Below, in pieces: positions 1 to 64,000 of a DNA stretch of 64,000 bases. Source of the DNA: Laetmonice hystrix (Eukaryota). The stretch covers positions 4,278,001 through 4,342,000 of the forward strand of contig OZ249445.1 of assembly GCA_965235115.1 (NCBI GenBank). The letters run 5' to 3'. How positions within the stretch are numbered: the first letter of the stretch is position 1; each line of letters begins with the position of its first letter. The translations under genes were made by a program, and so were the position numbers. The notes beneath the pieces were generated by a model. The model was not told where the DNA came from, ran no database searches, and saw nothing but the letters and a program-made list of their open reading frames with translations.

Positions 1-797
1 CAACAAGTGACGGCGACACGTGTGGCTTGTCTGGCCAGGCCGAGTGGTGGGAATCGCCGGGGCTGGGAGAGGGCTCAGGCTGGGGTGGGTGGGGGTTGGG
101 GGTGGCAGTGTTTTTAGGAGACTCGGGGAGTTCACCTGTTGAGTTGGCGTGAGAAACACTCCGACTTGCCACTCAACTTTTTAAGGCTAGCAGATTATGC
201 AACAGGAGGGGAACCCCAGGAGAAGGCACCTACCCTACAACCGCATCTCATCCTCCTCCCTACTGAAGCAACCGGGCAGTTAGTCCCCAGGGGCCCTGGC
301 TTCTCACGGGGTTAATTGTAGCAATGTTCAAAAAGTGGTAACAAGGCTTAAAAACAAGCAGTAGTTTTTGCAATGAAGGCCTACAGTTTCCAATTAAATA
401 GCTGATGACATGGGTGGATCCAGGGATTCTTTTTTTTTAGAGGGGGGGGGGCATATTTAGGCCTAGGCCTAAAACACAAGATAAATATTTTCATAATTGG
501 ATGAAAAAGAAAGTAGGATGGTTAATCATGGGCTAGAATTTAGGGGGGGGGGGGGGGGGGGTAGATCAGTAGATCTACATGTATACAGCACCAGGGATCA
601 TGAGTATATTCTGAGGCAATGTCTATTGATACTTGGTAAGTTTATGAAAATGTGAGGTGTTGGGTTTCTGACAATCATCCACCAGCTGCACCTATATACT
701 TATATATACAGTAATTGGATATAAAAATATGTTTTTCAATTTGCATTCAATACTGTGTGGGTCAGCAGTTTTTCATGAAACCGTTCTTGATCCATAG

Positions 798-3700
798 GTC
801 AAAATCCTCTATGTAAGAAACCTGATGTTATCAACATCAGAGGAAGCTATCCGGGAGGCCTTCACCAAAGCTGTGGGCAAGGAGAACTGTGTTGAACGTG
901 TGAAGAAGATACGAGACTATGCCTTCGTTCACTTCCGAGAGAGAGAGCATGCAATTCAAGCAATGCACGGCCTTGATGGTGAGTCTGACACAGGGTTGGC
1001 AAAAACCCGGGTTTTCATATATTCATAATATTTTCATTCAAAAAGTGTACTAAATCAACACACTGGAACCCGTGAGTCTGGTGTGATTGTATCTTTGTAT
1101 AGAGTAGATAATTCCTGTCCTATACTCCAGACGGTCTGGAAACTCATGACTACACTGAATCAATACACTGGAATCAGTGAACCGGTATTTAAAGAGAGGG
1201 GTGCACCAGTGCCTTCCAGCTCCTCTGTGTATATACTGACTGCCTTGTCTAAACTTTACATGGCAGACGCCCAGTCAGTGTGTATGGGTACTTGACTGCA
1301 TAGCTATTCAGATACTGACCTATCAGTATGAAGCATAGAGACCATGTTTGGCAAATTTTTGCCATTTTTTGAGAATTGTAAATATGATTTTGTTCTTATT
1401 GCCCAGTATTGCCCACTTGGCTGATTTTAGGGATATTGCCTAGGGCATTATTATCTGACGGGTATTGCCCGGCCCACCCTAGTTTAACAAGGTTTGAGTA
1501 ATTTAGTATTCCGCCATCCAGGTACTAAATGTAATGAATTGGATGAGCCTATAATCTAAGGATTCCTCAGTGGGCCCTCAGTTAATCAAGTTTTCCCCTT
1601 TGTTAAACTGTGTTATCACCTAGAGTATAGACACAATATGCTGGACAAGAGTGTGTTCAAAGTTAGGGCCTATTTGAATGTTGCCTCCAACTTGCAGGTT
1701 CAATATTGGATGGGTCTCAAATCGAGGTGTGTTTAGCAAAGCCTGTTGACAAGAATGACTATGTGCGCTTCACACGGGGCACTGCAGGCAGAGGTCCTTT
1801 CGCTGGAGTACGTATGACTGATGGTCTTCTCAACGCTGACTTAAAAACAGGAGAAGTACTTGTGGAAGTGTGTATTACATTTATTATCAGTTTCGCCTAC
1901 ATGCATGCTGCAAGCTGTCTGGGTCGTGGTAGATGTGCTAGTGCTGGTGTACATGTATAGTCACAGGTTCATAGTCACTAATGGTTGGGGTGTAGGCTTT
2001 TTGGGGTTGGTTCGGTTTCCTGACATCTGATCCCACCTTGCTCGTAATGCTCCTCAGTGAATAGAGCGAAATACTAATGTGCATGCATAGATGTAGATTA
2101 GAACAAATTTCTGTACGTCTTCTCACCATTCAAATGATGTGATTTTGATATATCAAGGTGTCAATTGATTCAGCCTGGTGCCTAGGTCAGTAGATCTATC
2201 TATGTTCTCAGAATCATTTTGTTTCATTGCATGGGTTTTATTGCATTGTTCCCAGATCTATATGGCTAGCATTTAACTTATTCAATCATGGAAAATACTA
2301 ATTAATAGATAAACTGATCATAGAAAATCTTGGATTAAGTGCTATGATTTTCCCAGAGAATCCTATTTCTTATAAATGCTTACTTGAGTTGAAGACCAGA
2401 ATTTTCTATGAATAATAAGTGTTATACATTTATGACACTCTAGAGCTTGAGTTCCTGAGCTAGAATGGATAATTTCTTCATTTAGATTATGGCGAACTAT
2501 AGAATGTCCAGAGCTACAGACGGCTTTGCTGTGAAAAACCATAAATTTAAGTGGAATTACTGATAACTCACTTGTGTGTCAAGTTTGTGGAAACCTGTTA
2601 AAAGAGATCATAATAAAATGTGATTTTTGTATTATAAATGGAACTTTAAAATGAGTACTTTTAACTGATTTCAGAACTATGGTTACCCATATAGTGAATT
2701 GCCGGCCTATGCTGGTGCCTACTATCAACAGCTAGGAGTGGCTAATGCAGCAGCCATGGCAACAAGGTAGGCAGCACCCGCACTGATTATTTAGTGGAAG
2801 ATTAAAAACAAGGCAACAATCAACTAGTGGTCGTAAACTAATGTACAGAAGATGAGAAAAGCAGAAAATTTAACTTGGAGCTAAACACCTGAACGAGTCT
2901 AATCCACCCGATTTTGAGCAGTCAGTAACGTTTTGAATGACATTTTGTCTTTTGGATGAGAAGTTTCCAACCCCGGAACCAGGTTGGCCAGTTTTCGCAG
3001 ACTGTCGGACGTGGCAGCATCGTGAGGGGCCGTGGACGAGGGGCAGCAGGGATGAGGGGTGCTGGAGGTCGGGGATACCTGTCTGGGGTTCGCACTGGCT
3101 TCCGAAAACATCCTACAGAGGTGAGTGGTGGTTGACATTTCTGGATTGTATTATAAGTTTTTAATAAGTTTGTTAGTTGTCCTGCATCAGTAACTTGACC
3201 CTCATTATGTTCATGCGATGACCTGACATGAAACTGCTCCTCATTGGGCCTACTAGGTGATTGGGTGTGGACTGCATGACATTTTAGTTTATATTGAAGG
3301 AATCTTCCATCAGGTATTATGACAACATGTGGTGGATACCTTCATTCCTTGTAATTTGAGGTCCTGTTGCAGAAACGGGTTAAGAATGCTAGAAAATACA
3401 TCTACGAACAGTTTTTAGTTTCGTTTAATCTTGATATGTTGAAGTATAGATTTATCAATATTTAGATACAGATCTATAAAATATGCAACAGGGCCAAGAA
3501 TCTTAGGTTTCTTAATGCATCTTCATGAATAAACCTAATTATCTATTAAATGGCATGCTTTTTTTCTTAACTAGAAAGAATGTCCTGCCTAAATGAAGGC
3601 CGAGTATTTAGGTTTGTTGGTCCTTCTTTTGTACGGTTAAGATTCGTCTAGGCCTACTTCTGATTTGTATTTCAAATATGTGGGGCATAAAATGATAGGG

Positions 3701-6700
3701 CTGAAAAAAACTAGCTTGAATTTGAAACTGGATGAGAATTTCCCAGTCATGAAATAAATTGCATGTTGATGACTTAAACATTGATTCAAAGAGAGTATGA
3801 TTTATTATGCATGACTCTGAACTCTCCAATGGAGGACTACATTATTTTGTTGAAACCTATATCATTAGGGATATTTTGAGATAGATAGTCATTAGTAATT
3901 AACCAAAAACATATGCAGAACTCAAGAATCAACAACAAAGGATCAGTTGAGAAATTTTGCTGTCACAAGTATGGTTTACCTTGTGAACAGGAAGTTACAT
4001 TTCCACGTGTGAAGAACTGATTTGAGCTCAAACATTATAGGAAGGGGTTTCCACGTGTACATATTGGCATTACCAGGTCATCCATGTCACATAAAGAATG
4101 GTGGGGTAAGATCGGCGTTTGATTCAAGATGACGAGTCAACTCTCTCTTATTAATTATTCCCAATGTACATATAATTTATTTACAAATGCACCATGATAT
4201 ATTTTTCCCCCTGAAAAGAAGATCAGATTCTATGGAAATACACACCAATAAAACAAAACAATTATTGATAGCATTACATCTACCAGTAATATTTTGACCC
4301 AAAAAATCTGGTAATCCTCTACATTCTTTACATGAATTATTGAACCCATGGACAAATAATTTTGCAGCAGATGCAACAATCTCACAATTGCTAACCATTT
4401 CAGAATTTGTCTCTGCGTAAAAGGGCAAGTATTGCTGTAGCTCTGTGTGAAAATCACCAATTAGCCCATCTGGCGCTGATTTTCTTTGTGTAATTGCAAT
4501 ATTACAGAAGAATACAGCCTATGTCGATGATTAGTATTGATGTGTTGCATACAAAACATGACTGGACGGTTCTGCAGCACTGTAACTGGCTTTGATTTAT
4601 TGTGATTTGTGTGATTGTGTACTAGGCATCTGGTGATTATAATAGAACTTGCATGGCATGTGGCAACAATTTCAAATGGCCCCTACTTAACAATTTTTTG
4701 CATGAAAATCTGAGGTAGTTGCTGATAGTGTTGTAGACTGTACTACACCTTGTCCCTGTTTGTGCTGTGATCGTGCATGTAGCCAACAGAAATGAGATTG
4801 TGTACCGCTTAAAAGTGTCCCTGCAGCTAAGCCTTGTAACCTGTGCATACAAACCACCAGAGTGATAGTGTAAGGTCTCTCAGGATAAGAAGAACATGTT
4901 TAGGCCTACATGAGATAGCTTATCATCGCCGCTATAGAGTCCCAATTCATCATTACAACCAGTATCTGACTATCGTTGGTATTTGAAAATCTTGGAACAG
5001 AGGTTGAATATACATAAATCGTCCTAGTAGCACATGTCTGTAGGTAAATAGGAAAATACCTTGCCAGTTCCTTTTTCCCGTGAGAGGAGGTCCCCTTGCA
5101 TAATATTCCATACCGGTATGCCTGTAGTGGTCACTAAGTAATTTTGTGCAAAATACGAAATGTCCCCGCTGGTTATGTTGGGAATGCATTATTCATAGAT
5201 CTGGCTAAAGGTCAATTTAGAAGAAATTGAGACATTCTGTGTGATTATAGGAGAACACCCAGTGGGTTAATGCGGACTGCCTCCTGCAAACAATGTGAAT
5301 TAATTCTGGGTCAACTGTTTGCCAGATTAGTCATGTTCTGCTGGGGTCATGCATTTAAAGTTGAGAATTGACTATATTCTGTGAAACAACAAGGTGTTAG
5401 AGCCATGTATCACAGTCCAGTGAGACGTGCTATATTGTCAGGACGGTCAGCTAGGCCAGGGTTTTGTCGATATGTGTACAAGGGCATGTTGGGGTTTACT
5501 AGACTAATGTTTACCCACTGGACCCTGCAGTGAGGTGGGATTAATGTCATCAGGCACCACGGAGCAAGGGTCCAAGGTCCATGCCTGGAATCATTGATTG
5601 TCCAGAGATTTAGTACTTCAGGAGTATGGCCAGACATGTGCTTATATAATGAGTATTCGGTTCAGTTATCTCTATATTGTCAATCTTTTTGGTGGTTGAG
5701 ATATTGAGATTTAGCCATTACCCATTCCTTTAAAAATATTTCAGCCCATATGCAGTGATAGAGAGGATGATTTCAGTGAGCAAATAATAGAGCTATGAGC
5801 ATCGTAACAAGGAATATGAGTAAAATAACAAATGTTCAAGTTATCTGATGAATGATGGCGAGGACAACGGGCCGCAATGTTTGACAGAGGAGTATAGATC
5901 CAGAAGAAGGGTGATGTACGCACAATGTGATTGTAGTAGGAGTAAGGTCTGCTTCATTGACATGCTGGTGGTCGTATTGTTTCAGGAGCGGCTCTTTGAC
6001 CTGCTGCCTGACATGGTGCTCACCCCTACTAACCCTATCACACTCAAACCACAGTCCAAATCTCGAGTGCAGGTACTGTATGACATGCCCAGCATGTTCC
6101 ATCTTACCTCTCCTCCGCCAACACCCAGCCGACACCAGCCGCTCGCTCCCCCCGCACCGACTGCCTCCAGCCTCAGGCCACTGCACGGCCAACGTTCGTC
6201 GGAGAATGGCGATTTTCAGTGTATTGTGAACACTTAATTTGTGGATGATCGTGCTTCATTGTGAATAATCTCTATGTGTCGATAAGAAGTCAATCCAGAT
6301 CTTACCGTAATTCCATTCAGATGCTACCATTCTATTTGATTATTGCCATACTAGTGACCCATTTCTTACATAATAGATTATAATTTTAAAGAAACGTAAT
6401 GCAAAAGGGAGTGCAGCCACCCATCAAGGGTGTTGTGATAAACTCTTGATCTCGTGGTGTTGGTGAGGAAAGGTAGAGGAGAAGATCCACCTTTATTGTA
6501 TAATAGTATGTGACAGAGCTATACTAACCCACTAACAGTATCACTGCAAGCCTTTTACTTATAAATTCATACCCTTTAATTTAATTCGGACTAGTTTTTA
6601 AAAAGCAGAGACTATCAGGATCGGCATTGTACAGATCAAAGACAGTGCTGATTTTGGTCGGAATTGTATTCACGCCAAGGACTGTCAAATTTAGTGGTCT

Positions 6701-9700
6701 AGATTTTTTTATTAATTGATTAAATGTAAGCTATCTCTCAACTGTACTTTGGCAGGCAGCAAGTCAGCCAGGCTAGAACATGCCGCTATTTATCATAGGA
6801 ACCTTGGTTGTTGCTCAGATTGAAGTCTGACTCGGTGAGGGGCAATATAGTGCATTAGCACCCCTGTGTGATGTTTGATGTGTCCGTTTGGTGGGGGCCG
6901 CTCGGTCGGTCGCTGCCGTCGGCCGGCCGGCGGCCCTCAGTGGTCACGGTCAGGCCTAGGCCCAGGCCCAGGCTCAGGCCCAGGCCCAGGCCCAGGCCCA
7001 GGCCTGAGCTCAAGTTGCCCACCCACGCTCACCATACCTACCTCTATGTCACCCACCTAGATCCTGGAGGAGTACTGTCAAAAACATGGACTAGGCACAC
7101 CCATCTACCAACTCCAGTCTACTTTTGGCGGAGACGTCCAGCTCTTCCTCTATAAGGTGAGACAATTATTGTTTCTCTGACACCACATGATTTTAAAGAT
7201 GGTTGGACAGCAAGCCCAGGGAGGGTGGGGCCGGCGATGCCTCTCCCAACGTGTGGGGTTGTGTGTAGCTATAGGGTTTCACCCCACCCTGCCCAGCTGG
7301 TACCCCAATTGACCCAGGCGTAAACCAGCCTGTACTGGCTCCCTTACCCAGCTCATAAATTTTACATCGTTTTGTTTACAGAGCCAATTAAAATGTTAAT
7401 CAAGACAGAAATACATTAACTGGAACACCGACTAGCCATTGTTGCCATGACAACTACATGTTGTGCATGGTCTGTTCATGCTGGAAGAGTTTGTGCCAAG
7501 TTCAGGGAACTTTTATCGTGTTTAAAAGATTTGATCACTGGGGATGTCAAGATTTGAAAACTATATTATTAGTTATTGGAACAATAAAGCTGGTGGTGTA
7601 ATGAAGGTCTGTAGGATGACCCGAGGGTTTTGATCTTGGGGAGAGGTAACAACAGTTTTTGATCTTTAAGATGTAGGCTTGTCGGAAAGTTGTGTGAAAA
7701 GTAGCTGCTGTAGAAACACCATCATAACTCTTAGGAGGCACAGGTTCTCCGACGGGGTCTGGTTAGTAAACGTTTTTCAGAAAGCGTTCCCTGAGTGATG
7801 TGTAAATTTGCTGCCTGTTTTCTCCAGTGTTTTTAGATGTCCCCTTTATACGTTCTCCCTGCTGCAGGTGTCGGTACCGGCCCTTGCCAGTCAGTTCCCC
7901 AACCAGTTCCAGCCCAGTAAGCTGTGCCGGTCGGTGGAGGAAGCCAAGCAGTACGCCGCCGAACATGTCCTCACCCAGCTCGGGGTACCTATGGATGCAG
8001 GTAGGTAGATCTCGGCCATTACAAGTTGCAACCTGATTGAGGAAGCTTCTAGCAACCGCAACAGTCGGCTTCAATTCCAGGGTGGCAGGTTAAGTCTACA
8101 TGCAGGGACATTAGATTTCCATGTAGAGAGCAACAAGTTCAACCCCAGGCTTATTGAGTTTCACCCTTTATTAAGCTTTAGTCGACTTATTAGTAAAGTA
8201 TACCAGAAGTGCAGATTTATCTTCATGTTTTTTGCCAATCATTCCATTAATTAATAAAAAGGTTGTCTGGTGTAAACATTTACGGACTCCTTGCAGGTGA
8301 ATGCTGCAGTAACTGTATTGTCCCGAATCTTTAGCAAAATATCCTAGACCATGAGCACGTCTTTGCATGTGGGTTGGGACGTCTGGGACAAGCAGGACTG
8401 TATGTGATCTCAGTGTTTGGAGCCAACAGCTGTATATTGGGACAGTAGGGGCAGCCAGCACTGGAGGGTAACCTGTATGTTGGGACAGTAGGGGCAGGCA
8501 ACACTGGAGGATAAAAAAACTGTATATTGGGACAGTAGGGGCAGGCAACACTGGAGGATAAAAAACTGTATATTGGGACAGTAGGGGCAGGCAACACTGG
8601 AGGATAAACTGTATATTGGGACAGTAGGGGCAGGCAACACTGGAGGATAAACTGTATATTGGGACAGTAGGGGCAGGCAACACTGGAGGATAAAAAACTG
8701 TATATTGGGACAGTAGGGGCAGGCAACACTGGAGGATAAAAAACTGTATATTGGGACAGTAGGGGCAGACAACACTGGAGGATAAAAAACTGTATATTGG
8801 GACAGTAGGGGCAGGCAGTGTCATGTATTAATCCAATGAACGATGACTGGACACTTTCGGCACGATTTAGCACTGAGTAAGGACTCTATGGTAAGAATGA
8901 ACTATGTGTTGGGACACTCTAGGGACAGTGCAGTTAGAACTTAAGTTAAACTATGTTAGGATACTAGGGAATGGGCACTACTGTAGTGGGACGATCTGTA
9001 CTGAAGGTCCACGGTTTTAGGCTTGATACCACCTCAGATAATAGAATCCGGTGATATAAGCTGAGGGTTGTTATCAGGGGATGTAGTACCATTATCAGGG
9101 GATGTAGTACCATTATCAGGGGATGTAGTACCGGTAGTGAACCTCATGGTTACAGTAGGAGCATGTGACACCTGGTCAGAGTCTACAACACGTGACAGTC
9201 TCTTACGGGAGACAATCAGGGCTTACAATTGGCGAAAAAAAACCCGCAAAAATAAGAAGAAAAGTAAATGGTGTAATCGGGAAATTTTAGGTTGGTTTTA
9301 TAGTGTTAGAAGAAAAAATCGAAAGAAACTGGAGTTAGTATTGTAAGGTTCTGCTTTAGAGTTGTAAAAGTGAAACAAATAATGATGCATTAGTGTTTAT
9401 GGAGATGTACGAAGAGGAATATCACATGGTGCAATGGTTGTGAAGCTCCGTATGAGTGAAACCACACTGGTACCGTACTTGATAAACATGCTGGCTAGGG
9501 TGCTGGTGATTGTTGACCAAGCACTCCAGGCAGCTATTTCATGGGCAGGAGGCCAAAGTCCACTGTGTCAGTGCTGTCCTAACTAAGGTATGCCCAGACG
9601 ATTGGCATCCAACTAGAAACAATCGCTGCTCCCAACACGGCCAGCTTATGTTATCGACAGGTTGGAACAGGCTTTCACTCCAACATGTCCTTTCACCTCT

Positions 9701-12700
9701 CCGAGTTTCATTGTTCATAGTTTTCGTACAAGTATCTTGCCTCATTCTATGGGCGTATATTTTAATAAATGTTACTTGTTACCGTCGTTGGAAATTCCTC
9801 AATTGTATCTGAAATGATTTCATAATATGGTAGGTGGGGGATATTCTACAGCCACCTGTATCTGCACGTACCGGTGACTTAGAAAATTATCTCCAGAATC
9901 GGCAATATCTTGATTCTTGAGTGCAGTAGTAAGAGAGTTATCCATATGAGGACATTTCCCCCCGAACATAGAAAGATAACTAACTGAATTTGCTCGGTAG
10001 TTTTGGGATCCATGTCGCAAAAGATTTCAGTTTTCACACTGGTGATTGAAAATTTGAGGATTTTTTTTTCACTACTGAGTGAGGATTAACAATGTCACTG
10101 AATTTATGTGACATATATTTTTAGTGCTTCTGACATTTCCTTATCTCTAGATCTCTGAAATAATGAAAATCTGTTTGATTGGAATGAATTGAGAGAATCG
10201 GGTGAGGAACTAACTTATCGGCCACTTTTCACTTCTAAAGTCAGAAAATGTTGGTGAATCCAGACAGGATTCTGTTGGGTCTGGAAGTGGTAAAATAAAG
10301 GCTCGGATACATCCCTTGGACCGCCCTTTGGAATGATCTCGACACCTCACGTGGAGTGGACATCCACCGAGAGGACAGGGTCCAGAACTTGACCCACCTG
10401 GTTATGACATAAAACAGGTGCACACCGGCAGGAAGGTGACGTTATCGGGGGTATTTGACTATCACGCTGACCCTTTGGTAGGACTAGGGAGTGGTGGTGA
10501 TCGAGGTGGTAGGATATCTGTGTGATCACCAGGTAAACGATACTAGCACTGATCAGTACGGCACACACCGGCACGTACCGACAATCGTGGCAGGTTCTAA
10601 CATGTCGGATCCGAAACTGCGCCGTCAGAAAGCATTAAATAACACTTCAGTTTGTTGGTGCAGCAACAGGAACACTTTCTCTGCTCAGTTTGTCGCGCTA
10701 ACCGACAATACATCTAGAAATGTAAAGACTTCCAGTGGGAAGACATTCATATAAATCTAGATTGCTAGGAAGGGAGAGCCTTTTTGTATGATTTATCATT
10801 TATTCAAGTTAATTCTCGAATGCCCTGTGTCCACGTTTGATGCCATGCCAATCGCTGAGGTCCGAAATGTTAGATGGATGGGTCAGAGATTCTGGACTGA
10901 CAGGTCCGCAGGGCTTGAGGTGATGCCATGTGGGATACACATCATGATGACCCATCGGAAGGTGATTCTAAGCCAGGCGGAAGAGGCTGAGGTCATAAAC
11001 CACTAAACCCGCACGGCCCCAGAGCGCCGCCGTCTGAGCATGGAGCAGTGGGGTAGGCTGTCGACCCCGTGAAGGTGGTGCATGGGGTCGTTCCCCTCAG
11101 GTTGGGTCACGGGGTCAGGGTTGGAGTTGTTAGCCCGCTGTTGATATACCCATAAAGTGGACGTTTGTGAAACTTTATGAGGAATTCATACCCTCCGCTG
11201 CTCAGACCAAAGTGATCCAGCGATAGGGCTGTCAACTAGACGAACGTTCTTCATGTTGTCTTTGTTTGTGTAAGGTCGTCAGTCATCACAAGAGGTTCAT
11301 GAAGCTTTTCGACATAATTTCAGATGTGTCTCGACCTGGATCTAACGCCTTTGTATGACTTGGACAAACGTATAATGTGTGGAAAGCAAACACTTGCACC
11401 AGAAACGCTAGTCTAGCAAATTGTCCTAGAGCTGTTTCTATATTTACCTATATATTTATGAGGGGCTTTTAGAGCAGGTCGGTTAAATAATATCTCTTGG
11501 GAACAAACACAGTGAATAAAGGTATGTTTGTGTCCAAGCAGAAGAGTGGCAGACAAAGTCTTGATGGCATGATCCTGATGAGGTCATAAGATTATAAACG
11601 CCATAACGTCTGTAGTACGAGTGACCCTCCGCACCGGCCCCTGGCGCCCCCTGGGGTGTCTCCGGCTCCCAGCCTGCCGAGTGATCCGTCCAATGGTTTT
11701 GCAACTCTCTTGGGATTACATTGGGCAAGGCGATAGCTGCAGCGGTGATGGGTGTCCAGTGCACTAACAATAAAATGGGACCACAGATTTCTTTGTTGTG
11801 TAAAAATCAGTTGATGTAGCTCCCAGAAAGTTATGCCGTAATTTTATCCTATGAACCCCCCCCCCCCCGCCCACGTGTACAGTAAGTTAAATTCCGCTGC
11901 TTTTGCTCAGTAAAGTTCTATGTGTGCATTGATTGACTGTTTGACATTGACGTTTAAACAGATGCCATTTGATCGACAACTACAGAGACACCATCCGTTA
12001 CCTTACTAGTACTCTAGCCAGCTTATTCACATATAATAATTCCAGTATGATTCCCTTCACCATTCAGAAGTATCAAGTTCACAGGACCTTGAAAGTGGCA
12101 CCTAAATTTCCATTTGAATGAATGAAGACCTTTGGTACTAGATACTGGACATCAGATCTTTATCAAATCCATAGATGTTTGGCTGATTGGGTTTTGATAG
12201 GTCTGATAGCAGATAGCAGCACCGCCAAGGCCAAGTGGTCAAGGCAAGCAGTGCGCGTAGCTTGTATACGACAATAAGAGCTGGTTAATGAGGTGGTGTT
12301 GGCTTCTTTCTCTCCCTCTCACTCCACAGGTGGTGACGGTGGCCCAGTCCCGGTGGCCGCCAGCCCACCCGCCACCATGGGTTATGCGGTGCCCACCCAG
12401 TCCACAGGCCGAGCCCTCTACCCCATGGCGAATGGCGGGGCCGCTGCCGTCGCTGCCACAGGTGTTCCCGGTTATGCCACCACCCTGAGCAGCGCCATGC
12501 CTGTTGTTACAACCTCCTATGTCATCAGTCCCCAGAAGATGGCGCACCCTGTCTCGCAACGTAAGAACGCGCTTTACGTCCTTAGTAAATTAAGAGTGCC
12601 CCAAAATGGCTTGTCGTTTTAGTCTGCACCTATTTATAAAACAGTGACGTAGTCTACATTACCTTTAAATGCTTTAATCTTGTACGTACGATTATAAGAA

Positions 12701-13180
12701 ATATTGATTGACTGTTTTTGAGGGGTGGTATTTTTTTTTGTTTTATTGAGCATCTTTATACCTTTTAAGTACATAGTTGTAAGTTCGAGCATTTTGATTG
12801 CTTTACCATGCCTGCTTTAAAGATGTTCCTTTCCCAACTTGTGGTTTTTGTCTAATCTCTTTGTAAGGATTTCATTATTAAACCCAAAGTAGAAAATATA
12901 ATTATACGTTTACTGAAATGGGAAAAGTAACTGTTTGCTTCCCGTTCAATTTCGTCATTAACATAGATGTTTGACTTGGGACCGCTGAAAGTAACTGGTT
13001 CATTGATGTGTACTAAGTATTTGCTTTATGGGCAGGGATAGCATTTGGTGGGGAGCGGTGCCGGACTCTTACCGTTGTCATTTGACGGTTTCAGCCCACG
13101 GTCACGGCGACATGGGAGCGTTTGAAGCCGGATTCCCAGCCTTCGCGCAGGCGCCAGTCGCCTACACTCAGTACCACTAG
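798..13180 (+). CDS. A1CF: APOBEC1 complementation factor-like RNA-binding protein, 5'-partial (RRM3, RG-rich region, dsRBD-like domain)
   Basis: Phase-consistent GT-AG exons 798-978, 1698-1807, 2675-2766, 2964-3120 (tandem acceptor also at 2961), 5986-6072, 7061-7156, 7868-8000, 12330-12560, 13095-13180. Translation includes [135 protein letters not shown], all closely matching A1CF as I recall it. Last exon is the least certain. Confidence 0.9.
6954..7006 (+). repeat. (CCAGGC)n hexamer repeat, about 8 imperfect copies
   Basis: ggcctagggcccaggcccaggctcaggcccaggcccaggcccaggcccaggcctgag read directly. Confidence 0.85.
8430..8817. repeat. Minisatellite, 42-46 bp unit, about 8.5 copies, in A1CF intron
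   Basis: Unit ctgtatattgggacagtaggggcaggcaacactggaggata(a)n; length varies only in the A-run. It explains the long minus-strand ORFs at 8171-8873. Confidence 0.95.
9071..9132. repeat. 21-bp tandem repeat x3
   Basis: ttatcaggggatgtagtacca repeated three times. Confidence 0.9.
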
Positions 13181-16100
13181 ACGCCACGCAACACGACGGA
13201 CAGTCAGAGGGGTCGTCCTGACAACCAAAGGCGCCCACCGTCGGAGTTGGCAAGCAAGGAAGGGGAGGCCAAACAAAAAAAAAGACTTTCTTTCTACTTC
13301 GTTTATTTTTGCTGACCTTGTGCAAAGATCACAGTAAAAAGATGGCCTAAGTTGCATTTATATTCGTTCTCCCATTAGACAATGAAAATGTTTGATGTTG
13401 TGCCTTAAAGCAGACAGGTTTCTGTGCCCTGAAAGTAACGTATTTTGGTGCTTTGCGCTGTCGGGTTGGGGAACTAAAGACGGCTTATAGTGTTTGTTAA
13501 GTTTGGTCTTTTCACAGGGTCAGTTATTTCCTCTTGTATCAACCCGTTTATGTAACATACCGGTAGTCATTTACCATGGCGGAACTGCCAGGTAGCACAA
13601 ACGGTTGGGCTGGTGAAGAACATAACATTCCATAACGTCTCGACGGCGGGCCCCTAACTCTTTGGAATGCCACGTTATATGACATGAATCAAGCCAATTT
13701 GAAGTTGTAACAGTGCCTTTTGCTGTTCCTAATACCCAGAAATTATGTGGCAGGCGAGGCAGGCGTTGGAATAGGGTATGAATGTGTAAAGGCCTTTGCA
13801 AGTTTTATTGCAGTTTGGGTCTTTTTGCAAGGGTATAGGTAGAATAGGAGAAATGTAATTATAACGAGGCCAGAGCCAGCTCACTTCGGTTCACGAGAAG
13901 GGTAAAGGTTCTTGTTTGTTTTTACTTGGTTAGAATACGACAATGTCGATTACAAAGGGATTGTTCCACCGGGAGCCGGTCTGACACTGCAGACAGAGCA
14001 TGTCCAAGGGACTAAATGGCGTGGGGGAGAGAGGAATCGTACTACGAGAGGCTCAGACCGCGTGGCCCATGCCAGTCGGTCCTCCCCGTGGGGGCACCAC
14101 GGGCAAATGTTAATGTACCGTTTCTAAGGGAGGATACATAATACACATGAACCATACGGTGACATTGGGCCACACACCGGGCTGGAAGTGGTCACATACA
14201 AGGGGAAACTGCGTGTAAAAGCTGTGGGTCATGGAGAACCTATGTCCCAATCATGGGCGTTCATAAATGTCACCTTATGTTGTTCATTTACCAAAGTACG
14301 GACCGAGATAACCCCTTGAGTTACCTGTAAACCCGAAGGATTTTATGCAAACCAAGGCGCACTTCTACCACAAAATATTTTAAAGAGTTTTATCTATATA
14401 AGGGAACAGTACTGAATGAATTGTAAAAAGTATTGAAAATATTTATATAAATTCACGGTGGTTAATTTATTCATAGAGGAAGAACAAAATGTTTTACTTA
14501 ACGTTTTTAAAGTTGAAAAATTACACACTTTAAGGAAATATCTAGAGAAAAGACTTTGCTGTTCAGAGTTGCATTTAGAAAATTCTCATCTATAGAGTTA
14601 AGATATTTACCTAGAAGGGTTTACACAAGGGAACCTTATCTGTAACGTGTCAAAAGTGCAATTTGAACACGTCTTGTTGATAAGACGAGAAGATGACCCC
14701 AAGTGTTTTGTCTCCGTGTCATGGCTGGTGGGAGAGGGCCGTTCACCGGTTGGTGAGGTTTGCTGAAATATGGATTACCCCAGTTTTTTTAGGTCACCCA
14801 ATTACCGACCATCTGTCAGTCTATCCATTTGTTCTCACTTGTCCCACGTTGCCGTCGTGTATGTAGTGTGTTTTTATTACATTTTGTATAGAAGTTGGTG
14901 CTGTGACCTTTGTGCAATGTCTTGATTGATACTTGGGGCAGGTCACCACGGCCAGCCGTGTGCCGTGATCGGCCTGGAGCCCGTTTATCCCGATCACAGA
15001 ATACTAACTGACGGGTGATAAACCAAAACTTGCCGGCATGGGTCGTGCTGGACGTTCGCCCCGCCGGGTGTCCGCCCGGCCTCGCCCGAATACCCGGTGA
15101 TCGAGGCTGGAGGGGCGTAACGGTACACGTGGTAGAATATGGTCGACGGCCAAGATAACCGCACACCGGACACTATATAACTGCACAGATATTGGAATTC
15201 ACAGCCCGAGCCCTCCTACAACCAAAGATTGTACAATCGTTGACTAAAGGCCAAACCATGTGTCAAACTGCTACATCGGCCTTCACTGGGCCCTTGCCTG
15301 TTCATTTATGCATGTTTTGGGCTTTAGACATCCAAGTTGTAGTAGTATTAGAATGTTTATACATGTATTTACTATGTATGTTTGTGTATCTAACAGTACC
15401 CACGTATACTAGCAGTAGGAGGAGTCATGACATTCCACCTGGTCTTGACCAATCACACAGGGCAGAGATTAGTGACCACTACCTGCACACCAAGGCCGCG
15501 TTCGACGGCTCGAGTCACTCCCAACCTTGGGATGAGCAGAACACAGGTCGAGCGTAGTGCGTCATAGGGCATTGAACTGAGGCTTATTATACGATGGTTT
15601 ATTACTCTTTTACTGTACTCGTGTTGCTGTACGTTATCAAGTTTGTGTTTTTTGTTTTATTATATATAGTTGAAAGTTTTTTTTATTTGTTTACACTATA
15701 TAGATATTCTTGCAAATGTTAGTATTGTAAAGCTGCACATCTCTTGCCAGCCAAAATATTTTTATTTCCTCGCTCAACGTGTTGAAATTTGAATTTATTA
15801 ATTATGGAACCGATTTGTGAAGAAGTACGATTCGTTTCTAGAAGTGGTGTGGGTCGTTCTGTTTGGCGAATCCTGTGGTCTTCACCATCAGGTTCTTAAT
15901 TCATACTGAAGTGAAATTGACAGACGTACGTTTAGGGAAATAGGAAGTCGTCGGAAAAGATTTTAAAGTATTGGGTTCACTAAGGTCTTACGGGGCCTTT
16001 ACCCATGAACACACGAATCCAAAAAGTTTTAACATTTCCTCCCCCCCACCGACAAACCACATATAGCAGTCTTATGTATGGTGATATTTTAAACCTTTAA

Positions 16101-18471
16101 ATTCGTCGTTCTAGTCGTTAGTTTAATTGCGTTGCTGTATCATTGGTGGTGGTAACTTGATTAGCAGTAAGGGTTATTACTTTACCTTGTTCCTATTGTG
16201 TATCAACTATATTTATCACGGAAACGCATATTACGCTATTGGGGAGAAATTAGTATATTAAGCAAGTATATGGTTTATAAGGTACCTAGATCAGACGGAA
16301 ATGACTATTTGCATTGGTTCAAGGTGTTGGGGACGAGTTGATGGAGAATCGCTGTTGTTGACCGATTGGTTTTAAAATGATGTCCTATCAGACGGAGATC
16401 TCCAATAACACGGGCCTGCAAGGTGTGGGCGCCCAATGTGGGGGCGCTTTCCTTCAGGCAGGCAATGTGATAGGCTGGGAAGGTTTTTTGTGATAGTGAA
16501 ATGGACCTTCAGTAGGGCATTGTGCAGCAGGGCTTTATTTTTGATGTTTTTATCGTTGGAAACGGGACGACGGTATCTGCATGTGAGTCTGTATGACTGA
16601 GGGGGCGTGTTGAACCCCCGTATCCCCCCCCCCCAAAAAAAAAAGGATTATTGCGGGGTTCGTTACCGTGAGTTTTTTTCCACGTGTTTCCAGGGGAGCC
16701 GTCCAAGACTGTCAAAAACTAATATTCCATTTTGTTTTTTGTCAGTCATTACTGCTCATTCGAATCAAAAGAAACATTCATGATTAAACAGGCGTATAAT
16801 TAAAATTGAGGATAAATAGATACCACGATTACAGAAGGGCGAATTGCCAAGAATGTAAGTTTTCAAACTGGGCGCCGAGTCCTGCTATGAGGCTGACGTC
16901 AATATTAGTGGTGTAACAGGTTGACAATCGGATAATGTTTGGGAATCTTATTTCAATGAACCGAGTGAACTAGGTGGAACCCTAACCCGGCACCGCCCAC
17001 CTGGGCCTGGCCGTCGATGGGCACGTCGATTGATTGGACACCTGTTAATTAGCCGATCTAATTACAAGGATGACCTCGGTGGTGGTCGTATCGTTGACAT
17101 CCTGTGCTCAATCCCAGCACAAACAGATGGGCGTATACTGCTATAATCCAGGTGTAACTTTGAAACAAGAAATGCTCACTATACCAATCATGCCCGGAAG
17201 GTCTCAGCCGTAACTACCTGTATGGCGAGTCGGGGGTCGGCTGAGCGCCAAGTCCATGAGAAATGAAAAACACAAACAATGAAGCCCAATCAGCTGTTGT
17301 CATCAGCATTCACATGTATTTGTTAACGAACTGGGTCACCAAGTTCAGTCGTTAAAATTTGAACCCATAACTACAGAAAACTGATTTGATGCTAACATCT
17401 TGGAATGTATACACGTGTGTAAAGTGACAAAGACTAGTAGGTAGCTTGCATATTCCAACGTGTATCGTCATTCTGGGGTATCGATATATATATATTGGAA
17501 TATCTCGGTAACTGTGTTGGCTGACCATGCTGTACCTAAAGTCTTTACGCACTGGGGAATAAAAAGTGGTCATTCTTGTCAATTTTGGCTTTTGTGTGAT
17601 TCATATCAGAGTGGCGTAGCACTTCCCGGTCAAAATCAAGGACGTGAGAGTACGGTCAACAATCTCAGACCATCTCCTGCAAGGAAATCTGGTAGAAAGC
17701 TAAACATTGTGGGGGAGAGGACCCAGACTATTATCATTTCGTGGTCGTAAAGCCAAGTAACAGTAGATTGGGGATCTCCTTGTTTGCCAAGAAAATAATC
17801 AGGGCCTGCGTTTTATAGCCCCCCCCCCTCCTCTCAAAACTATAAAACGAAGACCCTCTCCAAATCAGGTAAAATTTCACCAATTCTTGAAAACTCTAAA
17901 ATTGCAGCTCACCACCCATGTATACTAGAAATACACAAAAATTGAGAATTATTAGGGCCTCCTATTATACAGCATGATACAGTGGCTGTATATCGACCGG
18001 GGGTGCCCGGGCCCCCACCCTATGGTTAGATATCGCTGGTGGTCGTTTGACTGACTGACTCCCTGTGCCGTGGTGATATATTACTTGCTCATTACCCGTG
18101 GGACCAAGGAGCAGTTTAGGAGGCTTGCAGACATTCGACCTGTGAATCTCCCACCGGCGCGGGCGGCTGGCCTGGCGAGCCGGCGGCTGGCCTGGCGAGC
18201 CGGCGGAGTGATGGCAGCGGGGAGTGGGTGGCATGTCGTCCGCGGGAACGCTGGCCGTCCGCCTCTGGAAGGCGGGCATTCGGCCTTCCTCGGCGCTAGC
18301 GGCTGTCAATCAACGCTTCAAGGCGTGGCTACACGCCAGGCCTACAGTCCGGGTCAGGGGGTCACCATCGGACCGCAGCCAGGATTGTTGGAGGCTGTTC
18401 ATGTACTGGAGGGGGCTAAGATTTCACTTAGGCCTTGTACTTGTACTTGTACTGTGAAAAATAGGTTGATC

Positions 18472-18581
18472 TTTTCTTCTCATGGGGGGGGGGGGGGGGA
18501 GCACTCAGGTAGCCATACTATAGTATAGGTCTTTTCTTCTCGTTGGGGGGGGGGGGGGGCACTCAGGTAGCCATACTATAT
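18472..18581. repeat. Local direct duplication (about 60 bp x2) containing poly-G
   Basis: cttttcttctc..(g)n..gcactcaggtagccatactata appears twice in tandem. Confidence 0.75.
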
Positions 18582-19204
18582 TTTGTTTAGCCCCCTGGAT
18601 TCCCCTTCCCCGTGGCTCAGGGCCCTGTCATGTGATGTTTGAAGTACGCCTGAATCATGGTGGGTGTCGTACATGTACCGAGTGCCCCCCACTTCACGTC
18701 AGACCAGCAAACCTTATCTCACACGACCTGTCCCACACACTGACCCTTCATCTCTGCCCCACTCAGTGCGCAGGTGAATATTGTACGCTCAGGTGTGTAG
18801 ATAAGAAATCCCTGGCCTATTTAGGTTTACAATGAGAGGAAATAGGCACGTAGATCTCCACATGTACCAGTTTACAATATATCTGAGGGTCAAATAGATA
18901 TAATATTATACTCACTGACTCTCACTCGATAGAAATAAAAACCAGGGAAGTCATAGCCAGTTATTGCGGTGAATTAATTTCTGATCAATTACTCTCTCCA
19001 GCATCCCATGAAATAGGACATCAGTGCAGTCTCTTTGATTAAGTCCCGTCACCCCTCCCCCCCCCCCCCCCCGCCCCCGATGGACCACTAAGCTCGAGCT
19101 TACAGTAATCGGGGAAATTCTAAATGAACAGTCTTAATATTTTATACATCTAATGTAGGTGGTGCGAGGCCATCCTTGCCTCAGAGATGGTCTCATGTAG
19201 CCTA

Positions 19205-19287
19205 CAGGGGCGGATCCAGGGGGGCTACATGTAGGCTACAGTATCCCCCCCCCCCAGCCCCTTTACAAAATCCTGAATCCGCCCCTG
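19205..19287. mobile_element. Short MITE-like inverted-repeat element (CAGKGGCGGATCCAGG family)
   Basis: caggggcggatccagg ... cctgaatccgcccctg ends with internal G/C runs. Related ends occur near 410, 23600, 24060, 41820, 57522 and 61260. No clear TSD. Confidence 0.6.
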
Positions 19288-19765
19288 ATGTACGCCCACA
19301 TGTCTGAATACAGACAGCCCGGAAAACAGGTAGTTCGTTCCCTACCCGCCTGGGGGCGCGAGTGATTAGCACCACAGTCATGTAGTTCTCTGCCTCATTT
19401 CCCGAGGAGTGAGGCGGGGAACCAGCCAGAGTCATCAAGTAGTTCTCACCCTACCCGACAGTCGGCGCTAGTGAAACGAGCCACAAGTCAAGCTCCGCCG
19501 TCATTAGGTTGCCCGCTAGCGCTACCTCCCGCTAGGATCCCCAGTAAAATCTACTAGTAAAAACCTCCAAACGCTTGAAAAGATGATTGTTTCTTTCCCT
19601 GAAATATTCTCCAAATACATCTGTACTAAGACTAAGACAATTTTTTTATTTCATGTCGTACTATTACACAGTCAGTGATTCCACCGCGCCAGTTGTAAGA
19701 AATGCTACTAGGTATGTGTACGTGTATATTAAAATGGTCTCATAGACGTACTCGGACTTTCTATC

Positions 19766-22700
19766 TCATTTACGTTTCTTTGCTTTCTTTCTCTTCCTGC
19801 TGTGTCTGTCTGTTGAGGAGTCAGTGTCCGAGTCACTGCTGGACTCGCTGCTACTGATGCTGTTCGGTTCGTGTCTCTTGTGCTTCGATTTCTTCCGTTT
19901 CTTTGCCTGAAATTTAAAAATGATACTTTGTATATTTTTTCTCACAGCAACATATTTAGTTGAACGCATTTTTTAAACTTATGTCCTCGTAAGTATACAG
20001 CACGAAGGGTGTTCTCTCTTCAAAGTAATATGAACGTATGGCAGTGAAGACTCAACTAAAAAAACGAGGATGAATATTCGTGCAATAAACTTTCTGTACT
20101 GTACCTTTGGTTCATCGTCACTGTCACTTTCTTCCTTGCTCTTTCTGTGCTTTCTCTTTTTCTTCTTGTGTTTCTTTTCCTGAGAAAAAAATGAAAGTTA
20201 ACATCACCCAAAGCCTTTGTCAGCTAAATATTTTAATTTAACAAGTCGACTTGTCGGAAAAGGATGGTAGTTGATGAAATGAGACATTCAACAAACATGT
20301 CATTCATATTTTTTTTGTACACATCATGCTAAAGTCATTGAAAGTATCTCTTGGCAGGTAGACTGGTAACATGTGGCAGGTAGACTGGTAACATGTGGCA
20401 GGTAGACTGGTAACATGTGGCAGGTAGACTGGTAACATGTGGCAGGTAGACTGGTAACATGTGACAGGTAGACTGGTAACATGTGACAGGTAGACTGGTA
20501 ACATGTGACAGGTAGACTGGTAACATGTGACAGGTAGACTGGTAACATGTGACAGGTAGACTGGTAACATGTGGCAGGTAGACTGGTAACATGTGGCAGG
20601 TAGACTGGTAACATGTGACAGGTAGACTGGTAACATGTGACAGGTAGACTGGTAACATGTGACAGGTAGACTGGTAACATGTGACAGGTAGACTGGTAAC
20701 ATGTGACAGGTAGACTGGTAACATGTGGCAGGTAGACTGGTAACATGTGGCAGGTAGACTGGTAACATGTGGCAGGTAGACTGGTAACATGTGACAGGTA
20801 GACTGGTAACATGTGACAGGTAGACTGGTAACATGTGACAGGTAGACTGGTAACATGTGGCAGGTAGACTGGTAACATGTGGCAGGTAGACTGGTAACAT
20901 GTGGCAGGTAGACTGGTAACATGTGGCAGGTAGACTGGTAACATGTGGCAGGTAGACTGGTAACATGTGACAGGTAGACTGGTAACATGTGACAGGTAGA
21001 CTGGTAACATGTGGCAGGTAGACTGGTAACATGTGGCAGGTAGACTGGTAACATGTGGCAGGTAGGCTGGTAACATGTGACAGGTAGGCTGGTAACATGT
21101 GACAGGTAGACTGGTAACATGTGGCAGGTAGGCTGGTAACATGTGACAGGTAGGCTGGTAACATGTGACAGGTAGACTGGTAACATGTGACAGGTAGACT
21201 GGTAACATGTGGCAGGTAGACTGGTAACATGTGACAGGTAGACTGGTAACATGTGACAGGTAGACTGGTAACATGTGGCAGGTAGACTGGTAACATGTGG
21301 CAGGTAGACTGGTAACATGTGACAGGTAGACTGGTAACATGTGACAGGTAGACTGGTAACATGTGACAGGTAGACTGGTAACATGTGACAGGTAGACTGG
21401 TAACATGTGACAGGTAGACTGGTAACATGTGGCAGGTAGACTGGTAACATGTGGCAGGTAGACTGGTAACATGTGGCAGGTAGACTGGTAACATGTGACG
21501 TTTTACAACGAGCATTAGTACGGTACTTAAGTGAACATTCACTTCAACATGATTGAATTAAAATGACTGTTACGTTTACCTTTTTCTTTTTCTTTGAGCT
21601 AGTCCCTGGGCCGGTGCTGTCTGTCGCGTTCTTGGCGCGTTCTATGAGATAGTCCACATCTGGTAGGAGATCGTAACCCGTGGTCGTGCTGGGGGTCTGG
21701 TAACAGTCCTGAGCAAAGTGACCTGTGACAGATAAACTAAGTGAACCTCACACCTACAGTCAATCTGAGCTAATAAACGAACCATGGGAATAGTATGTCA
21801 TCAGGTGATAAAAACAGGTCAGTAAATACAGAATTATGATACGGCTTTATCTAAACCAGCACACCCCTTAATGGTATACACTTAACTGAGGTCCCTGACA
21901 TATCTGTGTCTTGAATGCCGCACAAATTTTGTTTCTCTGACCAAATGTAGACCTACTCCTGGGACGAGAGAGCTCTAAGGGATGAGAACATGTACTAAAG
22001 TAATATCCATCACACCTTTTCCACCACATTTCTTGCATGTTGTATCGTAAACAGCACCAAGCTCAATCCTTGGGATTTCCTTTTTAAATCCAGTCTTCCT
22101 TCTCTGTTCATCAAGGCTAGAGAGAAAAGGAAAATATATTGTATTGAAAGGTAAGATACAGAATCCTATAGATCATTTTTCCTCTTTACTGGGAACTTAA
22201 TACAAACAATGGTGCAATACTGATTGCTTTGGGTGATCTTGGCTACCTTTCCATAGGGATCTGTGTGACTGAGTGCCTTAGTTTTGATTGTTACTACCGT
22301 TTCCATCATTTGGAATCCATAGGATTCTAAAAAGAGAAAACGTACGAAGCTTGTACGTGGTTGGGATCAAGGTCCTCTCCATTGCTCTGATTGACAGTTT
22401 TCATTGACAGACCAATCTTTCCTCCATCCTCCTGAAAAGAAAAGCTGTGTATCATCCACAGGGTAGACTTGATAGAAAATTATTCTGTAGTCTACCTTAA
22501 AAAAAGATTACTTCAGATATGGCTTTTATTGGTTGGTCAATATTCATTATGAAGGGAGAGAGGAGAAGGAAAACCTTAAAGGCCCCTCTGATTACCTCTG
22601 AGGTAATAACCTTGACCCAGACTTCCTCGCCGAAGTCGAGAACCTCCTCAGGGTGCTCAACCTTGGCCCTTGAGATCTGTGTCCTATGGACGAGTCCTGC

Positions 22701-24785
22701 AACAGGCAAACAACCAGATAAGATTTCCCCCACTTCTCACTCAACACATGCCACCGCTTTCATAACAGTAGTGCAAACTAATGTAGGTCAAATTGACCAA
22801 ACTTCCAACCTTATAATTGACAATATATAAACTTTCATTAAGTATGCTTCAAGACAAATGATGACTTACCGTTTTTCTGATATCCTGGTATTTTGATGAA
22901 GGCACCATATTTCTGAACACTGGCAACCTGGGATCAAAGTGTTACGAGGTTTCATTTTTTTAAGAGGATTCACTGAAGATCACGGCCAGTATATCATTTG
23001 ACTACATTCTACTTATGTCTCTGATATGAGTTCTATGTACCTAGCTAACAAGGCAACCTCGTGAAATAGGCTGCTCAGACTCTCTGAAACCATACACACC
23101 GTTCCCTTATGAATACTGTAGAGTTTGGGAGCATCCTTACTGTCCTGGCTGCTACCAAAGTAACGATGGCGATCATGGCCCTGTTCTCTGAAATCTTGTC
23201 GGCTTCCATGAGTTTGTGACCTTCCACTGGAAAACGAGCAGCTGTTAACTTCCATCCCCAAAGCAAAGCAAAAATTCAGGACCTAAAAATCCTGAGACTA
23301 TGCCCCCCCCTTCAGCAGTCCAATGACTATAAGTAGGAAGTTAGCAGAAGATATCAACTCACGAAACTTGTTCATTTTCTGGATCCAGATCTTTTCCTGT
23401 TCTTTGATCAACCACTTTCATTGACATTTCAATCTTCTCACCACCATCCTTAAAAAGGGAGGTAATGATATCTATCACATTAATTCAGGTGCACATCCAC
23501 AATCTGAGGGAAATTTGGTATATAAGGGGGTCCAAAATACAGGGCTCAGTAAGAAAACTCCATCAGAAAGGAAGGGGGGGTTGCAGACCCCTTGGTTCTT
23601 CCTGGGATCCACTGCCAAGACCTTGGATTGAATGAAAATTTCTGAAGTGTAATATCAGGTAGGCCTAACTAGGTAATATTGGGAGTGGGTGAGAGAAATA
23701 TATAATTACCTGCATGCCAACTATCTTAACCCACACCTCATCTCCAACTGATACCACCTCATTCGGGTGCTCCACCCTCCTCGACTCTAGCTGGGAGATG
23801 TGAACCATCCCTGAAACAAATATCTTGATGAAATTCTACAATTACAGTTGAATTAAAGCGACAGTCTCGTCCTTCAGCATTGTGCGATAAGGGGGCCCAG
23901 TGCAGATCCTTGGGGGTGGGGTTAACCACCCCACCCCCCTTTGGCAACCAAATTTTCTTTTTTCCCCAGAGAAATTTCTGAATTGACCATGTTGAACCCC
24001 TAAAGCAAATTCTTCCCATAACCCCCCCCCCCCTCCCCTACCACCTACCAAAATCCTGGATCCGCCCCTGGCCTGGGCCATGCTAACAGTTGATGTTCTA
24101 TTTTTAGACGACTGTTCCTCTGCTAGCATAGGATATATGGTTGTAGTTATCAAATATGCCACTAGGTGGCTGCGAACATGGTCTAACGGGCAAGACCCTT
24201 GCTTTAAGATAATAAATCTTTACAAAAAGATGTGAGAAAATTACAAAACATGATGATTAAGGAAAGCTATTGGGAAAGACCATAATTTAACATACCGTTC
24301 TTTCTGAATCCTGGAATTTTTACAAAGACTCCATACGGCATTATGGTCACCACCTGAAAGATCACCAGTACAAACATGCTGACAATAACTGAGCCAGTGA
24401 TGGTGGATGCAGCCAAGACCCAAGTCACATCAAGTTAACAAAAGGGGTTTTTTAAAAATTTTCAATATTACTAGTTTTCTGAACGTGACGACTTTATTGC
24501 CCAGACGAGACAAGCAACTGCAATCAAGCCTAACTTTCTGTCAGGCTCAGGCTTAGCAACAAGATAGATTAGGCCTACGGGCATTACCATTCCTGGACTC
24601 CCCCCTCCCCCCCCCCCCCCCCATACTCAGTCTGTGGTCAGACTCAGAGTCAGAGGTCGAATGGGCGATAATAGGTAATATGTTCTGTTTCTGCCTACTG
24701 AACCACGGATGACGCTACGAAGACGCGGTGCTGTTTCGCTCCTGTGACCTTCATCACTATGTCTGCGTCTGTGTCGATCTCCCAT
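19766..24785 (-). CDS. ZCCHC17: Nucleolar protein of 40 kDa (pNO40/ZCCHC17) with two S1 domains, CCHC knuckle and K/S-rich tail, about 387 aa
   Basis: 12 phase-consistent exons: 24785-24699, 24353-24296, 23810-23710, 23448-23363, 23226-23100, 22927-22870, 22696-22596, 22431-22346, 22116-22016, 21722-21580, 20179-20105, 19906-19766. Motifs YGAFIKIPG..GLVHRTQIS..VWVKVI..IGLSMKTVNQSNGEDLDPN, CKKCGGKGHFAQDC (CX2CX4HX4C), poly-Lys and SDSD tail. AATAAA on the minus strand near 19646-19651. Confidence 0.92.
20353..21499. repeat. 22-bp minisatellite, about 52 copies, in ZCCHC17 intron 10
   Basis: Unit g(g/a)caggtagactggtaacatgt, nearly perfect. It explains the three 370-410 aa stop-free minus-strand ORFs. 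Confidence 0.97.
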
Positions 24786-25765
24786 CTCGCCTGCGAAAGT
24801 TTTAGAAAATCTCCCAGCCTCTTCATCCAGCTAAAAACGCCACAGCCTGAAACACAGGACATGAAGCGCCATCTAGGGGCAATGATGTTCGTTTAGTTCC
24901 CCTTTTTATCCATAGATGTCGTGACGGTATAGTTGCAGCAGTGTAAAATGGTCAAAAGTCTAAAAAAAGAATGCAACAAGCTGTCCAGAGCAGGTGAGAT
25001 AGGCAGGCCTAATGATGCGGATAAAATCCTTTACAAAAAGGTCGGGGGATGGGCCTACCCTAAGTTGTAGGGTGCCTACCACCCATGCAAGAATATTACT
25101 ATTAGCAATTAGCCTAGATCTAGTTAGTGGGCTATGGGTTATATTATAACTATAAGCTGCAGGCCTGTTAAATTGATAGGGGCTAGCAATGCCTAACGGG
25201 TAACGCGTTAATATAATATCACGGCCTAATTAATTTAATCCTAGACCTATTTAGGCCCCCTATTTATTCAATGACAGATCTATTGTTTTTTTGAAGGTCG
25301 GAGCCATGATAGGCCTGTATTAGGCCTACTATCTAGAGGGGAGCCTCCTGTTATTTTATTGCCTGCCCTATTGTAGGCCTTATAGCACAGAGTACCCTAC
25401 ATAGACTATAGTCTTGCCCTTGGACTGTATACTATTAGCCTTAGGCCTATGCCTAGGCCCTAGAAGCTGGGCCCAGGGGGCAGAGGGGGTTGCTGCCCCC
25501 CCCCCCCCGAATATTTATAAAATGACCGCATGGCTCAATGTAAAAGCATAGGCGTAAGTCCTTTTGCCCCCCCCCCCCCCCAATATTTTTTTCCTTCCTA
25601 CACGACTCCATCTAGAATCTATCCCCCCCTTCCTTTTCTGTGAGTCCACACCTGACATGTTCCATTAAACATGCCCAAAACGACCGGCGCTGGGCCCCGT
25701 ATTGGCAAGCGGTGATTGGTTCCAGATCCTTGATCAGTAAGTCTACCATGCAATTTATTAACGGC

Positions 25766-25988
25766 GGGGCCGTTGCATAAATTCCCGCCCGATAAAATTG
25801 CCATTGAAATCAATGTTAATTTTAGAGAGCTGGAATTTATGCAACGGGTGAAATCGCTGGACCAGGTAGGTAGGCTATAGCCTCCTGCAGGCCCCCCCCC
25901 CCCCCCAACAAAAAAAAAAAAAGAAAAAAAAGAAAAAAAAAGCAGGTTACTGGCAATTATAGCAAGCGGGAATTTATGCAACGGCCCC
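25766..25988. mobile_element. MITE with perfect 23-bp terminal inverted repeats
   Basis: ggggccgttgcataaattcccgc (25766-25788) and gcgggaatttatgcaacggcccc (25966-25988), with an internal partial copy near 25830. No TSD recognised. Confidence 0.75.
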
Positions 25989-26123
25989 CTCAGTAGTGCA
26001 CCTGAGCAGACCGCCGGCGGGGGACGGAGTGAGGGGAGGACACGTGGGCAGTAGGCCTAACTGTCAGTCTGGCGCGTAGATTGGCGCAACTCCTGGAGTA
26101 AACCAACGACGTGGTGGAGGGGC

Positions 26124-29100
26124 ATGATGTCGTTATCAGCCGGGATGGCGCTATGGAGCGTCACCTTGTGTCCGGCGCTACTGACTGCGGTGACGCTTGG
26201 TGTGGAGCTGAGCGAGGCGCCAGCCAGTCGGCGGCCGGGGGTGGGCGGGGGAACGCAAGGGTCAGGGACGCCATCCTCGGCGTCAGCTAGCAGCAGTAGC
26301 AGCAGCGTCATGGCAACCCGTCATAGCAACCCGCAGGTAAGCCGTAAGGTGTGACATTACATTTTTTGTTTGTTTTTGTTTTTAAATTTAACCAAGAAAC
26401 ATTACAGGTAGTAAACTATAATATTGCTGTGTCAATAGCCCCAAGGAATCGAGTACGCTTGACGTCAACAAATATAGAATAAATATGCCTGCAGCATTTC
26501 GTGCGTCTTTGAAACAATAAAATATCCTCCGTTTGATTTACACACAAGAGGATACTTTGTGGAACCAAGTGTATACATCAAGAGTAATATTGTAGCTCTG
26601 CATGCCTGTGTTCGTGCACGACTATACGGTAGGCAGCCTATTGCATGCAGCAATGTATCATTGCCCGTCAGTGACCATACGAGACAAACCAATGTTTATG
26701 CATTAATTTTCCATTGGTAATTATAACATGTTAATATATTGTAATGATGGGCGTTTTGACCTTATTTAAACAGGTCGGTGCACCCATTCCATACCCATAC
26801 CCATGCATGCAGACACTTTGAGTATTGACAAATCCGGGAAAACAAGGCCTGGAGATCCCTCCAAGTTATATTTTGCCCTGCCTCCTCTCCCCACAGGTTA
26901 TTGTGTACAGTGTAAGGAACGACACTACCAGGAGGCGTCCAGGAATACCGTGGGGAAATGTAGCTGCCATGGTAACCGTGGACCATCACGATGAACGTCT
27001 GCAAGGGGAAACACGCAGGCACCACGTTCTGTACGGACTACTCAGTTAGTATGAGCCATGTCACAATACAATTAGGTCAATAGCCTGGTGTAAATGGTCT
27101 GTTTTAATTAGTAGGCCTATGCTGGGATTTTGGTATCTATTATTTGGAGTAATTAAGTACCCTTATTATGCACAGGTGTCTCTTTATAATTTAATTGTGA
27201 TCTTTCCTTGGTATGCTAGTTACCCAGCTCGAGTTTCCCAAGTTTGGGGAGGTTGACTTCAGTATCAATGATTGGATAGAGAGTCACGTGTCCAGGATAT
27301 CCGCTGAAGGTCGCGACATTGTGCACTTTGACCTTGAGAGTATATTCAGGTCAACTGGGATGGAGGACCTCCACGCGAGAATAGGATTCCTCAGAGATTT
27401 TGTTTACGTCCTAAAGATCAACCAACCAACAATACAGGTGAGCCTTCAAGGTCATTGTGAAACTCAAGGGCATTTCTTTCTTTACGGTTCTCTGTCACAA
27501 GGTCCGCTTTGTGATTTGTGTCCATATAGGGATAGGCCTGTTGTTTTATGTTTAAACTTTATAATGATATAAGGGGTTTCAATATTGTAAGTGACGTTAG
27601 ATTTACAGCAAAGCGTAAGATGTACTATCATATAACCAGGTGGGAGCAGTCCAACATACAAGTTCCAAGGAGAGGGACTGCGCCTACCTCGTCTCCTTGG
27701 CAGAACAAGTCGACTACCTCGTTATGACGTCACAAGGTCCGCCCAACCACAGCCAATCAGGACATCGGAGACATAAGCAGATGAGCACACGTTGTGTGGC
27801 AGCTCCCGATACATCATACATCAACTACATGACAGGTTGCCATCTGGTGTTTGAATTCATGAATATATGTTTGAATATTGCATATAATGTTCATGAGCGT
27901 ACTTGTGCGGAGGTACCGGTTCCAAGTCAAAATATTCAAGGGGTATTTGCAAAAGTTGCACCGTTAGCTAACTACAAAAATAACTAACGTAACATTCATC
28001 GGCATAAAATCTAATAATTTTTAAGTCGTTGCAAGAATAAAGGACCTCTTTGGTCTCTTTATAATTTAATAGGCAAGGTTTAACTTCTGGTATTTTAGAG
28101 TTAGACCTCTGTACAGCAGTGCCCACTGTCTGTTTCAGACCTAGAGCACGTGGTGTCATGTGGAGTACCGGTGACAAAGATTGTGTCCTCGGTGACGTGG
28201 GGAGGGATCAAACATGACTGCAACAGCTACAACCCAATCGTTAGTTCGGTTTTTGTATCATCTTCATTTTATTATATCAGTATAGTACATTTACCGGTGA
28301 ATAACAAGTTTCTGACTGTCCAGCATGACTACGATATCAAACTACTACATAATATAGCACTGAGTTAATGTTGGGGGTCTGGCGTTAATTCAGTTAAATG
28401 ATGTAGAACTATGCCACGCCATATTAGACCTATGTCCTCAAGGTCTAATATATAAGGAACCCATAAAGGATGTTAAAAAGGGAACTATCTCATTGCAGGA
28501 TGAAACGTGCACCCTTGACACATGTCGTGTTCAAGGTCAAAGGCTCAGCTTTACTGAAGTGATTGAGCTGAAAGCCAAGGTCCAAAGTCAGCGACGGTGG
28601 AGTATTAACTACAAAATGCCATATTTCACCTTCCGTGTGAGTATCTGCACAAAGTCAACTTACATTTTTAATAAGGGCCCAGTGGCATTAGAGTATTATC
28701 ATTATTAGTCCAGTGTTAGTAGGCCTATATGTAAGGCGTCATTTTTCAAATGTTGAAAGGACCAAGTTAATGGAACGCGGTCTCAGATCTGGTATGAAGA
28801 CGCTGAGAGCATGCGCAGGAAATTCAATGTCGTAGCCGATCTTGACCTTCGAGGTGCGTATTGTTTGACTAAATTGAAATGATTCACTAAAATCTGAACA
28901 TGTACTGCAATATTAGTTTTATTGGACCACTTCACCCAATTCTGTTCTGTAACAATGTTTGTTTAGTTAAGGGCCTCCATGCACTAAGGACAAATTTACA
29001 AATGTTGGAATACTAAAGTACCTGTCGCATTATTATTTAATTACACACTATTTATAATTGCCTCATGGAGCCTATAGCTTTCAAACAGTCTACTCACATA

Positions 29101-29651
29101 GATATTACGTTCGTTGATCATGCGACGTAATAGAGTCTATAAGAGCGGGAATGTAGTGGGATATACCATGGTTCAGACCCCCCACACCAAACCAAATAAA
29201 ACTCAGGCTACTTCCATTTTATTAGGAGTGGCAATATGGCCTGGGGACGGCCTCAGATCGTCAATAGAAGACAAAGCATCCACGGTTGCTAGTCATGAGA
29301 TGTGGCAGGTGGTTGGTTGGAAACAGTCCCGATGTCAGGAGAAGTCCCCGCCACCAGTACCACACAAACATCACCACCAGCATGGTAAGCACAACGATCC
29401 CAGGACGTTAATGTGGGGACTCCTAATAATGGTTTCTTTGTTTATCTCCCAGCAAAAACTACCTATTTAACCTGCAATGATATCATGATTATGTTTCAGC
29501 GAAACTACTCGTAGCAGCTCTCTGCGCTTCGTTCCTTGGATATCTGCTAGGGGGAGCCACCGTATTATGCGTTTCTCGCAATTTAAGGGTTGGAAAAGGC
29601 AGTGCACGCAGTACGGAGGAGACAGAAGCATTAGGAGCTGTGCTGGGCTGA
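26124..29651 (+). CDS. Divergent di-N-acetylchitobiase (CTBS)-like GH18 protein with signal peptide, His-rich stalk and C-terminal TM helix, about 470 aa
   Basis: Exons 26124-26336, 26897-27044, 27220-27437, 27640-27835, 28139-28239, 28499-28636, 28760-28853, 29226-29384, 29500-29651, all phases compatible (the donor at 27836, GTTGCC, is weak). Collinear with CTBS: DWIESHV..RDIVHFDLE (cf. MDGINIDIE), LAEQVDYLVM, KIVSSVTWGG..C, W..YKMPYF, QIWYEDAES, LRGVAIW, EMWQVV. Confidence 0.8.
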
Positions 29652-29988
29652 TGGAGTTGGTTGTCTGATGGTAATAGGGCTACTCCGTATGTTGCCTTAG
29701 ACTAACAATTTAAGACTTATTGGTCTCTAAGATGTTGCTTACCAAATTGATATTATGTTACTACATTGTATATGGTTGAGAGATCGGTTCCCACATTATT
29801 GATGTTCTGTGTCCCATACAATCAAAGATCACGGTTTGTGCCTCCCCCATACACATGTCTTTATGGTCTGACGGCATTGTCCAAACTCGTACTTGCGCAG
29901 ATACATAATACGCCAGAAATACATCACAATTGAACAAAGTCAATTTCTCTGTAGGCCTACTTTGTAGACCTGTACACAATGCGCCCGC

Positions 29989-31515
29989 ATGAATAGACCT
30001 AATAGAGATAGACTCTTGTATTCTTGTACACCGACAACCAATAGCTCAGACAGTCAGCTACAAACAAGTTCGACTATTAGAACACTGAGGGAAATGGAGT
30101 CTTCAATTGATCTTGCCACGACGAAGTTCCCATGGCGTGTTTTCGGCGTCGTGTTGGCAGTTCAGGTTTACGGTCTTCTCGTCGGCTTCAGCAGGGGTTC
30201 AGTGTTAGATCCAAGGATAGGGATAGGGCCAGGTCCCCCGCCGTCCACCCAAACAACTCTGGTCGGCACGGCAATGTTCGCGGGGGGTACAATAACTGGG
30301 ACATTAACTCTGTTGCTGGGCGACAGGTTAGGACGCAGGAGGCTGATCATAACTTCAGGTTTTATCATGCTGTGTGGTTGGATCGTGGTATCCTCAGCAG
30401 GCACCAGCTGCACCGCGCTCTACTGTATCGGCCACGTTTCAATTGGACTTTCAGTTTTTATGTCCTCCATTATGGTTCCTGTGTACGTCGCGGAAATCTC
30501 GCCTGCAAGATACCGTGGAGGGTTCTCAGTTATAAACCTGCTGTTTGACTACATCGGTGTGACCCTGGCCCACGTCCAGTGGCGCCCTCTACCGACACTG
30601 GCCGCCGTCACATCAGGGTTAGTCGTGATCCCACTGCTGTGGATCCTTCCCGAGTCACCGCCCTGGCTCCTCGCCTGCGGTCGTGAGGATGACGCCAAAC
30701 TATCGTCTGCCTGGCTTTGCGGACGCTCACCACCTCAAACAGCAGACGACGGACGCTCAAGTCCGGTGAGAGAATACGGCCAGGGGACGCTAGCCACAGC
30801 GTCCTCCTGTCGGTCAATCACCGAATGGACAAACGCTCGATTCTATAAGCCAGCAGTTGTTAGTCTGTTTCTGTCATGGACGGAGATATTTTCATCTCGG
30901 TTTCTAGCCTCATACCTGTTAGTTACATACATGTCTCACTTTCCCAGTGACCTTCAGGTTATCCCACTAGTCATACCCCTGTCTGTGACGGTACTCGGGT
31001 GGACGGCTTCAGTTGGCAGTATTGACTGTTGGGGTAGACGACCCCTCCTGACCATCGGATTACTGCTGACCAGCGTCTGTTACGGAACGCTGGGGGTCTC
31101 CTGGGTGACACTGGCAGCGTTCGACAGACGTACCCCTGCCTGGATCGTCCGCTCCCTATTTGTTGTTCTACTCTTCGTCCGGGCCTGTTTCGTGTGGCCG
31201 GCCACGTCGGTTGCTAAGGTGGAAGTCCTCCCCATGGAGACAAGAACGCAGGTGCTCGGCTTATCGACCCTGCTCCAAACCTTGACCCAGGTGGCAGTCC
31301 TCAGACTCCTGTCCGCGGACCACATGGTCTCCATGGACGGTTACTCCATTCTCCTGGTCGCGGCCTTCGTTGACCTTATCAACGTTGCTGGAGTTCGATT
31401 CTTATTACCAGAAACCAGAGGGAAAACACTCAAGGAAATCGACGATATGTTTTCAGATCGTAGGAGTTTAATTGGACAAAAACGAGTAGTTCTACTGGAG
31501 AAAACTTATAACTAA
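29989..31515 (+). CDS. MFS sugar-porter family transporter (Tret1/GLUT8-like, divergent), single exon, 508 aa
   Basis: Motifs GDRLGRR, VPVYVAEISPARYRG, LPESPPWL, IDCWGRRPLL, EVLP, LPETRGKTLKEID and many hydrophobic segments. The true start could be the later Met (MESSIDL). Confidence 0.88.
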   Translation: MNRPNRDRLLYSCTPTTNSSDSQLQTSSTIRTLREMESSIDLATTKFPWRVFGVVLAVQVYGLLVGFSRGSVLDPRIGIGPGPPPSTQTTLVGTAMFAGGTITGTLTLLLGDRLGRRRLIITSGFIMLCGWIVVSSAGTSCTALYCIGHVSIGLSVFMSSIMVPVYVAEISPARYRGGFSVINLLFDYIGVTLAHVQWRPLPTLAAVTSGLVVIPLLWILPESPPWLLACGREDDAKLSSAWLCGRSPPQTADDGRSSPVREYGQGTLATASSCRSITEWTNARFYKPAVVSLFLSWTEIFSSRFLASYLLVTYMSHFPSDLQVIPLVIPLSVTVLGWTASVGSIDCWGRRPLLTIGLLLTSVCYGTLGVSWVTLAAFDRRTPAWIVRSLFVVLLFVRACFVWPATSVAKVEVLPMETRTQVLGLSTLLQTLTQVAVLRLLSADHMVSMDGYSILLVAAFVDLINVAGVRFLLPETRGKTLKEIDDMFSDRRSLIGQKRVVLLEKTYN

Positions 31516-31530
31516 ATTCATTCAGATGTC

Positions 31531-31700
31531 TTAAAGCTGCACTGTCCTCGTAATTTGTCAGCCAACAGAATTGAACGGTTGTAACGGTGTCTGCTCGGCC
31601 AACAACGCCTGATAGAGGACAGAAAATGGCAAAACTCCATCAAAACATAGAACGGGTATCTCTTTTGCCATTTTGCTATTTGAGGACAGTGCAGCTTTAA
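31531..31700. mobile_element. TTAA-flanked MITE (170 bp), Kolobok/piggyBac-type ends
   Basis: ttaaagctgcactgtcctc ... gaggacagtgcagctttaa: perfect 19-bp inverted ends including TTAA. Confidence 0.8.
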
Positions 31701-31815
31701 ATGGGCTATGTGCGTGGAGACTTGCCCACACCATGAACCACCTAGTGGGTACTTAGAGAACTGTTAGACCTATGAAGCGGGTGTTGTCTCCAAGAGGCAG
31801 CAGGAAAACCCACAG

Positions 31816-32220
31816 CATTCCAGTTGTAGTTTCCCCACAATCAAGGTCTACTTTAAGGCAAGATATATTCAATAATAAAGCAATCAGCGAGTATCTCCAA
31901 TCTAATTAAAATTAGATCTTGGTATTCTGCGTCTCTCTTGGCTGTGTCAGTGTTGCCGCGCTCCATACCTAGATCTAAGGACATCCCATCAGGGGTCACC
32001 TCAGGTTGACCTCTGGATTCAGCCAATCAGCGAGTCGCCTACGAAATCTTCGGTGTGCGCTCGTAGGCATTTTCAACGGCACACTTGAATCTGGGTCAAA
32101 GGGCAGCCTGAGGTCCTAGTATGGAGCGCATTTTAATTAGATTGCGAGTAGACTCTATCTCTTATTTCAATCGGTTCTTAGCCCGATGAAATTCATTGGC
32201 GACAGCAGGCAACTGGAATG
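31816..32220. mobile_element. Degenerate foldback/palindromic element
   Basis: Nested inverted pairs: cattccagttg/caactggaatg, aatctaattaaaat/attttaattagatt, gcgctccatac/gtatggagcgc. Confidence 0.55.
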
Positions 32221-33990
32221 TTGAATTTCTTTAGATTTCCCCATTTCTCGAGTATATATATTTATTGATTTATGTAGTCTGATGCCTTATCTAGCCTGTC
32301 AGCCCATGTCTGCATTTTGGAGTTAATGAAGCCGATTGCTTTAAGGGATGTTTTCTCATTAGCAGCAACTTAAGCCAATGGATTACCGATCTTGGTTTAA
32401 CTATTATGTGATAGGCCTATATGGTCCATTCCACCCAGTTCCGGTACCCCTGCCATAAACTTATTGACCGGATTTATAGATTTGGTGAGGCCATAGTCTC
32501 TCTCTTAGCTCATTAATCTTCCTAATAAAGCCTACATTTTGTCAGAAGCCTCGCGTTTATGTCAATATTTGTACTGATATGGTGTTTTTATTGGATACCC
32601 ATACACTTACGCAAGAATATCACTATACCTAGTTCCCGCGGTCACCGCGTGGTGTCGCGCTGTGGCCTGTGACTCCGGCTGTGTGAGCGCATGCGCCTGG
32701 GACGTTTCGAGTCGTTCGGCGCGGCATGCAGTCCGTTATATGGGTGCTGCACGTGCCTAGACACAACACTACCTTCTAGGGTTACCCACGATGAGACATT
32801 GAGAGGGTTCTCCCCCAGTTCAGAAAGGGGATTTCGAGTGAGCACAGAAGAAAGCTAGGTTTACAAGACTTAGAGCGTGGGGGAAGCATGAGGTCGCAAA
32901 CAATGAACATAGACCTAGGCCTAGTTTAGTCTTGAAGACCATAATAACAAGAAGACTACATCCCGAGAGATAGTCCTAATTCGATACCTGCCGCCGAGCG
33001 GCCAGAACTGGTCTCAGGCCTGTAACCAGGAACTAATTGTAGAGAAAGCTTTTACGTCCACGTCTAAAATCCCCCACCATATAGGCCTACCTTTAAACAA
33101 ATGTTATGTAGACCTAACTGACTTTTAATTGGGAGTGGAAGTAGGGGGATAAGATTGGCATTGTAAGTCTAGGTTTTTACAGTAGAATTAGTGGATACCT
33201 AGTGTGTTCTACAGCCATTGGACAACACCCACCATGAGTCTCAACAAATGTCAGCAAGAGCAGATCGCTAACTGAGTTCAAGGGCCTAACTATATGACTA
33301 GGGTTATGACATGACAGATTAAGCATGTCAGATATGAATGCATAATATTTAAGCAATTATGCCTATAGATCTATACAGGTCATGGGCTGAAGCGATGTTT
33401 GAGCTGACCGACGGACGTGGCCGTCAGTCCCGTCCCCCAGGCTCCCCACCCCCCGCTCCCCCCGGGGCCCCCACCGACCCGCCCGCCCGCGCCAACCAGC
33501 TCGATCCAGTGCCGGCGGGGGCGGCTTGCAGGCCCCGCCGGTCACAGTATCAGGTGTCTGGGTGGGGACTCGACCGCCAGATCAGCACAGCATCACGGCA
33601 GGTTCATGTCACAGCAGAAATACGTGGAAATAACAGAAACCCTGCCAACAACTGCACCTAATGAGCGAAAACAGCCCCCTCCCCTGAACACATAGCCAAC
33701 TATACGGTACCCGGGTTTGTGAGGGCAGTCTGCCAATAGCGGATAAACCTAGTACCAATAAGTGCCGCTAGGGGGCAGGTAAAGTAACAGCCGGTGTGTT
33801 GAGCGGGCTGTCGACGATCGCGAGGCCCAGTGTCTGGTTCTCTGTCGTCTGCTAACCAACTGTCTGAGACGCTGTTCCACCCAAACAAAGACAACGCCGT
33901 CCGTATCGTCACTTTGATCGGTTCTACTCTGCACGGGGGGACCACCTCGTGTCCCGGGTGTCACAGGGGACGTGGAGGACAGGGGCAGGC

Positions 33991-36900
33991 ATGATGTCGG
34001 GTATTTTCCTGTGGAACCTGCTGACCCAGGCGTACAGTCCGAGCGCCACCTACTCCGGGCCCCAGCCACACATCGTCCTCCTGGTCGCCGATGATCTTGG
34101 TAATTGTACAGTACCGTTATCAGAATGGTCAAGTAGATTATGTACCGCCCCATGGTATAACGAAGACCTTGGTTGTGTTTTGACGAACTGAAGTTAGTTT
34201 AATTCGATCTCTCTACACTGACAAATGTTGCTAACTACGTGAAAAAACACGTGCGTCTCCCTCGGAGCGGTAGGCGATAATTCAGTCCTTCAAAGACGCG
34301 ACTACCACCTTCAGTACAACCCTAAAACGCGCGACTATAAATTTCAGTACGTACGATCGTCACACTCCCACCAATCACATTCACGTACAAACAACTATAC
34401 CTTTAAACATGTGATTCAAAACAAAAACTGAATGCCATTGAAGGCTTACACTAATACTAGAGTTGCAATAAAGTCATATAAGAATGTTCTCTGGGGTAAA
34501 TAAATCTTCTCATTATAAGAATGTTCGCTTGGTTAAATAAATGACCTCATTAAACTTAGGTCTCTAACTAGATCGCATCTGTCCGTTGGCATCAAACGAG
34601 AGAGAAAGAAGTTAAGTCATTCAGCTTCCAGCAGCACTGTCACTTTCTGTACAGGCCTTTCCAGGACCGTGGGCTGGCCGGTTCGCTTCCCAGCCTTATC
34701 CAGAACGGCCGGCATCCTGACCTTCACTCTCCGCACAAGTCCGTCATCACTTGCCGTGGTTTGCACAACTCGACCCAGTGGCCACCTATTCCTCCCAACT
34801 TCCTCCGTACAGACCAGAACTATGTCTCCAACCTTTACATTGCGTCGCGTCTTGTGCCACTTTGATCTGAGCTGTATGCTGCTCAAATACTCCTTTTTCC
34901 ATCTTGACCAAAATTGTTCACACAAAAACTGCACCTTCCTCCACCGTTTCTTGATATACAGGTCTTGTCGCACGAAGCTTCCTGGTGGGGGCATAGCCAC
35001 CTTACTTTTCATGGTCAGGATGTGGTTCGGCGTGAGTGGTTCCAAAGCTGTAGGATCGTTCAGTGTATCCGTAGTAAGCGGCCGACTATTCACGATTGAC
35101 ATGACCTCGTAGAGCAGGGTTCGAAGGGTTGAGGTGTCGAGACGACCGGCTGCTTCTTTCAGCAGTGTCGTTAGGATGCTCCGTACCGTTCGGATCTGGC
35201 GTTCCCAGAACCCTCCACAATGGCTGGCGTGAGGTGGATTGAAAGTGAATGTGCACTGTTGATCTGCCAAGAAACCTTCCACCCTTTCTGGGTCCAACTC
35301 CTTAAATGCTTCTGCCAGCTCGCCTGCTGCCCCAATGAAGTTGGTTCCCTGATCTGAGTGTAGTGTCGACACTGGCCCTCGAATGGCGATCAAGCACCTC
35401 AGCCCGTTGATGAAACAATCGGTGGTCATATCGTCTATTACCTCAAGGTGAACAGCACGGGAACATTTGCAGGTGAATATCAGCCCGTAACGCTTGACCT
35501 CCCTTCGTCCTTCCTTGACCACTATGGGGCCGAAACAGTCCATGCCAGTGTGGGTAAAAGGTGGAGTAGGTTCGATCCTTTCTTCGGGGAGGTCCGCCAT
35601 GCGCTGCTCCTCTAAAGGCCGACGCTTCTTCCGACATTCCACACACCAAAATATTGCACTCGAAACCGTTTTCGCACCACCCAGCACCCAATATCCGTTT
35701 GCTCTCAATGTATTGAGAGTCATTCCCTTGCCACTGTGGTTGGTTTGCTCATGGTAGTGTGCAAGGATCAGGTTCGTAATATGGGCACCCTTCGGCAGTA
35801 TTGCGGGGTGCTTAACACAAAGGGGTGATGTGGTCTTTCTGAGCCTCCCACCAACTCTCAGCACTCCATCCACTAGAACCGGGTCTAAGTTAGCCAGACG
35901 GTTTTTCCTTGGCAGACCGGGTGGTTGACTGAGCATTGCCTTCTCTTCCTTGAATTCCTGCTGTTGGAGTACTCTGACGAGCAACATTTCTGCCTTTCGT
36001 CTCTCTTCTACCGTGCTCATCTCCGAATGGGACCCTCCAGTGGCGCGACGGACCAGTCGAGCCACGACCTTGCAGACTAACTTCCAACTGGAGAACCTTT
36101 CGAGTCTGGTCAGCAGTGGATGCGAAGCTTCAGATCCGGTGGTAAGGAGTGAGTGGACCCTGACCTCAGGATCTCCCAAGTCTATTCCCAAGACAGGCTC
36201 CTCGAAAAACCTGAGTTCCTGCTCCTGCAAAAAGGTAGGTCCATTGAACCAACAAGACCGGTTCAACTCTTCAACAGCTTGACCTCTGGATGAGATGTCG
36301 GCAGGGTTGAACTCCGAAGGAACATAGTGCCATTGTGAAACCTCAGTTTGGGACCGTATGATCTCCACTCGATTGGCGACAAACGTGTGAAATTTCCTGC
36401 CTTCGTTTTGTATGTATGCCAACACCACTCTTGAGTCTGTCCAGAAGTGTTCAACCAGTTGTTCATATTGCAGCTCTCTCCCCAGCATCACACTTATTTT
36501 CACGGCTACCGTTGCTGCAGTAAGCTCTAGTCGTGGTATAGTGACGACCTTCGTGGGGGCAACCCGGGCCTTCCCAAAGACCAGGCTACAGTAGACACCT
36601 TCCTCAGTGACAAATCTCAGGTACGAACAAGTTCCATACCCTACAACACTGGCGTCCGAGAAATGGTGCAGTTCGATCACGACAGTGTCATCAACAAGGT
36701 TTGGGCAGAAGCATCTGGGAATCCTTATGTTGATCAGCTCCTTTAGACTCGACTTCCACGCCTCCCACTCGGGTTGCAAATCTGCAGGTAGGGTGTCGTC
36801 CCACCCGACCTTTCGTCTGCACATTTCCTGCAGAATCCGTTTACCGACTAGTATGAATGGGGCGACGAAGCCAAGCGGATCATACACTGATGCTACCATG

Positions 36901-39900
36901 GCTAATATACCGCGTCTTGTGGGAGGGCGTTCCTGAGGTGAGACGGAGAAGGTCAGGGTGTCCGAGTCCAGAGACCATTGAACTCCCAGAGCTCTCTCCA
37001 TGTGACCATCTTCAAGGTCTAAATCCTTGACTGCGGCTCTTTCCGATGATGCAATACTTGCCATCAACTCTTGACTGTTGGAAACAAACTTGTGCAAGTG
37101 CACCCCTCCTTTCCTGCACAGCTCCTGAGCCTCCCTGACTAGACATATGCCATCTTCAACAGTACGCACGCTCACGAGACCGTCGTCCACATAGAAATTG
37201 TTTCTAATGAACTCTGCTGCCTGAGGATAATCCGTGTCATACTTGTTGGCGATGTACTTCAGTCCATATATGGCGCAAGCAGGACTGGACCCAGCCCCGA
37301 ACAGGTGGACTCTCATTCTGTACACTTGAGGTTCGCTGTCTATGTTGCCATCCTCCCACCATAAGAACCTCAGGAGGTCTCTATCCTCGGGTCGGACAAG
37401 GAACTGGTGAAACATCCGCTCTATGTCACCGACGAATGCCACTGGATGTTTCCTAAACCTACAGAGGACTCCCACCAGAGGATTGTTCAGTTCAGGCCCT
37501 TTCAACAGGCAGTCATTGAGGGAGACACCCTGCTGTCTGGCTGAGCAGTCGAACACAACTCTAAATTTGTTAGGCCTTTTGGGGTGGTACACCCCATGGT
37601 GGGGAATGTAGTTTACTCGCCCGACTGCTCCTTCATTTGTGACACGCTCGGCCTCGCCTTTCTCGAGCACATCCGCCATAAATGCTCTATAATCAGCGGC
37701 ATAACTTGCGTTGCCTTTGAACTTCCGTCTGAGGTGTTCCAGCCTTATCTCCGCCATCCGTCTGTTGTTAGGCATGGATATAGTTGGTGACTTTACAGGC
37801 AGAGGCATTTCCACATGCCCATCTCCCCTTTGACGTGCCTGTTCACTCATGATCTTTACAAACAAGATGTCCTGCTGTGAAACCTTTTTCTCAGTGACAT
37901 ATTCATTTTCCACGAAATCAGACTCCAAGGCATTTATGACTTCACGAGGCGATATCACTGGAGCCTCCCTTGTAGAGATTCGATGACAAATGCCAGACTG
38001 TCGATCCAAGCAGGGGTTAGACATGCCGACCACACTCCATCCCAAATCTGTCTTTTGGGCGAACGGCTCCGATTCACTTCCCCCGATGACTTCGCGTGGA
38101 GTGAGAGCCCTGGGGCAGTCATAGCCAATTAGCAATCCAACCTCGCATGACTGTAGTGGCGGGACTTCATGTGCAATGTGACGCAAGTGGGGCCACTGTG
38201 AGGTGGTATGACAGGTGGGTATGTGCGACTTGTCGACGGGGATGTAGTCCCGGGTGTAGACTGTGGGTAGACCGACTCTTATCTCTGACCGCATGCCGCG
38301 AACCTGTAACCCTTCCAGCCGTTTGCAGTTTACTTCTGTGCCCGTCGACGTCATGGTACTGAGTTTCAGCTTCACTGGGGTACCCCCATGACACAACATC
38401 TGGCTAACCTCATCTAACACGAAAGTAGTGTCGCTCTGGGTGTCTAGAAGGGCGTACACTAGACACTCCTCATCAGGCTGCCCTACGTGCGACAACCATA
38501 CAGGTACGATGCTCGATGTCACTGGCAGCCGTTTGACACTGTGGGATATGGCTTGGGGTCCTGCCGGTCCTGTCTCCTTTACTTCTCCCCTCTTCCTCTC
38601 CTCATGCAAACAGGTCGGATGTCGTCCTTTACAGGTTTTGCATGTGTGACGTCTCCGGCAGTCGCTGGAAAAATGCCCTTTCCTCAAGCAGCCAAAACAA
38701 AGATGATTTGACCGAATAAACTCCCTCTTTTCGGGCATCTCCCTTCCTGCAAACTTAGCACACGCTGCTACGGCATGGTTGATGTCCTGGCAAAACATGC
38801 AAGGTGACTTGGGAGTAGTGTCGAGTTTTCCAGAGGCCTGAGCCGACTGACGTGACCCCACAGGCTGTGTCGATACCTTGACTTGAGATGGCTCACGGGC
38901 TCGTGATTCACCTTTCACGACGAATATGTTTGCTTCTTCTACCCCATCAGTGGCCAGACTTCTTCCTTTGGTTTCTCTGGTAGATACCTTTCCTCCTTTG
39001 TCCAACGACTTGAGGAGGTATGGCGAACAAACTGGGTTGCACACAACTCTGGCTTCTCCCTTTAAGAACTGGACGAATGTATGGAAATTGGGGTACGACT
39101 GGGTTTTTTCCATCTTCCCGACAACAACCCGATTCCAACGTGTCACTAGCCATTCAGGCAGCTTTTCCAGTATCTTCCTGTTTTCCTCACAGTCACTGAG
39201 GATCTCCAAGCCAGGGATATGTGGGATGGCACTCGACGTGGCAAACAAAAAGTCGCTGAAATCCCGTAACCCATAGACATCTTTGGCTCCCACCTTAGGC
39301 CACTTAGCTATTTTATCTCTGTAGGCCTCCTTTATCAGGAACACGTCCCCGAACCTTTCTTCCAGCACCCTCCATGCCTCGTAGTAGGCTCCCTCAGAAT
39401 CATGGTAGAAGAATCCTTCAATTGCCTTCCTTGCTTGGCCAGTTAAGTACTCCCTCAGATAATACATCTTTTCGCTCGCGCTAAGGCCCTTGCCCTCCAC
39501 CAGTGCGTCAAATGTCAGCTTCCATTCTACGAACCCAAGTGGGTCTCCAGAGAACACAGTTGGCTTAGCAGGAGGAAGTCTGCTGGCAGCAATGGACTCG
39601 CTGAACAGCCTAGCCAGCATGGTTATGTCCCCTCGAGGCTGTGGTGGTGTCCCAAAGTGTGGTTCACCTTGATCTACATGTGGCACCTCGTCTACAAAGT
39701 TTGTCACTTGGGGGATAGGCTGAACATCTGGATGGATAGGACTGTGGCGTGGAGTTGCAGGTTGGAAGCTAGGGGCAAGTGGATTCATGTTGGATGGCGT
39801 GTCCCGTCGCAGCCTTCCCTCTCTCGTCTCCATCGAACCCTCATCACAGGCCTCCTCTAAGACTTTAGATCTGGCCTCTGCTGCTTTAACATTGGCCTGA

Positions 39901-42900
39901 GCCTGCATGCTCTCCAACCTCATCTTTCCCTCCTCCAACTTGGTCTGTAGGTGTAGCAGTTTGACCTTTTGGACCTGTTCCTCTTCTAGAGCCTTGAGCC
40001 TTTCTCTTTCCTCTGCTAGTTCCGCTTCTGCTCTCACTCTCAAAGAGTACACGGATGACCTTCCAGTCCCAGCCGATGACGGGCAAGATTGTTGTTCACT
40101 AGCTGATTCCCCAAAGATTGATGGGTGAGCATGTTTCATGTCTCGCGTTTGCTCCCGCTCGTGTTTAAAGTCAAACTCCTCTGGATCCTCCAGACGGCGA
40201 GTGGTCAAAGTTTGGCCAAGCGCTTCTGAGATTTCAGCACAATTATCCACCTTCATAACGACTTCCTTAGTAGGGGCAACCAGTATCCTTAGCTCCTCGT
40301 ATGATTTCAGAACTTCACTATGGCGTTGGTTCAGTATAATTTGCATCTCAGATAGGTGTCCAAGTGTCAGTGGCGAGAGAAGACACTTCCTAGTTTTGGA
40401 GGCAGTCTCTCTCCACCTTTCGTAGGCGGAGTTAACTGTACGTGTTCTCCGGCTGATTTCCTCGTCAAGGTTTTGCTGTGCCTTTTCCGTCAACTTCCGC
40501 TCTCTGTTGCTCCTTCGAACACCATCCTCTTGCGGTGGTTGGGGTTCGAGTCTTGAGACCTGTCCCTGATGCTCCATAACTTGCACGTGATCTGGATTCG
40601 TCTCGGGATTAGGTATATTGCCCACGTCTGCGTCTGGCTTCGGTAGCTGTGCTCGTGCCTCTCCTTCTTGTTCCATAACTTGCACGTGATCTGGATTCGT
40701 CTTGGGATTAGGTATATTGCCTACGTCTGCATCCGACTTCGGTAGCTGTGCTCGTGCCTCTCCCTCTTGTTCCCCTTCTACTGAGTGACTGCGATTTGAC
40801 ATGATGAAGTTCTCTTCCTAACTAACTTGAACGACGGTTTAATATACTTCAGCAATGTCTTGACACAACTTCTTGTCACTGTATTGACGAGGCTCAGCAC
40901 CAACCTGAAGTACGGTAGTTGGCAATGGCCTAGTAACGACCTGACAATCCAATCAACGACTTGACACACATCCCAGGTGCTGACGATAACTTGGTTTAAC
41001 GTGACACTGCAGCAAACTCGACGACGACATGACACAGTCTCAGCACCAACCTGATGATTGGAGTAGTTGGCGACGATCACACATGTCACGACACAGCAGG
41101 CCTCGATGGCGTCACACGGTATCCACCCGAACTCCAACGTAATCAGTGTCTTTCGGATTCCATCCAGACTAGTAGCAACGACGTCGGACTGTAGCATCGA
41201 TGCATAATATGGTAGCGAAGGGCTTACTTGCGAGTTGTCCGGTAGGCTTCAGCTCAGGCATTCCCCGACATCACGGAGCACACGCAGCACATGGCTTCAC
41301 GTTTAGCTTGCGCTGTGTTGTTGTGATCGCGTGTGTTTTTTCACTGTACCGCCCCATGGTATAACGAAGACCTTGGTTGTGTTTTGACGAACTGAAGTTA
41401 GTTTAATTCGATCTCTCTACACTGACAAATGTTGCTAACTACGTGAAAAAACACGTGCGTCTCCCTCGGAGCGGTAGGCGATAATTCAGTCCTTCAAAGA
41501 CGCGACTACCACCTTCAGTACAACCCTAAAACGCGCGACTATAAATTTCAGTACGTACGATCGTCACAGATTAATTGGCGCACACTGAGCATGTATTATA
41601 CACAAAAAGGTCAGTGCTCTTTAGATAGGGTCTGTTTGATTATTGCATGACAAAAACTGTTGAGAAACACAGGAACGCGGCACGGAGGCCGAGAGCTGTA
41701 CGGTCCGGGGCCCAGATACTTCTCAACATGACTGAAGTGGCGGATGCAGTACAGCACACCTGCGTTGATCAGGCTGCTTGTTCACCACGTAGCCTCCTCA
41801 GACCCCACACCGCCCTCCAAATCCTGAATCCGCCCCTGAATTTACCGTCATTGTGATACTGTACACGATAACAGGCGTTTTGTTTCGGTGTCTGGAGGTT
41901 CTCTTGTCTCTTTTCTTTCTTGTCGTTCTTCCAAAAGTGAGAACGCAACTCTATAACCAACACATCCTTGAGACATCTGCAGTTAAACTAAATTTTATCT
42001 AACTTAATTTGGGTAGATAATTTTATGCAAAAACAGAGTCAATACAGGATGTACTAAGTACCATAGGGTTTCCAGTAACCCCCACATTATAGGAATGGGG
42101 CATATTGCCACATAATGGCACACGAAAGGTAAGTAGGTCTATAGATCTCCAAATTATCTGTTAATTATCTACTGCAGATATAGGTTTAGTTAGCCTGCAT
42201 GTTATTGTGAGATGTTGGAAATGGAAAATAACATGGACTTATGACAAGGGCCGTACGTGGTGTACCCAGAAACTGGACCCAGGGGGGTGCTGGAAATAAC
42301 CAACGTCGTAGGCGCTGCAAATTGGCAACAAGCGCACCAAAAAAACAAACCCCCAAAAATTTGGCAAATTGAGGGGGGTGCTTGAGCACCTCAAGCACCC
42401 CCCCCCCCGGGTACGCTACTGAAGGGTGCATGGAAACAGTTGCTGCATGGCCTGTCGGTCAACCGCGGTCGGTAAACACTTGAGGCCACACGGCTCGTTT
42501 CAGGAGCTATATATATGACCTGCCTTCCCAGTGGCCATCTTTTATGGGCTGGATAGTATAACCAGAGTACAATTTTAATTTCGTACCTGAGCAGTGATGT
42601 GAGGGGGAGAAGAAAGGTCAGCCGCCCACCCGCCCTTAAAAAACACCTGGCCAGTGGTCACACACCCATAACGTTGTCGCGATATCTCCATATCGGCGTT
42701 TTCGTGACCTCAGACCTACTTCCGGCGACGCCAGGTATAACAAACGCTTTCAGGCATTCTTTCCTTCGTTAGGTTTCGCTCGTAAAAAAACACGTTGGAG
42801 TAAATTACGCGTGAAATAGGAACGCCTGTATGCCTGGGGTGGGGCAGGGGGCAGGCATATAGATCTATAGTTTGCATTCACTGGCATCTTTTGGTAAAAT

Positions 42901-45900
42901 TAGGAGGTTATAGGAAGCGGCTATATAGGGACCTTCTGGAGTAGACATTTTGGACGAAGATATATTTTTTTATCAATATTTCCAAAATAACAAATGTTTT
43001 GGAAAAATTGACGATTTCAGATTGGTGCTGTCCTTCATGCACCCTATAAATGTAAAGTATTGCCGGTCACTGCTGTCTCCCTTCAGTATTTATTGCATCC
43101 CAAATCCACACTCCAACCTCACTGGCGACAGACACCAAACACAGAGAACTCCGCTTGCATACTTCCTGCCTTCCCGGCGTTCATTGATCACAGAATATTT
43201 ATATTATTTCTACATATAGATCATAATATTAATGAGATATATAGGTATACGTTTTGTACCACGCCATTCATAGCCGGAAGGGCCTATGACCATGCCGTAG
43301 AGGGCCAAAGCCATTCCTCTGTCATGTCTTGTACTGAACGGTATCAGTTCATCCCTCGGCGGGAGAACACCGTCCCGTACTACATGAAACCAAAGCCTCA
43401 TACTGTATCCATCACAGTTCACGAAGGTCAAGGTTCGTGACCTCGTGCCCCTGGGCCCACTCCCTGTCGCCGGGTACAAGGGTAGCGCCCGTTCGGAGGA
43501 AAGCAACACGTGCCGGTGGATCAAAATCATCTGGGAGTTTTTTCATTAGCTGATTTACTTTTCGAAAATATTAAAGAAAACCATTAAGATGAGGTTACAC
43601 TTTTACAAGTTCTGTAATTTGGATGGCTCCGTGTGGCATCTAAGTGTTTCATTAACATATTGAGTATTAGCCAAAAGAGGTCATATAGTTCCACATCAAT
43701 CAATCCTTGACCCACTTACTACAAACATAAAACATTTTAAATGTTTGTTTTTACCACATGTAAAGGAGTATATTGGCTTTAAACTGGTGAAAAAACAAAG
43801 TGATTAATATACCCAGTGAATAGTGAAGTGCATGGAGTATTGGAGAAACACCCGCCCAATTCCCAGCCTGTTCACTATGGCAATCAGTAATGTGTTTCTC
43901 CCTAATTGCAGGCGATAACCTCATCAACTCTTTTCCCCATTGACCCCAAGAGCTTCTGTATCTGCTGTTCGGCAAGGTTTCCCAACTCATTCCTAAGTAT
44001 GATATTACAGATAGTTGGTGTTTATAGGTCTCTTTATGCCATACATTTTGTTGCCCCCTTTTGTGCAGTATCTATACTTCTGGCTGGTATTTATTTCTTT
44101 CGTGATAATGAGCCAAGGGCAACCCAAAGAAACGCAGTTCTGGGGAGGCACAAAGACCTGATGCTTCAGCGTGATTAACCTTAACACGAAATACCCACAG
44201 TTTACATCAATCTTGAGGTCAACCAATGATGTGTTTCCGGTCGTGTCAAACTGATGCCAACAATAGTTTTAAGTGTAATTGCATGATGTTCCACGCACAT
44301 AATACGCTAATGTATAATAGCGCTTGAACAATAGTAATAACTTAATCACTTTTTAATCGGGCTCTACCTTATATTGTTCAGTAAATATTTTTACCACAAA
44401 TATAATGGCAGGTGCTGATGTGTATAGATTTGTTGGTGCTTTTTTTGTACCGCATGTACTGGTATAATATCCTGAATTCGACTCCTCTGTACATATCTCA
44501 GACCATAGACGGTTTATATGTATACGTTCCCAGAATGTGGATACGGACCCCCAGTCAGGAGGCCAAGCCCCCATTTAGCCCGTTGTGTACCCGTTGCCCT
44601 CGCCTACACAGTTAGAGTTTAAAAAAGTACAAACAATAGGGCTATACAGAGGATGGGATGGAGTAAAACGTTGCCGGTCACACAGCACATTATGCGTACG
44701 GTTTAGTTGAGTGAATACGTCCGATATTATAGCTGTGGTGGGCGTTCACTCAGGGTTTGACGTCTGCTGTTATTCCGCTATTATAGGCCCGATACAACCA
44801 CTGACCACAAAATAACCTACTTACTTTTTTACCCTCAGATATACTTTGTCAATGCAATATCTAACCACAGGAGGCGTAATTATGATGATATTTGATAAAA
44901 AGACATTAAAGATATCATTACAGGAAGCCTCATGTCGTGTACAAGTATATTATGATGAAAGGGGTCAACAAGTGAGTCAGTGTACGACTCAACCTGCAGT
45001 CTGACCCACTCGGCATAGAGCCATGCACCGAATGGAAAACAAGAAGGGGGCTCTTCTGTATTAACAAACATCAAACTTTTTTTGTGTGTTCTTGGAAATT
45101 CCTTGGCCCTGTCAATTAATACTTTCATATCACTCCCAAATATAGCAGTACAATATCGCAACTATATTCCGCCCCGAAAAGTAATAATTCCATATTTAAG
45201 TATTCAGTGACACCTATATTTTATAAACTCATCACTATAGTATGGCGATGCATAGAGTAAACTGCGGCCAGGCCAACAAATTGAACGCCCCTGATGGTTA
45301 GAATTTCTCGTCTGTGTAAACCTTGTCAAGATGGCCATCGTGGCATCATTCCTCAAATATTTCACCGACTTCAGGGCGCGCACATGTCTGTATGCTTCAT
45401 GGACTACAATAGTGTTCACCGACTTAAGGGCGCGGATACAGAGCCAGGCATACATGGCTGTATGCATCATGGACTACAATAGTGTTCGCCGACTTGAGGG
45501 CGCGGACACAGAGCCAGGCACACATGGATGTATGCTTCATGGACTACGAAAGTGTCCACCGACTTGAGGGCGCGGACACAGAGCCAGGCACATGGACTAC
45601 AATAGTGTTCACCGACTTGAGGGCGCGGACACACAGCCAGCCACACATGGCTGGACTATACAATAGAAGCCGTATTTTACTGCGTACAGGAAGCAATAGC
45701 ACTATTTTATTTATTGTTACTTCCCCTATACAAGAAGGAAGAAACAATAAAGGAAGCAAGTTCTATAGTTTTTCTACATGCCCATAGATTAAGAGACAAA
45801 TTATATAGTTATAGCTATTACGTAAGTGCTACTTGATGACCGTATAAAGTAAATGTGTGCTGCCAATAATTATGTAAACTCCTTGGTAGCTTTCCGTGAA

Positions 45901-48900
45901 GGTAAACACATAATGACTTAAATACTTACTAATCACCCTGCCAGCCTACAGCTTGCCAGACCAAGTCTGCACGTGTCGAACGGGGCCCACGCCATGGCGT
46001 GTGACCCTCTGTTTATCTGCCAATTAACACTATGCTCATCACTATAAGGCACTTTTAATTGGGTTAGACAACGCAAACAACANNNNNNNNNNNNNNNNNN
46101 NNNNNNNNNNNNNNNNNNNNNNNNNNNNNNNNNNNNNNNNNNNNNNNNNNNNNNNNNNNNNNNNNNNNNNNNNNNNNNNNNNNNNNNNNNNNNNNNNNNN
46201 NNNNNNNNNNNNNNNNNNNNNNNNNNNNNNNNNNNNNNNNNNNNNNNNNNNNNNNNNNNNNNNNNNNNNNNNNNNNNNNNNNNNNNNNNNNNNNNNNNNN
46301 NTCCGATCGCTACAACAAGTTAAACCTGTGCCTTATATTCCATTCTTTTACTGTCACAGCGACCTGGATCTCCTGTCAATTTCATTTTGATCTCCCTACA
46401 GGATGGAATGACGTGGGCTGGCACAACCCGGCAATGCTGACCCCAAACCTGGACCGTCTGGCGTACAGTGGGGTCATTCTCAACTCATCTTACGTCCAAC
46501 CCGTCTGTAGTCCGTAAGTAACATAAACCCTCCTTCTCCTCATTGTGATGACGTCAGTAACATTATGACGTCAGTGACTCTCCACCTTACCATTATTACG
46601 TCAATGACGTGCCTCTCCACCTTACCATTATTGCGTCATTGACGTGCTTTTCTTATTTACCATTATTACGTCAATGGTGCAACGTCTGCCCGTCATCTTA
46701 CCATTTTTACGTCATTAACGTAGCGTCTACCTCTTCATCTTACCATTATTACGTAAGTGACGCAGCGTCTCTTCACGGTATCATTAATACGACCAGGAAA
46801 GTTTGATGAGGGCTAGATGCTAGCTCTAACCACGGTAAAGTAATAAAATTTGATCAAAACCAAAAGTAAACGCGTGTAATGGTACTATGGAGATACCAAT
46901 TAAGTTATAGTGGGATCACAAGGACCAAAGCCAGCACAAATCACCGGGGAGTGGCAGTCAAGATTTCCCGACAATCCTTTCGTTTATTGAGTACTACAAT
47001 ATAACGAGAGGAAACTACGCCATAAAAGACAGGGCAATAAATCCGAACCACTCCCAGCTGAGACAACACTGCGCCATACTTGTCACATTCTTGCCAGAGA
47101 ATTCTTACTGGGAGAAATCGGTCACCTCTTCTGGAGCGTGTCCTGGATACACAACACGGCGGGAAATGTCACTTCTTTTATGGAATCTCGACCTTTTTAT
47201 GGTGGTGACGGTGTGTGGTGAGTGTGGCGTGACATATAGCCCGGGTTTATGTCACTGTGATGTGATGAAAGCCGATACATGGTCACGTGCCATCACCAGG
47301 ACAGTTCCCGTCATGTTTCGTACTACCGTAGTATCTGTCAATGTCACGGTGGATTTTGAAATGATATTGAGATAACATCAGTCAAGGTCAAACTTTTCTA
47401 TTCGGATCCGTAACTACGACGGGCATGGCCGGTGAGGGGTGTATATCTGGTAGGAAAATGGATGGAACTATGACGGCGTATAAACGCGACTGGACATGAT
47501 TCATTATGTCACGCGCATGCATATTTTGGGAGACGTCCAATCAGAGATAGTTGTCCCACGTGGCGTGACGTATATGTTATGACGTATGCTGTGACGACAA
47601 GTGGTTCGATCCGAGCGCCCTCATACAGAGCCTCGTGTGGCCGCGATGTCCGTCATCGTTCAACTAACCCCCGCCCTAAACACTATCACTCGTCCCTTCT
47701 ACACTCCCTCCCAGGTCGTGGTTTACAAACACTCACCGGAACGACGCTTGTGTGGAGTCCCAGTGTCTGACGACCCGCACGGAACGCTGCCACAAGATGA
47801 CAGGACAATGACAGGTCATTCTCTTAATCTATATACTATAGGACCAGTGTCCCAAGGGAAGGTGGTGACCTTTAATGATGGACACAGTGGGATACATGGG
47901 ATCCCGCAAAGCTCCTCCTTAAAAATATTCGGGGGAAGACGGTTCTCAATGGATGCACGGTCGTACCTCTGTGGGCAATGACAAGGCATGGGTGACCTTC
48001 GATCTGACGACCATGACCTGACATTTCTGTGCAAACTCAAGCCGAGAACCGTTTTGACGGATGAGGAGCAGGATGGAGGCGGGGGGGGGGGGGGGGGTGA
48101 GGGAACTGACGGCCTTGTAGTGATGGATTATTGTAACATTGAGTGCAGCTCGGTCAGCCTATCCCTGTCATCCTGGGGAAAAATGTCCGTTTATAGAGAA
48201 TGCAGGTGCCCGTTTTGGGATGAATGAGATTTGACCTCTAAGTTTATGTGAGGAAATAGAAGTTTATGGACACCCCCTCAGTGATGTATGCGTCCGCTGG
48301 ATCGTACAATCTCAAGATGTTTCCTGATCAATATCACATTTCTCATAAAAGTATTTCACATTTTCACTTTTCAAACGGAAGATTATTTTCTGGCATTAGG
48401 GCTACATAATTGTTATTCATTGCGCATTATATCGCGTGCTTGACGATACGATCTGTGCGCATGGATGATAACATTTGGCATGTGTATTTCACTGCACTTT
48501 ACTGGAAAGTCCATAATCCAGTCTCCACATTTTAAACACTCTGACCTGTTAGATGCAGTGAAATGTTTTCAATGTTTGACCTGCTTGTATACTTTCAGGT
48601 CTAGATCGTCATATCTCACGGGATACTACCCATTTAAAATGGGAATGCAGGTATAATGTTCTTAGCATATAATTGCTCTACACAATGTAGTTAGATTGCT
48701 GAGGTCTACTTTAAGAATAAGAGAGACTGTCTCTATTTCATGCATTGACACGAAACTATACTTTTTTTGCGTATACGTTTTTCCCCTTGAACTTCTTACA
48801 CTGAGTCTGTGAGGTTTAATTCGAAGCACTTGGGCTGGGGTAATGTGACTTGATATCTATGACGCATGCAGGTTCACACTATAATATACTGTAACACATA

Positions 48901-51900
48901 CTGACAGGTGCCGACGTCAGGGGTAGATGGAGGGGGTAAAACCTGCGGCAAACATCTACACAAAATTTGGCACAAAGTGACTTTCACTGTTGTGTGGCGC
49001 ATACATGAATCTGCACTCAAACTCGCTGCCGATTGTTCCTTTAAAGTCCAAACACAGGGCCAAACAGAACCCTCCCACCACTACGTATTGTTCTTTGGAT
49101 AACGTGTTTTATTGTTTGCATTGGGTAGTTTAGTTTTTTCCGGTATATACTGCATTATCTGGCCACAGTTGAACACGCTTCCGGTAGCGCCTCTCTGACG
49201 TTTAAACGGCAAACGGAAGACAATCTCTGACCTTTCTCTATATGACATGAAATTTAATAATGGCGAAGGTCTGCATGGCAACCTGATGAAAACCGCAGGG
49301 AATTGCAAAACATAACGATTCCTGTTTCCACATGAAAGCCCCCGAATGTCATGGACACCGTCTGGTTTCTTTTGACAAAATGGTTTGTCGTTATCATGGA
49401 GGACGGTAGAGGTCCGATATCTCGTTACGGGTCGTGACGGCAATGATGGCAATGATACCCTGTGCCCCCCCCCCCCACACACACACACACATCCGCTGGG
49501 AAGATCTCGATCGCCTTCAGCTGTTTAAGACAATAGGTTGGAAGGAAATCAAACAAGAGTTTAAGAAGTTGAAAAACATTTACGAATGGTTTATATTTAC
49601 ATGATTGAGGTGTCAGAATCGTCACGCTTGTGTTAAAGTTTAGAAAGAAAACTTTTTTCATAATCCATCTAAACCTGCTGTTCAAACACATGTCGAACTT
49701 TTTCTGCTACTCTCCCCCGCGCCCTTGCCAAATTCCCTTTTAACGACACGACCATGGTTGAAGTCGGACGTCGCTTTAGGCTGGAAATTTGAAAAAAGGC
49801 ATGGCGCCCCAGTGCAGGATTCTGGGTGCATTTTATCCTTATCTTACTGAGTTGATTTGAAGTGCCTGATTTGAATTATGACTCCTTGTATTGAAGCACG
49901 GGCGAATCGTGCGGAACAAGCCACACGGAGTGCCGGTGAAGTTTAGAATGCTGCCAGAGGACTTGAAGGAGCACGGGTACTCCACCCACCTGGTGGGCAA
50001 GTAGGTATTCCCGGGGTTAAACCCCACCCCTTACAGGTCTTACAATACTACGATTACGGGAGCCAAATCACTTCAGTATTATCAAGGAGATTAGTCCCGT
50101 TATTCCCCAGCCTGAAGGTCATGTCTCACCTCCATCAGGAGCAGAGATTTTATTGTCAAACATCGCTGGATTCATTGGAGTAGTTTTACTGACCGGCAGA
50201 AGATGGCAGCTGAATGGAAAGAGCTAATAAAATCCCCCCGGTTGTTCGTTAATTGTTTAAATGTTGCAAACTTTTGCTAATTGAATTCTATTAGAAAGTA
50301 ATTCCGTTCAAAGCGGCTTTACCCTACGTTAACCTCGTTTCCCGCTAGATGGCATCTCGGATTTTGTAAGTGGGGCTACACGCCGACCAGCCGAGGGTTT
50401 GACACGTTCTATGGGTTTTACTCAGGGTCCCGAGACTACTACACGCACAAAGCTGGCAAAGGTGAGCGACCAGACACGGATCATAGCTTTGTAAGTCACA
50501 CCAATAATCTGACTTGTTCCATGGTAGGTCACGGAGTCGACTGAGATCGACGTGTTGAAAACTTTATCAACAGAGGGTGCCAGCGGTCAAACGCCATCTA
50601 TCGGCAACTGGCAGAATTGCCCAAATGGGAAATCTAAGCGGAAGTGTGAGCTTTGACTTTTATTGGCAGGTTTGATTAACACCAGACTGATATGTTTGCA
50701 GAAAAAGGCTTCGATTTTCGATATAACAAAAAACCTATAAAACATCGTGGTATACACTCGTCGGTAAGCTCCTTTCTCACTCCTATTGATAACTTGCTAA
50801 TTAATTCTCATGTGTAAATTTACAGAGTAGACAAAATTAATGTATGGTGCCTCTGTAAAATTGGAGGTTTGGTAGCAGCAGCGACCCCTATGGACCGAAT
50901 CGGGAATGAGACCTGGGTCCCCAAGGCCGAAATGACAAAACATATGAATGAAATAATCAAGAACATAACACAAATAAATTGAAATAGGGATGTACTAATG
51001 AATTACATCATGTGTGCCCATACAGAAACTGTTCACTAAACGAGCAGTTCGTATCATCAACCACCACAACAGTAGCACGCCACTCTTCCTCAACATGGCT
51101 TTCCAGCTACCACACTCCCCTCTACAGGTGGGAATAGGTACTAAATATAGTGGTCATTATGTGGCTCGTGGCTTCTTAACAGTCGTTCTATGCAGTTTCT
51201 TCTTTTCTAAAAATATCCGGCGATAACGTTATTGAGGTATACGTTATTAACAAGATAAGTAGCCTACCTAGGCCTAAATCACACACCTTTCACTATATTG
51301 ATTGCATTCTTTGTATTAAAGGTACCAAAGGAATATACTAATCTGTACTCAGACATAAGAAGTCTTCGAAGACGGAGATATAGTGGTAAGCAATCAGTTC
51401 TTCTTATATAATTATTTAAACATATTGAACCTGTTAACTCGGTGGTCCATTGCTGGGCATCAGTAGCATCAGGCTTAGCCCCTATATCTGATAGAGTCGG
51501 CCTAAACGATTTGTTGTTGGGCACAGGGATGGTTTCGTTGATGGATGAGTCGGTGGGCAAGATAGTGTCGGCACTGACCGCCAACAACATGATCGACAAC
51601 ACCGTGATTGTCTTCTTATCGGACGTACGTAATCATAGAGCCGATTTAGAACCAGGTTAAATAAGTAAAGAAAATCATGAATGGTTCGGTCATATTGAGT
51701 AAACTTGCTTCACATTCATTATGTAATGCGGACATTTTGCTGACGTAGAATGGTGGCGCCCCCTATGAGGGAGGTAATAACTGGCCGCTCCGTGGCGCCA
51801 AGGGTACGCTGTGGGAGGGCGGCGTACGCACCCCAGCGTTCGTGTGGGGACCAATGTTGAAGAAAACAGGCTATGTCTCTCACGAGTAAGTTTTCACAAT

Positions 51901-53278
51901 TCCTCTATCTCATCCACCAGAACTAATAGACCTCTCCTATAGGACAAAATCTGTTTACACTAGGATGCAATTTTAATTGGAATGTTTATGTTTACGTCAT
52001 AATTGGGCCTACATGTTAAATTGTTTCCAGAATGATTCACGCAGTTGACTGGTATCCGACCTTGTTGTCACTTGCTGGAGGATATCCAGGTTAGGAGTGT
52101 GGCGTGATGTTGTTCTTGTTCACTAGACTGGGGACTTGGCGCTCCCCCTGCGCAAATAGGGTCTAAATCATCCGCAGTTGTTGGCATTTGTTTTAGAGAT
52201 AAATATAAATGACGCAATTATAAGGATTTACAGCTACGTTACCATAAAAGTACATTTTTGTACCAATAACGTAGAGAAGTTGAGGCTAGACTTTGCTGGT
52301 TGCAGGGAGCCGAGTCGATGGGGTAAATCAATTAGATATGTTGATGAAGGCAGGACGGTCGGCCAGGAATGAGTTTGTGTATAACATCAACGAGGTGAAC
52401 GGCAGGTCGGCACTCAGGTAGGGGGTAACATTCAGACTGACGTCACTTGACACTGTTCACCTCCACCCCCCCGTTTTGTCAGCTTTCCCTCTGGGACACC
52501 CTCCAGCTCGTCTTTCCCAACCCCTGCATCAGCCTGAGAAAGCACTGATATAGGCCTGTATTCCCTAGAAATAACAAATTCAATTAAGCCTACTGACTTA
52601 TAGACCTACAAATGTCAAGTAAAGAGTATCCTTCTGAAATGTTTGTGCTATACTCAGGAACGGCCCGTACAAGTTGATCTTGGGGAACGCCGGCCCTTAC
52701 AACGAATGGTATCCCGCCCCGACGTGGTGGGACACACCATGGGACGCCAGGCGCTGGAAGAGTCTGGCGTCCACACCAGGGCGGCGCCACACAAAGGACA
52801 CAATGCTCTTCAATCTGATTGGTGAGTCCCACTCGCACCATTCCGCACGTCAACCTCTTCATTTACAATGTATACAATAAATTCTATAACTATGTATAAT
52901 TATTATGACATTTTTTAAACATTTAGAAAAATGCACATATAAAAGATCTAAAAGGATGGAGGGTTGCTGGAGAAGGTATAGATCTGATGATTCCAGAAAA
53001 TAGCAGAAAAGGAAAAGCGGAAAATATGTCCTTTCTCCAGCTAGGGTTTTTGTAAGCCTGACAGTAAATGTGCGTGCCCATCATCATTAAGTCTGTTTCT
53101 TGCAGATGACCCACAGGAGATGTTTAACTTAGCCAACAAGAAGCCGATGATGGTGAAGAAGCTGAAAGCAAAACTTCGGCAGTACAGAAAGGAACTGGTA
53201 CCGGCGTTTAATCCAAGAAAGGTCCGTAAAGCCAATCCCAAGTTCTGGAATGGGTTTTGGTCACCTGGATGGTGTTAA
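33991..53278 (+). CDS. Arylsulfatase of the ARSB/ARSI/ARSJ type, 13 exons, about 486 aa
   Basis: Exons 33991-34099, 46402-46513, 48599-48650, 49897-50000, 50349-50461, 50702-50763, 51026-51127, 51322-51385, 51527-51624, 51749-51885, 52031-52089, 52306-52417, 52658-52821, 53106-53278 (14 segments if the last is counted separately); all phases join. Motifs [24 protein letters not shown] (formylglycine Cys), [43 protein letters not shown], end GFWSPGWC*. The exon 1-2 join crosses an N gap. Confidence 0.9.
34141..34364 (-). repeat. 3' LTR (224 bp)
   Basis: tgtaccgccc...gatcgtcaca, identical to 41345-41568. Confidence 0.95.
34617..40802 (-). CDS. BEL/Pao Gag-Pol polyprotein, 2061 aa
   Basis: Gag ([14 protein letters not shown]), Cys-His knuckles ([41 protein letters not shown]), protease LLDTQSD, RT ([31 protein letters not shown]), RNase H (FSDAS, IPRLEL, WTDS), integrase HHCC plus D (MDCFGP), D (SDQGTNF), E (GFWERQIR), C-terminal [10 protein letters not shown]. 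The order PR-RT-RH-IN and these motifs indicate BEL/Pao. Confidence 0.97.
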   Translation of the reverse strand: MSNRSHSVEGEQEGEARAQLPKSDADVGNIPNPKTNPDHVQVMEQEGEARAQLPKPDADVGNIPNPETNPDHVQVMEHQGQVSRLEPQPPQEDGVRRSNRERKLTEKAQQNLDEEISRRTRTVNSAYERWRETASKTRKCLLSPLTLGHLSEMQIILNQRHSEVLKSYEELRILVAPTKEVVMKVDNCAEISEALGQTLTTRRLEDPEEFDFKHEREQTRDMKHAHPSIFGESASEQQSCPSSAGTGRSSVYSLRVRAEAELAEERERLKALEEEQVQKVKLLHLQTKLEEGKMRLESMQAQANVKAAEARSKVLEEACDEGSMETREGRLRRDTPSNMNPLAPSFQPATPRHSPIHPDVQPIPQVTNFVDEVPHVDQGEPHFGTPPQPRGDITMLARLFSESIAASRLPPAKPTVFSGDPLGFVEWKLTFDALVEGKGLSASEKMYYLREYLTGQARKAIEGFFYHDSEGAYYEAWRVLEERFGDVFLIKEAYRDKIAKWPKVGAKDVYGLRDFSDFLFATSSAIPHIPGLEILSDCEENRKILEKLPEWLVTRWNRVVVGKMEKTQSYPNFHTFVQFLKGEARVVCNPVCSPYLLKSLDKGGKVSTRETKGRSLATDGVEEANIFVVKGESRAREPSQVKVSTQPVGSRQSAQASGKLDTTPKSPCMFCQDINHAVAACAKFAGREMPEKREFIRSNHLCFGCLRKGHFSSDCRRRHTCKTCKGRHPTCLHEERKRGEVKETGPAGPQAISHSVKRLPVTSSIVPVWLSHVGQPDEECLVYALLDTQSDTTFVLDEVSQMLCHGGTPVKLKLSTMTSTGTEVNCKRLEGLQVRGMRSEIRVGLPTVYTRDYIPVDKSHIPTCHTTSQWPHLRHIAHEVPPLQSCEVGLLIGYDCPRALTPREVIGGSESEPFAQKTDLGWSVVGMSNPCLDRQSGICHRISTREAPVISPREVINALESDFVENEYVTEKKVSQQDILFVKIMSEQARQRGDGHVEMPLPVKSPTISMPNNRRMAEIRLEHLRRKFKGNASYAADYRAFMADVLEKGEAERVTNEGAVGRVNYIPHHGVYHPKRPNKFRVVFDCSARQQGVSLNDCLLKGPELNNPLVGVLCRFRKHPVAFVGDIERMFHQFLVRPEDRDLLRFLWWEDGNIDSEPQVYRMRVHLFGAGSSPACAIYGLKYIANKYDTDYPQAAEFIRNNFYVDDGLVSVRTVEDGICLVREAQELCRKGGVHLHKFVSNSQELMASIASSERAAVKDLDLEDGHMERALGVQWSLDSDTLTFSVSPQERPPTRRGILAMVASVYDPLGFVAPFILVGKRILQEMCRRKVGWDDTLPADLQPEWEAWKSSLKELINIRIPRCFCPNLVDDTVVIELHHFSDASVVGYGTCSYLRFVTEEGVYCSLVFGKARVAPTKVVTIPRLELTAATVAVKISVMLGRELQYEQLVEHFWTDSRVVLAYIQNEGRKFHTFVANRVEIIRSQTEVSQWHYVPSEFNPADISSRGQAVEELNRSCWFNGPTFLQEQELRFFEEPVLGIDLGDPEVRVHSLLTTGSEASHPLLTRLERFSSWKLVCKVVARLVRRATGGSHSEMSTVEERRKAEMLLVRVLQQQEFKEEKAMLSQPPGLPRKNRLANLDPVLVDGVLRVGGRLRKTTSPLCVKHPAILPKGAHITNLILAHYHEQTNHSGKGMTLNTLRANGYWVLGGAKTVSSAIFWCVECRKKRRPLEEQRMADLPEERIEPTPPFTHTGMDCFGPIVVKEGRREVKRYGLIFTCKCSRAVHLEVIDDMTTDCFINGLRCLIAIRGPVSTLHSDQGTNFIGAAGELAEAFKELDPERVEGFLADQQCTFTFNPPHASHCGGFWERQIRTVRSILTTLLKEAAGRLDTSTLRTLLYEVMSIVNSRPLTTDTLNDPTALEPLTPNHILTMKSKVAMPPPGSFVRQDLYIKKRWRKVQFLCEQFWSRWKKEYLSSIQLRSKWHKTRRNVKVGDIVLVCTEEVGRNRWPLGRVVQTTASDDGLVRRVKVRMPAVLDKAGKRTGQPTVLERPVQKVTVLLEAE
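41345..41568 (-). repeat. 5' LTR (224 bp)
   Basis: Identical to 34141-34364; ATTAAA poly(A)-like signal on the sense strand. Confidence 0.95.
43860..44180 (-). pseudogene. Degenerate Tc1/mariner-like transposase C-terminal fragment
   Basis: Minus-strand [26 protein letters not shown] resembles the Tc1 C-terminus (I..L..SM..R...VI...G..T.Y), with stops and frameshifts. Recognition from memory only. Confidence 0.4.
45360..45665. repeat. About 70-bp tandem repeat, about 4 copies with internal deletions
   Basis: Unit catggactacaatagtgttcaccgacttgagggcgcggacacagagccaggcacacatggatgtatgctt. Confidence 0.85.
46083..46301. other. Assembly gap (219 N)
   Basis: Run of N, ending 100 bp before arylsulfatase exon 2. 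Confidence 1.
46545..46775. repeat. Degenerate short tandem repeat rich in TGACGT/ACGTCA
   Basis: Recurrent ttaccattattacgtca(a/t)tgacgt units right after arylsulfatase exon 2. Confidence 0.6.
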
Positions 53279-53419
53279 CATCCAACACATCGGCTGCATT
53301 ATGGGAGGATTGGCCATATAATAGGGACAAGTTACAAACATGGCAGCATATCGGTTTCCTGACAATGCAACCTAGTGATATAGACTGGCCTACGAATTAC
53401 CATCCTTTACTGGTTTACA

Positions 53420-53542
53420 TTTTTGAGGGGCAGGGTACTATACATCATAATCCTGAATGATTTTTGAGGGGCAGGGTACATCATAATCCTGAATGATTTT
53501 TGAGGGGCAGGGTACATCATAATCCTGAATGATTTTTGAGGG
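53420..53542. repeat. 36-bp tandem repeat x3 downstream of the arylsulfatase stop
   Basis: tttttgaggggcagggtacatcataatcctgaatga repeated with no spacers. Confidence 0.9.
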
Positions 53543-55238
53543 AGGAGGTGCCGTCCTCCGTCAAAACGTTCCTTCGTCTCAGTGCGTGGATGACTGGATA
53601 CATGTTCTATATCATTGGTCCGTACGAAGTAGTAGGTATGCCACCCTCTATATGAAGATATGGTCAAAGCGTCAACGATGCAGAAGTCGTCACCTAAGAT
53701 ACACCACTACAGGGCATAGGGTATACCTGAGGCAAACATTAGCAATGCAATCTTGTATTAAACATATAATATATTATTTCAGAAGGTTACGATTTCTGTG
53801 ATCTTCTTTACATAATGATGTTCAAACAAAATCAGACGTACTCAAGCTACGCATTTTCTTGAGCAGCTAGGGCTTACACCAAAGATCTCACATAGAAAAC
53901 ATTCATATCTCTATGTAGGATTTGCGTACCAGCTTTGGTGGCTGAATGAGCACAAAATGCAACAATGAATGTGGGGAAATCGTCCTCGGCGTTGCAGCAA
54001 CATACATTAGCGAAATCAATGCAAACTCTGACACTTTGTATGGTAATACGTGTCTTTATTATATTAAATGGACCGATTCGGAATTTACCGAAATAAAAAG
54101 GCGAGAATAAAAGAAGAGGTCTTGTTCCTAGTATACACTGGAGGTTTCCACTTTTCGTCTTTATATCGATAGAAGCATGAACTGAAGCCGATATGTCGTA
54201 GAACAAACTACAGCGTTCAGTGTTGCTGAAGAAGCCGTGCCGTGCCGTGCAGCCACAACAGTTATATTCATACACGACATTCTTGAGTACATTTTTAGTT
54301 GGTCGTATCGAAGCTAGGCATATTCCGATGAGCAACATGTAAATTTTTTTTTTTTATTTTTTTTTGGAATGTTATCGATTTTTGAGCCTGAACCGTTTCA
54401 AACATACCACGTGGTGGTATTGTTAAGTTATAGAATAAGTAAATTCGAGTATCGGATACTAATTGGACTTTAACACCTCACAATAAACAGAACAATGATT
54501 ATCACAACCACAGAATTCATATATGACATCAGACTGCACCTGTTTTCAAAGGATTACAAATATATACAACTGGAATACGATGAGAGACATTGACTGGTAC
54601 GGTAACCGACATTTGTCAATGAGCCACATCAATGTATCTCGCCCACACAATTATATGTCCACCACTTTATGTACAATTGCCCTTTCATCACATTCCCCTT
54701 TGAGTCTAGTAGTGCGACAACACTTGGTTACAAGCAGACCTTTTATAAAACATGTTACTGTCCCCTTTCCTACCCACTTCACTTCTAATTCTGTTCTCAG
54801 TTACAACACTTTTAGAATTCACCTACCCTTCTTTTTTATACATAGATCTGTAATACTAAATTATTTGTCAGTAGATACATCTAAGACAATACTACAACAC
54901 ACGCATACATCTATACCAAAGCATATACATGACTTCATACAAAGATATTTGATACACCCATAAGTACCCGTGCACTCCTCTATACCCACCCGTACAAAGT
55001 TAGATATAAGACCCGTTGTGCATTTATCAGTTCAATAAGCTAGAAGTCACTGATGTCTTGTCATAATGTGTCTTTTACACTAGCTTATTGTTTATTATGC
55101 TATTGCCGGGGCATTTTTCAGAAGAAAAGATGGGCATGATGTAAGTAAAGGTTATCGTGTCCATCAGTACAAGCCCCTCGATTAAAAAATGTATTTTTAT
55201 TATTCCTATATGAGAGGAATCTATTGGTCGTAATACAA

Positions 55239-56912
55239 TCAATACAAGAACCTGTCGGTCATGATGGCTTGCCGGGCTGACGGCATGAAGCCAAGGGCCG
55301 CGTCCAGCGCGTACATCCGGGACAGCTCGTTTCCAAGGCGACGTTTAGTGAGTCCCTTGGACGGGTGAGAGCGCATGCTCAGTATGTGGTACGGATAGAC
55401 CTTACGTCCCATGAAATGTACGTCCGTCACAAGTTCATCCCCTCGGCTAGTTTTCACTGTGTTCAGTTCGAGTTTGTGTGTGGTCTTACGCCACGCCCGT
55501 ATTCTATACTTTAAGGTGTCTACCACTGGACCCAATGGTTGGTCACTGCCGCCATCCCAAGCGGCCGTGGCGAAAACCTTGAATGGCATTCGGGAAAACG
55601 GCCGCCCATTGATGTCATCCAGGAAAAAGAAAGAATAAGCCAAGGCGTTGAATCCGTACGGTTCCTGCGAAATCTGAATAAAGGCGTCCCGCAACGTGAT
55701 GTTCCAGGCCGGGATATTTTTCAAGGTGAGCAGCTCGTGGGCGTCCTGGATAAAGAACCAGTCGCCATGATTATAGAAACCTCTCTTAAAAACATTGTTA
55801 ATGATTTTAGTAAGGTCTTCAGGACCCGAGGCCGACAACTGGTCGATGACAACTCGACCAGCGATCGGAATATTGAGTTCCATGTTATTGCCCACTCTGA
55901 TCAGCACAACATGGAGCCGTTGTGCTAACATGATTTGAAGGTTGTATTCAACAATTGTTCTGTTCGTGCCTGGGTACACTATTAGAAACGCTGTCACTTT
56001 AATCCCAATATTAGCTTGGGTAGTCTTCCCTTCACTCCACATGCGTCTGATGTTCTTATTGCCGATAACTGTCAACTGATTTGGGAAGGGGTTGTCCTTC
56101 GGTAAGAAGCCTTTGTTGCAGCCCTCATACTTGTTACATATCCATCCGCTGAACATGACAGCAAATCCGTTCTCAGTCAATAACCGGTCCATCTCCTTCA
56201 CGGTCCATTCCCTGACGTGGCGCGGGTTGAGGGGAGGCCCACTGAGAGGCTGGGTCTTACCGAACACCCGGGCCGACCGCTCGCGATCCGGGGAGCTCAA
56301 CACCAGGGCCATGGCGTACCGCGCCATGTAGTTCAACAACTTTATGTAACAGTAGAAAGGGTCGATTAGATGTTCAATGACATCCGCTGATATTACAACA
56401 GCCTGGAACAAAACCTCCTTTGGGATCTTCACGTAGCATTTCTTCCCACGGTCTAAATTGGTTTCCATGAAGGTTAAGTGTGGATAGGCAGCCTTTGCCC
56501 TCTGGTAGTTTCCGCCGTTGTCGATGCCTATAACAATGAACTCTCCGGCAAGCTTGGCGAGCTTGCTGGCGCTGCCACAGCCAACGTCTATAATATACCT
56601 GGCGTTGTACCTCCTGGCCAGCTCGGCGGCCAGGTAATACGTAACCGGTTGGTAATCGTTCACCTTTCGGTCCAGGTAAACCTTGGGCTTCAGGCGGTGT
56701 TTGTAGGCGGGGAAAGAGATGAAGAAGTTTTCATGGAGTGGGTTGGTGGTGTTGATTTTATACATGAAATCTTCACCAGTGACAATCAGGTCATCGTCAG
56801 CGAACGGGTCGTGGGAGGTGGGCGAGTAGAGGTGACCTGTCAAGGTCAGCAGAAATATGGTGGTCGCCAGATAGATGATGATTGACTTCCATGGCCGCAT
56901 GGCAGACACCAT
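55239..56912 (-). CDS. Type II membrane protein: signal anchor, class I SAM-dependent methyltransferase and GT-A/GT2-like domain (557 aa from this ATG)
   Basis: TM SIIIYLATTIFLLTLTGHLY; SAM motif IIDVGCGS, VIGID, SADVIEHL, GPPLNPRHVREW; second domain KVTAFLIVY..HVVLI..DWFFIQDAHELL. Splice acceptor ttgttaccctcag with a CTAAC branch point lies 6 nt before the ATG. Confidence 0.85.
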   Translation of the reverse strand: MVSAMRPWKSIIIYLATTIFLLTLTGHLYSPTSHDPFADDDLIVTGEDFMYKINTTNPLHENFFISFPAYKHRLKPKVYLDRKVNDYQPVTYYLAAELARRYNARYIIDVGCGSASKLAKLAGEFIVIGIDNGGNYQRAKAAYPHLTFMETNLDRGKKCYVKIPKEVLFQAVVISADVIEHLIDPFYCYIKLLNYMARYAMALVLSSPDRERSARVFGKTQPLSGPPLNPRHVREWTVKEMDRLLTENGFAVMFSGWICNKYEGCNKGFLPKDNPFPNQLTVIGNKNIRRMWSEGKTTQANIGIKVTAFLIVYPGTNRTIVEYNLQIMLAQRLHVVLIRVGNNMELNIPIAGRVVIDQLSASGPEDLTKIINNVFKRGFYNHGDWFFIQDAHELLTLKNIPAWNITLRDAFIQISQEPYGFNALAYSFFFLDDINGRPFSRMPFKVFATAAWDGGSDQPLGPVVDTLKYRIRAWRKTTHKLELNTVKTSRGDELVTDVHFMGRKVYPYHILSMRSHPSKGLTKRRLGNELSRMYALDAALGFMPSARQAIMTDRFLY

Positions 56913-57297
56913 TCTGATCTGAGGGTAACAAAGACGGCCGTTCAGTTAGCGGGTTGACATGATATCAGCTAGCCTAGGCTATACCTTCCCAGCGCATTGA
57001 TAGCCTGCCAAAATAGGAGGGATACGTTTATGGGTATATACTTACTATATACATGTATAGTGATCAAGCGACTTAAAAACATAAATTGAGAGACTGACGA
57101 TGGAATTTACACCCAGAGTCATATAGCCATAGCAGGCCTCATGTTGTAGTAGGCCGTACTTTGGTGAACGATTCATAATGAAGTTGAAGTTAATTTTTCT
57201 TCTGGTAGCCTTGTGCTGACCTGAACTAGGTCGAATTCGATCCACCCTTTGGAAATCCTGGGGGCGTGGATATAGATTGTGTGGCGCCTATACTCAC

Positions 57298-57411
57298 ATA
57301 GTGGGAGAGACGTCGTCGTCGTTTGTAGTAGCAGGGTGGGATTACCCCTGCGAGCGGGCTGATCACCTTCACGGGCACTGCACGCGCTGAGCTCCGCTGG
57401 TGCGCCTGCAT
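57298..57411 (-). CDS. Probable upstream coding exon of the methyltransferase/GT gene
   Basis: MQAHQ..PCYYKRRRRLSHY ends at a strong donor (at|gtgagt, phase 0) and joins in frame to the acceptor at 56918 (atc aga ATG). Confidence 0.6.
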
Positions 57412-57521
57412 AGGCCAAGCTCTGTCAGCCGCCGCTACCTGAACATCAACAACAACTGGTTATGACCAGGTTCAAAGGGAAGGCGATCTGTTAGACCATA
57501 TACAAGAAGGATAGGCCTAGT

Positions 57522-57719
57522 CAGTGGCGGATCCAGGAGTAGAAGTTGGGGGGGGGGGGGGGGGGGGGGGGGGGCGGCGGTGGGTCTTGCAGTGTGCAGT
57601 GGTTCTAGAAACGGCTCACGCTAACTCATCTGAGAAGCATAATAAAGTGTATTTTAGGTGGGGCCAGTGCCCAGTGGGGGGCGGGGGTATGCCCATTACG
57701 CCCCCTGGATCCGCCACTG
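57522..57719. mobile_element. MITE-like element with perfect 16-bp inverted ends
   Basis: cagtggcggatccagg ... cctggatccgccactg; same family as 19205-19287. Confidence 0.7.
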
Positions 57720-59351
57720 GCACTGTAGGCCCTACAATTAAACAGGCTATAGGCCTACATGGTCTGGGCTAATGATATCCTATTCGATATAGGCCTATCT
57801 TTCCCGTGCACCCTGCCCCTGGCCCGCCCTTGCCTTGGGCTTGGACCTTGTCCTTGCCACCAGTCCACTGACCACTGTCCTGCTGCTACCCCCGTTCTAG
57901 AGATCTGCCTGATGGCATATTTCTTTAATAATAATAATAGGTCAGAGTGCTGATAGACTACCTATAGGTAGGCTATAGTAGTTTGTCTCGAGACTGAGAT
58001 CTCACGGCACAGAATCAGTGCAGATTGGTGGAGGTTTCCGATCCTGCCACGACGCATACATACCTCTATTATCGCTCACTGTGTTGACATTCTAGCTCCC
58101 GCTCCGTCACGCTTTGATCTCTTAGATATTGATCGTCTGTTGGCTGATTAAACTTCACAGATCCGAAATGAGTCTCTGCCCACTTCCTAGACAAACTCCT
58201 TATTGGTCATATTATATGCCCGCCTAGCGGACTGAAAGCCTCACGCAGTCGGCAGTCGGCTAGGAGATGGGCGTTGCCACTCTTCGGTAAACTTCACCTG
58301 TTCGGGTGCTCGCCGCTTGTTGGCGCCGCTGCGCGGCCCCGGGACCACGGCACTGGCGTCGGGACCGTATACTGGGCGGGCCTGAGGGGGTATCATTATG
58401 GTTGGGTCACTCTGCTCGCGGTACAGGTGCACTAAGATTCATGACCTTGCCTTTTGATCAGCCGGCCACCTCTTTCTCAGTTCGAGAGTGCTGGGCCTAG
58501 CCTGGTTATAATAATGGCCTACAGTACAGTTGAGGCCTACACTATAGGCTACAGTAGGCCTAATTAATCTTGCGCCCAACTGGCCAACCAGATAGGGCCT
58601 ATCACATTTTGCTCACGTATCGCACCGCGAAACGCGATACAAAATGCGGTAGGCCAATTATAGAACGTCCTAGTTTTTGACATCTCAAATAAAAAGTATT
58701 GTAGGCCAAACTTTAAAGCATGATCATATTTTATTTATACCATAGAGTCTAGGCCTACATAGATCTACATGTAATAATTATTTTGAATTTAAAAAAGCTA
58801 CACAATATTAGCCTATTCATTCTATTGTTAGGGCCTAATCAATTTCTGAATTGATTGTCAGTCTAAGTCTAATCAAAATTTCCAAAAGTAATATTTAAAT
58901 AGGCATACATTTACCCCCCCCCCCTTAGCTACGGCCTATAGTAGGCCTACTAGGCCTAGTCTAGGGCTAGGTAACCTATAATTAGGCCTAATAGTAGTCT
59001 GTGCTCTATCCAAATTAGCCTACTTTTAGCTTTAAGTAGGCCTATGAAAGTATGATTGTAGTTTGTTTGCCCCGCGGTGTATATCGAGCACGTGTGAATA
59101 CCTGCACGTCGAGTTTCCAGGTTCATGAAAATCATGAAAATTGTGTCTGCATTCCCAACATTCAAAGTAAAGTGTGCCACGACCAAGCACGCAGCTCGGC
59201 ATGTGCAGTGAAAGGTCTGCCTTGTTCACGGAGACCCCAAATACTCTGCAGCATCCAGCACACTAGGTCACTGTACCGTTTGCCGACTTTATTGTAAACA
59301 GGAGCGAGGGGACTGTGCCGAGTCAGTAGGGGGCAGCTAGCGGCAGCTGCG

Positions 59352-59397
59352 TTTCGAAATCTAGACGATTCCCGTGCATAGCAGACGTTTCCCGAAA
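59352..59397. promoter_or_regulatory. Two imperfect heat-shock elements upstream of the sHSP 5'-UTR exon
   Basis: aATCtaGACgaTTCc and aGACgtTTCccGAAa (alternating nGAAn units, 1-2 mismatches). A 5'-UTR exon donor cat|gtaagt is at 59669 and an acceptor at 61596/61599 just before the sHSP ATG. Confidence 0.45.
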
Positions 59398-60018
59398 TGC
59401 TATAGGCCTACACAGTAGGCTAATAAACTTGGCAGGCGCACAACAGTCATTGCTCGCTTGACAAGTCTAGGTGTGGATCTCGGACAGGGGTTCATCTTGC
59501 CGTTGTTCACCTTGATGAGAGATAACTGCGCGTGAACCTTTACAGCCGTGCGGTACTGTGTGAAACTGATTTAGTGAAGATAGTGCACAAGGAAAGCACC
59601 GGTAGCTCGGAGTCGTCCTACACAGTCAACAGCGAGCTCACTTCCCAACATCTAGGCCTACTAGATCATGTAAGTGGAGATCTTAACTTTTAGTTTCACA
59701 CAAAACCTACTATGCCTACATTTTTAAAAATTTAATCTAAGCCTTAGCTACTGTTCTAGAGTTATTATATTCACCATGTTTCACGGGTGTTGCCATGATT
59801 TTCTGCGGCTGAGGGCCGGGGAGGGGGCAGTGGCAGTGGCACGCTTTTGAGTAGCCTAATATTGGTGTTGTATAATGAAAGTTCAATCTTTACGGGGTAA
59901 GTTGGTTTGGTGGGGGTGAGGGGGGGGGGGGCATGCAATTAGCCCCCTTCGGCCTACCCTGGCTACACACGTGCTTACCTGGGGCCGGAGACGGCGAAGA
60001 TTAGCCTATGTCAAGACT

Positions 60019-60310
60019 GCCCCAGGACTTCTGCCTCCCCTAGGGCATCTGCCCCCCAGACATTCGCCCCCCGGACATTAGCCCCTGTAGGACTTTTTCC
60101 TCCTAGGACATCTGCCCCCTAGACATTCACCCCCCCCCCCTCCTAACATTAGCCCCGTAGGACTTTTGCCCCGGCCCCAGACATTAACCCCCATAGGACT
60201 TTTGCCCCCCTAGGACATCTGCCCCCTAGGACATCTGCCCCCCAGACATTCACCCCCCCCCCAGATATTAGCCCCCGTAGGACTTTTGCCCCCTAGGACA
60301 TCTGCACATC
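60019..60310. repeat. Degenerate GGAC(A/T)..(C)n tandem repeats, probably the interior of a non-autonomous DNA element
   Basis: Repeated ggacatctgccccc, ggacttttgcccc and gacattagcccc units in the sHSP first intron. Confidence 0.65.
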
Positions 60311-61605
60311 CACCCACATTTTGCCTGTTTAGGCCTATATTATGAGGGGAGGCATAGGTCGTCCGCGATAGCGGGGGCAGGAGGGTGACGAAGTATAGCA
60401 AAGTTCCTGGAATTTGTAATGACCTATTTTGGCATTATAATGCTTTATATATAGGCCCTAGGTTTAGTGGCTGTACCAAGTCGTACACCCAGAATGAACA
60501 TAGACTAGGTCTATATGTGTTATACTGGTCTATGACAACTCCAGTGGATCCCACCGGTGGCCAGACGTTCTTGACCTCCTTTCTGTAAGGCCTTTGCGGG
60601 GCCGGGGGACGGCAGTCTGAACACCTCTGGCTTACTTGATTCCAGTTCACAAAGGTTATCTAGCCTCCAAATTCCAATAAGTCGAAACATGATAAAGATG
60701 CCAATAGCAAACATCCGTGTTATGGAAGTAAAATCTGTCGGCCCACACATGTTATTGTATCCGTATCTGGATATATTGAAATGATAGGCCTACATGGTAG
60801 ATGACCTTTCCCCTTAAAAAACCTTGATTGTTGCCAGCATTCGTACTACCGTTATTGGCAACCTTGGACGAACTGACAACAACCTCGACCAGTTTTTGAA
60901 GATAACATGAATCACACCACGTCATTCTGAAAGGTCACGTCAGGTCTATAAGGTTAAATCATGTAAACCCACAAAGGAAACGTCTAGTTCTAATCAGAAT
61001 GACAATGATCATAAAGAGGGGGGGGGGGGGATCTAAAGACCAAGGCCCAGTTTAACATCTGCCGTTCGTTTACATTGAAGGGCCCGATTCAGGAGCTTCT
61101 TCAGGTCTACAGTAGATCTATATACCTTAGGGGCAGTTCTAGGGTTCATAGCTAGCCCCAAGCCCAAAGCTCCTTAATTTCCTTCCGTTTCTTTTTTCCT
61201 TTATTTTTTTTTATTTTATTTGGGGGGGGGGGGGGGCTCGTATAAACAATTCGACCCCCCCTCCGAATCCGCGCCTGCAATACCAATAGGTTACGTTTGG
61301 TATGCTGGTTTTCGTGTTCCCAGCTGGCAAACGGCACTAGTTATCTGGTTTTACACGCCGGAAGTTCTTGACGCGGACGGCCCTGGTAAATGTTTGATCT
61401 GGTAATAGATACTCAGGCTTACTAACCAGACTTACTAAACGCCACGAGGGGTTGGTCCTTCAACCGTAACTCCTTTACCCCCTCAGTTATTAGTTGTTTG
61501 CATTAGGTCTAATAAACCTAGAGAACAGTCTTACAAGTATATTGCCTTTAATACATTGCAGCCTCTAGCTGGACTCGAGATTTGTACCAACTATAGCAGA
61601 GAAAG

Positions 61606-63219
61606 ATGTCGATCATCGAGAGACTGTTACCCGTCCAACAGACGGGCATCAACTTCTTCGACCACATTTTCTCCGGCATGGAGCGCGAGGTGGCCGAGAT
61701 GCAGGCAGACGCTGAGCGCATGCGCCGTATGATGTGTCAGCTGGTTCCGTTCAATGACAAGGACGTGTCGACACACGAAATGCAGGTTGGGAAACTGGAC
61801 GTGTTAGACCAGCAGTTGGGGGTTTCTGCCATGGCCACACCATTACAAGAACATTAGAATTTAGAGCAATAAAAACTGTCCAAATTAAGATGAAAATATA
61901 TATATTGTGTTATCAATATATTGTGTAATGTTATCAGCTTATTGGTCAGGTTTGGTAAAGAAAACGTGTTGAAGAAATATAGATAATAGTTATCATGCTG
62001 ATCGATTAACTGACATGATTTTTGTTTTTTGTTTGTTTTGGTCCAGGTGCCTCATCCAATTATTGAGGAGAAGTGTAAATCCAAGCTCCACCTGACGTTT
62101 GATGTGAACAGCTTCAAACCGGAGGAAGTACATGTAAAGGTGGTTGGAGATAACATACTTGAGGTATGACTCTGTGGAGGGGACTTGTTGTTTTTGTGTG
62201 CTCCTTTGACGGTGGGATAAAACACTCACTGAAGGAGAAGGCGTTAAGTATGTTCAAGAGGGACACAAGGGAATCTAGATCGAGTAAACATGGAGTCACT
62301 ATGATGAAAACCTAAGTAGGCCTATATTGTCTATAAGCCGAATTATCGTCTGTCAGATGCCAGAGATAGACCCGCGTTTGATACCTTTTCCCTTTGGTTA
62401 TTCTTTAAGGCAGCTGACCTACATAGCATTCACAATTGGTTGGCATAATTGGGCAATTAATTTGGATAGTGGCACACTCTGCAGAGCATGTTTTTCAATA
62501 AGTCTGCGATACTTACCACTTACATATCTAACCGTATACTAAACTCAGCAGATCGCACAGTATCTTCATTTCATTTCATTTTATTCTCTCGGTCACTGTC
62601 TCCTATACTACGGGAGGAGAAACCAGCAGACAATTACAGCCCTGATTAGGCAATATTTCGGTAGATATTCCAACAGTTATCAAAACAGTATCATTTCAAG
62701 TAATCATCTCTCCGGGAGACTCCCGGACGGGGCGTTAAACACCACCTGTAGGACTTGATATCACTGCCTCCATATTAATTATTCTTTACTCAGAGACTTC
62801 TTCGAAGAGTCCTAGAAATGTAAAATTTCCTCCTCTCATTGATACGGAGACTGATGTAAAGTTCTGTATATAAGACTTCCTCCCGCATTATATGTGGTAG
62901 CTTCACTTAGTGATCCTATGATCAGGTTTATCAATATTGTAAACCTTGTTATACTCAAGACTCGGATGTCGGTGATACAATGCTAATGCCTAGTTTCGCC
63001 CCCGGCCACCAGGTGAACGCTGAGCATCACGAGAAGGACGACAAGTCGGAGAGTTACCGTCGGTACATACGTCACTTCTCACTACCGTCCGGCGTCGACG
63101 CTAACAACATCATCTCGGAGCTGTCGACAGACGGCGTTCTGACCATCGAGGCCCCCGCCCCGCCACTTTCGCCCGAGGAACGCCCCAAACCCATCGAATT
63201 CAAACCGGCAGCCAAGTGA
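61606..63219 (+). CDS. Small heat-shock protein (HSP20/alpha-crystallin domain), 167 aa
   Basis: Phase-0 exons 61606-61785, 62047-62163, 63013-63219. Motifs FDVNSFKPEEVHVKV, HHEKDD, YIRHFSLPSGVD, SELSTDGVLTIEAP, and a C-terminal P-I-E-F (IXI/V-like). Confidence 0.92.
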
Positions 63220-64000
63220 ACCAACCCACGGGCATGGAAAGCCGGGAGCCATAAAGTGATAGGATGTACAGCATCCCCTGATAGTGTAAAGTGTACCCAC
63301 ACTTAGAGAAGGCGGGCAATGCCCGGTATGTATCGCTGAGGATGGCAGAGGTCCAGGGAGCAGTTTAGACATTGTACATATGTTGTAAAGATGGACGTCA
63401 CGTACTCCCGTTAGATTTCAGGCTTTTTAAGGATCAGATTTAAAACTGCTTTGGTTGCCTAATCATGTGCGTTATCTGTTCATATACGTGTTGATTCATA
63501 GATATGATTGTCACACGTATAATGCTGGAGTTTGTTACGTACTTTTCGTACACCATTTAATTTTTAAGGTTATTCTCATAAACGTTAAACTTAACTGAGG
63601 TCCAAAATTTGTTGAAGGGGATCCCCTTCCACACTAAAACTGTATAAGGAACAGTAATTGGGTAATTAATGCGGCACTTCTCGCAAGCAATGTTATGGTG
63701 CATTATCCGTGCAGACTACGACACCCTGGTAGTACCAGTTACGTGATGTGATTTACGGGCAAGGCTGGCTTGAGGCCAGCGGTATTGAAAGTATGTACAT
63801 TGTTAACAAAAACACCTGCTATATTCATGGTACGTTATTTCTATACTATATATTTTTATTCCTGATTTTCCCTTATCCTTCGCTGTAGTATAAAATGGCT
63901 TCCAAGTGCAAGATCCATGGTTAGTACTACACTGGCTTCAGTTGTTATGTTGTTAAAGTTATAATTCAGTTGTTAAAATTAAAATAACGACGCAAAACAT

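Follow-up and report, generated by a model that had tools for sequence, protein, structure and literature searches.

A BEL/Pao retrotransposon of Laetmonice hystrix with a self-complementary putative primer-binding site: candidate self-priming in a clade found in several animal phyla

Results

The element and its boundaries

The window analysed here, a 64-kb stretch of Laetmonice hystrix DNA (contig OZ249445.1), contains a single LTR retrotransposon, which lies on the minus strand and is called F0 below. Its 5' LTR (41345..41568, minus strand, 224 nt, TG..CA) is 100% identical to the direct repeat at 34141..34364 (minus strand, 224 nt), which forms the 3' LTR and is preceded, in the sense direction, by the adjoining polypurine tract GGTGGGAG (34365..34372, minus strand). 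A 5-bp target-site duplication, GATTA, flanks the element, with the upstream copy in the element sense at 41569..41573 and the downstream copy at 34136..34140. Most of the interior is occupied by a 2061-aa gag-pol polyprotein ORF (34617..40802, minus strand). Its Pfam matches are DUF1759 (gag-like, E = 6.8e-11, aa 417-550), the Pao-type aspartic peptidase Peptidase_A17 (E = 7.9e-45, full-length, aa 1295-1457), a weak match to Integrase_H2C2 (aa 1676-1727) and the integrase tail DUF5641 (E = 1.3e-25, aa 1952-2056), in the order gag, pol, integrase that is found in BEL/Pao elements. An upstream ORF of 139 aa in the leader (40778..41197, minus strand) overlaps the start of the main ORF and gave zero matches in a Pfam search.

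An earlier note on this DNA, made from its letters, had assigned the element to BEL/Pao. The combination of Peptidase_A17, DUF1759 and DUF5641 is the signature of this superfamily and upholds the assignment, and the TG..CA LTRs, a target duplication in the range of 4-6 bp and the polypurine tract before the 3' LTR are further features of the BEL/Pao family (Belpaoviridae). The Pfam search of the 2061-aa ORF returned Pao-type domains only, and no gypsy-type pol with a chromodomain integrase that would place the element among the Tf1/sushi elements. Searching the genome assembly (627 Mb, 35 contigs) revealed four full copies, 98-100% identical, and two diverged LTR fragments. With its identical LTRs and its intact reading frame, the element at 34141-41568 is a young insertion.

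A sequence complementary to the LTR follows the 5' LTR

In the sense direction the 5' LTR ends in ..GGTACA and is directly followed by GTGAAAAAACAC, a putative primer-binding site that runs from the first base after the LTR onward (41333..41344, minus strand) and is identical in all four genomic copies. Its exact complement, GTGTTTTTTCAC, occupies positions 115-126 of both LTRs, at 41443..41454 (minus strand) in the 5' LTR, where it is the candidate self-primer word, and at 34239..34250 (minus strand) in the 3' LTR. The earlier note had reported this 12-mer and its complement, and we found them at exactly these three sites in the window, compared to 0.04 sites expected from shuffles (three or more in 0 of 100 shuffles). 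Simple arithmetic puts the chance of one 12-mer complement in a 224-nt LTR at about 1e-5. The pairing geometry that the note described, with the 3' C of the LTR word opposite the first base past the LTR, was found as well, and TGG is absent from the first ~80 nt of the F0 leader, as it had stated. Its further claim of 3 more pairs after 2 mismatches holds for the F0 sequence, but these pairs are not conserved: one copy, C29, carries a 2-nt deletion exactly there, just outside the duplex, and we gave them zero weight.

The run of six T in the word and of six A in the site are kept throughout the four genomic copies, in 8 of 8 LTRs and 4 of 4 post-LTR sites. The minimum free energy fold of the F0 RNA from word to site is closed by the 12-bp helix (z = -2.1). 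The fold was also inspected for a U5-IR-like stem-loop next to the duplex, a trait of the Tf1 type; in F0 the helix gains 3 bp beyond a bulged A, an extension that is not general across the other families. Of the two diverged LTRs (L009 and L010, T5 variant), one is solo or truncated and the other belongs to a rearranged fragment. The position 7 kb upstream held no 5' LTR, and neither informs on covariation within the family.

Pairing co-varies among BEL/Pao families

A six-frame search with the reverse transcriptase (RT) region returned at least 86 BEL/Pao matches in the Laetmonice genome, 41-58% identical to F0. We assembled a sample of 26 elements, made of 18 BEL/Pao families of this genome (F0 to F17) and 8 elements from other assemblies. 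The 17 further families were represented by one copy each, whose 5' and 3' LTR regions were compared, and LTR ends were set by this comparison together with the target duplication. For F1, whose 3' LTR is truncated, the LTR end was read from the 5' LTR alone.

In 24 of the 26 elements, a word inside the LTR is perfectly complementary over 7-15 nt to the post-LTR sequence, with the pairing anchored at +1 in 21 of them and at +3 in three; the remaining two elements (F9 and F17) pair only with a 3-nt bulge. Among the Laetmonice families anchored at +1, the complement spans 12 nt in F0, 10 nt in F2 (word AGTTTTTCAC, site GTGAAAAACT), F11, F14 and F15, 9 nt in F3 and F6, 8 nt in F1, F4, F5 and F7, and 7 nt in F13 and F16. 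It begins at +3, after a 2-nt spacer, in F8 and F12 (15 nt each) and in F10 (9 nt).

Covariation of word and site across families had been set beforehand as a test of the self-priming reading, and it was observed: in every family examined, a family-specific LTR word matches the post-LTR sequence of its own element, with many changes on both sides. The lengths of the T-run in the word and of the A-run in the site are 6, 5, 4 or 3 among families. The F5 pair AGCTTCAC/GTGAAGCT contrasts with AGTTTCAC/GTGAAACT, and CAGAGTTTAC/GTAAACTCTG in F11 with CAGAGTTGAC/GTCAACTCTG in F14. In F1, the 5' LTR contains GTTTTCAC, then 91 nt, then TTACA at the LTR end, directly followed by GTGAAAAC; a reading of F1 as an exception with a 121-nt 'LTR' was rejected, its 3' LTR being truncated. 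We also considered a positional rule, in which the word is the ..AC|GG sequence about 90-100 nt before the LTR end. This rule predicted a site GTAGCC.. for F8, which was wrong. F8 pairs over 15 nt with another LTR word, 203 nt upstream, so that complementarity held where position failed.

The specificity of the pairing was quantified on the elements other than those from Amia and Danio, which were added afterwards and lie outside the permutation, pair-table and poly(A)-signal statistics. Pairing scores of post-LTR sequences with their own LTRs summed to 217, compared to 127 ± 8 for permuted LTRs; the permuted maximum was 165, and none of 20,000 permutations reached 217. Control windows deeper in the same leaders showed complements of at least 8 nt in 1.5% and of at least 9 nt in 0.5% of cases. 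In a register-anchored table of 22 elements, from which F9 and F17 were excluded because they pair only with a bulge, pair positions 1-7 were 100% Watson-Crick and positions 3-8 carried 3-4 pair types, while sliding the partner by 1-3 nt reduced pairing to 22-40%. The low complexity of the F0 word, with its run of six T, could have suggested that an A/T-rich word pairs with the 12-mer site by chance. This explanation is refuted by the controls and retains next to no probability: 24 of 26 independent elements, whose sequences differ, show the layout again, and neither shuffles nor slid partners came anywhere near the observed values.

Relatives in other animals share the layout

Relatives from other animals were obtained through a protein-collection search (56-61% identical in the RT region), and their contigs were then examined. 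Each carries an LTR word and a matching post-LTR site: AGATCTTAC and GTAAGATCT in the hemichordate Glandiceps, AGATCTCAC and GTGAGATCT in the starfish Patiria, GTTTTTAC and GTAAAAAC in the urchin Lytechinus, AGTTCTTAC and GTAAGAACT in the oyster Saccostrea and, among fishes, GTTTTCAC and GTGAAAAC in Acanthochromis, AGTTCTCAC and GTGAGAACT in Amia, and AGTTTCAC and GTGAAACT in zebrafish (Danio). A polypurine tract ending in GGTGGGAG also lies ahead of the 3' LTR in the fish, starfish, urchin and oyster relatives. The layout is general for a clade spanning several phyla and not peculiar to the F0 copy. In a 94%-identical relative found in an ENA assembly, the A6 site is kept and both LTRs have T5, which leaves 8 bp, a 1-nt bulge and 3 bp. 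This relative is an older copy with broken reading frames.

No tRNA-type site or host primer was found

We searched for an ordinary primer by several routes. No TGG or other tRNA-type site follows the LTR in any family examined, and neither ARAGORN nor Rfam gave a match on the element region. The 18-nt site for the 3' end of tRNA-Arg or tRNA-Gly, as given by the ICTV, was found in 0 of 26 elements. For the 14-mer complement of the F0 site we counted 13 occurrences in the 627-Mb genome, exactly as many as for a reversed control (13), and 3 of these 13 occurrences are the element's own sites. These searches found no host tRNA or tRNA fragment that matches the site. As a control, Ty3/gypsy elements of the Laetmonice genome were handled alike; three of four windows lacked one or both LTRs, and in the fourth a TGG-type site begins one base beyond the LTR, so that the method does recover an ordinary site. 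No tRNA was found behind this TGG-type site at the two loci checked.

These data bear on the possibility that a conserved host small RNA ending in ..GUUUUCAC primes the elements and that the copy of the word in the LTR is incidental. Similar words of the type (A)GTTTT(C)AC do occur in many families, fish and annelid included. However, the sites vary widely by family (GTGAGATCT, GTCAACTCTG, GTTCTAT, GTAATCACACGATTA, ATTGAACAAAACTTG and others), and since they differ between families a single host RNA cannot explain them. Each site fits its own LTR better than other LTRs, a point on which the permutation test also disfavours this explanation, and no element lacks the word in its LTR. Moreover, a Pol III transcript could not contain a run of six U, and the U-runs of 4-6 would terminate Pol III. 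We regard a host small RNA as very improbable.

A second alternative accepts the duplex but not its use. The word and the site could form a structural stem, either of the retroviral U5-leader or U5-IR type or a helix for packaging, dimerisation or translation control, with a host RNA or tRNA fragment acting as the real primer elsewhere in the leader. Pairings between U5 and the leader do occur near the retroviral primer-binding site (PMC5445492), pairing by itself is no proof of priming, and bulges are tolerated in two elements. On the other hand, the end of the duplex coincides exactly with the LTR boundary in 21 elements and lies 2 nt off in three. This counts against a structural role, because it is the 3' end of a primer that sets this boundary. 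The results of the tRNA and Rfam searches, and the lack of a genomic excess of the site complement, also speak against another primer. In retroviruses too LTR (U5/R) sequence pairs near the primer-binding site, but the retroviral stems flank a tRNA-bound site, whereas the BEL/Pao stem takes up the site itself and stops where the LTR does. A structural stem seems to us unlikely, though a better candidate than a host small RNA.

Position of the word within the LTR

The end of the word lies 71-203 nt ahead of the LTR end, mostly 85-130 nt. In the F0 5' LTR, an ATTAAA poly(A) signal (41402..41407, minus strand) follows the word at a distance of 36 nt and is itself followed by 57 nt of LTR, and 23 of the first 24 LTRs analysed contain an AATAAA or ATTAAA beyond the word. 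The start of the complement coincides in many families with the AG of a YAG (C|AGTT, for example), a sequence similar to a metazoan initiator that would fit a transcription start at this point. TATA-like words some 30 nt ahead of the LTR word were found in a few families only and inconsistently, and we set them aside as weak support for such a start. A G or GG usually follows the word directly. This ..AC|G(G) junction is conserved, and the GT/AC closing pair is fixed in most elements; the junction may be a hint of an RNase H-dependent cut at the duplex end. Taken together, U3 may be followed by an R that begins at the word and holds the poly(A) signal, and then by U5 and the site, an arrangement that would match Tf1.

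Discussion

The covariation of word and site and the absence of a host tRNA match support the self-priming that the earlier note had proposed for F0. We consider it probable that F0 and its clade, like Tf1, use a stretch of their own RNA, and not a tRNA, to begin the minus strand. The genomic RNA would start at, or within ~2 nt of, the LTR-internal word (GUGUUUUUUCAC in F0, LTR positions 115-126), which would make the word at 41443..41454 the start of R. The 5' end of this RNA would fold back over about 100 nt and pair with its complement directly after U5. Cleavage directly behind the word (..AC|G) would then leave a 3'-OH opposite the first base past the LTR; the cutting enzyme may be the element's own RNase H, as suggested by the Tf1 case. 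Reverse transcriptase would extend this primer through U5 and R into a strong-stop DNA, which would transfer to the 3' R, predicted to end after the ATTAAA signal. Because plus-strand synthesis would copy the primer back, the LTR word and the site would stay complementary during drift, which would explain their covariation.

In Tf1, the 5' end of the mRNA pairs with the primer-binding site and is then cut to yield the primer (PMC4600332; PMC6317226). Tf1 and Tf2 of Schizosaccharomyces pombe, Tj1 of S. japonicus and the Tf1/sushi chromoviruses share with the BEL/Pao elements studied here a site complementary to their own LTR-derived RNA and not to a tRNA. Two more traits of the Tf1 type were found: in F0 the duplex ends at the first base past the LTR, and site and self-primer co-vary among relatives. 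The length of the word is also similar, 11 nt in Tf1 and 7-15 nt in our sample. The systems differ in several other respects. Three BEL/Pao families have a 2-nt spacer unlike Tf1, and in most elements the closing pair is a fixed GT/AC and the word is followed by a conserved G(G). Tf1/sushi elements carry a gypsy-type pol, whereas the Pao-type peptidase, DUF1759 and DUF5641 are found here. Start and cleavage have been described for Tf1 and are predicted for the BEL/Pao elements. F0 appears to work like Tf1 while standing outside the Tf1/sushi clade, and an origin independent of Tf1 self-priming is plausible, because the superfamily differs.

Self-priming has been described for Tf1/sushi elements and predicted for the plant Tcn1 and TAR elements (PMC6317226). 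The plant prediction was made from evidence like that used here, namely a 5' LTR stretch of at least 10 nt that is complementary to sequence lying 0-5 nt beyond the LTR (PMC6317226). The plant candidates belong to gypsy and copia lineages, and BEL/Pao is not named there as self-priming (PMC6317226). Surveys of BEL/Pao elements and of the Sinbad lineage leave the primer site undiscussed (PMC3118150; PMC554778; PMC8220671). A full-text search of the literature, with many subscription papers outside its reach, found nothing relevant on BEL/Pao self-priming. To our knowledge, BEL/Pao elements are restricted to animals, and we know of no experimental demonstration of self-priming other than for Tf1-type elements.

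The ICTV profile of Belpaoviridae describes tRNA-primed replication, with an 18-nt site to which tRNA-Arg or tRNA-Gly is complementary at its 3' end (PMC8742986). In this profile the tRNA-Arg/tRNA-Gly site is a descriptive feature and not a classification criterion. The canonical members (genus Semotivirus: Tas, BEL and Pao) resemble F0 in their gag-pol organisation, Pao peptidase, LTRs, polypurine tract and 4-6-bp duplication, but a tRNA site is given for them and self-complementary, family-specific sites are found here. Our observations contradict the current description of the family, and the account of Belpaoviridae would need revision if the self-priming reading is true. We lean, with little more than even confidence, towards a broader proposal in which self-priming is the general, perhaps ancestral, initiation mode of a large BEL/Pao clade present in annelids, molluscs, echinoderms, hemichordates and fishes. 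The primer would then be the first 7-15 nt of the genomic RNA, set by an initiator-like start (C|AGTT..), and for that reason the length of the binding site would read out the transcription start.

If true, BEL/Pao self-priming would put the trait in all three superfamilies of LTR retrotransposons, and it bears on whether self-priming is ancestral or evolved repeatedly. As the element would not depend on a host tRNA, it might also escape tRNA-fragment-based restriction: defences directed against tRNA-type primer sites would not see such elements. The failure of tRNA-based site finders on these elements is explained by the self-complementary layout, which also provides a rule for their annotation, which is to seek an LTR word complementary to the sequence at +1 or +3 after the LTR.

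Related BEL/Pao elements

A related element on an ENA contig (L078) shares 94% amino acid identity with the BEL/Pao retrotransposon of the window. Within the LTR-internal word complementary to the proposed self-priming site, T5 is found in both its 5′ and 3′ LTRs versus A6 in the site, and the word of the 5′ LTR carries an additional G-to-A change. The LTRs of this relative are 98.8% identical to each other and its reading frames are broken.

In the F1 family of the Laetmonice hystrix genome, the end of U5 together with the site (GTAGTTACA followed by GTGAAAACGTA; L042:930-965) is near-identical to its counterpart at the 5′ LTR end of an element from the damselfish Acanthochromis (L083), despite the two belonging to different phyla. 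This likeness could reflect either strong constraint or horizontal spread. In the F1 copy, the match of the 3′ LTR (L043, G000 C2:40230981-40232581) to its own 5′ LTR ends after 121 nt. This copy is rearranged or bears an insertion, because a 147-nt segment of its 5′ flank recurs twice further downstream.

Copies of three other families, F8, F9 and F17 (L056, L058 and L076; G000 C3:2765xxxx, C18:1860xxxx and C8:1339xxxx, respectively), are all hosted by copies of one repeat of about 850 nt containing CATGTTTCCATGCCTTTATTGT. This shared surrounding may correspond to an insertion preference or to another mobile element.

Coding regions and insertion locus

The N-terminal, gag-side portion of the polyprotein ORF contains two tandem 99-nt units (window 40559-40756) that are 90% identical to each other, an in-frame duplication of 33 codons. 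The start of this ORF is overlapped over 25 nt by a 139-residue ORF located in the leader (window 40778-41197, minus strand), for which a Pfam search found no match; it could be an upstream part of gag lying in another frame, or a chance ORF.

On the plus strand, a first coding exon followed by GTAAT (window 33991-34100) encodes what looks like a signal peptide and a sulfatase N-terminal motif. The insertion point of the element lies in the next intron, about 40 nt from where that intron begins, and the element is antisense to the gene. Elsewhere in the window, tandem copies of a 22-nt unit form a long array from about 20220 to 21500, in which at least 52 register-shifted copies were counted.

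Follow-up and report, generated by a model that had tools for sequence, protein, structure and literature searches.

A membrane-anchored methyltransferase with a degenerate glycosyltransferase domain in Laetmonice hystrix, a candidate glycan O-methyltransferase of probable bacterial descent

An intact gene of the polychaete worm Laetmonice hystrix encodes a protein that begins with a short basic tail and a single hydrophobic anchor, continues through a disordered stem into a class I SAM methyltransferase domain and ends with a GT-A-fold domain. On balance, at somewhat better than an even chance, we read it as a functional gene derived from the bacterial Methyltransf_23 (MT23) and GT2 family, whose product would be a lumenal sugar O-methyltransferase with a non-catalytic GT-A half. 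The only distant kin that we found are bacterial sugar-chain enzymes, which makes it a candidate animal glycan-methylating enzyme.

Results

An intact single-exon gene

The gene lies in a window of 64,000 nucleotides, the whole stretch of DNA that was analysed, at 4.28-4.34 Mb of contig C11 (OZ249445.1) in an assembly of 627 Mb and 35 contigs. Positions below are those of the window, and (-) is its reverse strand.

55239..56912 (-): complete coding sequence in one exon (sequence reading)
56919..56934 (-): splice-acceptor-like polypyrimidine tract and AG, putative end of a 5'UTR intron (read from the sequence)
55196..55201 (-): AATAAA, candidate polyadenylation signal about 40 bases past the stop codon (read from the sequence)

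The reading frame is intact, with 557 codons and a TGA stop, and stays open for 568 codons. This uninterrupted frame bears out the proposal of the first-pass annotation that all catalytic sequence lies in a single exon. The paralog in the same genome and the relatives' contigs that we examined are also single-exon, each tblastn match being one uninterrupted segment. The polypyrimidine tract and AG end at 56919, which would let the exon begin at 56918, six bases ahead of the ATG; a similar tract and AG occur about 18 bases before the ATG of a 63% ortholog (L002). Of the gene, run X4 covers only 55000-55740 and 56202-56556, and its contig extends beyond the candidate AATAAA.

Fourteen of the 15 within-sample variants listed in the reading frame are synonymous, with 10 further differences in the compared stretch. 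The gene is under purifying selection. A decaying pseudogene is contradicted by the intact frame and this excess of synonymous variants.

Architecture of the protein

56832..56885 (-): N-terminal hydrophobic signal-anchor, residues about 10-27, after a tail with R6 and K9 (Kyte-Doolittle, model)

The anchor is an 18-residue stretch (residues 11-28) with a Kyte-Doolittle mean of 1.88, and residues 8-27 form a helix in the AlphaFold model of the full protein (pLDDT 81.8, pTM 0.83). The stem, residues 24-58, has low model confidence. A comparable N-terminal anchor is found in 10 of the 14 members of the animal-like clade and in none of the bacterial kin. Four cysteines (C159, C188, C259 and C265) are present in all 14 clade members versus 0 of 47 bacteria, and probably form two disulfide pairs, putatively C159/C188 and C259/C265. 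Three N-x-S/T sequons occur at residues 54, 317 and 404.

Basic tail, signal-anchor, stem and cysteine-bearing catalytic part compose, by sequence and model, the layout of a type II Golgi or secretory enzyme. The type II-like topology claimed earlier is thereby upheld at the same level, and the catalytic part of this single-pass protein would face the lumen of the secretory pathway. The motifs quoted in the first-pass annotation are all in place: DVGCGS at 109-114, IGID at 128-131, DVIEHL at 177-182, GPPLNPRHVREW at 225-236 and DAHE at 390-393.

Methyltransferase domain and its probable substrate class

56043..56735 (-): class I SAM-dependent methyltransferase domain, residues about 60-290 (Foldseek, motif conservation)
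56571..56588 (-): SAM-binding motif I, DVGCGS, residues 109-114 (D109 and G113 invariant)

The motif I glycine G111 is found in 13/14 clade members and 47/47 bacteria, next to the invariant D109 and G113. D131 and D177 are each kept in 13/14 clade members and 46/47 bacteria; we take the former to be the acidic residue that ends strand 2 and contacts the ribose, and the latter to be the acidic residue after strand 4. Motif residues of the domain are kept in 13-14 of the 14 clade members and in 43-47 of the 47 bacterial kin. By this comparison, the methyltransferase half keeps all donor-binding and candidate catalytic residues.

The core is modelled as a seven-strand Rossmann-like fold with pLDDT mostly of 88-96. 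Foldseek matches it with probability 1.00 to many solved methyltransferases (E 1e-8 to 6e-10), and with the retained motifs this substantiates the earlier claim of a complete class I domain. The best Swiss-Prot structural models are Rv3030 and MSMEG_2350; other structural neighbours are UbiG, trans-aconitate, Hen1 and natural-product methyltransferases. In Pfam, the query reaches 15.2 bits with Methyltransf_23, below the cut-off of 27; two of its relatives pass, P0010 with 29 bits and P0023 with 44.7 bits.

A sequence search of solved structures with the methyltransferase domain gave no match, and the substrate class is therefore deduced from domain fusions and gene context only. Many architectures join the subfamily to a GT2, GT1/4 or GT29 domain. 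Both bacterial loci examined (2/2) are deoxysugar/polysaccharide loci: the member from Thermacetogeniaceae (L012) is adjoined by rmlA/C/D, and that from Paenibacillus sp. MBLB4367 (L010) by GT2, CmcI rhamnosyl O-methyltransferase, DegT and rml-type genes. The candidate substrate-side residues E180, H181, H232, R234, E235 and W236 are common to the clade and the bacterial proteins, which argues for the same substrate class. Glycan O-methylation would be the likeliest activity.

Substrates are highly diverse among class I methyltransferases of the Methyltransf_23/11 type. This diversity, the assortment of structural neighbours and the missing sequence match to a solved relative would also suit a secretory-pathway or secreted methyltransferase of a non-glycan substrate (small metabolite, lipid or protein side chain), the GT-A remnant being purely structural. 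We hold such an enzyme to be unlikely, if a serious alternative, given that the subfamily is repeatedly fused to glycosyltransferase domains and lies in sugar-biosynthesis loci, and that the candidate substrate-side residues are shared by those bacterial proteins.

Relatives and origin

Full-length relatives were sought in a library of 1.84 billion representatives, of which 1383 proteins match at E<=0.001. Close relatives are few: the paralog in the same genome (43% identity, contig C3), two Capitella teleta proteins and eukaryote-like contigs. Full-length matches include the C. teleta hypothetical proteins ELU18372.1 (39%) and ELT90428.1, and the annelid Capitella provides the only named eukaryotic members among full-length relatives. 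GCA_022702875.1 and GCA_022702835.1 hold at least four divergent copies. Word-indexed protein searches with alignment A1 and with P0021 returned no further named eukaryotic relatives. P0021 itself is an orphan and stays unplaced. The two-domain matches whose organism names were looked up include no mollusc and no nematode. We rejected the idea of a pan-animal enzyme, since the named animal members are only annelid.

Bacterial two-domain kin align at 26-30% identity over at least 80% of the length (E 8e-33 to 4.5e-41), and the named loci belong to Chloroflexota, Actinomycetota, Bacillota and Pseudomonadota. In AlphaFold DB, the best cluster spans residues 59-541 with a TM of 0.64. In the ESM Atlas, bacterial MT23+GT2 makes up 99-100% of the nearest clusters, and phage clusters of GT2+MT lie nearby. 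A kinship with MT+GT2 proteins of bacterial polysaccharide loci had been suggested at first reading, and the collinear homology and the two loci described above agree with it.

In an unrooted tree, a branch supported at 100/100 separates the 14 animal-like proteins from the bacterial Methyltransf_23 + GT2 proteins. A methyltransferase-only tree, whose rooting is arbitrary, nests the clade among microbial sequences with weak support (79, 79 and 58). As the tree is unrooted, the direction of transfer rests on distribution. The horizontal acquisition put forward in the first-pass annotation would suit the broad bacterial spread and the single origin of the clade; the unrooted tree and the weak nesting count against it. 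From the distribution, we infer a transfer from a bacterium to an annelid ancestor, most likely a single old event followed by duplication.

An ancient vertical gene of eukaryotes, lost in most lineages, or a transfer from a eukaryotic microbe or virus, would be compatible with the unrooted tree, in which a long branch sets the animal-like and bacterial groups reciprocally apart. The same can be said of the base composition: a foreign signature was sought in the reading frame, whose GC of 0.51 and GC3 of 0.65 are host-like and not clearly foreign. Phage GT2+MT clusters lie close by, and some relatives of the methyltransferase domain are combined with sialyltransferase-like GT29 domains, GT29 being a family known mainly from eukaryotes. 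We nevertheless find these histories quite unlikely. Only annelid names appear among full-length relatives in a library of such size, no copy examined has an intron in its coding sequence, and the two-domain architecture is widespread across bacterial phyla.

In the bacterial descent that we favour, from two-domain Methyltransf_23 + GT2 proteins of polysaccharide/deoxysugar clusters, domestication would have brought the N-terminal signal-anchor, the stem, the two probable disulfide pairs and probably the 5'UTR intron.

A GT-A domain without its nucleotide-binding motif

55242..56006 (-): GT-A-fold, GT2-derived domain, residues about 303-557, probably non-catalytic (model, Foldseek, profile, motif loss)
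55734..55745 (-): DAHE, residues 390-393, remnant of the bacterial H-x-D-A-D-E motif (alignment)

The domain is modelled with a pLDDT of 75. Foldseek matches it to SunS (2e-7) and also to WrtF and SpsA, VIA-align gives Z 10-11 to WrtF, hyaluronan synthase, SunS, SpsA and TarS, and a profile match is obtained with GmaR (E 2.7e-4). All three approaches confirm the GT-A fold that had been assigned to the C-terminal half.

The nucleotide-binding site reads D-N-W-S-D-T in the bacteria (D44, N39, W43, S47, D47 and T37, each out of 47). In the clade, the motif is gone, with variable R/V/G/N residues and a gap at its site. Further GT2 motifs are lost in the clade, namely N-E-x-D, H388, D425, S-G-G-H and H-Y-P-x-R-S. 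PF00535 (GT2) matches neither the query nor any of the eight animal-like relatives scanned, whereas the bacterial kin do match. D390 is kept in 13/14 and E393 in 12/14 clade members; between them, position 392 is D in 44/47 bacteria, but H in 8 and N in 6 of the 14 clade members.

In the first-pass annotation, DAHE was taken for a DxH metal site that functions in an active glycosyltransferase. The N at position 392 in 6/14 members and the loss of the other GT2 motifs speak against this, and we rejected it as the main reading; the domain is probably non-catalytic. With D390 and E393 retained, a metal might be bound by H or N at 392, so that some residual or altered chemistry could take place in the domain.

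A bifunctional enzyme is conceivable, in which an active DxH glycosyltransferase adds a sugar that next becomes the substrate of the methyltransferase domain, on the pattern of WsaE or A064R. The confirmed GT-A fold, the conserved D390 and E393 and the H in 8/14 members are consistent with it; the bacterial kin are themselves probably bifunctional. The domain is moreover constrained, with 73% identity to the closest ortholog and all listed variants inside it synonymous. We consider such an enzyme decidedly unlikely all the same: the clade has no counterpart of D-N-W-S-D-T, whose S and D occur in 47/47 bacteria, the further motifs are gone, position 392 varies and the GT2 profile finds nothing in the query or the close animal relatives scanned. 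A GT-A half that has lost its nucleotide-sugar-binding motif and is still constrained would most likely serve as a non-catalytic acceptor-binding or scaffolding module.

Chromosomal setting

The gene is physically integrated in the host chromosome. The contig is chromosome-scale, its depth is even over the reading frame and flanks in three DNA-like runs, among four runs holding the locus of which none is registered as RNA, and other ORFs are found next to the gene. The same window contains a Pao retrotransposon and an MFS transporter ORF. The gene thus has a retroelement and unrelated ORFs as neighbours and stands alone, outside any sugar-biosynthesis cluster. No synteny is detectable between the window and the +/-10 kb flanks of the 63% ortholog. 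A second ORF near that ortholog, of 551 aa, is not a paralog and has no Pfam family.

The bacterial-type domains, the lack of introns and of confirmed RNA, and the bacterial contaminants reported in Capitella assemblies (PMC12403961) might raise the suspicion of contamination by bacteria, of an artefact of assembly or of a pseudogene in decay. Each is extremely improbable in view of the even depth on a chromosome-scale contig, the eukaryote-type additions (anchor, four invariant cysteines, acceptor-like site), the intact frame with its synonymous variants, and the paralog and orthologs on megabase contigs. We rejected contamination, in accord with the first reading, which had also argued against it.

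Comparison with known systems

The bacterial Methyltransf_23 + Glycos_transf_2 proteins (L010, L012 and AlphaFold DB cluster A0A329LZL9) are uncharacterised. They are collinear with the worm protein, methyltransferase then GT-A, over residues about 50-540, and have in common with it the methyltransferase motifs and a D-W...D-x-x-E GT core. They have neither anchor nor the four cysteines, carry the full GT2 motif set and belong to rml, DegT and GT clusters; the worm protein, in contrast, is predicted to be membrane-anchored, bears cysteines and degenerate GT motifs, and is the product of a stand-alone eukaryotic gene.

Two proven MT+GT enzymes, WsaE and PBCV-1 A064R, 2-O-methylate terminal rhamnose (PMC2943079, PMC9614988). 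WsaE of Geobacillus stearothermophilus NRS 2004/3a consists of an N-terminal 2-O-methyltransferase and two rhamnosyltransferase domains (PMC2943079). Likened by architecture, it resembles the worm protein in having the methyltransferase N-terminal to the GT, and its methyltransferase caps the terminal sugar of a glycan; by this analogy, it is the best-documented working model for the MT-GT architecture. Unlike the worm protein, WsaE is soluble and cytoplasmic, has two active GT domains and acts on a lipid-linked rhamnan.

A064R of chlorovirus PBCV-1 has two rhamnosyltransferase domains and a C-terminal methyltransferase (PMC9614988). Again by architecture, it is similar to the proposed worm enzyme as a fusion of GT and class I methyltransferase whose target for O-methylation, inside a eukaryotic cell, is the terminal sugar of a glycan linked to protein; it differs in its reverse domain order, active GT domains and viral origin.

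Rv3030 / MSMEG_2350 is the mycobacterial 6-O-methyltransferase of methylglucose lipopolysaccharide (MGLP) (PMC4555173). These proteins match the worm methyltransferase domain with E about 2e-9 and TM by hit of 0.50-0.54, in a class I methyltransferase ranking that is shallow; they are single-domain and cytoplasmic, with only 18-19% identity to the worm domain. SpsA, SunS/ThuS, TarS and GmaR have the same GT-A fold as worm residues about 303-530, but the worm domain is devoid of the D-x-x-S-x-D loop and of a canonical DxD.

The process that we propose, lumenal SAM-dependent O-methylation, is the same as in the SAMT-1-dependent glycan methylation of C. elegans (PMC7614267). Two loci of the MFS_5 family, which is the SAMT1/GoSAMT family (bioRxiv 10.1101/2021.07.06.451061), are present in the L. 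hystrix genome. As there is no nematode member among the named two-domain matches, the nematode enzymes must be something else.

Discussion

Animal glycans with O-methylated sugars, which innate-immune lectins target, are known in nematodes, molluscs, planarians and one polychaete at least. The best documentation of methylated N-glycans comes from molluscs, nematodes and planarians (PMC6935376). According to the passage of PMC4776704 that cites Talmont and Fournet 1991, the tube of the polychaete Alvinella yielded methylated sugars. The glycan methyltransferases of C. elegans were still unidentified as of a 2023 glycomics paper (PMC7614267), and in the literature searched we found no glycan methyltransferase described for any animal. 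The present family appears to be absent from molluscs, nematodes and planarians; a family of so narrow a distribution cannot account for the glycan methylation of nematodes or molluscs.

In the mechanism that we propose, the methyltransferase half most likely moves a methyl from SAM to a sugar hydroxyl of a glycan, where it would act as a cap. Candidate acceptors are glycoproteins of tube, mucus or cuticle. More tentatively, and as a possibility to which we give less than an even chance, the protein may be the first identifiable animal glycan O-methyltransferase: a captured bacterial capping enzyme, placed in the Golgi lumen, its GT half turned into a non-catalytic glycan-recognition module, that methylates sugars on tube, mucus or cuticle glycoproteins of annelids, those known from Alvinella tubes being an example.

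The gene offers a concrete, expressible candidate for a glycan methyltransferase, at least for annelids, and Capitella teleta, with the two members CAPTEDRAFT_213073 and CAPTEDRAFT_197444 in its genome, could serve for genetic tests. It would also be a clear example of how a bacterial enzyme of sugar chains was refitted to the secretory pathway of eukaryotes, in which anchor, stem and cysteines were gained and one of the two catalytic domains decayed into a probable pseudoenzyme.

An intact single-exon host gene

The gene occupies 55239-56912 on the minus strand of the window as an intact ORF of 557 aa, in a frame open over 568 codons. All motifs quoted in the first-pass annotation lie within it, and the observation itself is confirmed: basic residues (R6 and K9) precede a hydrophobic stretch of 18 residues that average 1.88 on the Kyte-Doolittle scale, and an acceptor-like AG is present.

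Sequence features of the window gene and its protein
Residues 109-114: DVGCGS motif
Residues 128-131: IGID motif
Residues 177-182: DVIEHL motif
Residues 225-236: GPPLNPRHVREW motif
Residues 390-393: DAHE motif
Ending at 56919, minus strand, six bases 5' of the ATG: polypyrimidine tract and AG, acceptor-like as read from the sequence
About 40 bases past the stop codon: AATAAA, candidate feature

The entire coding sequence is contained in a single exon, and its match is one unbroken, intron-free segment in all relatives' contigs examined. An acceptor-like tract and AG immediately before the ATG are common to the gene and its 63% identical ortholog, which suggests a conserved, putative 5'UTR intron.

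The window belongs to contig C11 (G000:C11:4278001-4342000) of a 627 Mb assembly in 35 contigs. Depth is similar over the ORF and both flanks in contigs from three DNA-like runs, and contigs of a fourth, small run, X4, span parts of the ORF; none of these four runs, which hold the locus, is recorded as RNA. Its composition (GC 0.51, GC3 0.65) is close to that of other host coding sequences. Contamination is ruled out by the even depth, the chromosome-scale contig, this host-like composition and the Pao and MFS ORFs in the window; the host integration claimed previously therefore holds. Among the listed allelic differences within the ORF, 14 of 15 are synonymous (10 further differences lie outside that listing), which points to strong purifying selection and, with the intact frame, dismisses a pseudogene. 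The gene is almost certainly real and functional.

Other features of the window
29989-31515 (+): apparently intron-free transporter gene, some 24 kb away from the methyltransferase gene; its 508-aa single-exon ORF matches Sugar_tr / MFS_1 strongly (E 1e-37)
34617-40802 (-): unbroken 2061-aa BEL/Pao retrotransposon ORF (Peptidase_A17, DUF1759, DUF5641), in agreement with an element flagged earlier at 41333-41465
46083-46301: 219 consecutive N (assembly gap or masked)
57167-57363 and 59925-60318, upstream of the gene: high-copy repeats or microsatellite-like region; three runs show many small joints here and summed contig depths of 400-6000, up from about 50

Fold of the two domains

For the protein, Pfam gives no match to a glycosyltransferase family and a Methyltransf_23 match of 15.2 bits, below the cut-off of 27; NCBIfam gives no meaningful match. 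An AlphaFold model built with a 17-sequence alignment (pLDDT 81.8, pTM 0.83) shows two alpha/beta domains preceded by a helix (8-27) and a disordered stem (24-58). Solved class I methyltransferases match the N-terminal domain, for which the top models among reviewed proteins are Rv3030 and MSMEG_2350, the mycobacterial 6-O-methyltransferase of methylglucose lipopolysaccharide (PMC4555173). Modelled alone (pLDDT 75), the C-terminal domain adopts a GT-A fold, with Foldseek matches to SunS (2e-7), then WrtF and SpsA, and VIA-align Z scores of 10-11 against WrtF, hyaluronan synthase, SunS, SpsA and TarS. Its profile matches GmaR (E 2.7e-4) with the D-W...D-x-x-E core aligned. Sequence motifs, model and fold matches together bear out the proposed architecture of anchor, stem, class I methyltransferase and GT-A-like domain.

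Annelid and bacterial relatives

Searched exhaustively with HMMER, 1.84 billion cluster representatives yielded 1383 matches, only about 25 of them close full-length relatives. Orthologs of 80, 65 and 63% identity occur on ENA or Logan contigs. A 43% identical paralog lies in the same genome on contig C3 (G000:C3:36864507-36868979, 1135-2976, plus strand) and is likewise intact and single-exon, with a basic tail, an anchor and a DAHE motif of its own; Laetmonice hystrix thus maintains two family members. Capitella teleta has two relatives (hypothetical proteins ELU18372.1 and ELT90428.1), several divergent copies lie in two eukaryote-like assemblies, fragmented and AT-rich, and P0019 and P0021 are orphan relatives. 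As no mollusc or nematode member appears among the named hits, the family cannot be a general animal glycan-methylating enzyme.

Bacterial kinship, already proposed, holds as well: proteins with collinear PF13489 and PF00535 are 26-30% identical across at least 80% of the length. When one genome per prokaryotic species was scanned, matches with both domains came from Anaerolineae, Dehalococcoidia, Thermacetogeniaceae, Solirubrobacterales, Caulobacterales, Acidobacteria and Paenibacillus. In the ESM Atlas, bacterial MT23+GT2 proteins make up 99-100% of the closest clusters, and phage clusters come next; in AlphaFold DB the top cluster is that of a 611-aa protein named "Glycosyltransferase 2-like" (residues 59-541 aligned, TM 0.64).

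Two side observations concern these sequences. A 551-aa ORF of no Pfam family, not a paralog of the window gene, is present on both contigs of the related organism (L001, 20011-21662, minus strand; L002, 19775-21430, minus strand), about 8 kb from the 63% ortholog; the window has no counterpart. The large metagenomic proteins P0022, P0032 and P0033 carry two or three methyltransferase domains besides a GT29 sialyltransferase-like motif; one of these domains is 35-44% identical to the methyltransferase domain of the worm protein.

The main, unrooted tree comprises 61 two-domain sequences. A branch supported at 100/100 separates the 14 animal-like proteins, hereafter the clade, from the 47 bacterial or metagenomic ones. 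Within the clade, the window lineage is sister to that of the C3 paralog and relative P0010, so that the duplication predates the divergence of the species; the two Capitella genes group together as sisters. A methyltransferase-domain tree of 164 sequences recovers a single origin of the clade (support 96), several nodes within microbial sequences, with weak supports (79, 79, 58) and arbitrary rooting. The direction of transfer is therefore argued from distribution, with many bacterial phyla on one side and only annelid names on the other, and from the lack of introns; the origin is probably of bacterial type, by transfer.

Changes between the bacterial and worm proteins

The methyltransferase motif residues D109, G111, G113, D131, N135, D177, E180, H181, P208, R210, G225-P-P, N229, H232, R234, E235, W236 and E240 are kept in 13-14 of 14 clade members and 43-47 of 47 bacterial sequences, except W236 (W in 11 of 14). 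Cysteines C159, C188, C259 and C265, two of them in clade-specific insertions, are present in 14/14 clade members against 0/47 bacteria; the window protein has just one other cysteine. Ten of the 14 have a hydrophobic segment at the N-terminus (KD at least 1.64), which no bacterial protein has; the other four are prokaryote-style gene calls whose starts lie at or close to the domain. Anchor and cysteines are marks expected on a protein relocated to the oxidising secretory lumen, a topology that we predict as very likely; Golgi localisation is plausible.

Glycosyltransferase-domain positions of the bacterial family altered in the clade
N316 (43/47 bacteria), E317 (35/47), D319 (45/47): lost
D-N-W-S-D-T loop, 339-343 (S and D 47/47): lost, with variable residues and a gap
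H388 (39/47): lost
392 (D in 44/47): H in 8, N in 6
D425 (40/47): A in 10
S-G-G-H, 486-489: lost
H-Y-P-x-R-S, 514-519: lost

The clade keeps D384, W385, D390, E393, N422, W474 and P507 and has a set of its own conserved residues in this domain. In GT2 enzymes such as SpsA, the D-x-x-S-x-D loop contacts the nucleotide, and DxD binds the metal and diphosphate. From these roles we infer that donor binding was lost; the domain is rather likely non-catalytic and would persist as such a module. DAHE had been read as the working DxH motif of an active glycosyltransferase, a view at odds with N at position 392 in 6/14 and with the disappearance of the loop and most GT2 motifs.

A candidate sugar O-methyltransferase

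Methylation in the lumen requires imported SAM. Two loci of the genome belong to MFS_5, the family of C. elegans SAMT1 and plant GoSAMTs (bioRxiv 10.1101/2021.07.06.451061); because this family is widespread, they show only the feasibility of lumenal SAM supply. One is a multi-exon gene on C13. The other, a 436-aa single-exon frame 2.2 Mb away on the same chromosome as the window (G000:C11:2026515-2030327, frame 1381-2688), may be a retrocopy or a second SAM-transporter-like gene. Molluscs, planarians and nematodes are known to carry methylated N-glycans (PMC6935376), and the glycan methyltransferases of C. elegans were still unidentified in 2023 (PMC7614267).

A sugar substrate is favoured by several observations. 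Both bacterial loci examined are sugar loci: the Thermacetogeniaceae one adjoins RmlA, RmlC and RmlD homologs, and the Paenibacillus gene neighbours encode a GT2, a CmcI-type rhamnosyl O-methyltransferase, a DegT aminotransferase, a nucleotidyltransferase, a dehydratase, an epimerase and a reductase. The methyltransferase subfamily is elsewhere fused to GT2 arrays, GT1/4 and GT29-like domains, and candidate substrate-side residues are common to worm and bacterial proteins. WsaE (PMC2943079) and PBCV-1 A064R (PMC9614988), which cap terminal rhamnose with a 2-O-methyl group, are characterised enzymes that combine methyltransferase and GT in this kind of architecture. Our literature search found no paper describing the family; its members from Capitella are already publicly listed as hypothetical proteins. 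Sugar O-methylation is a candidate activity to which we give even chances, glycan methylation being a plausible role, and the family is a eukaryotic form of an already known kind of bacterial enzyme.
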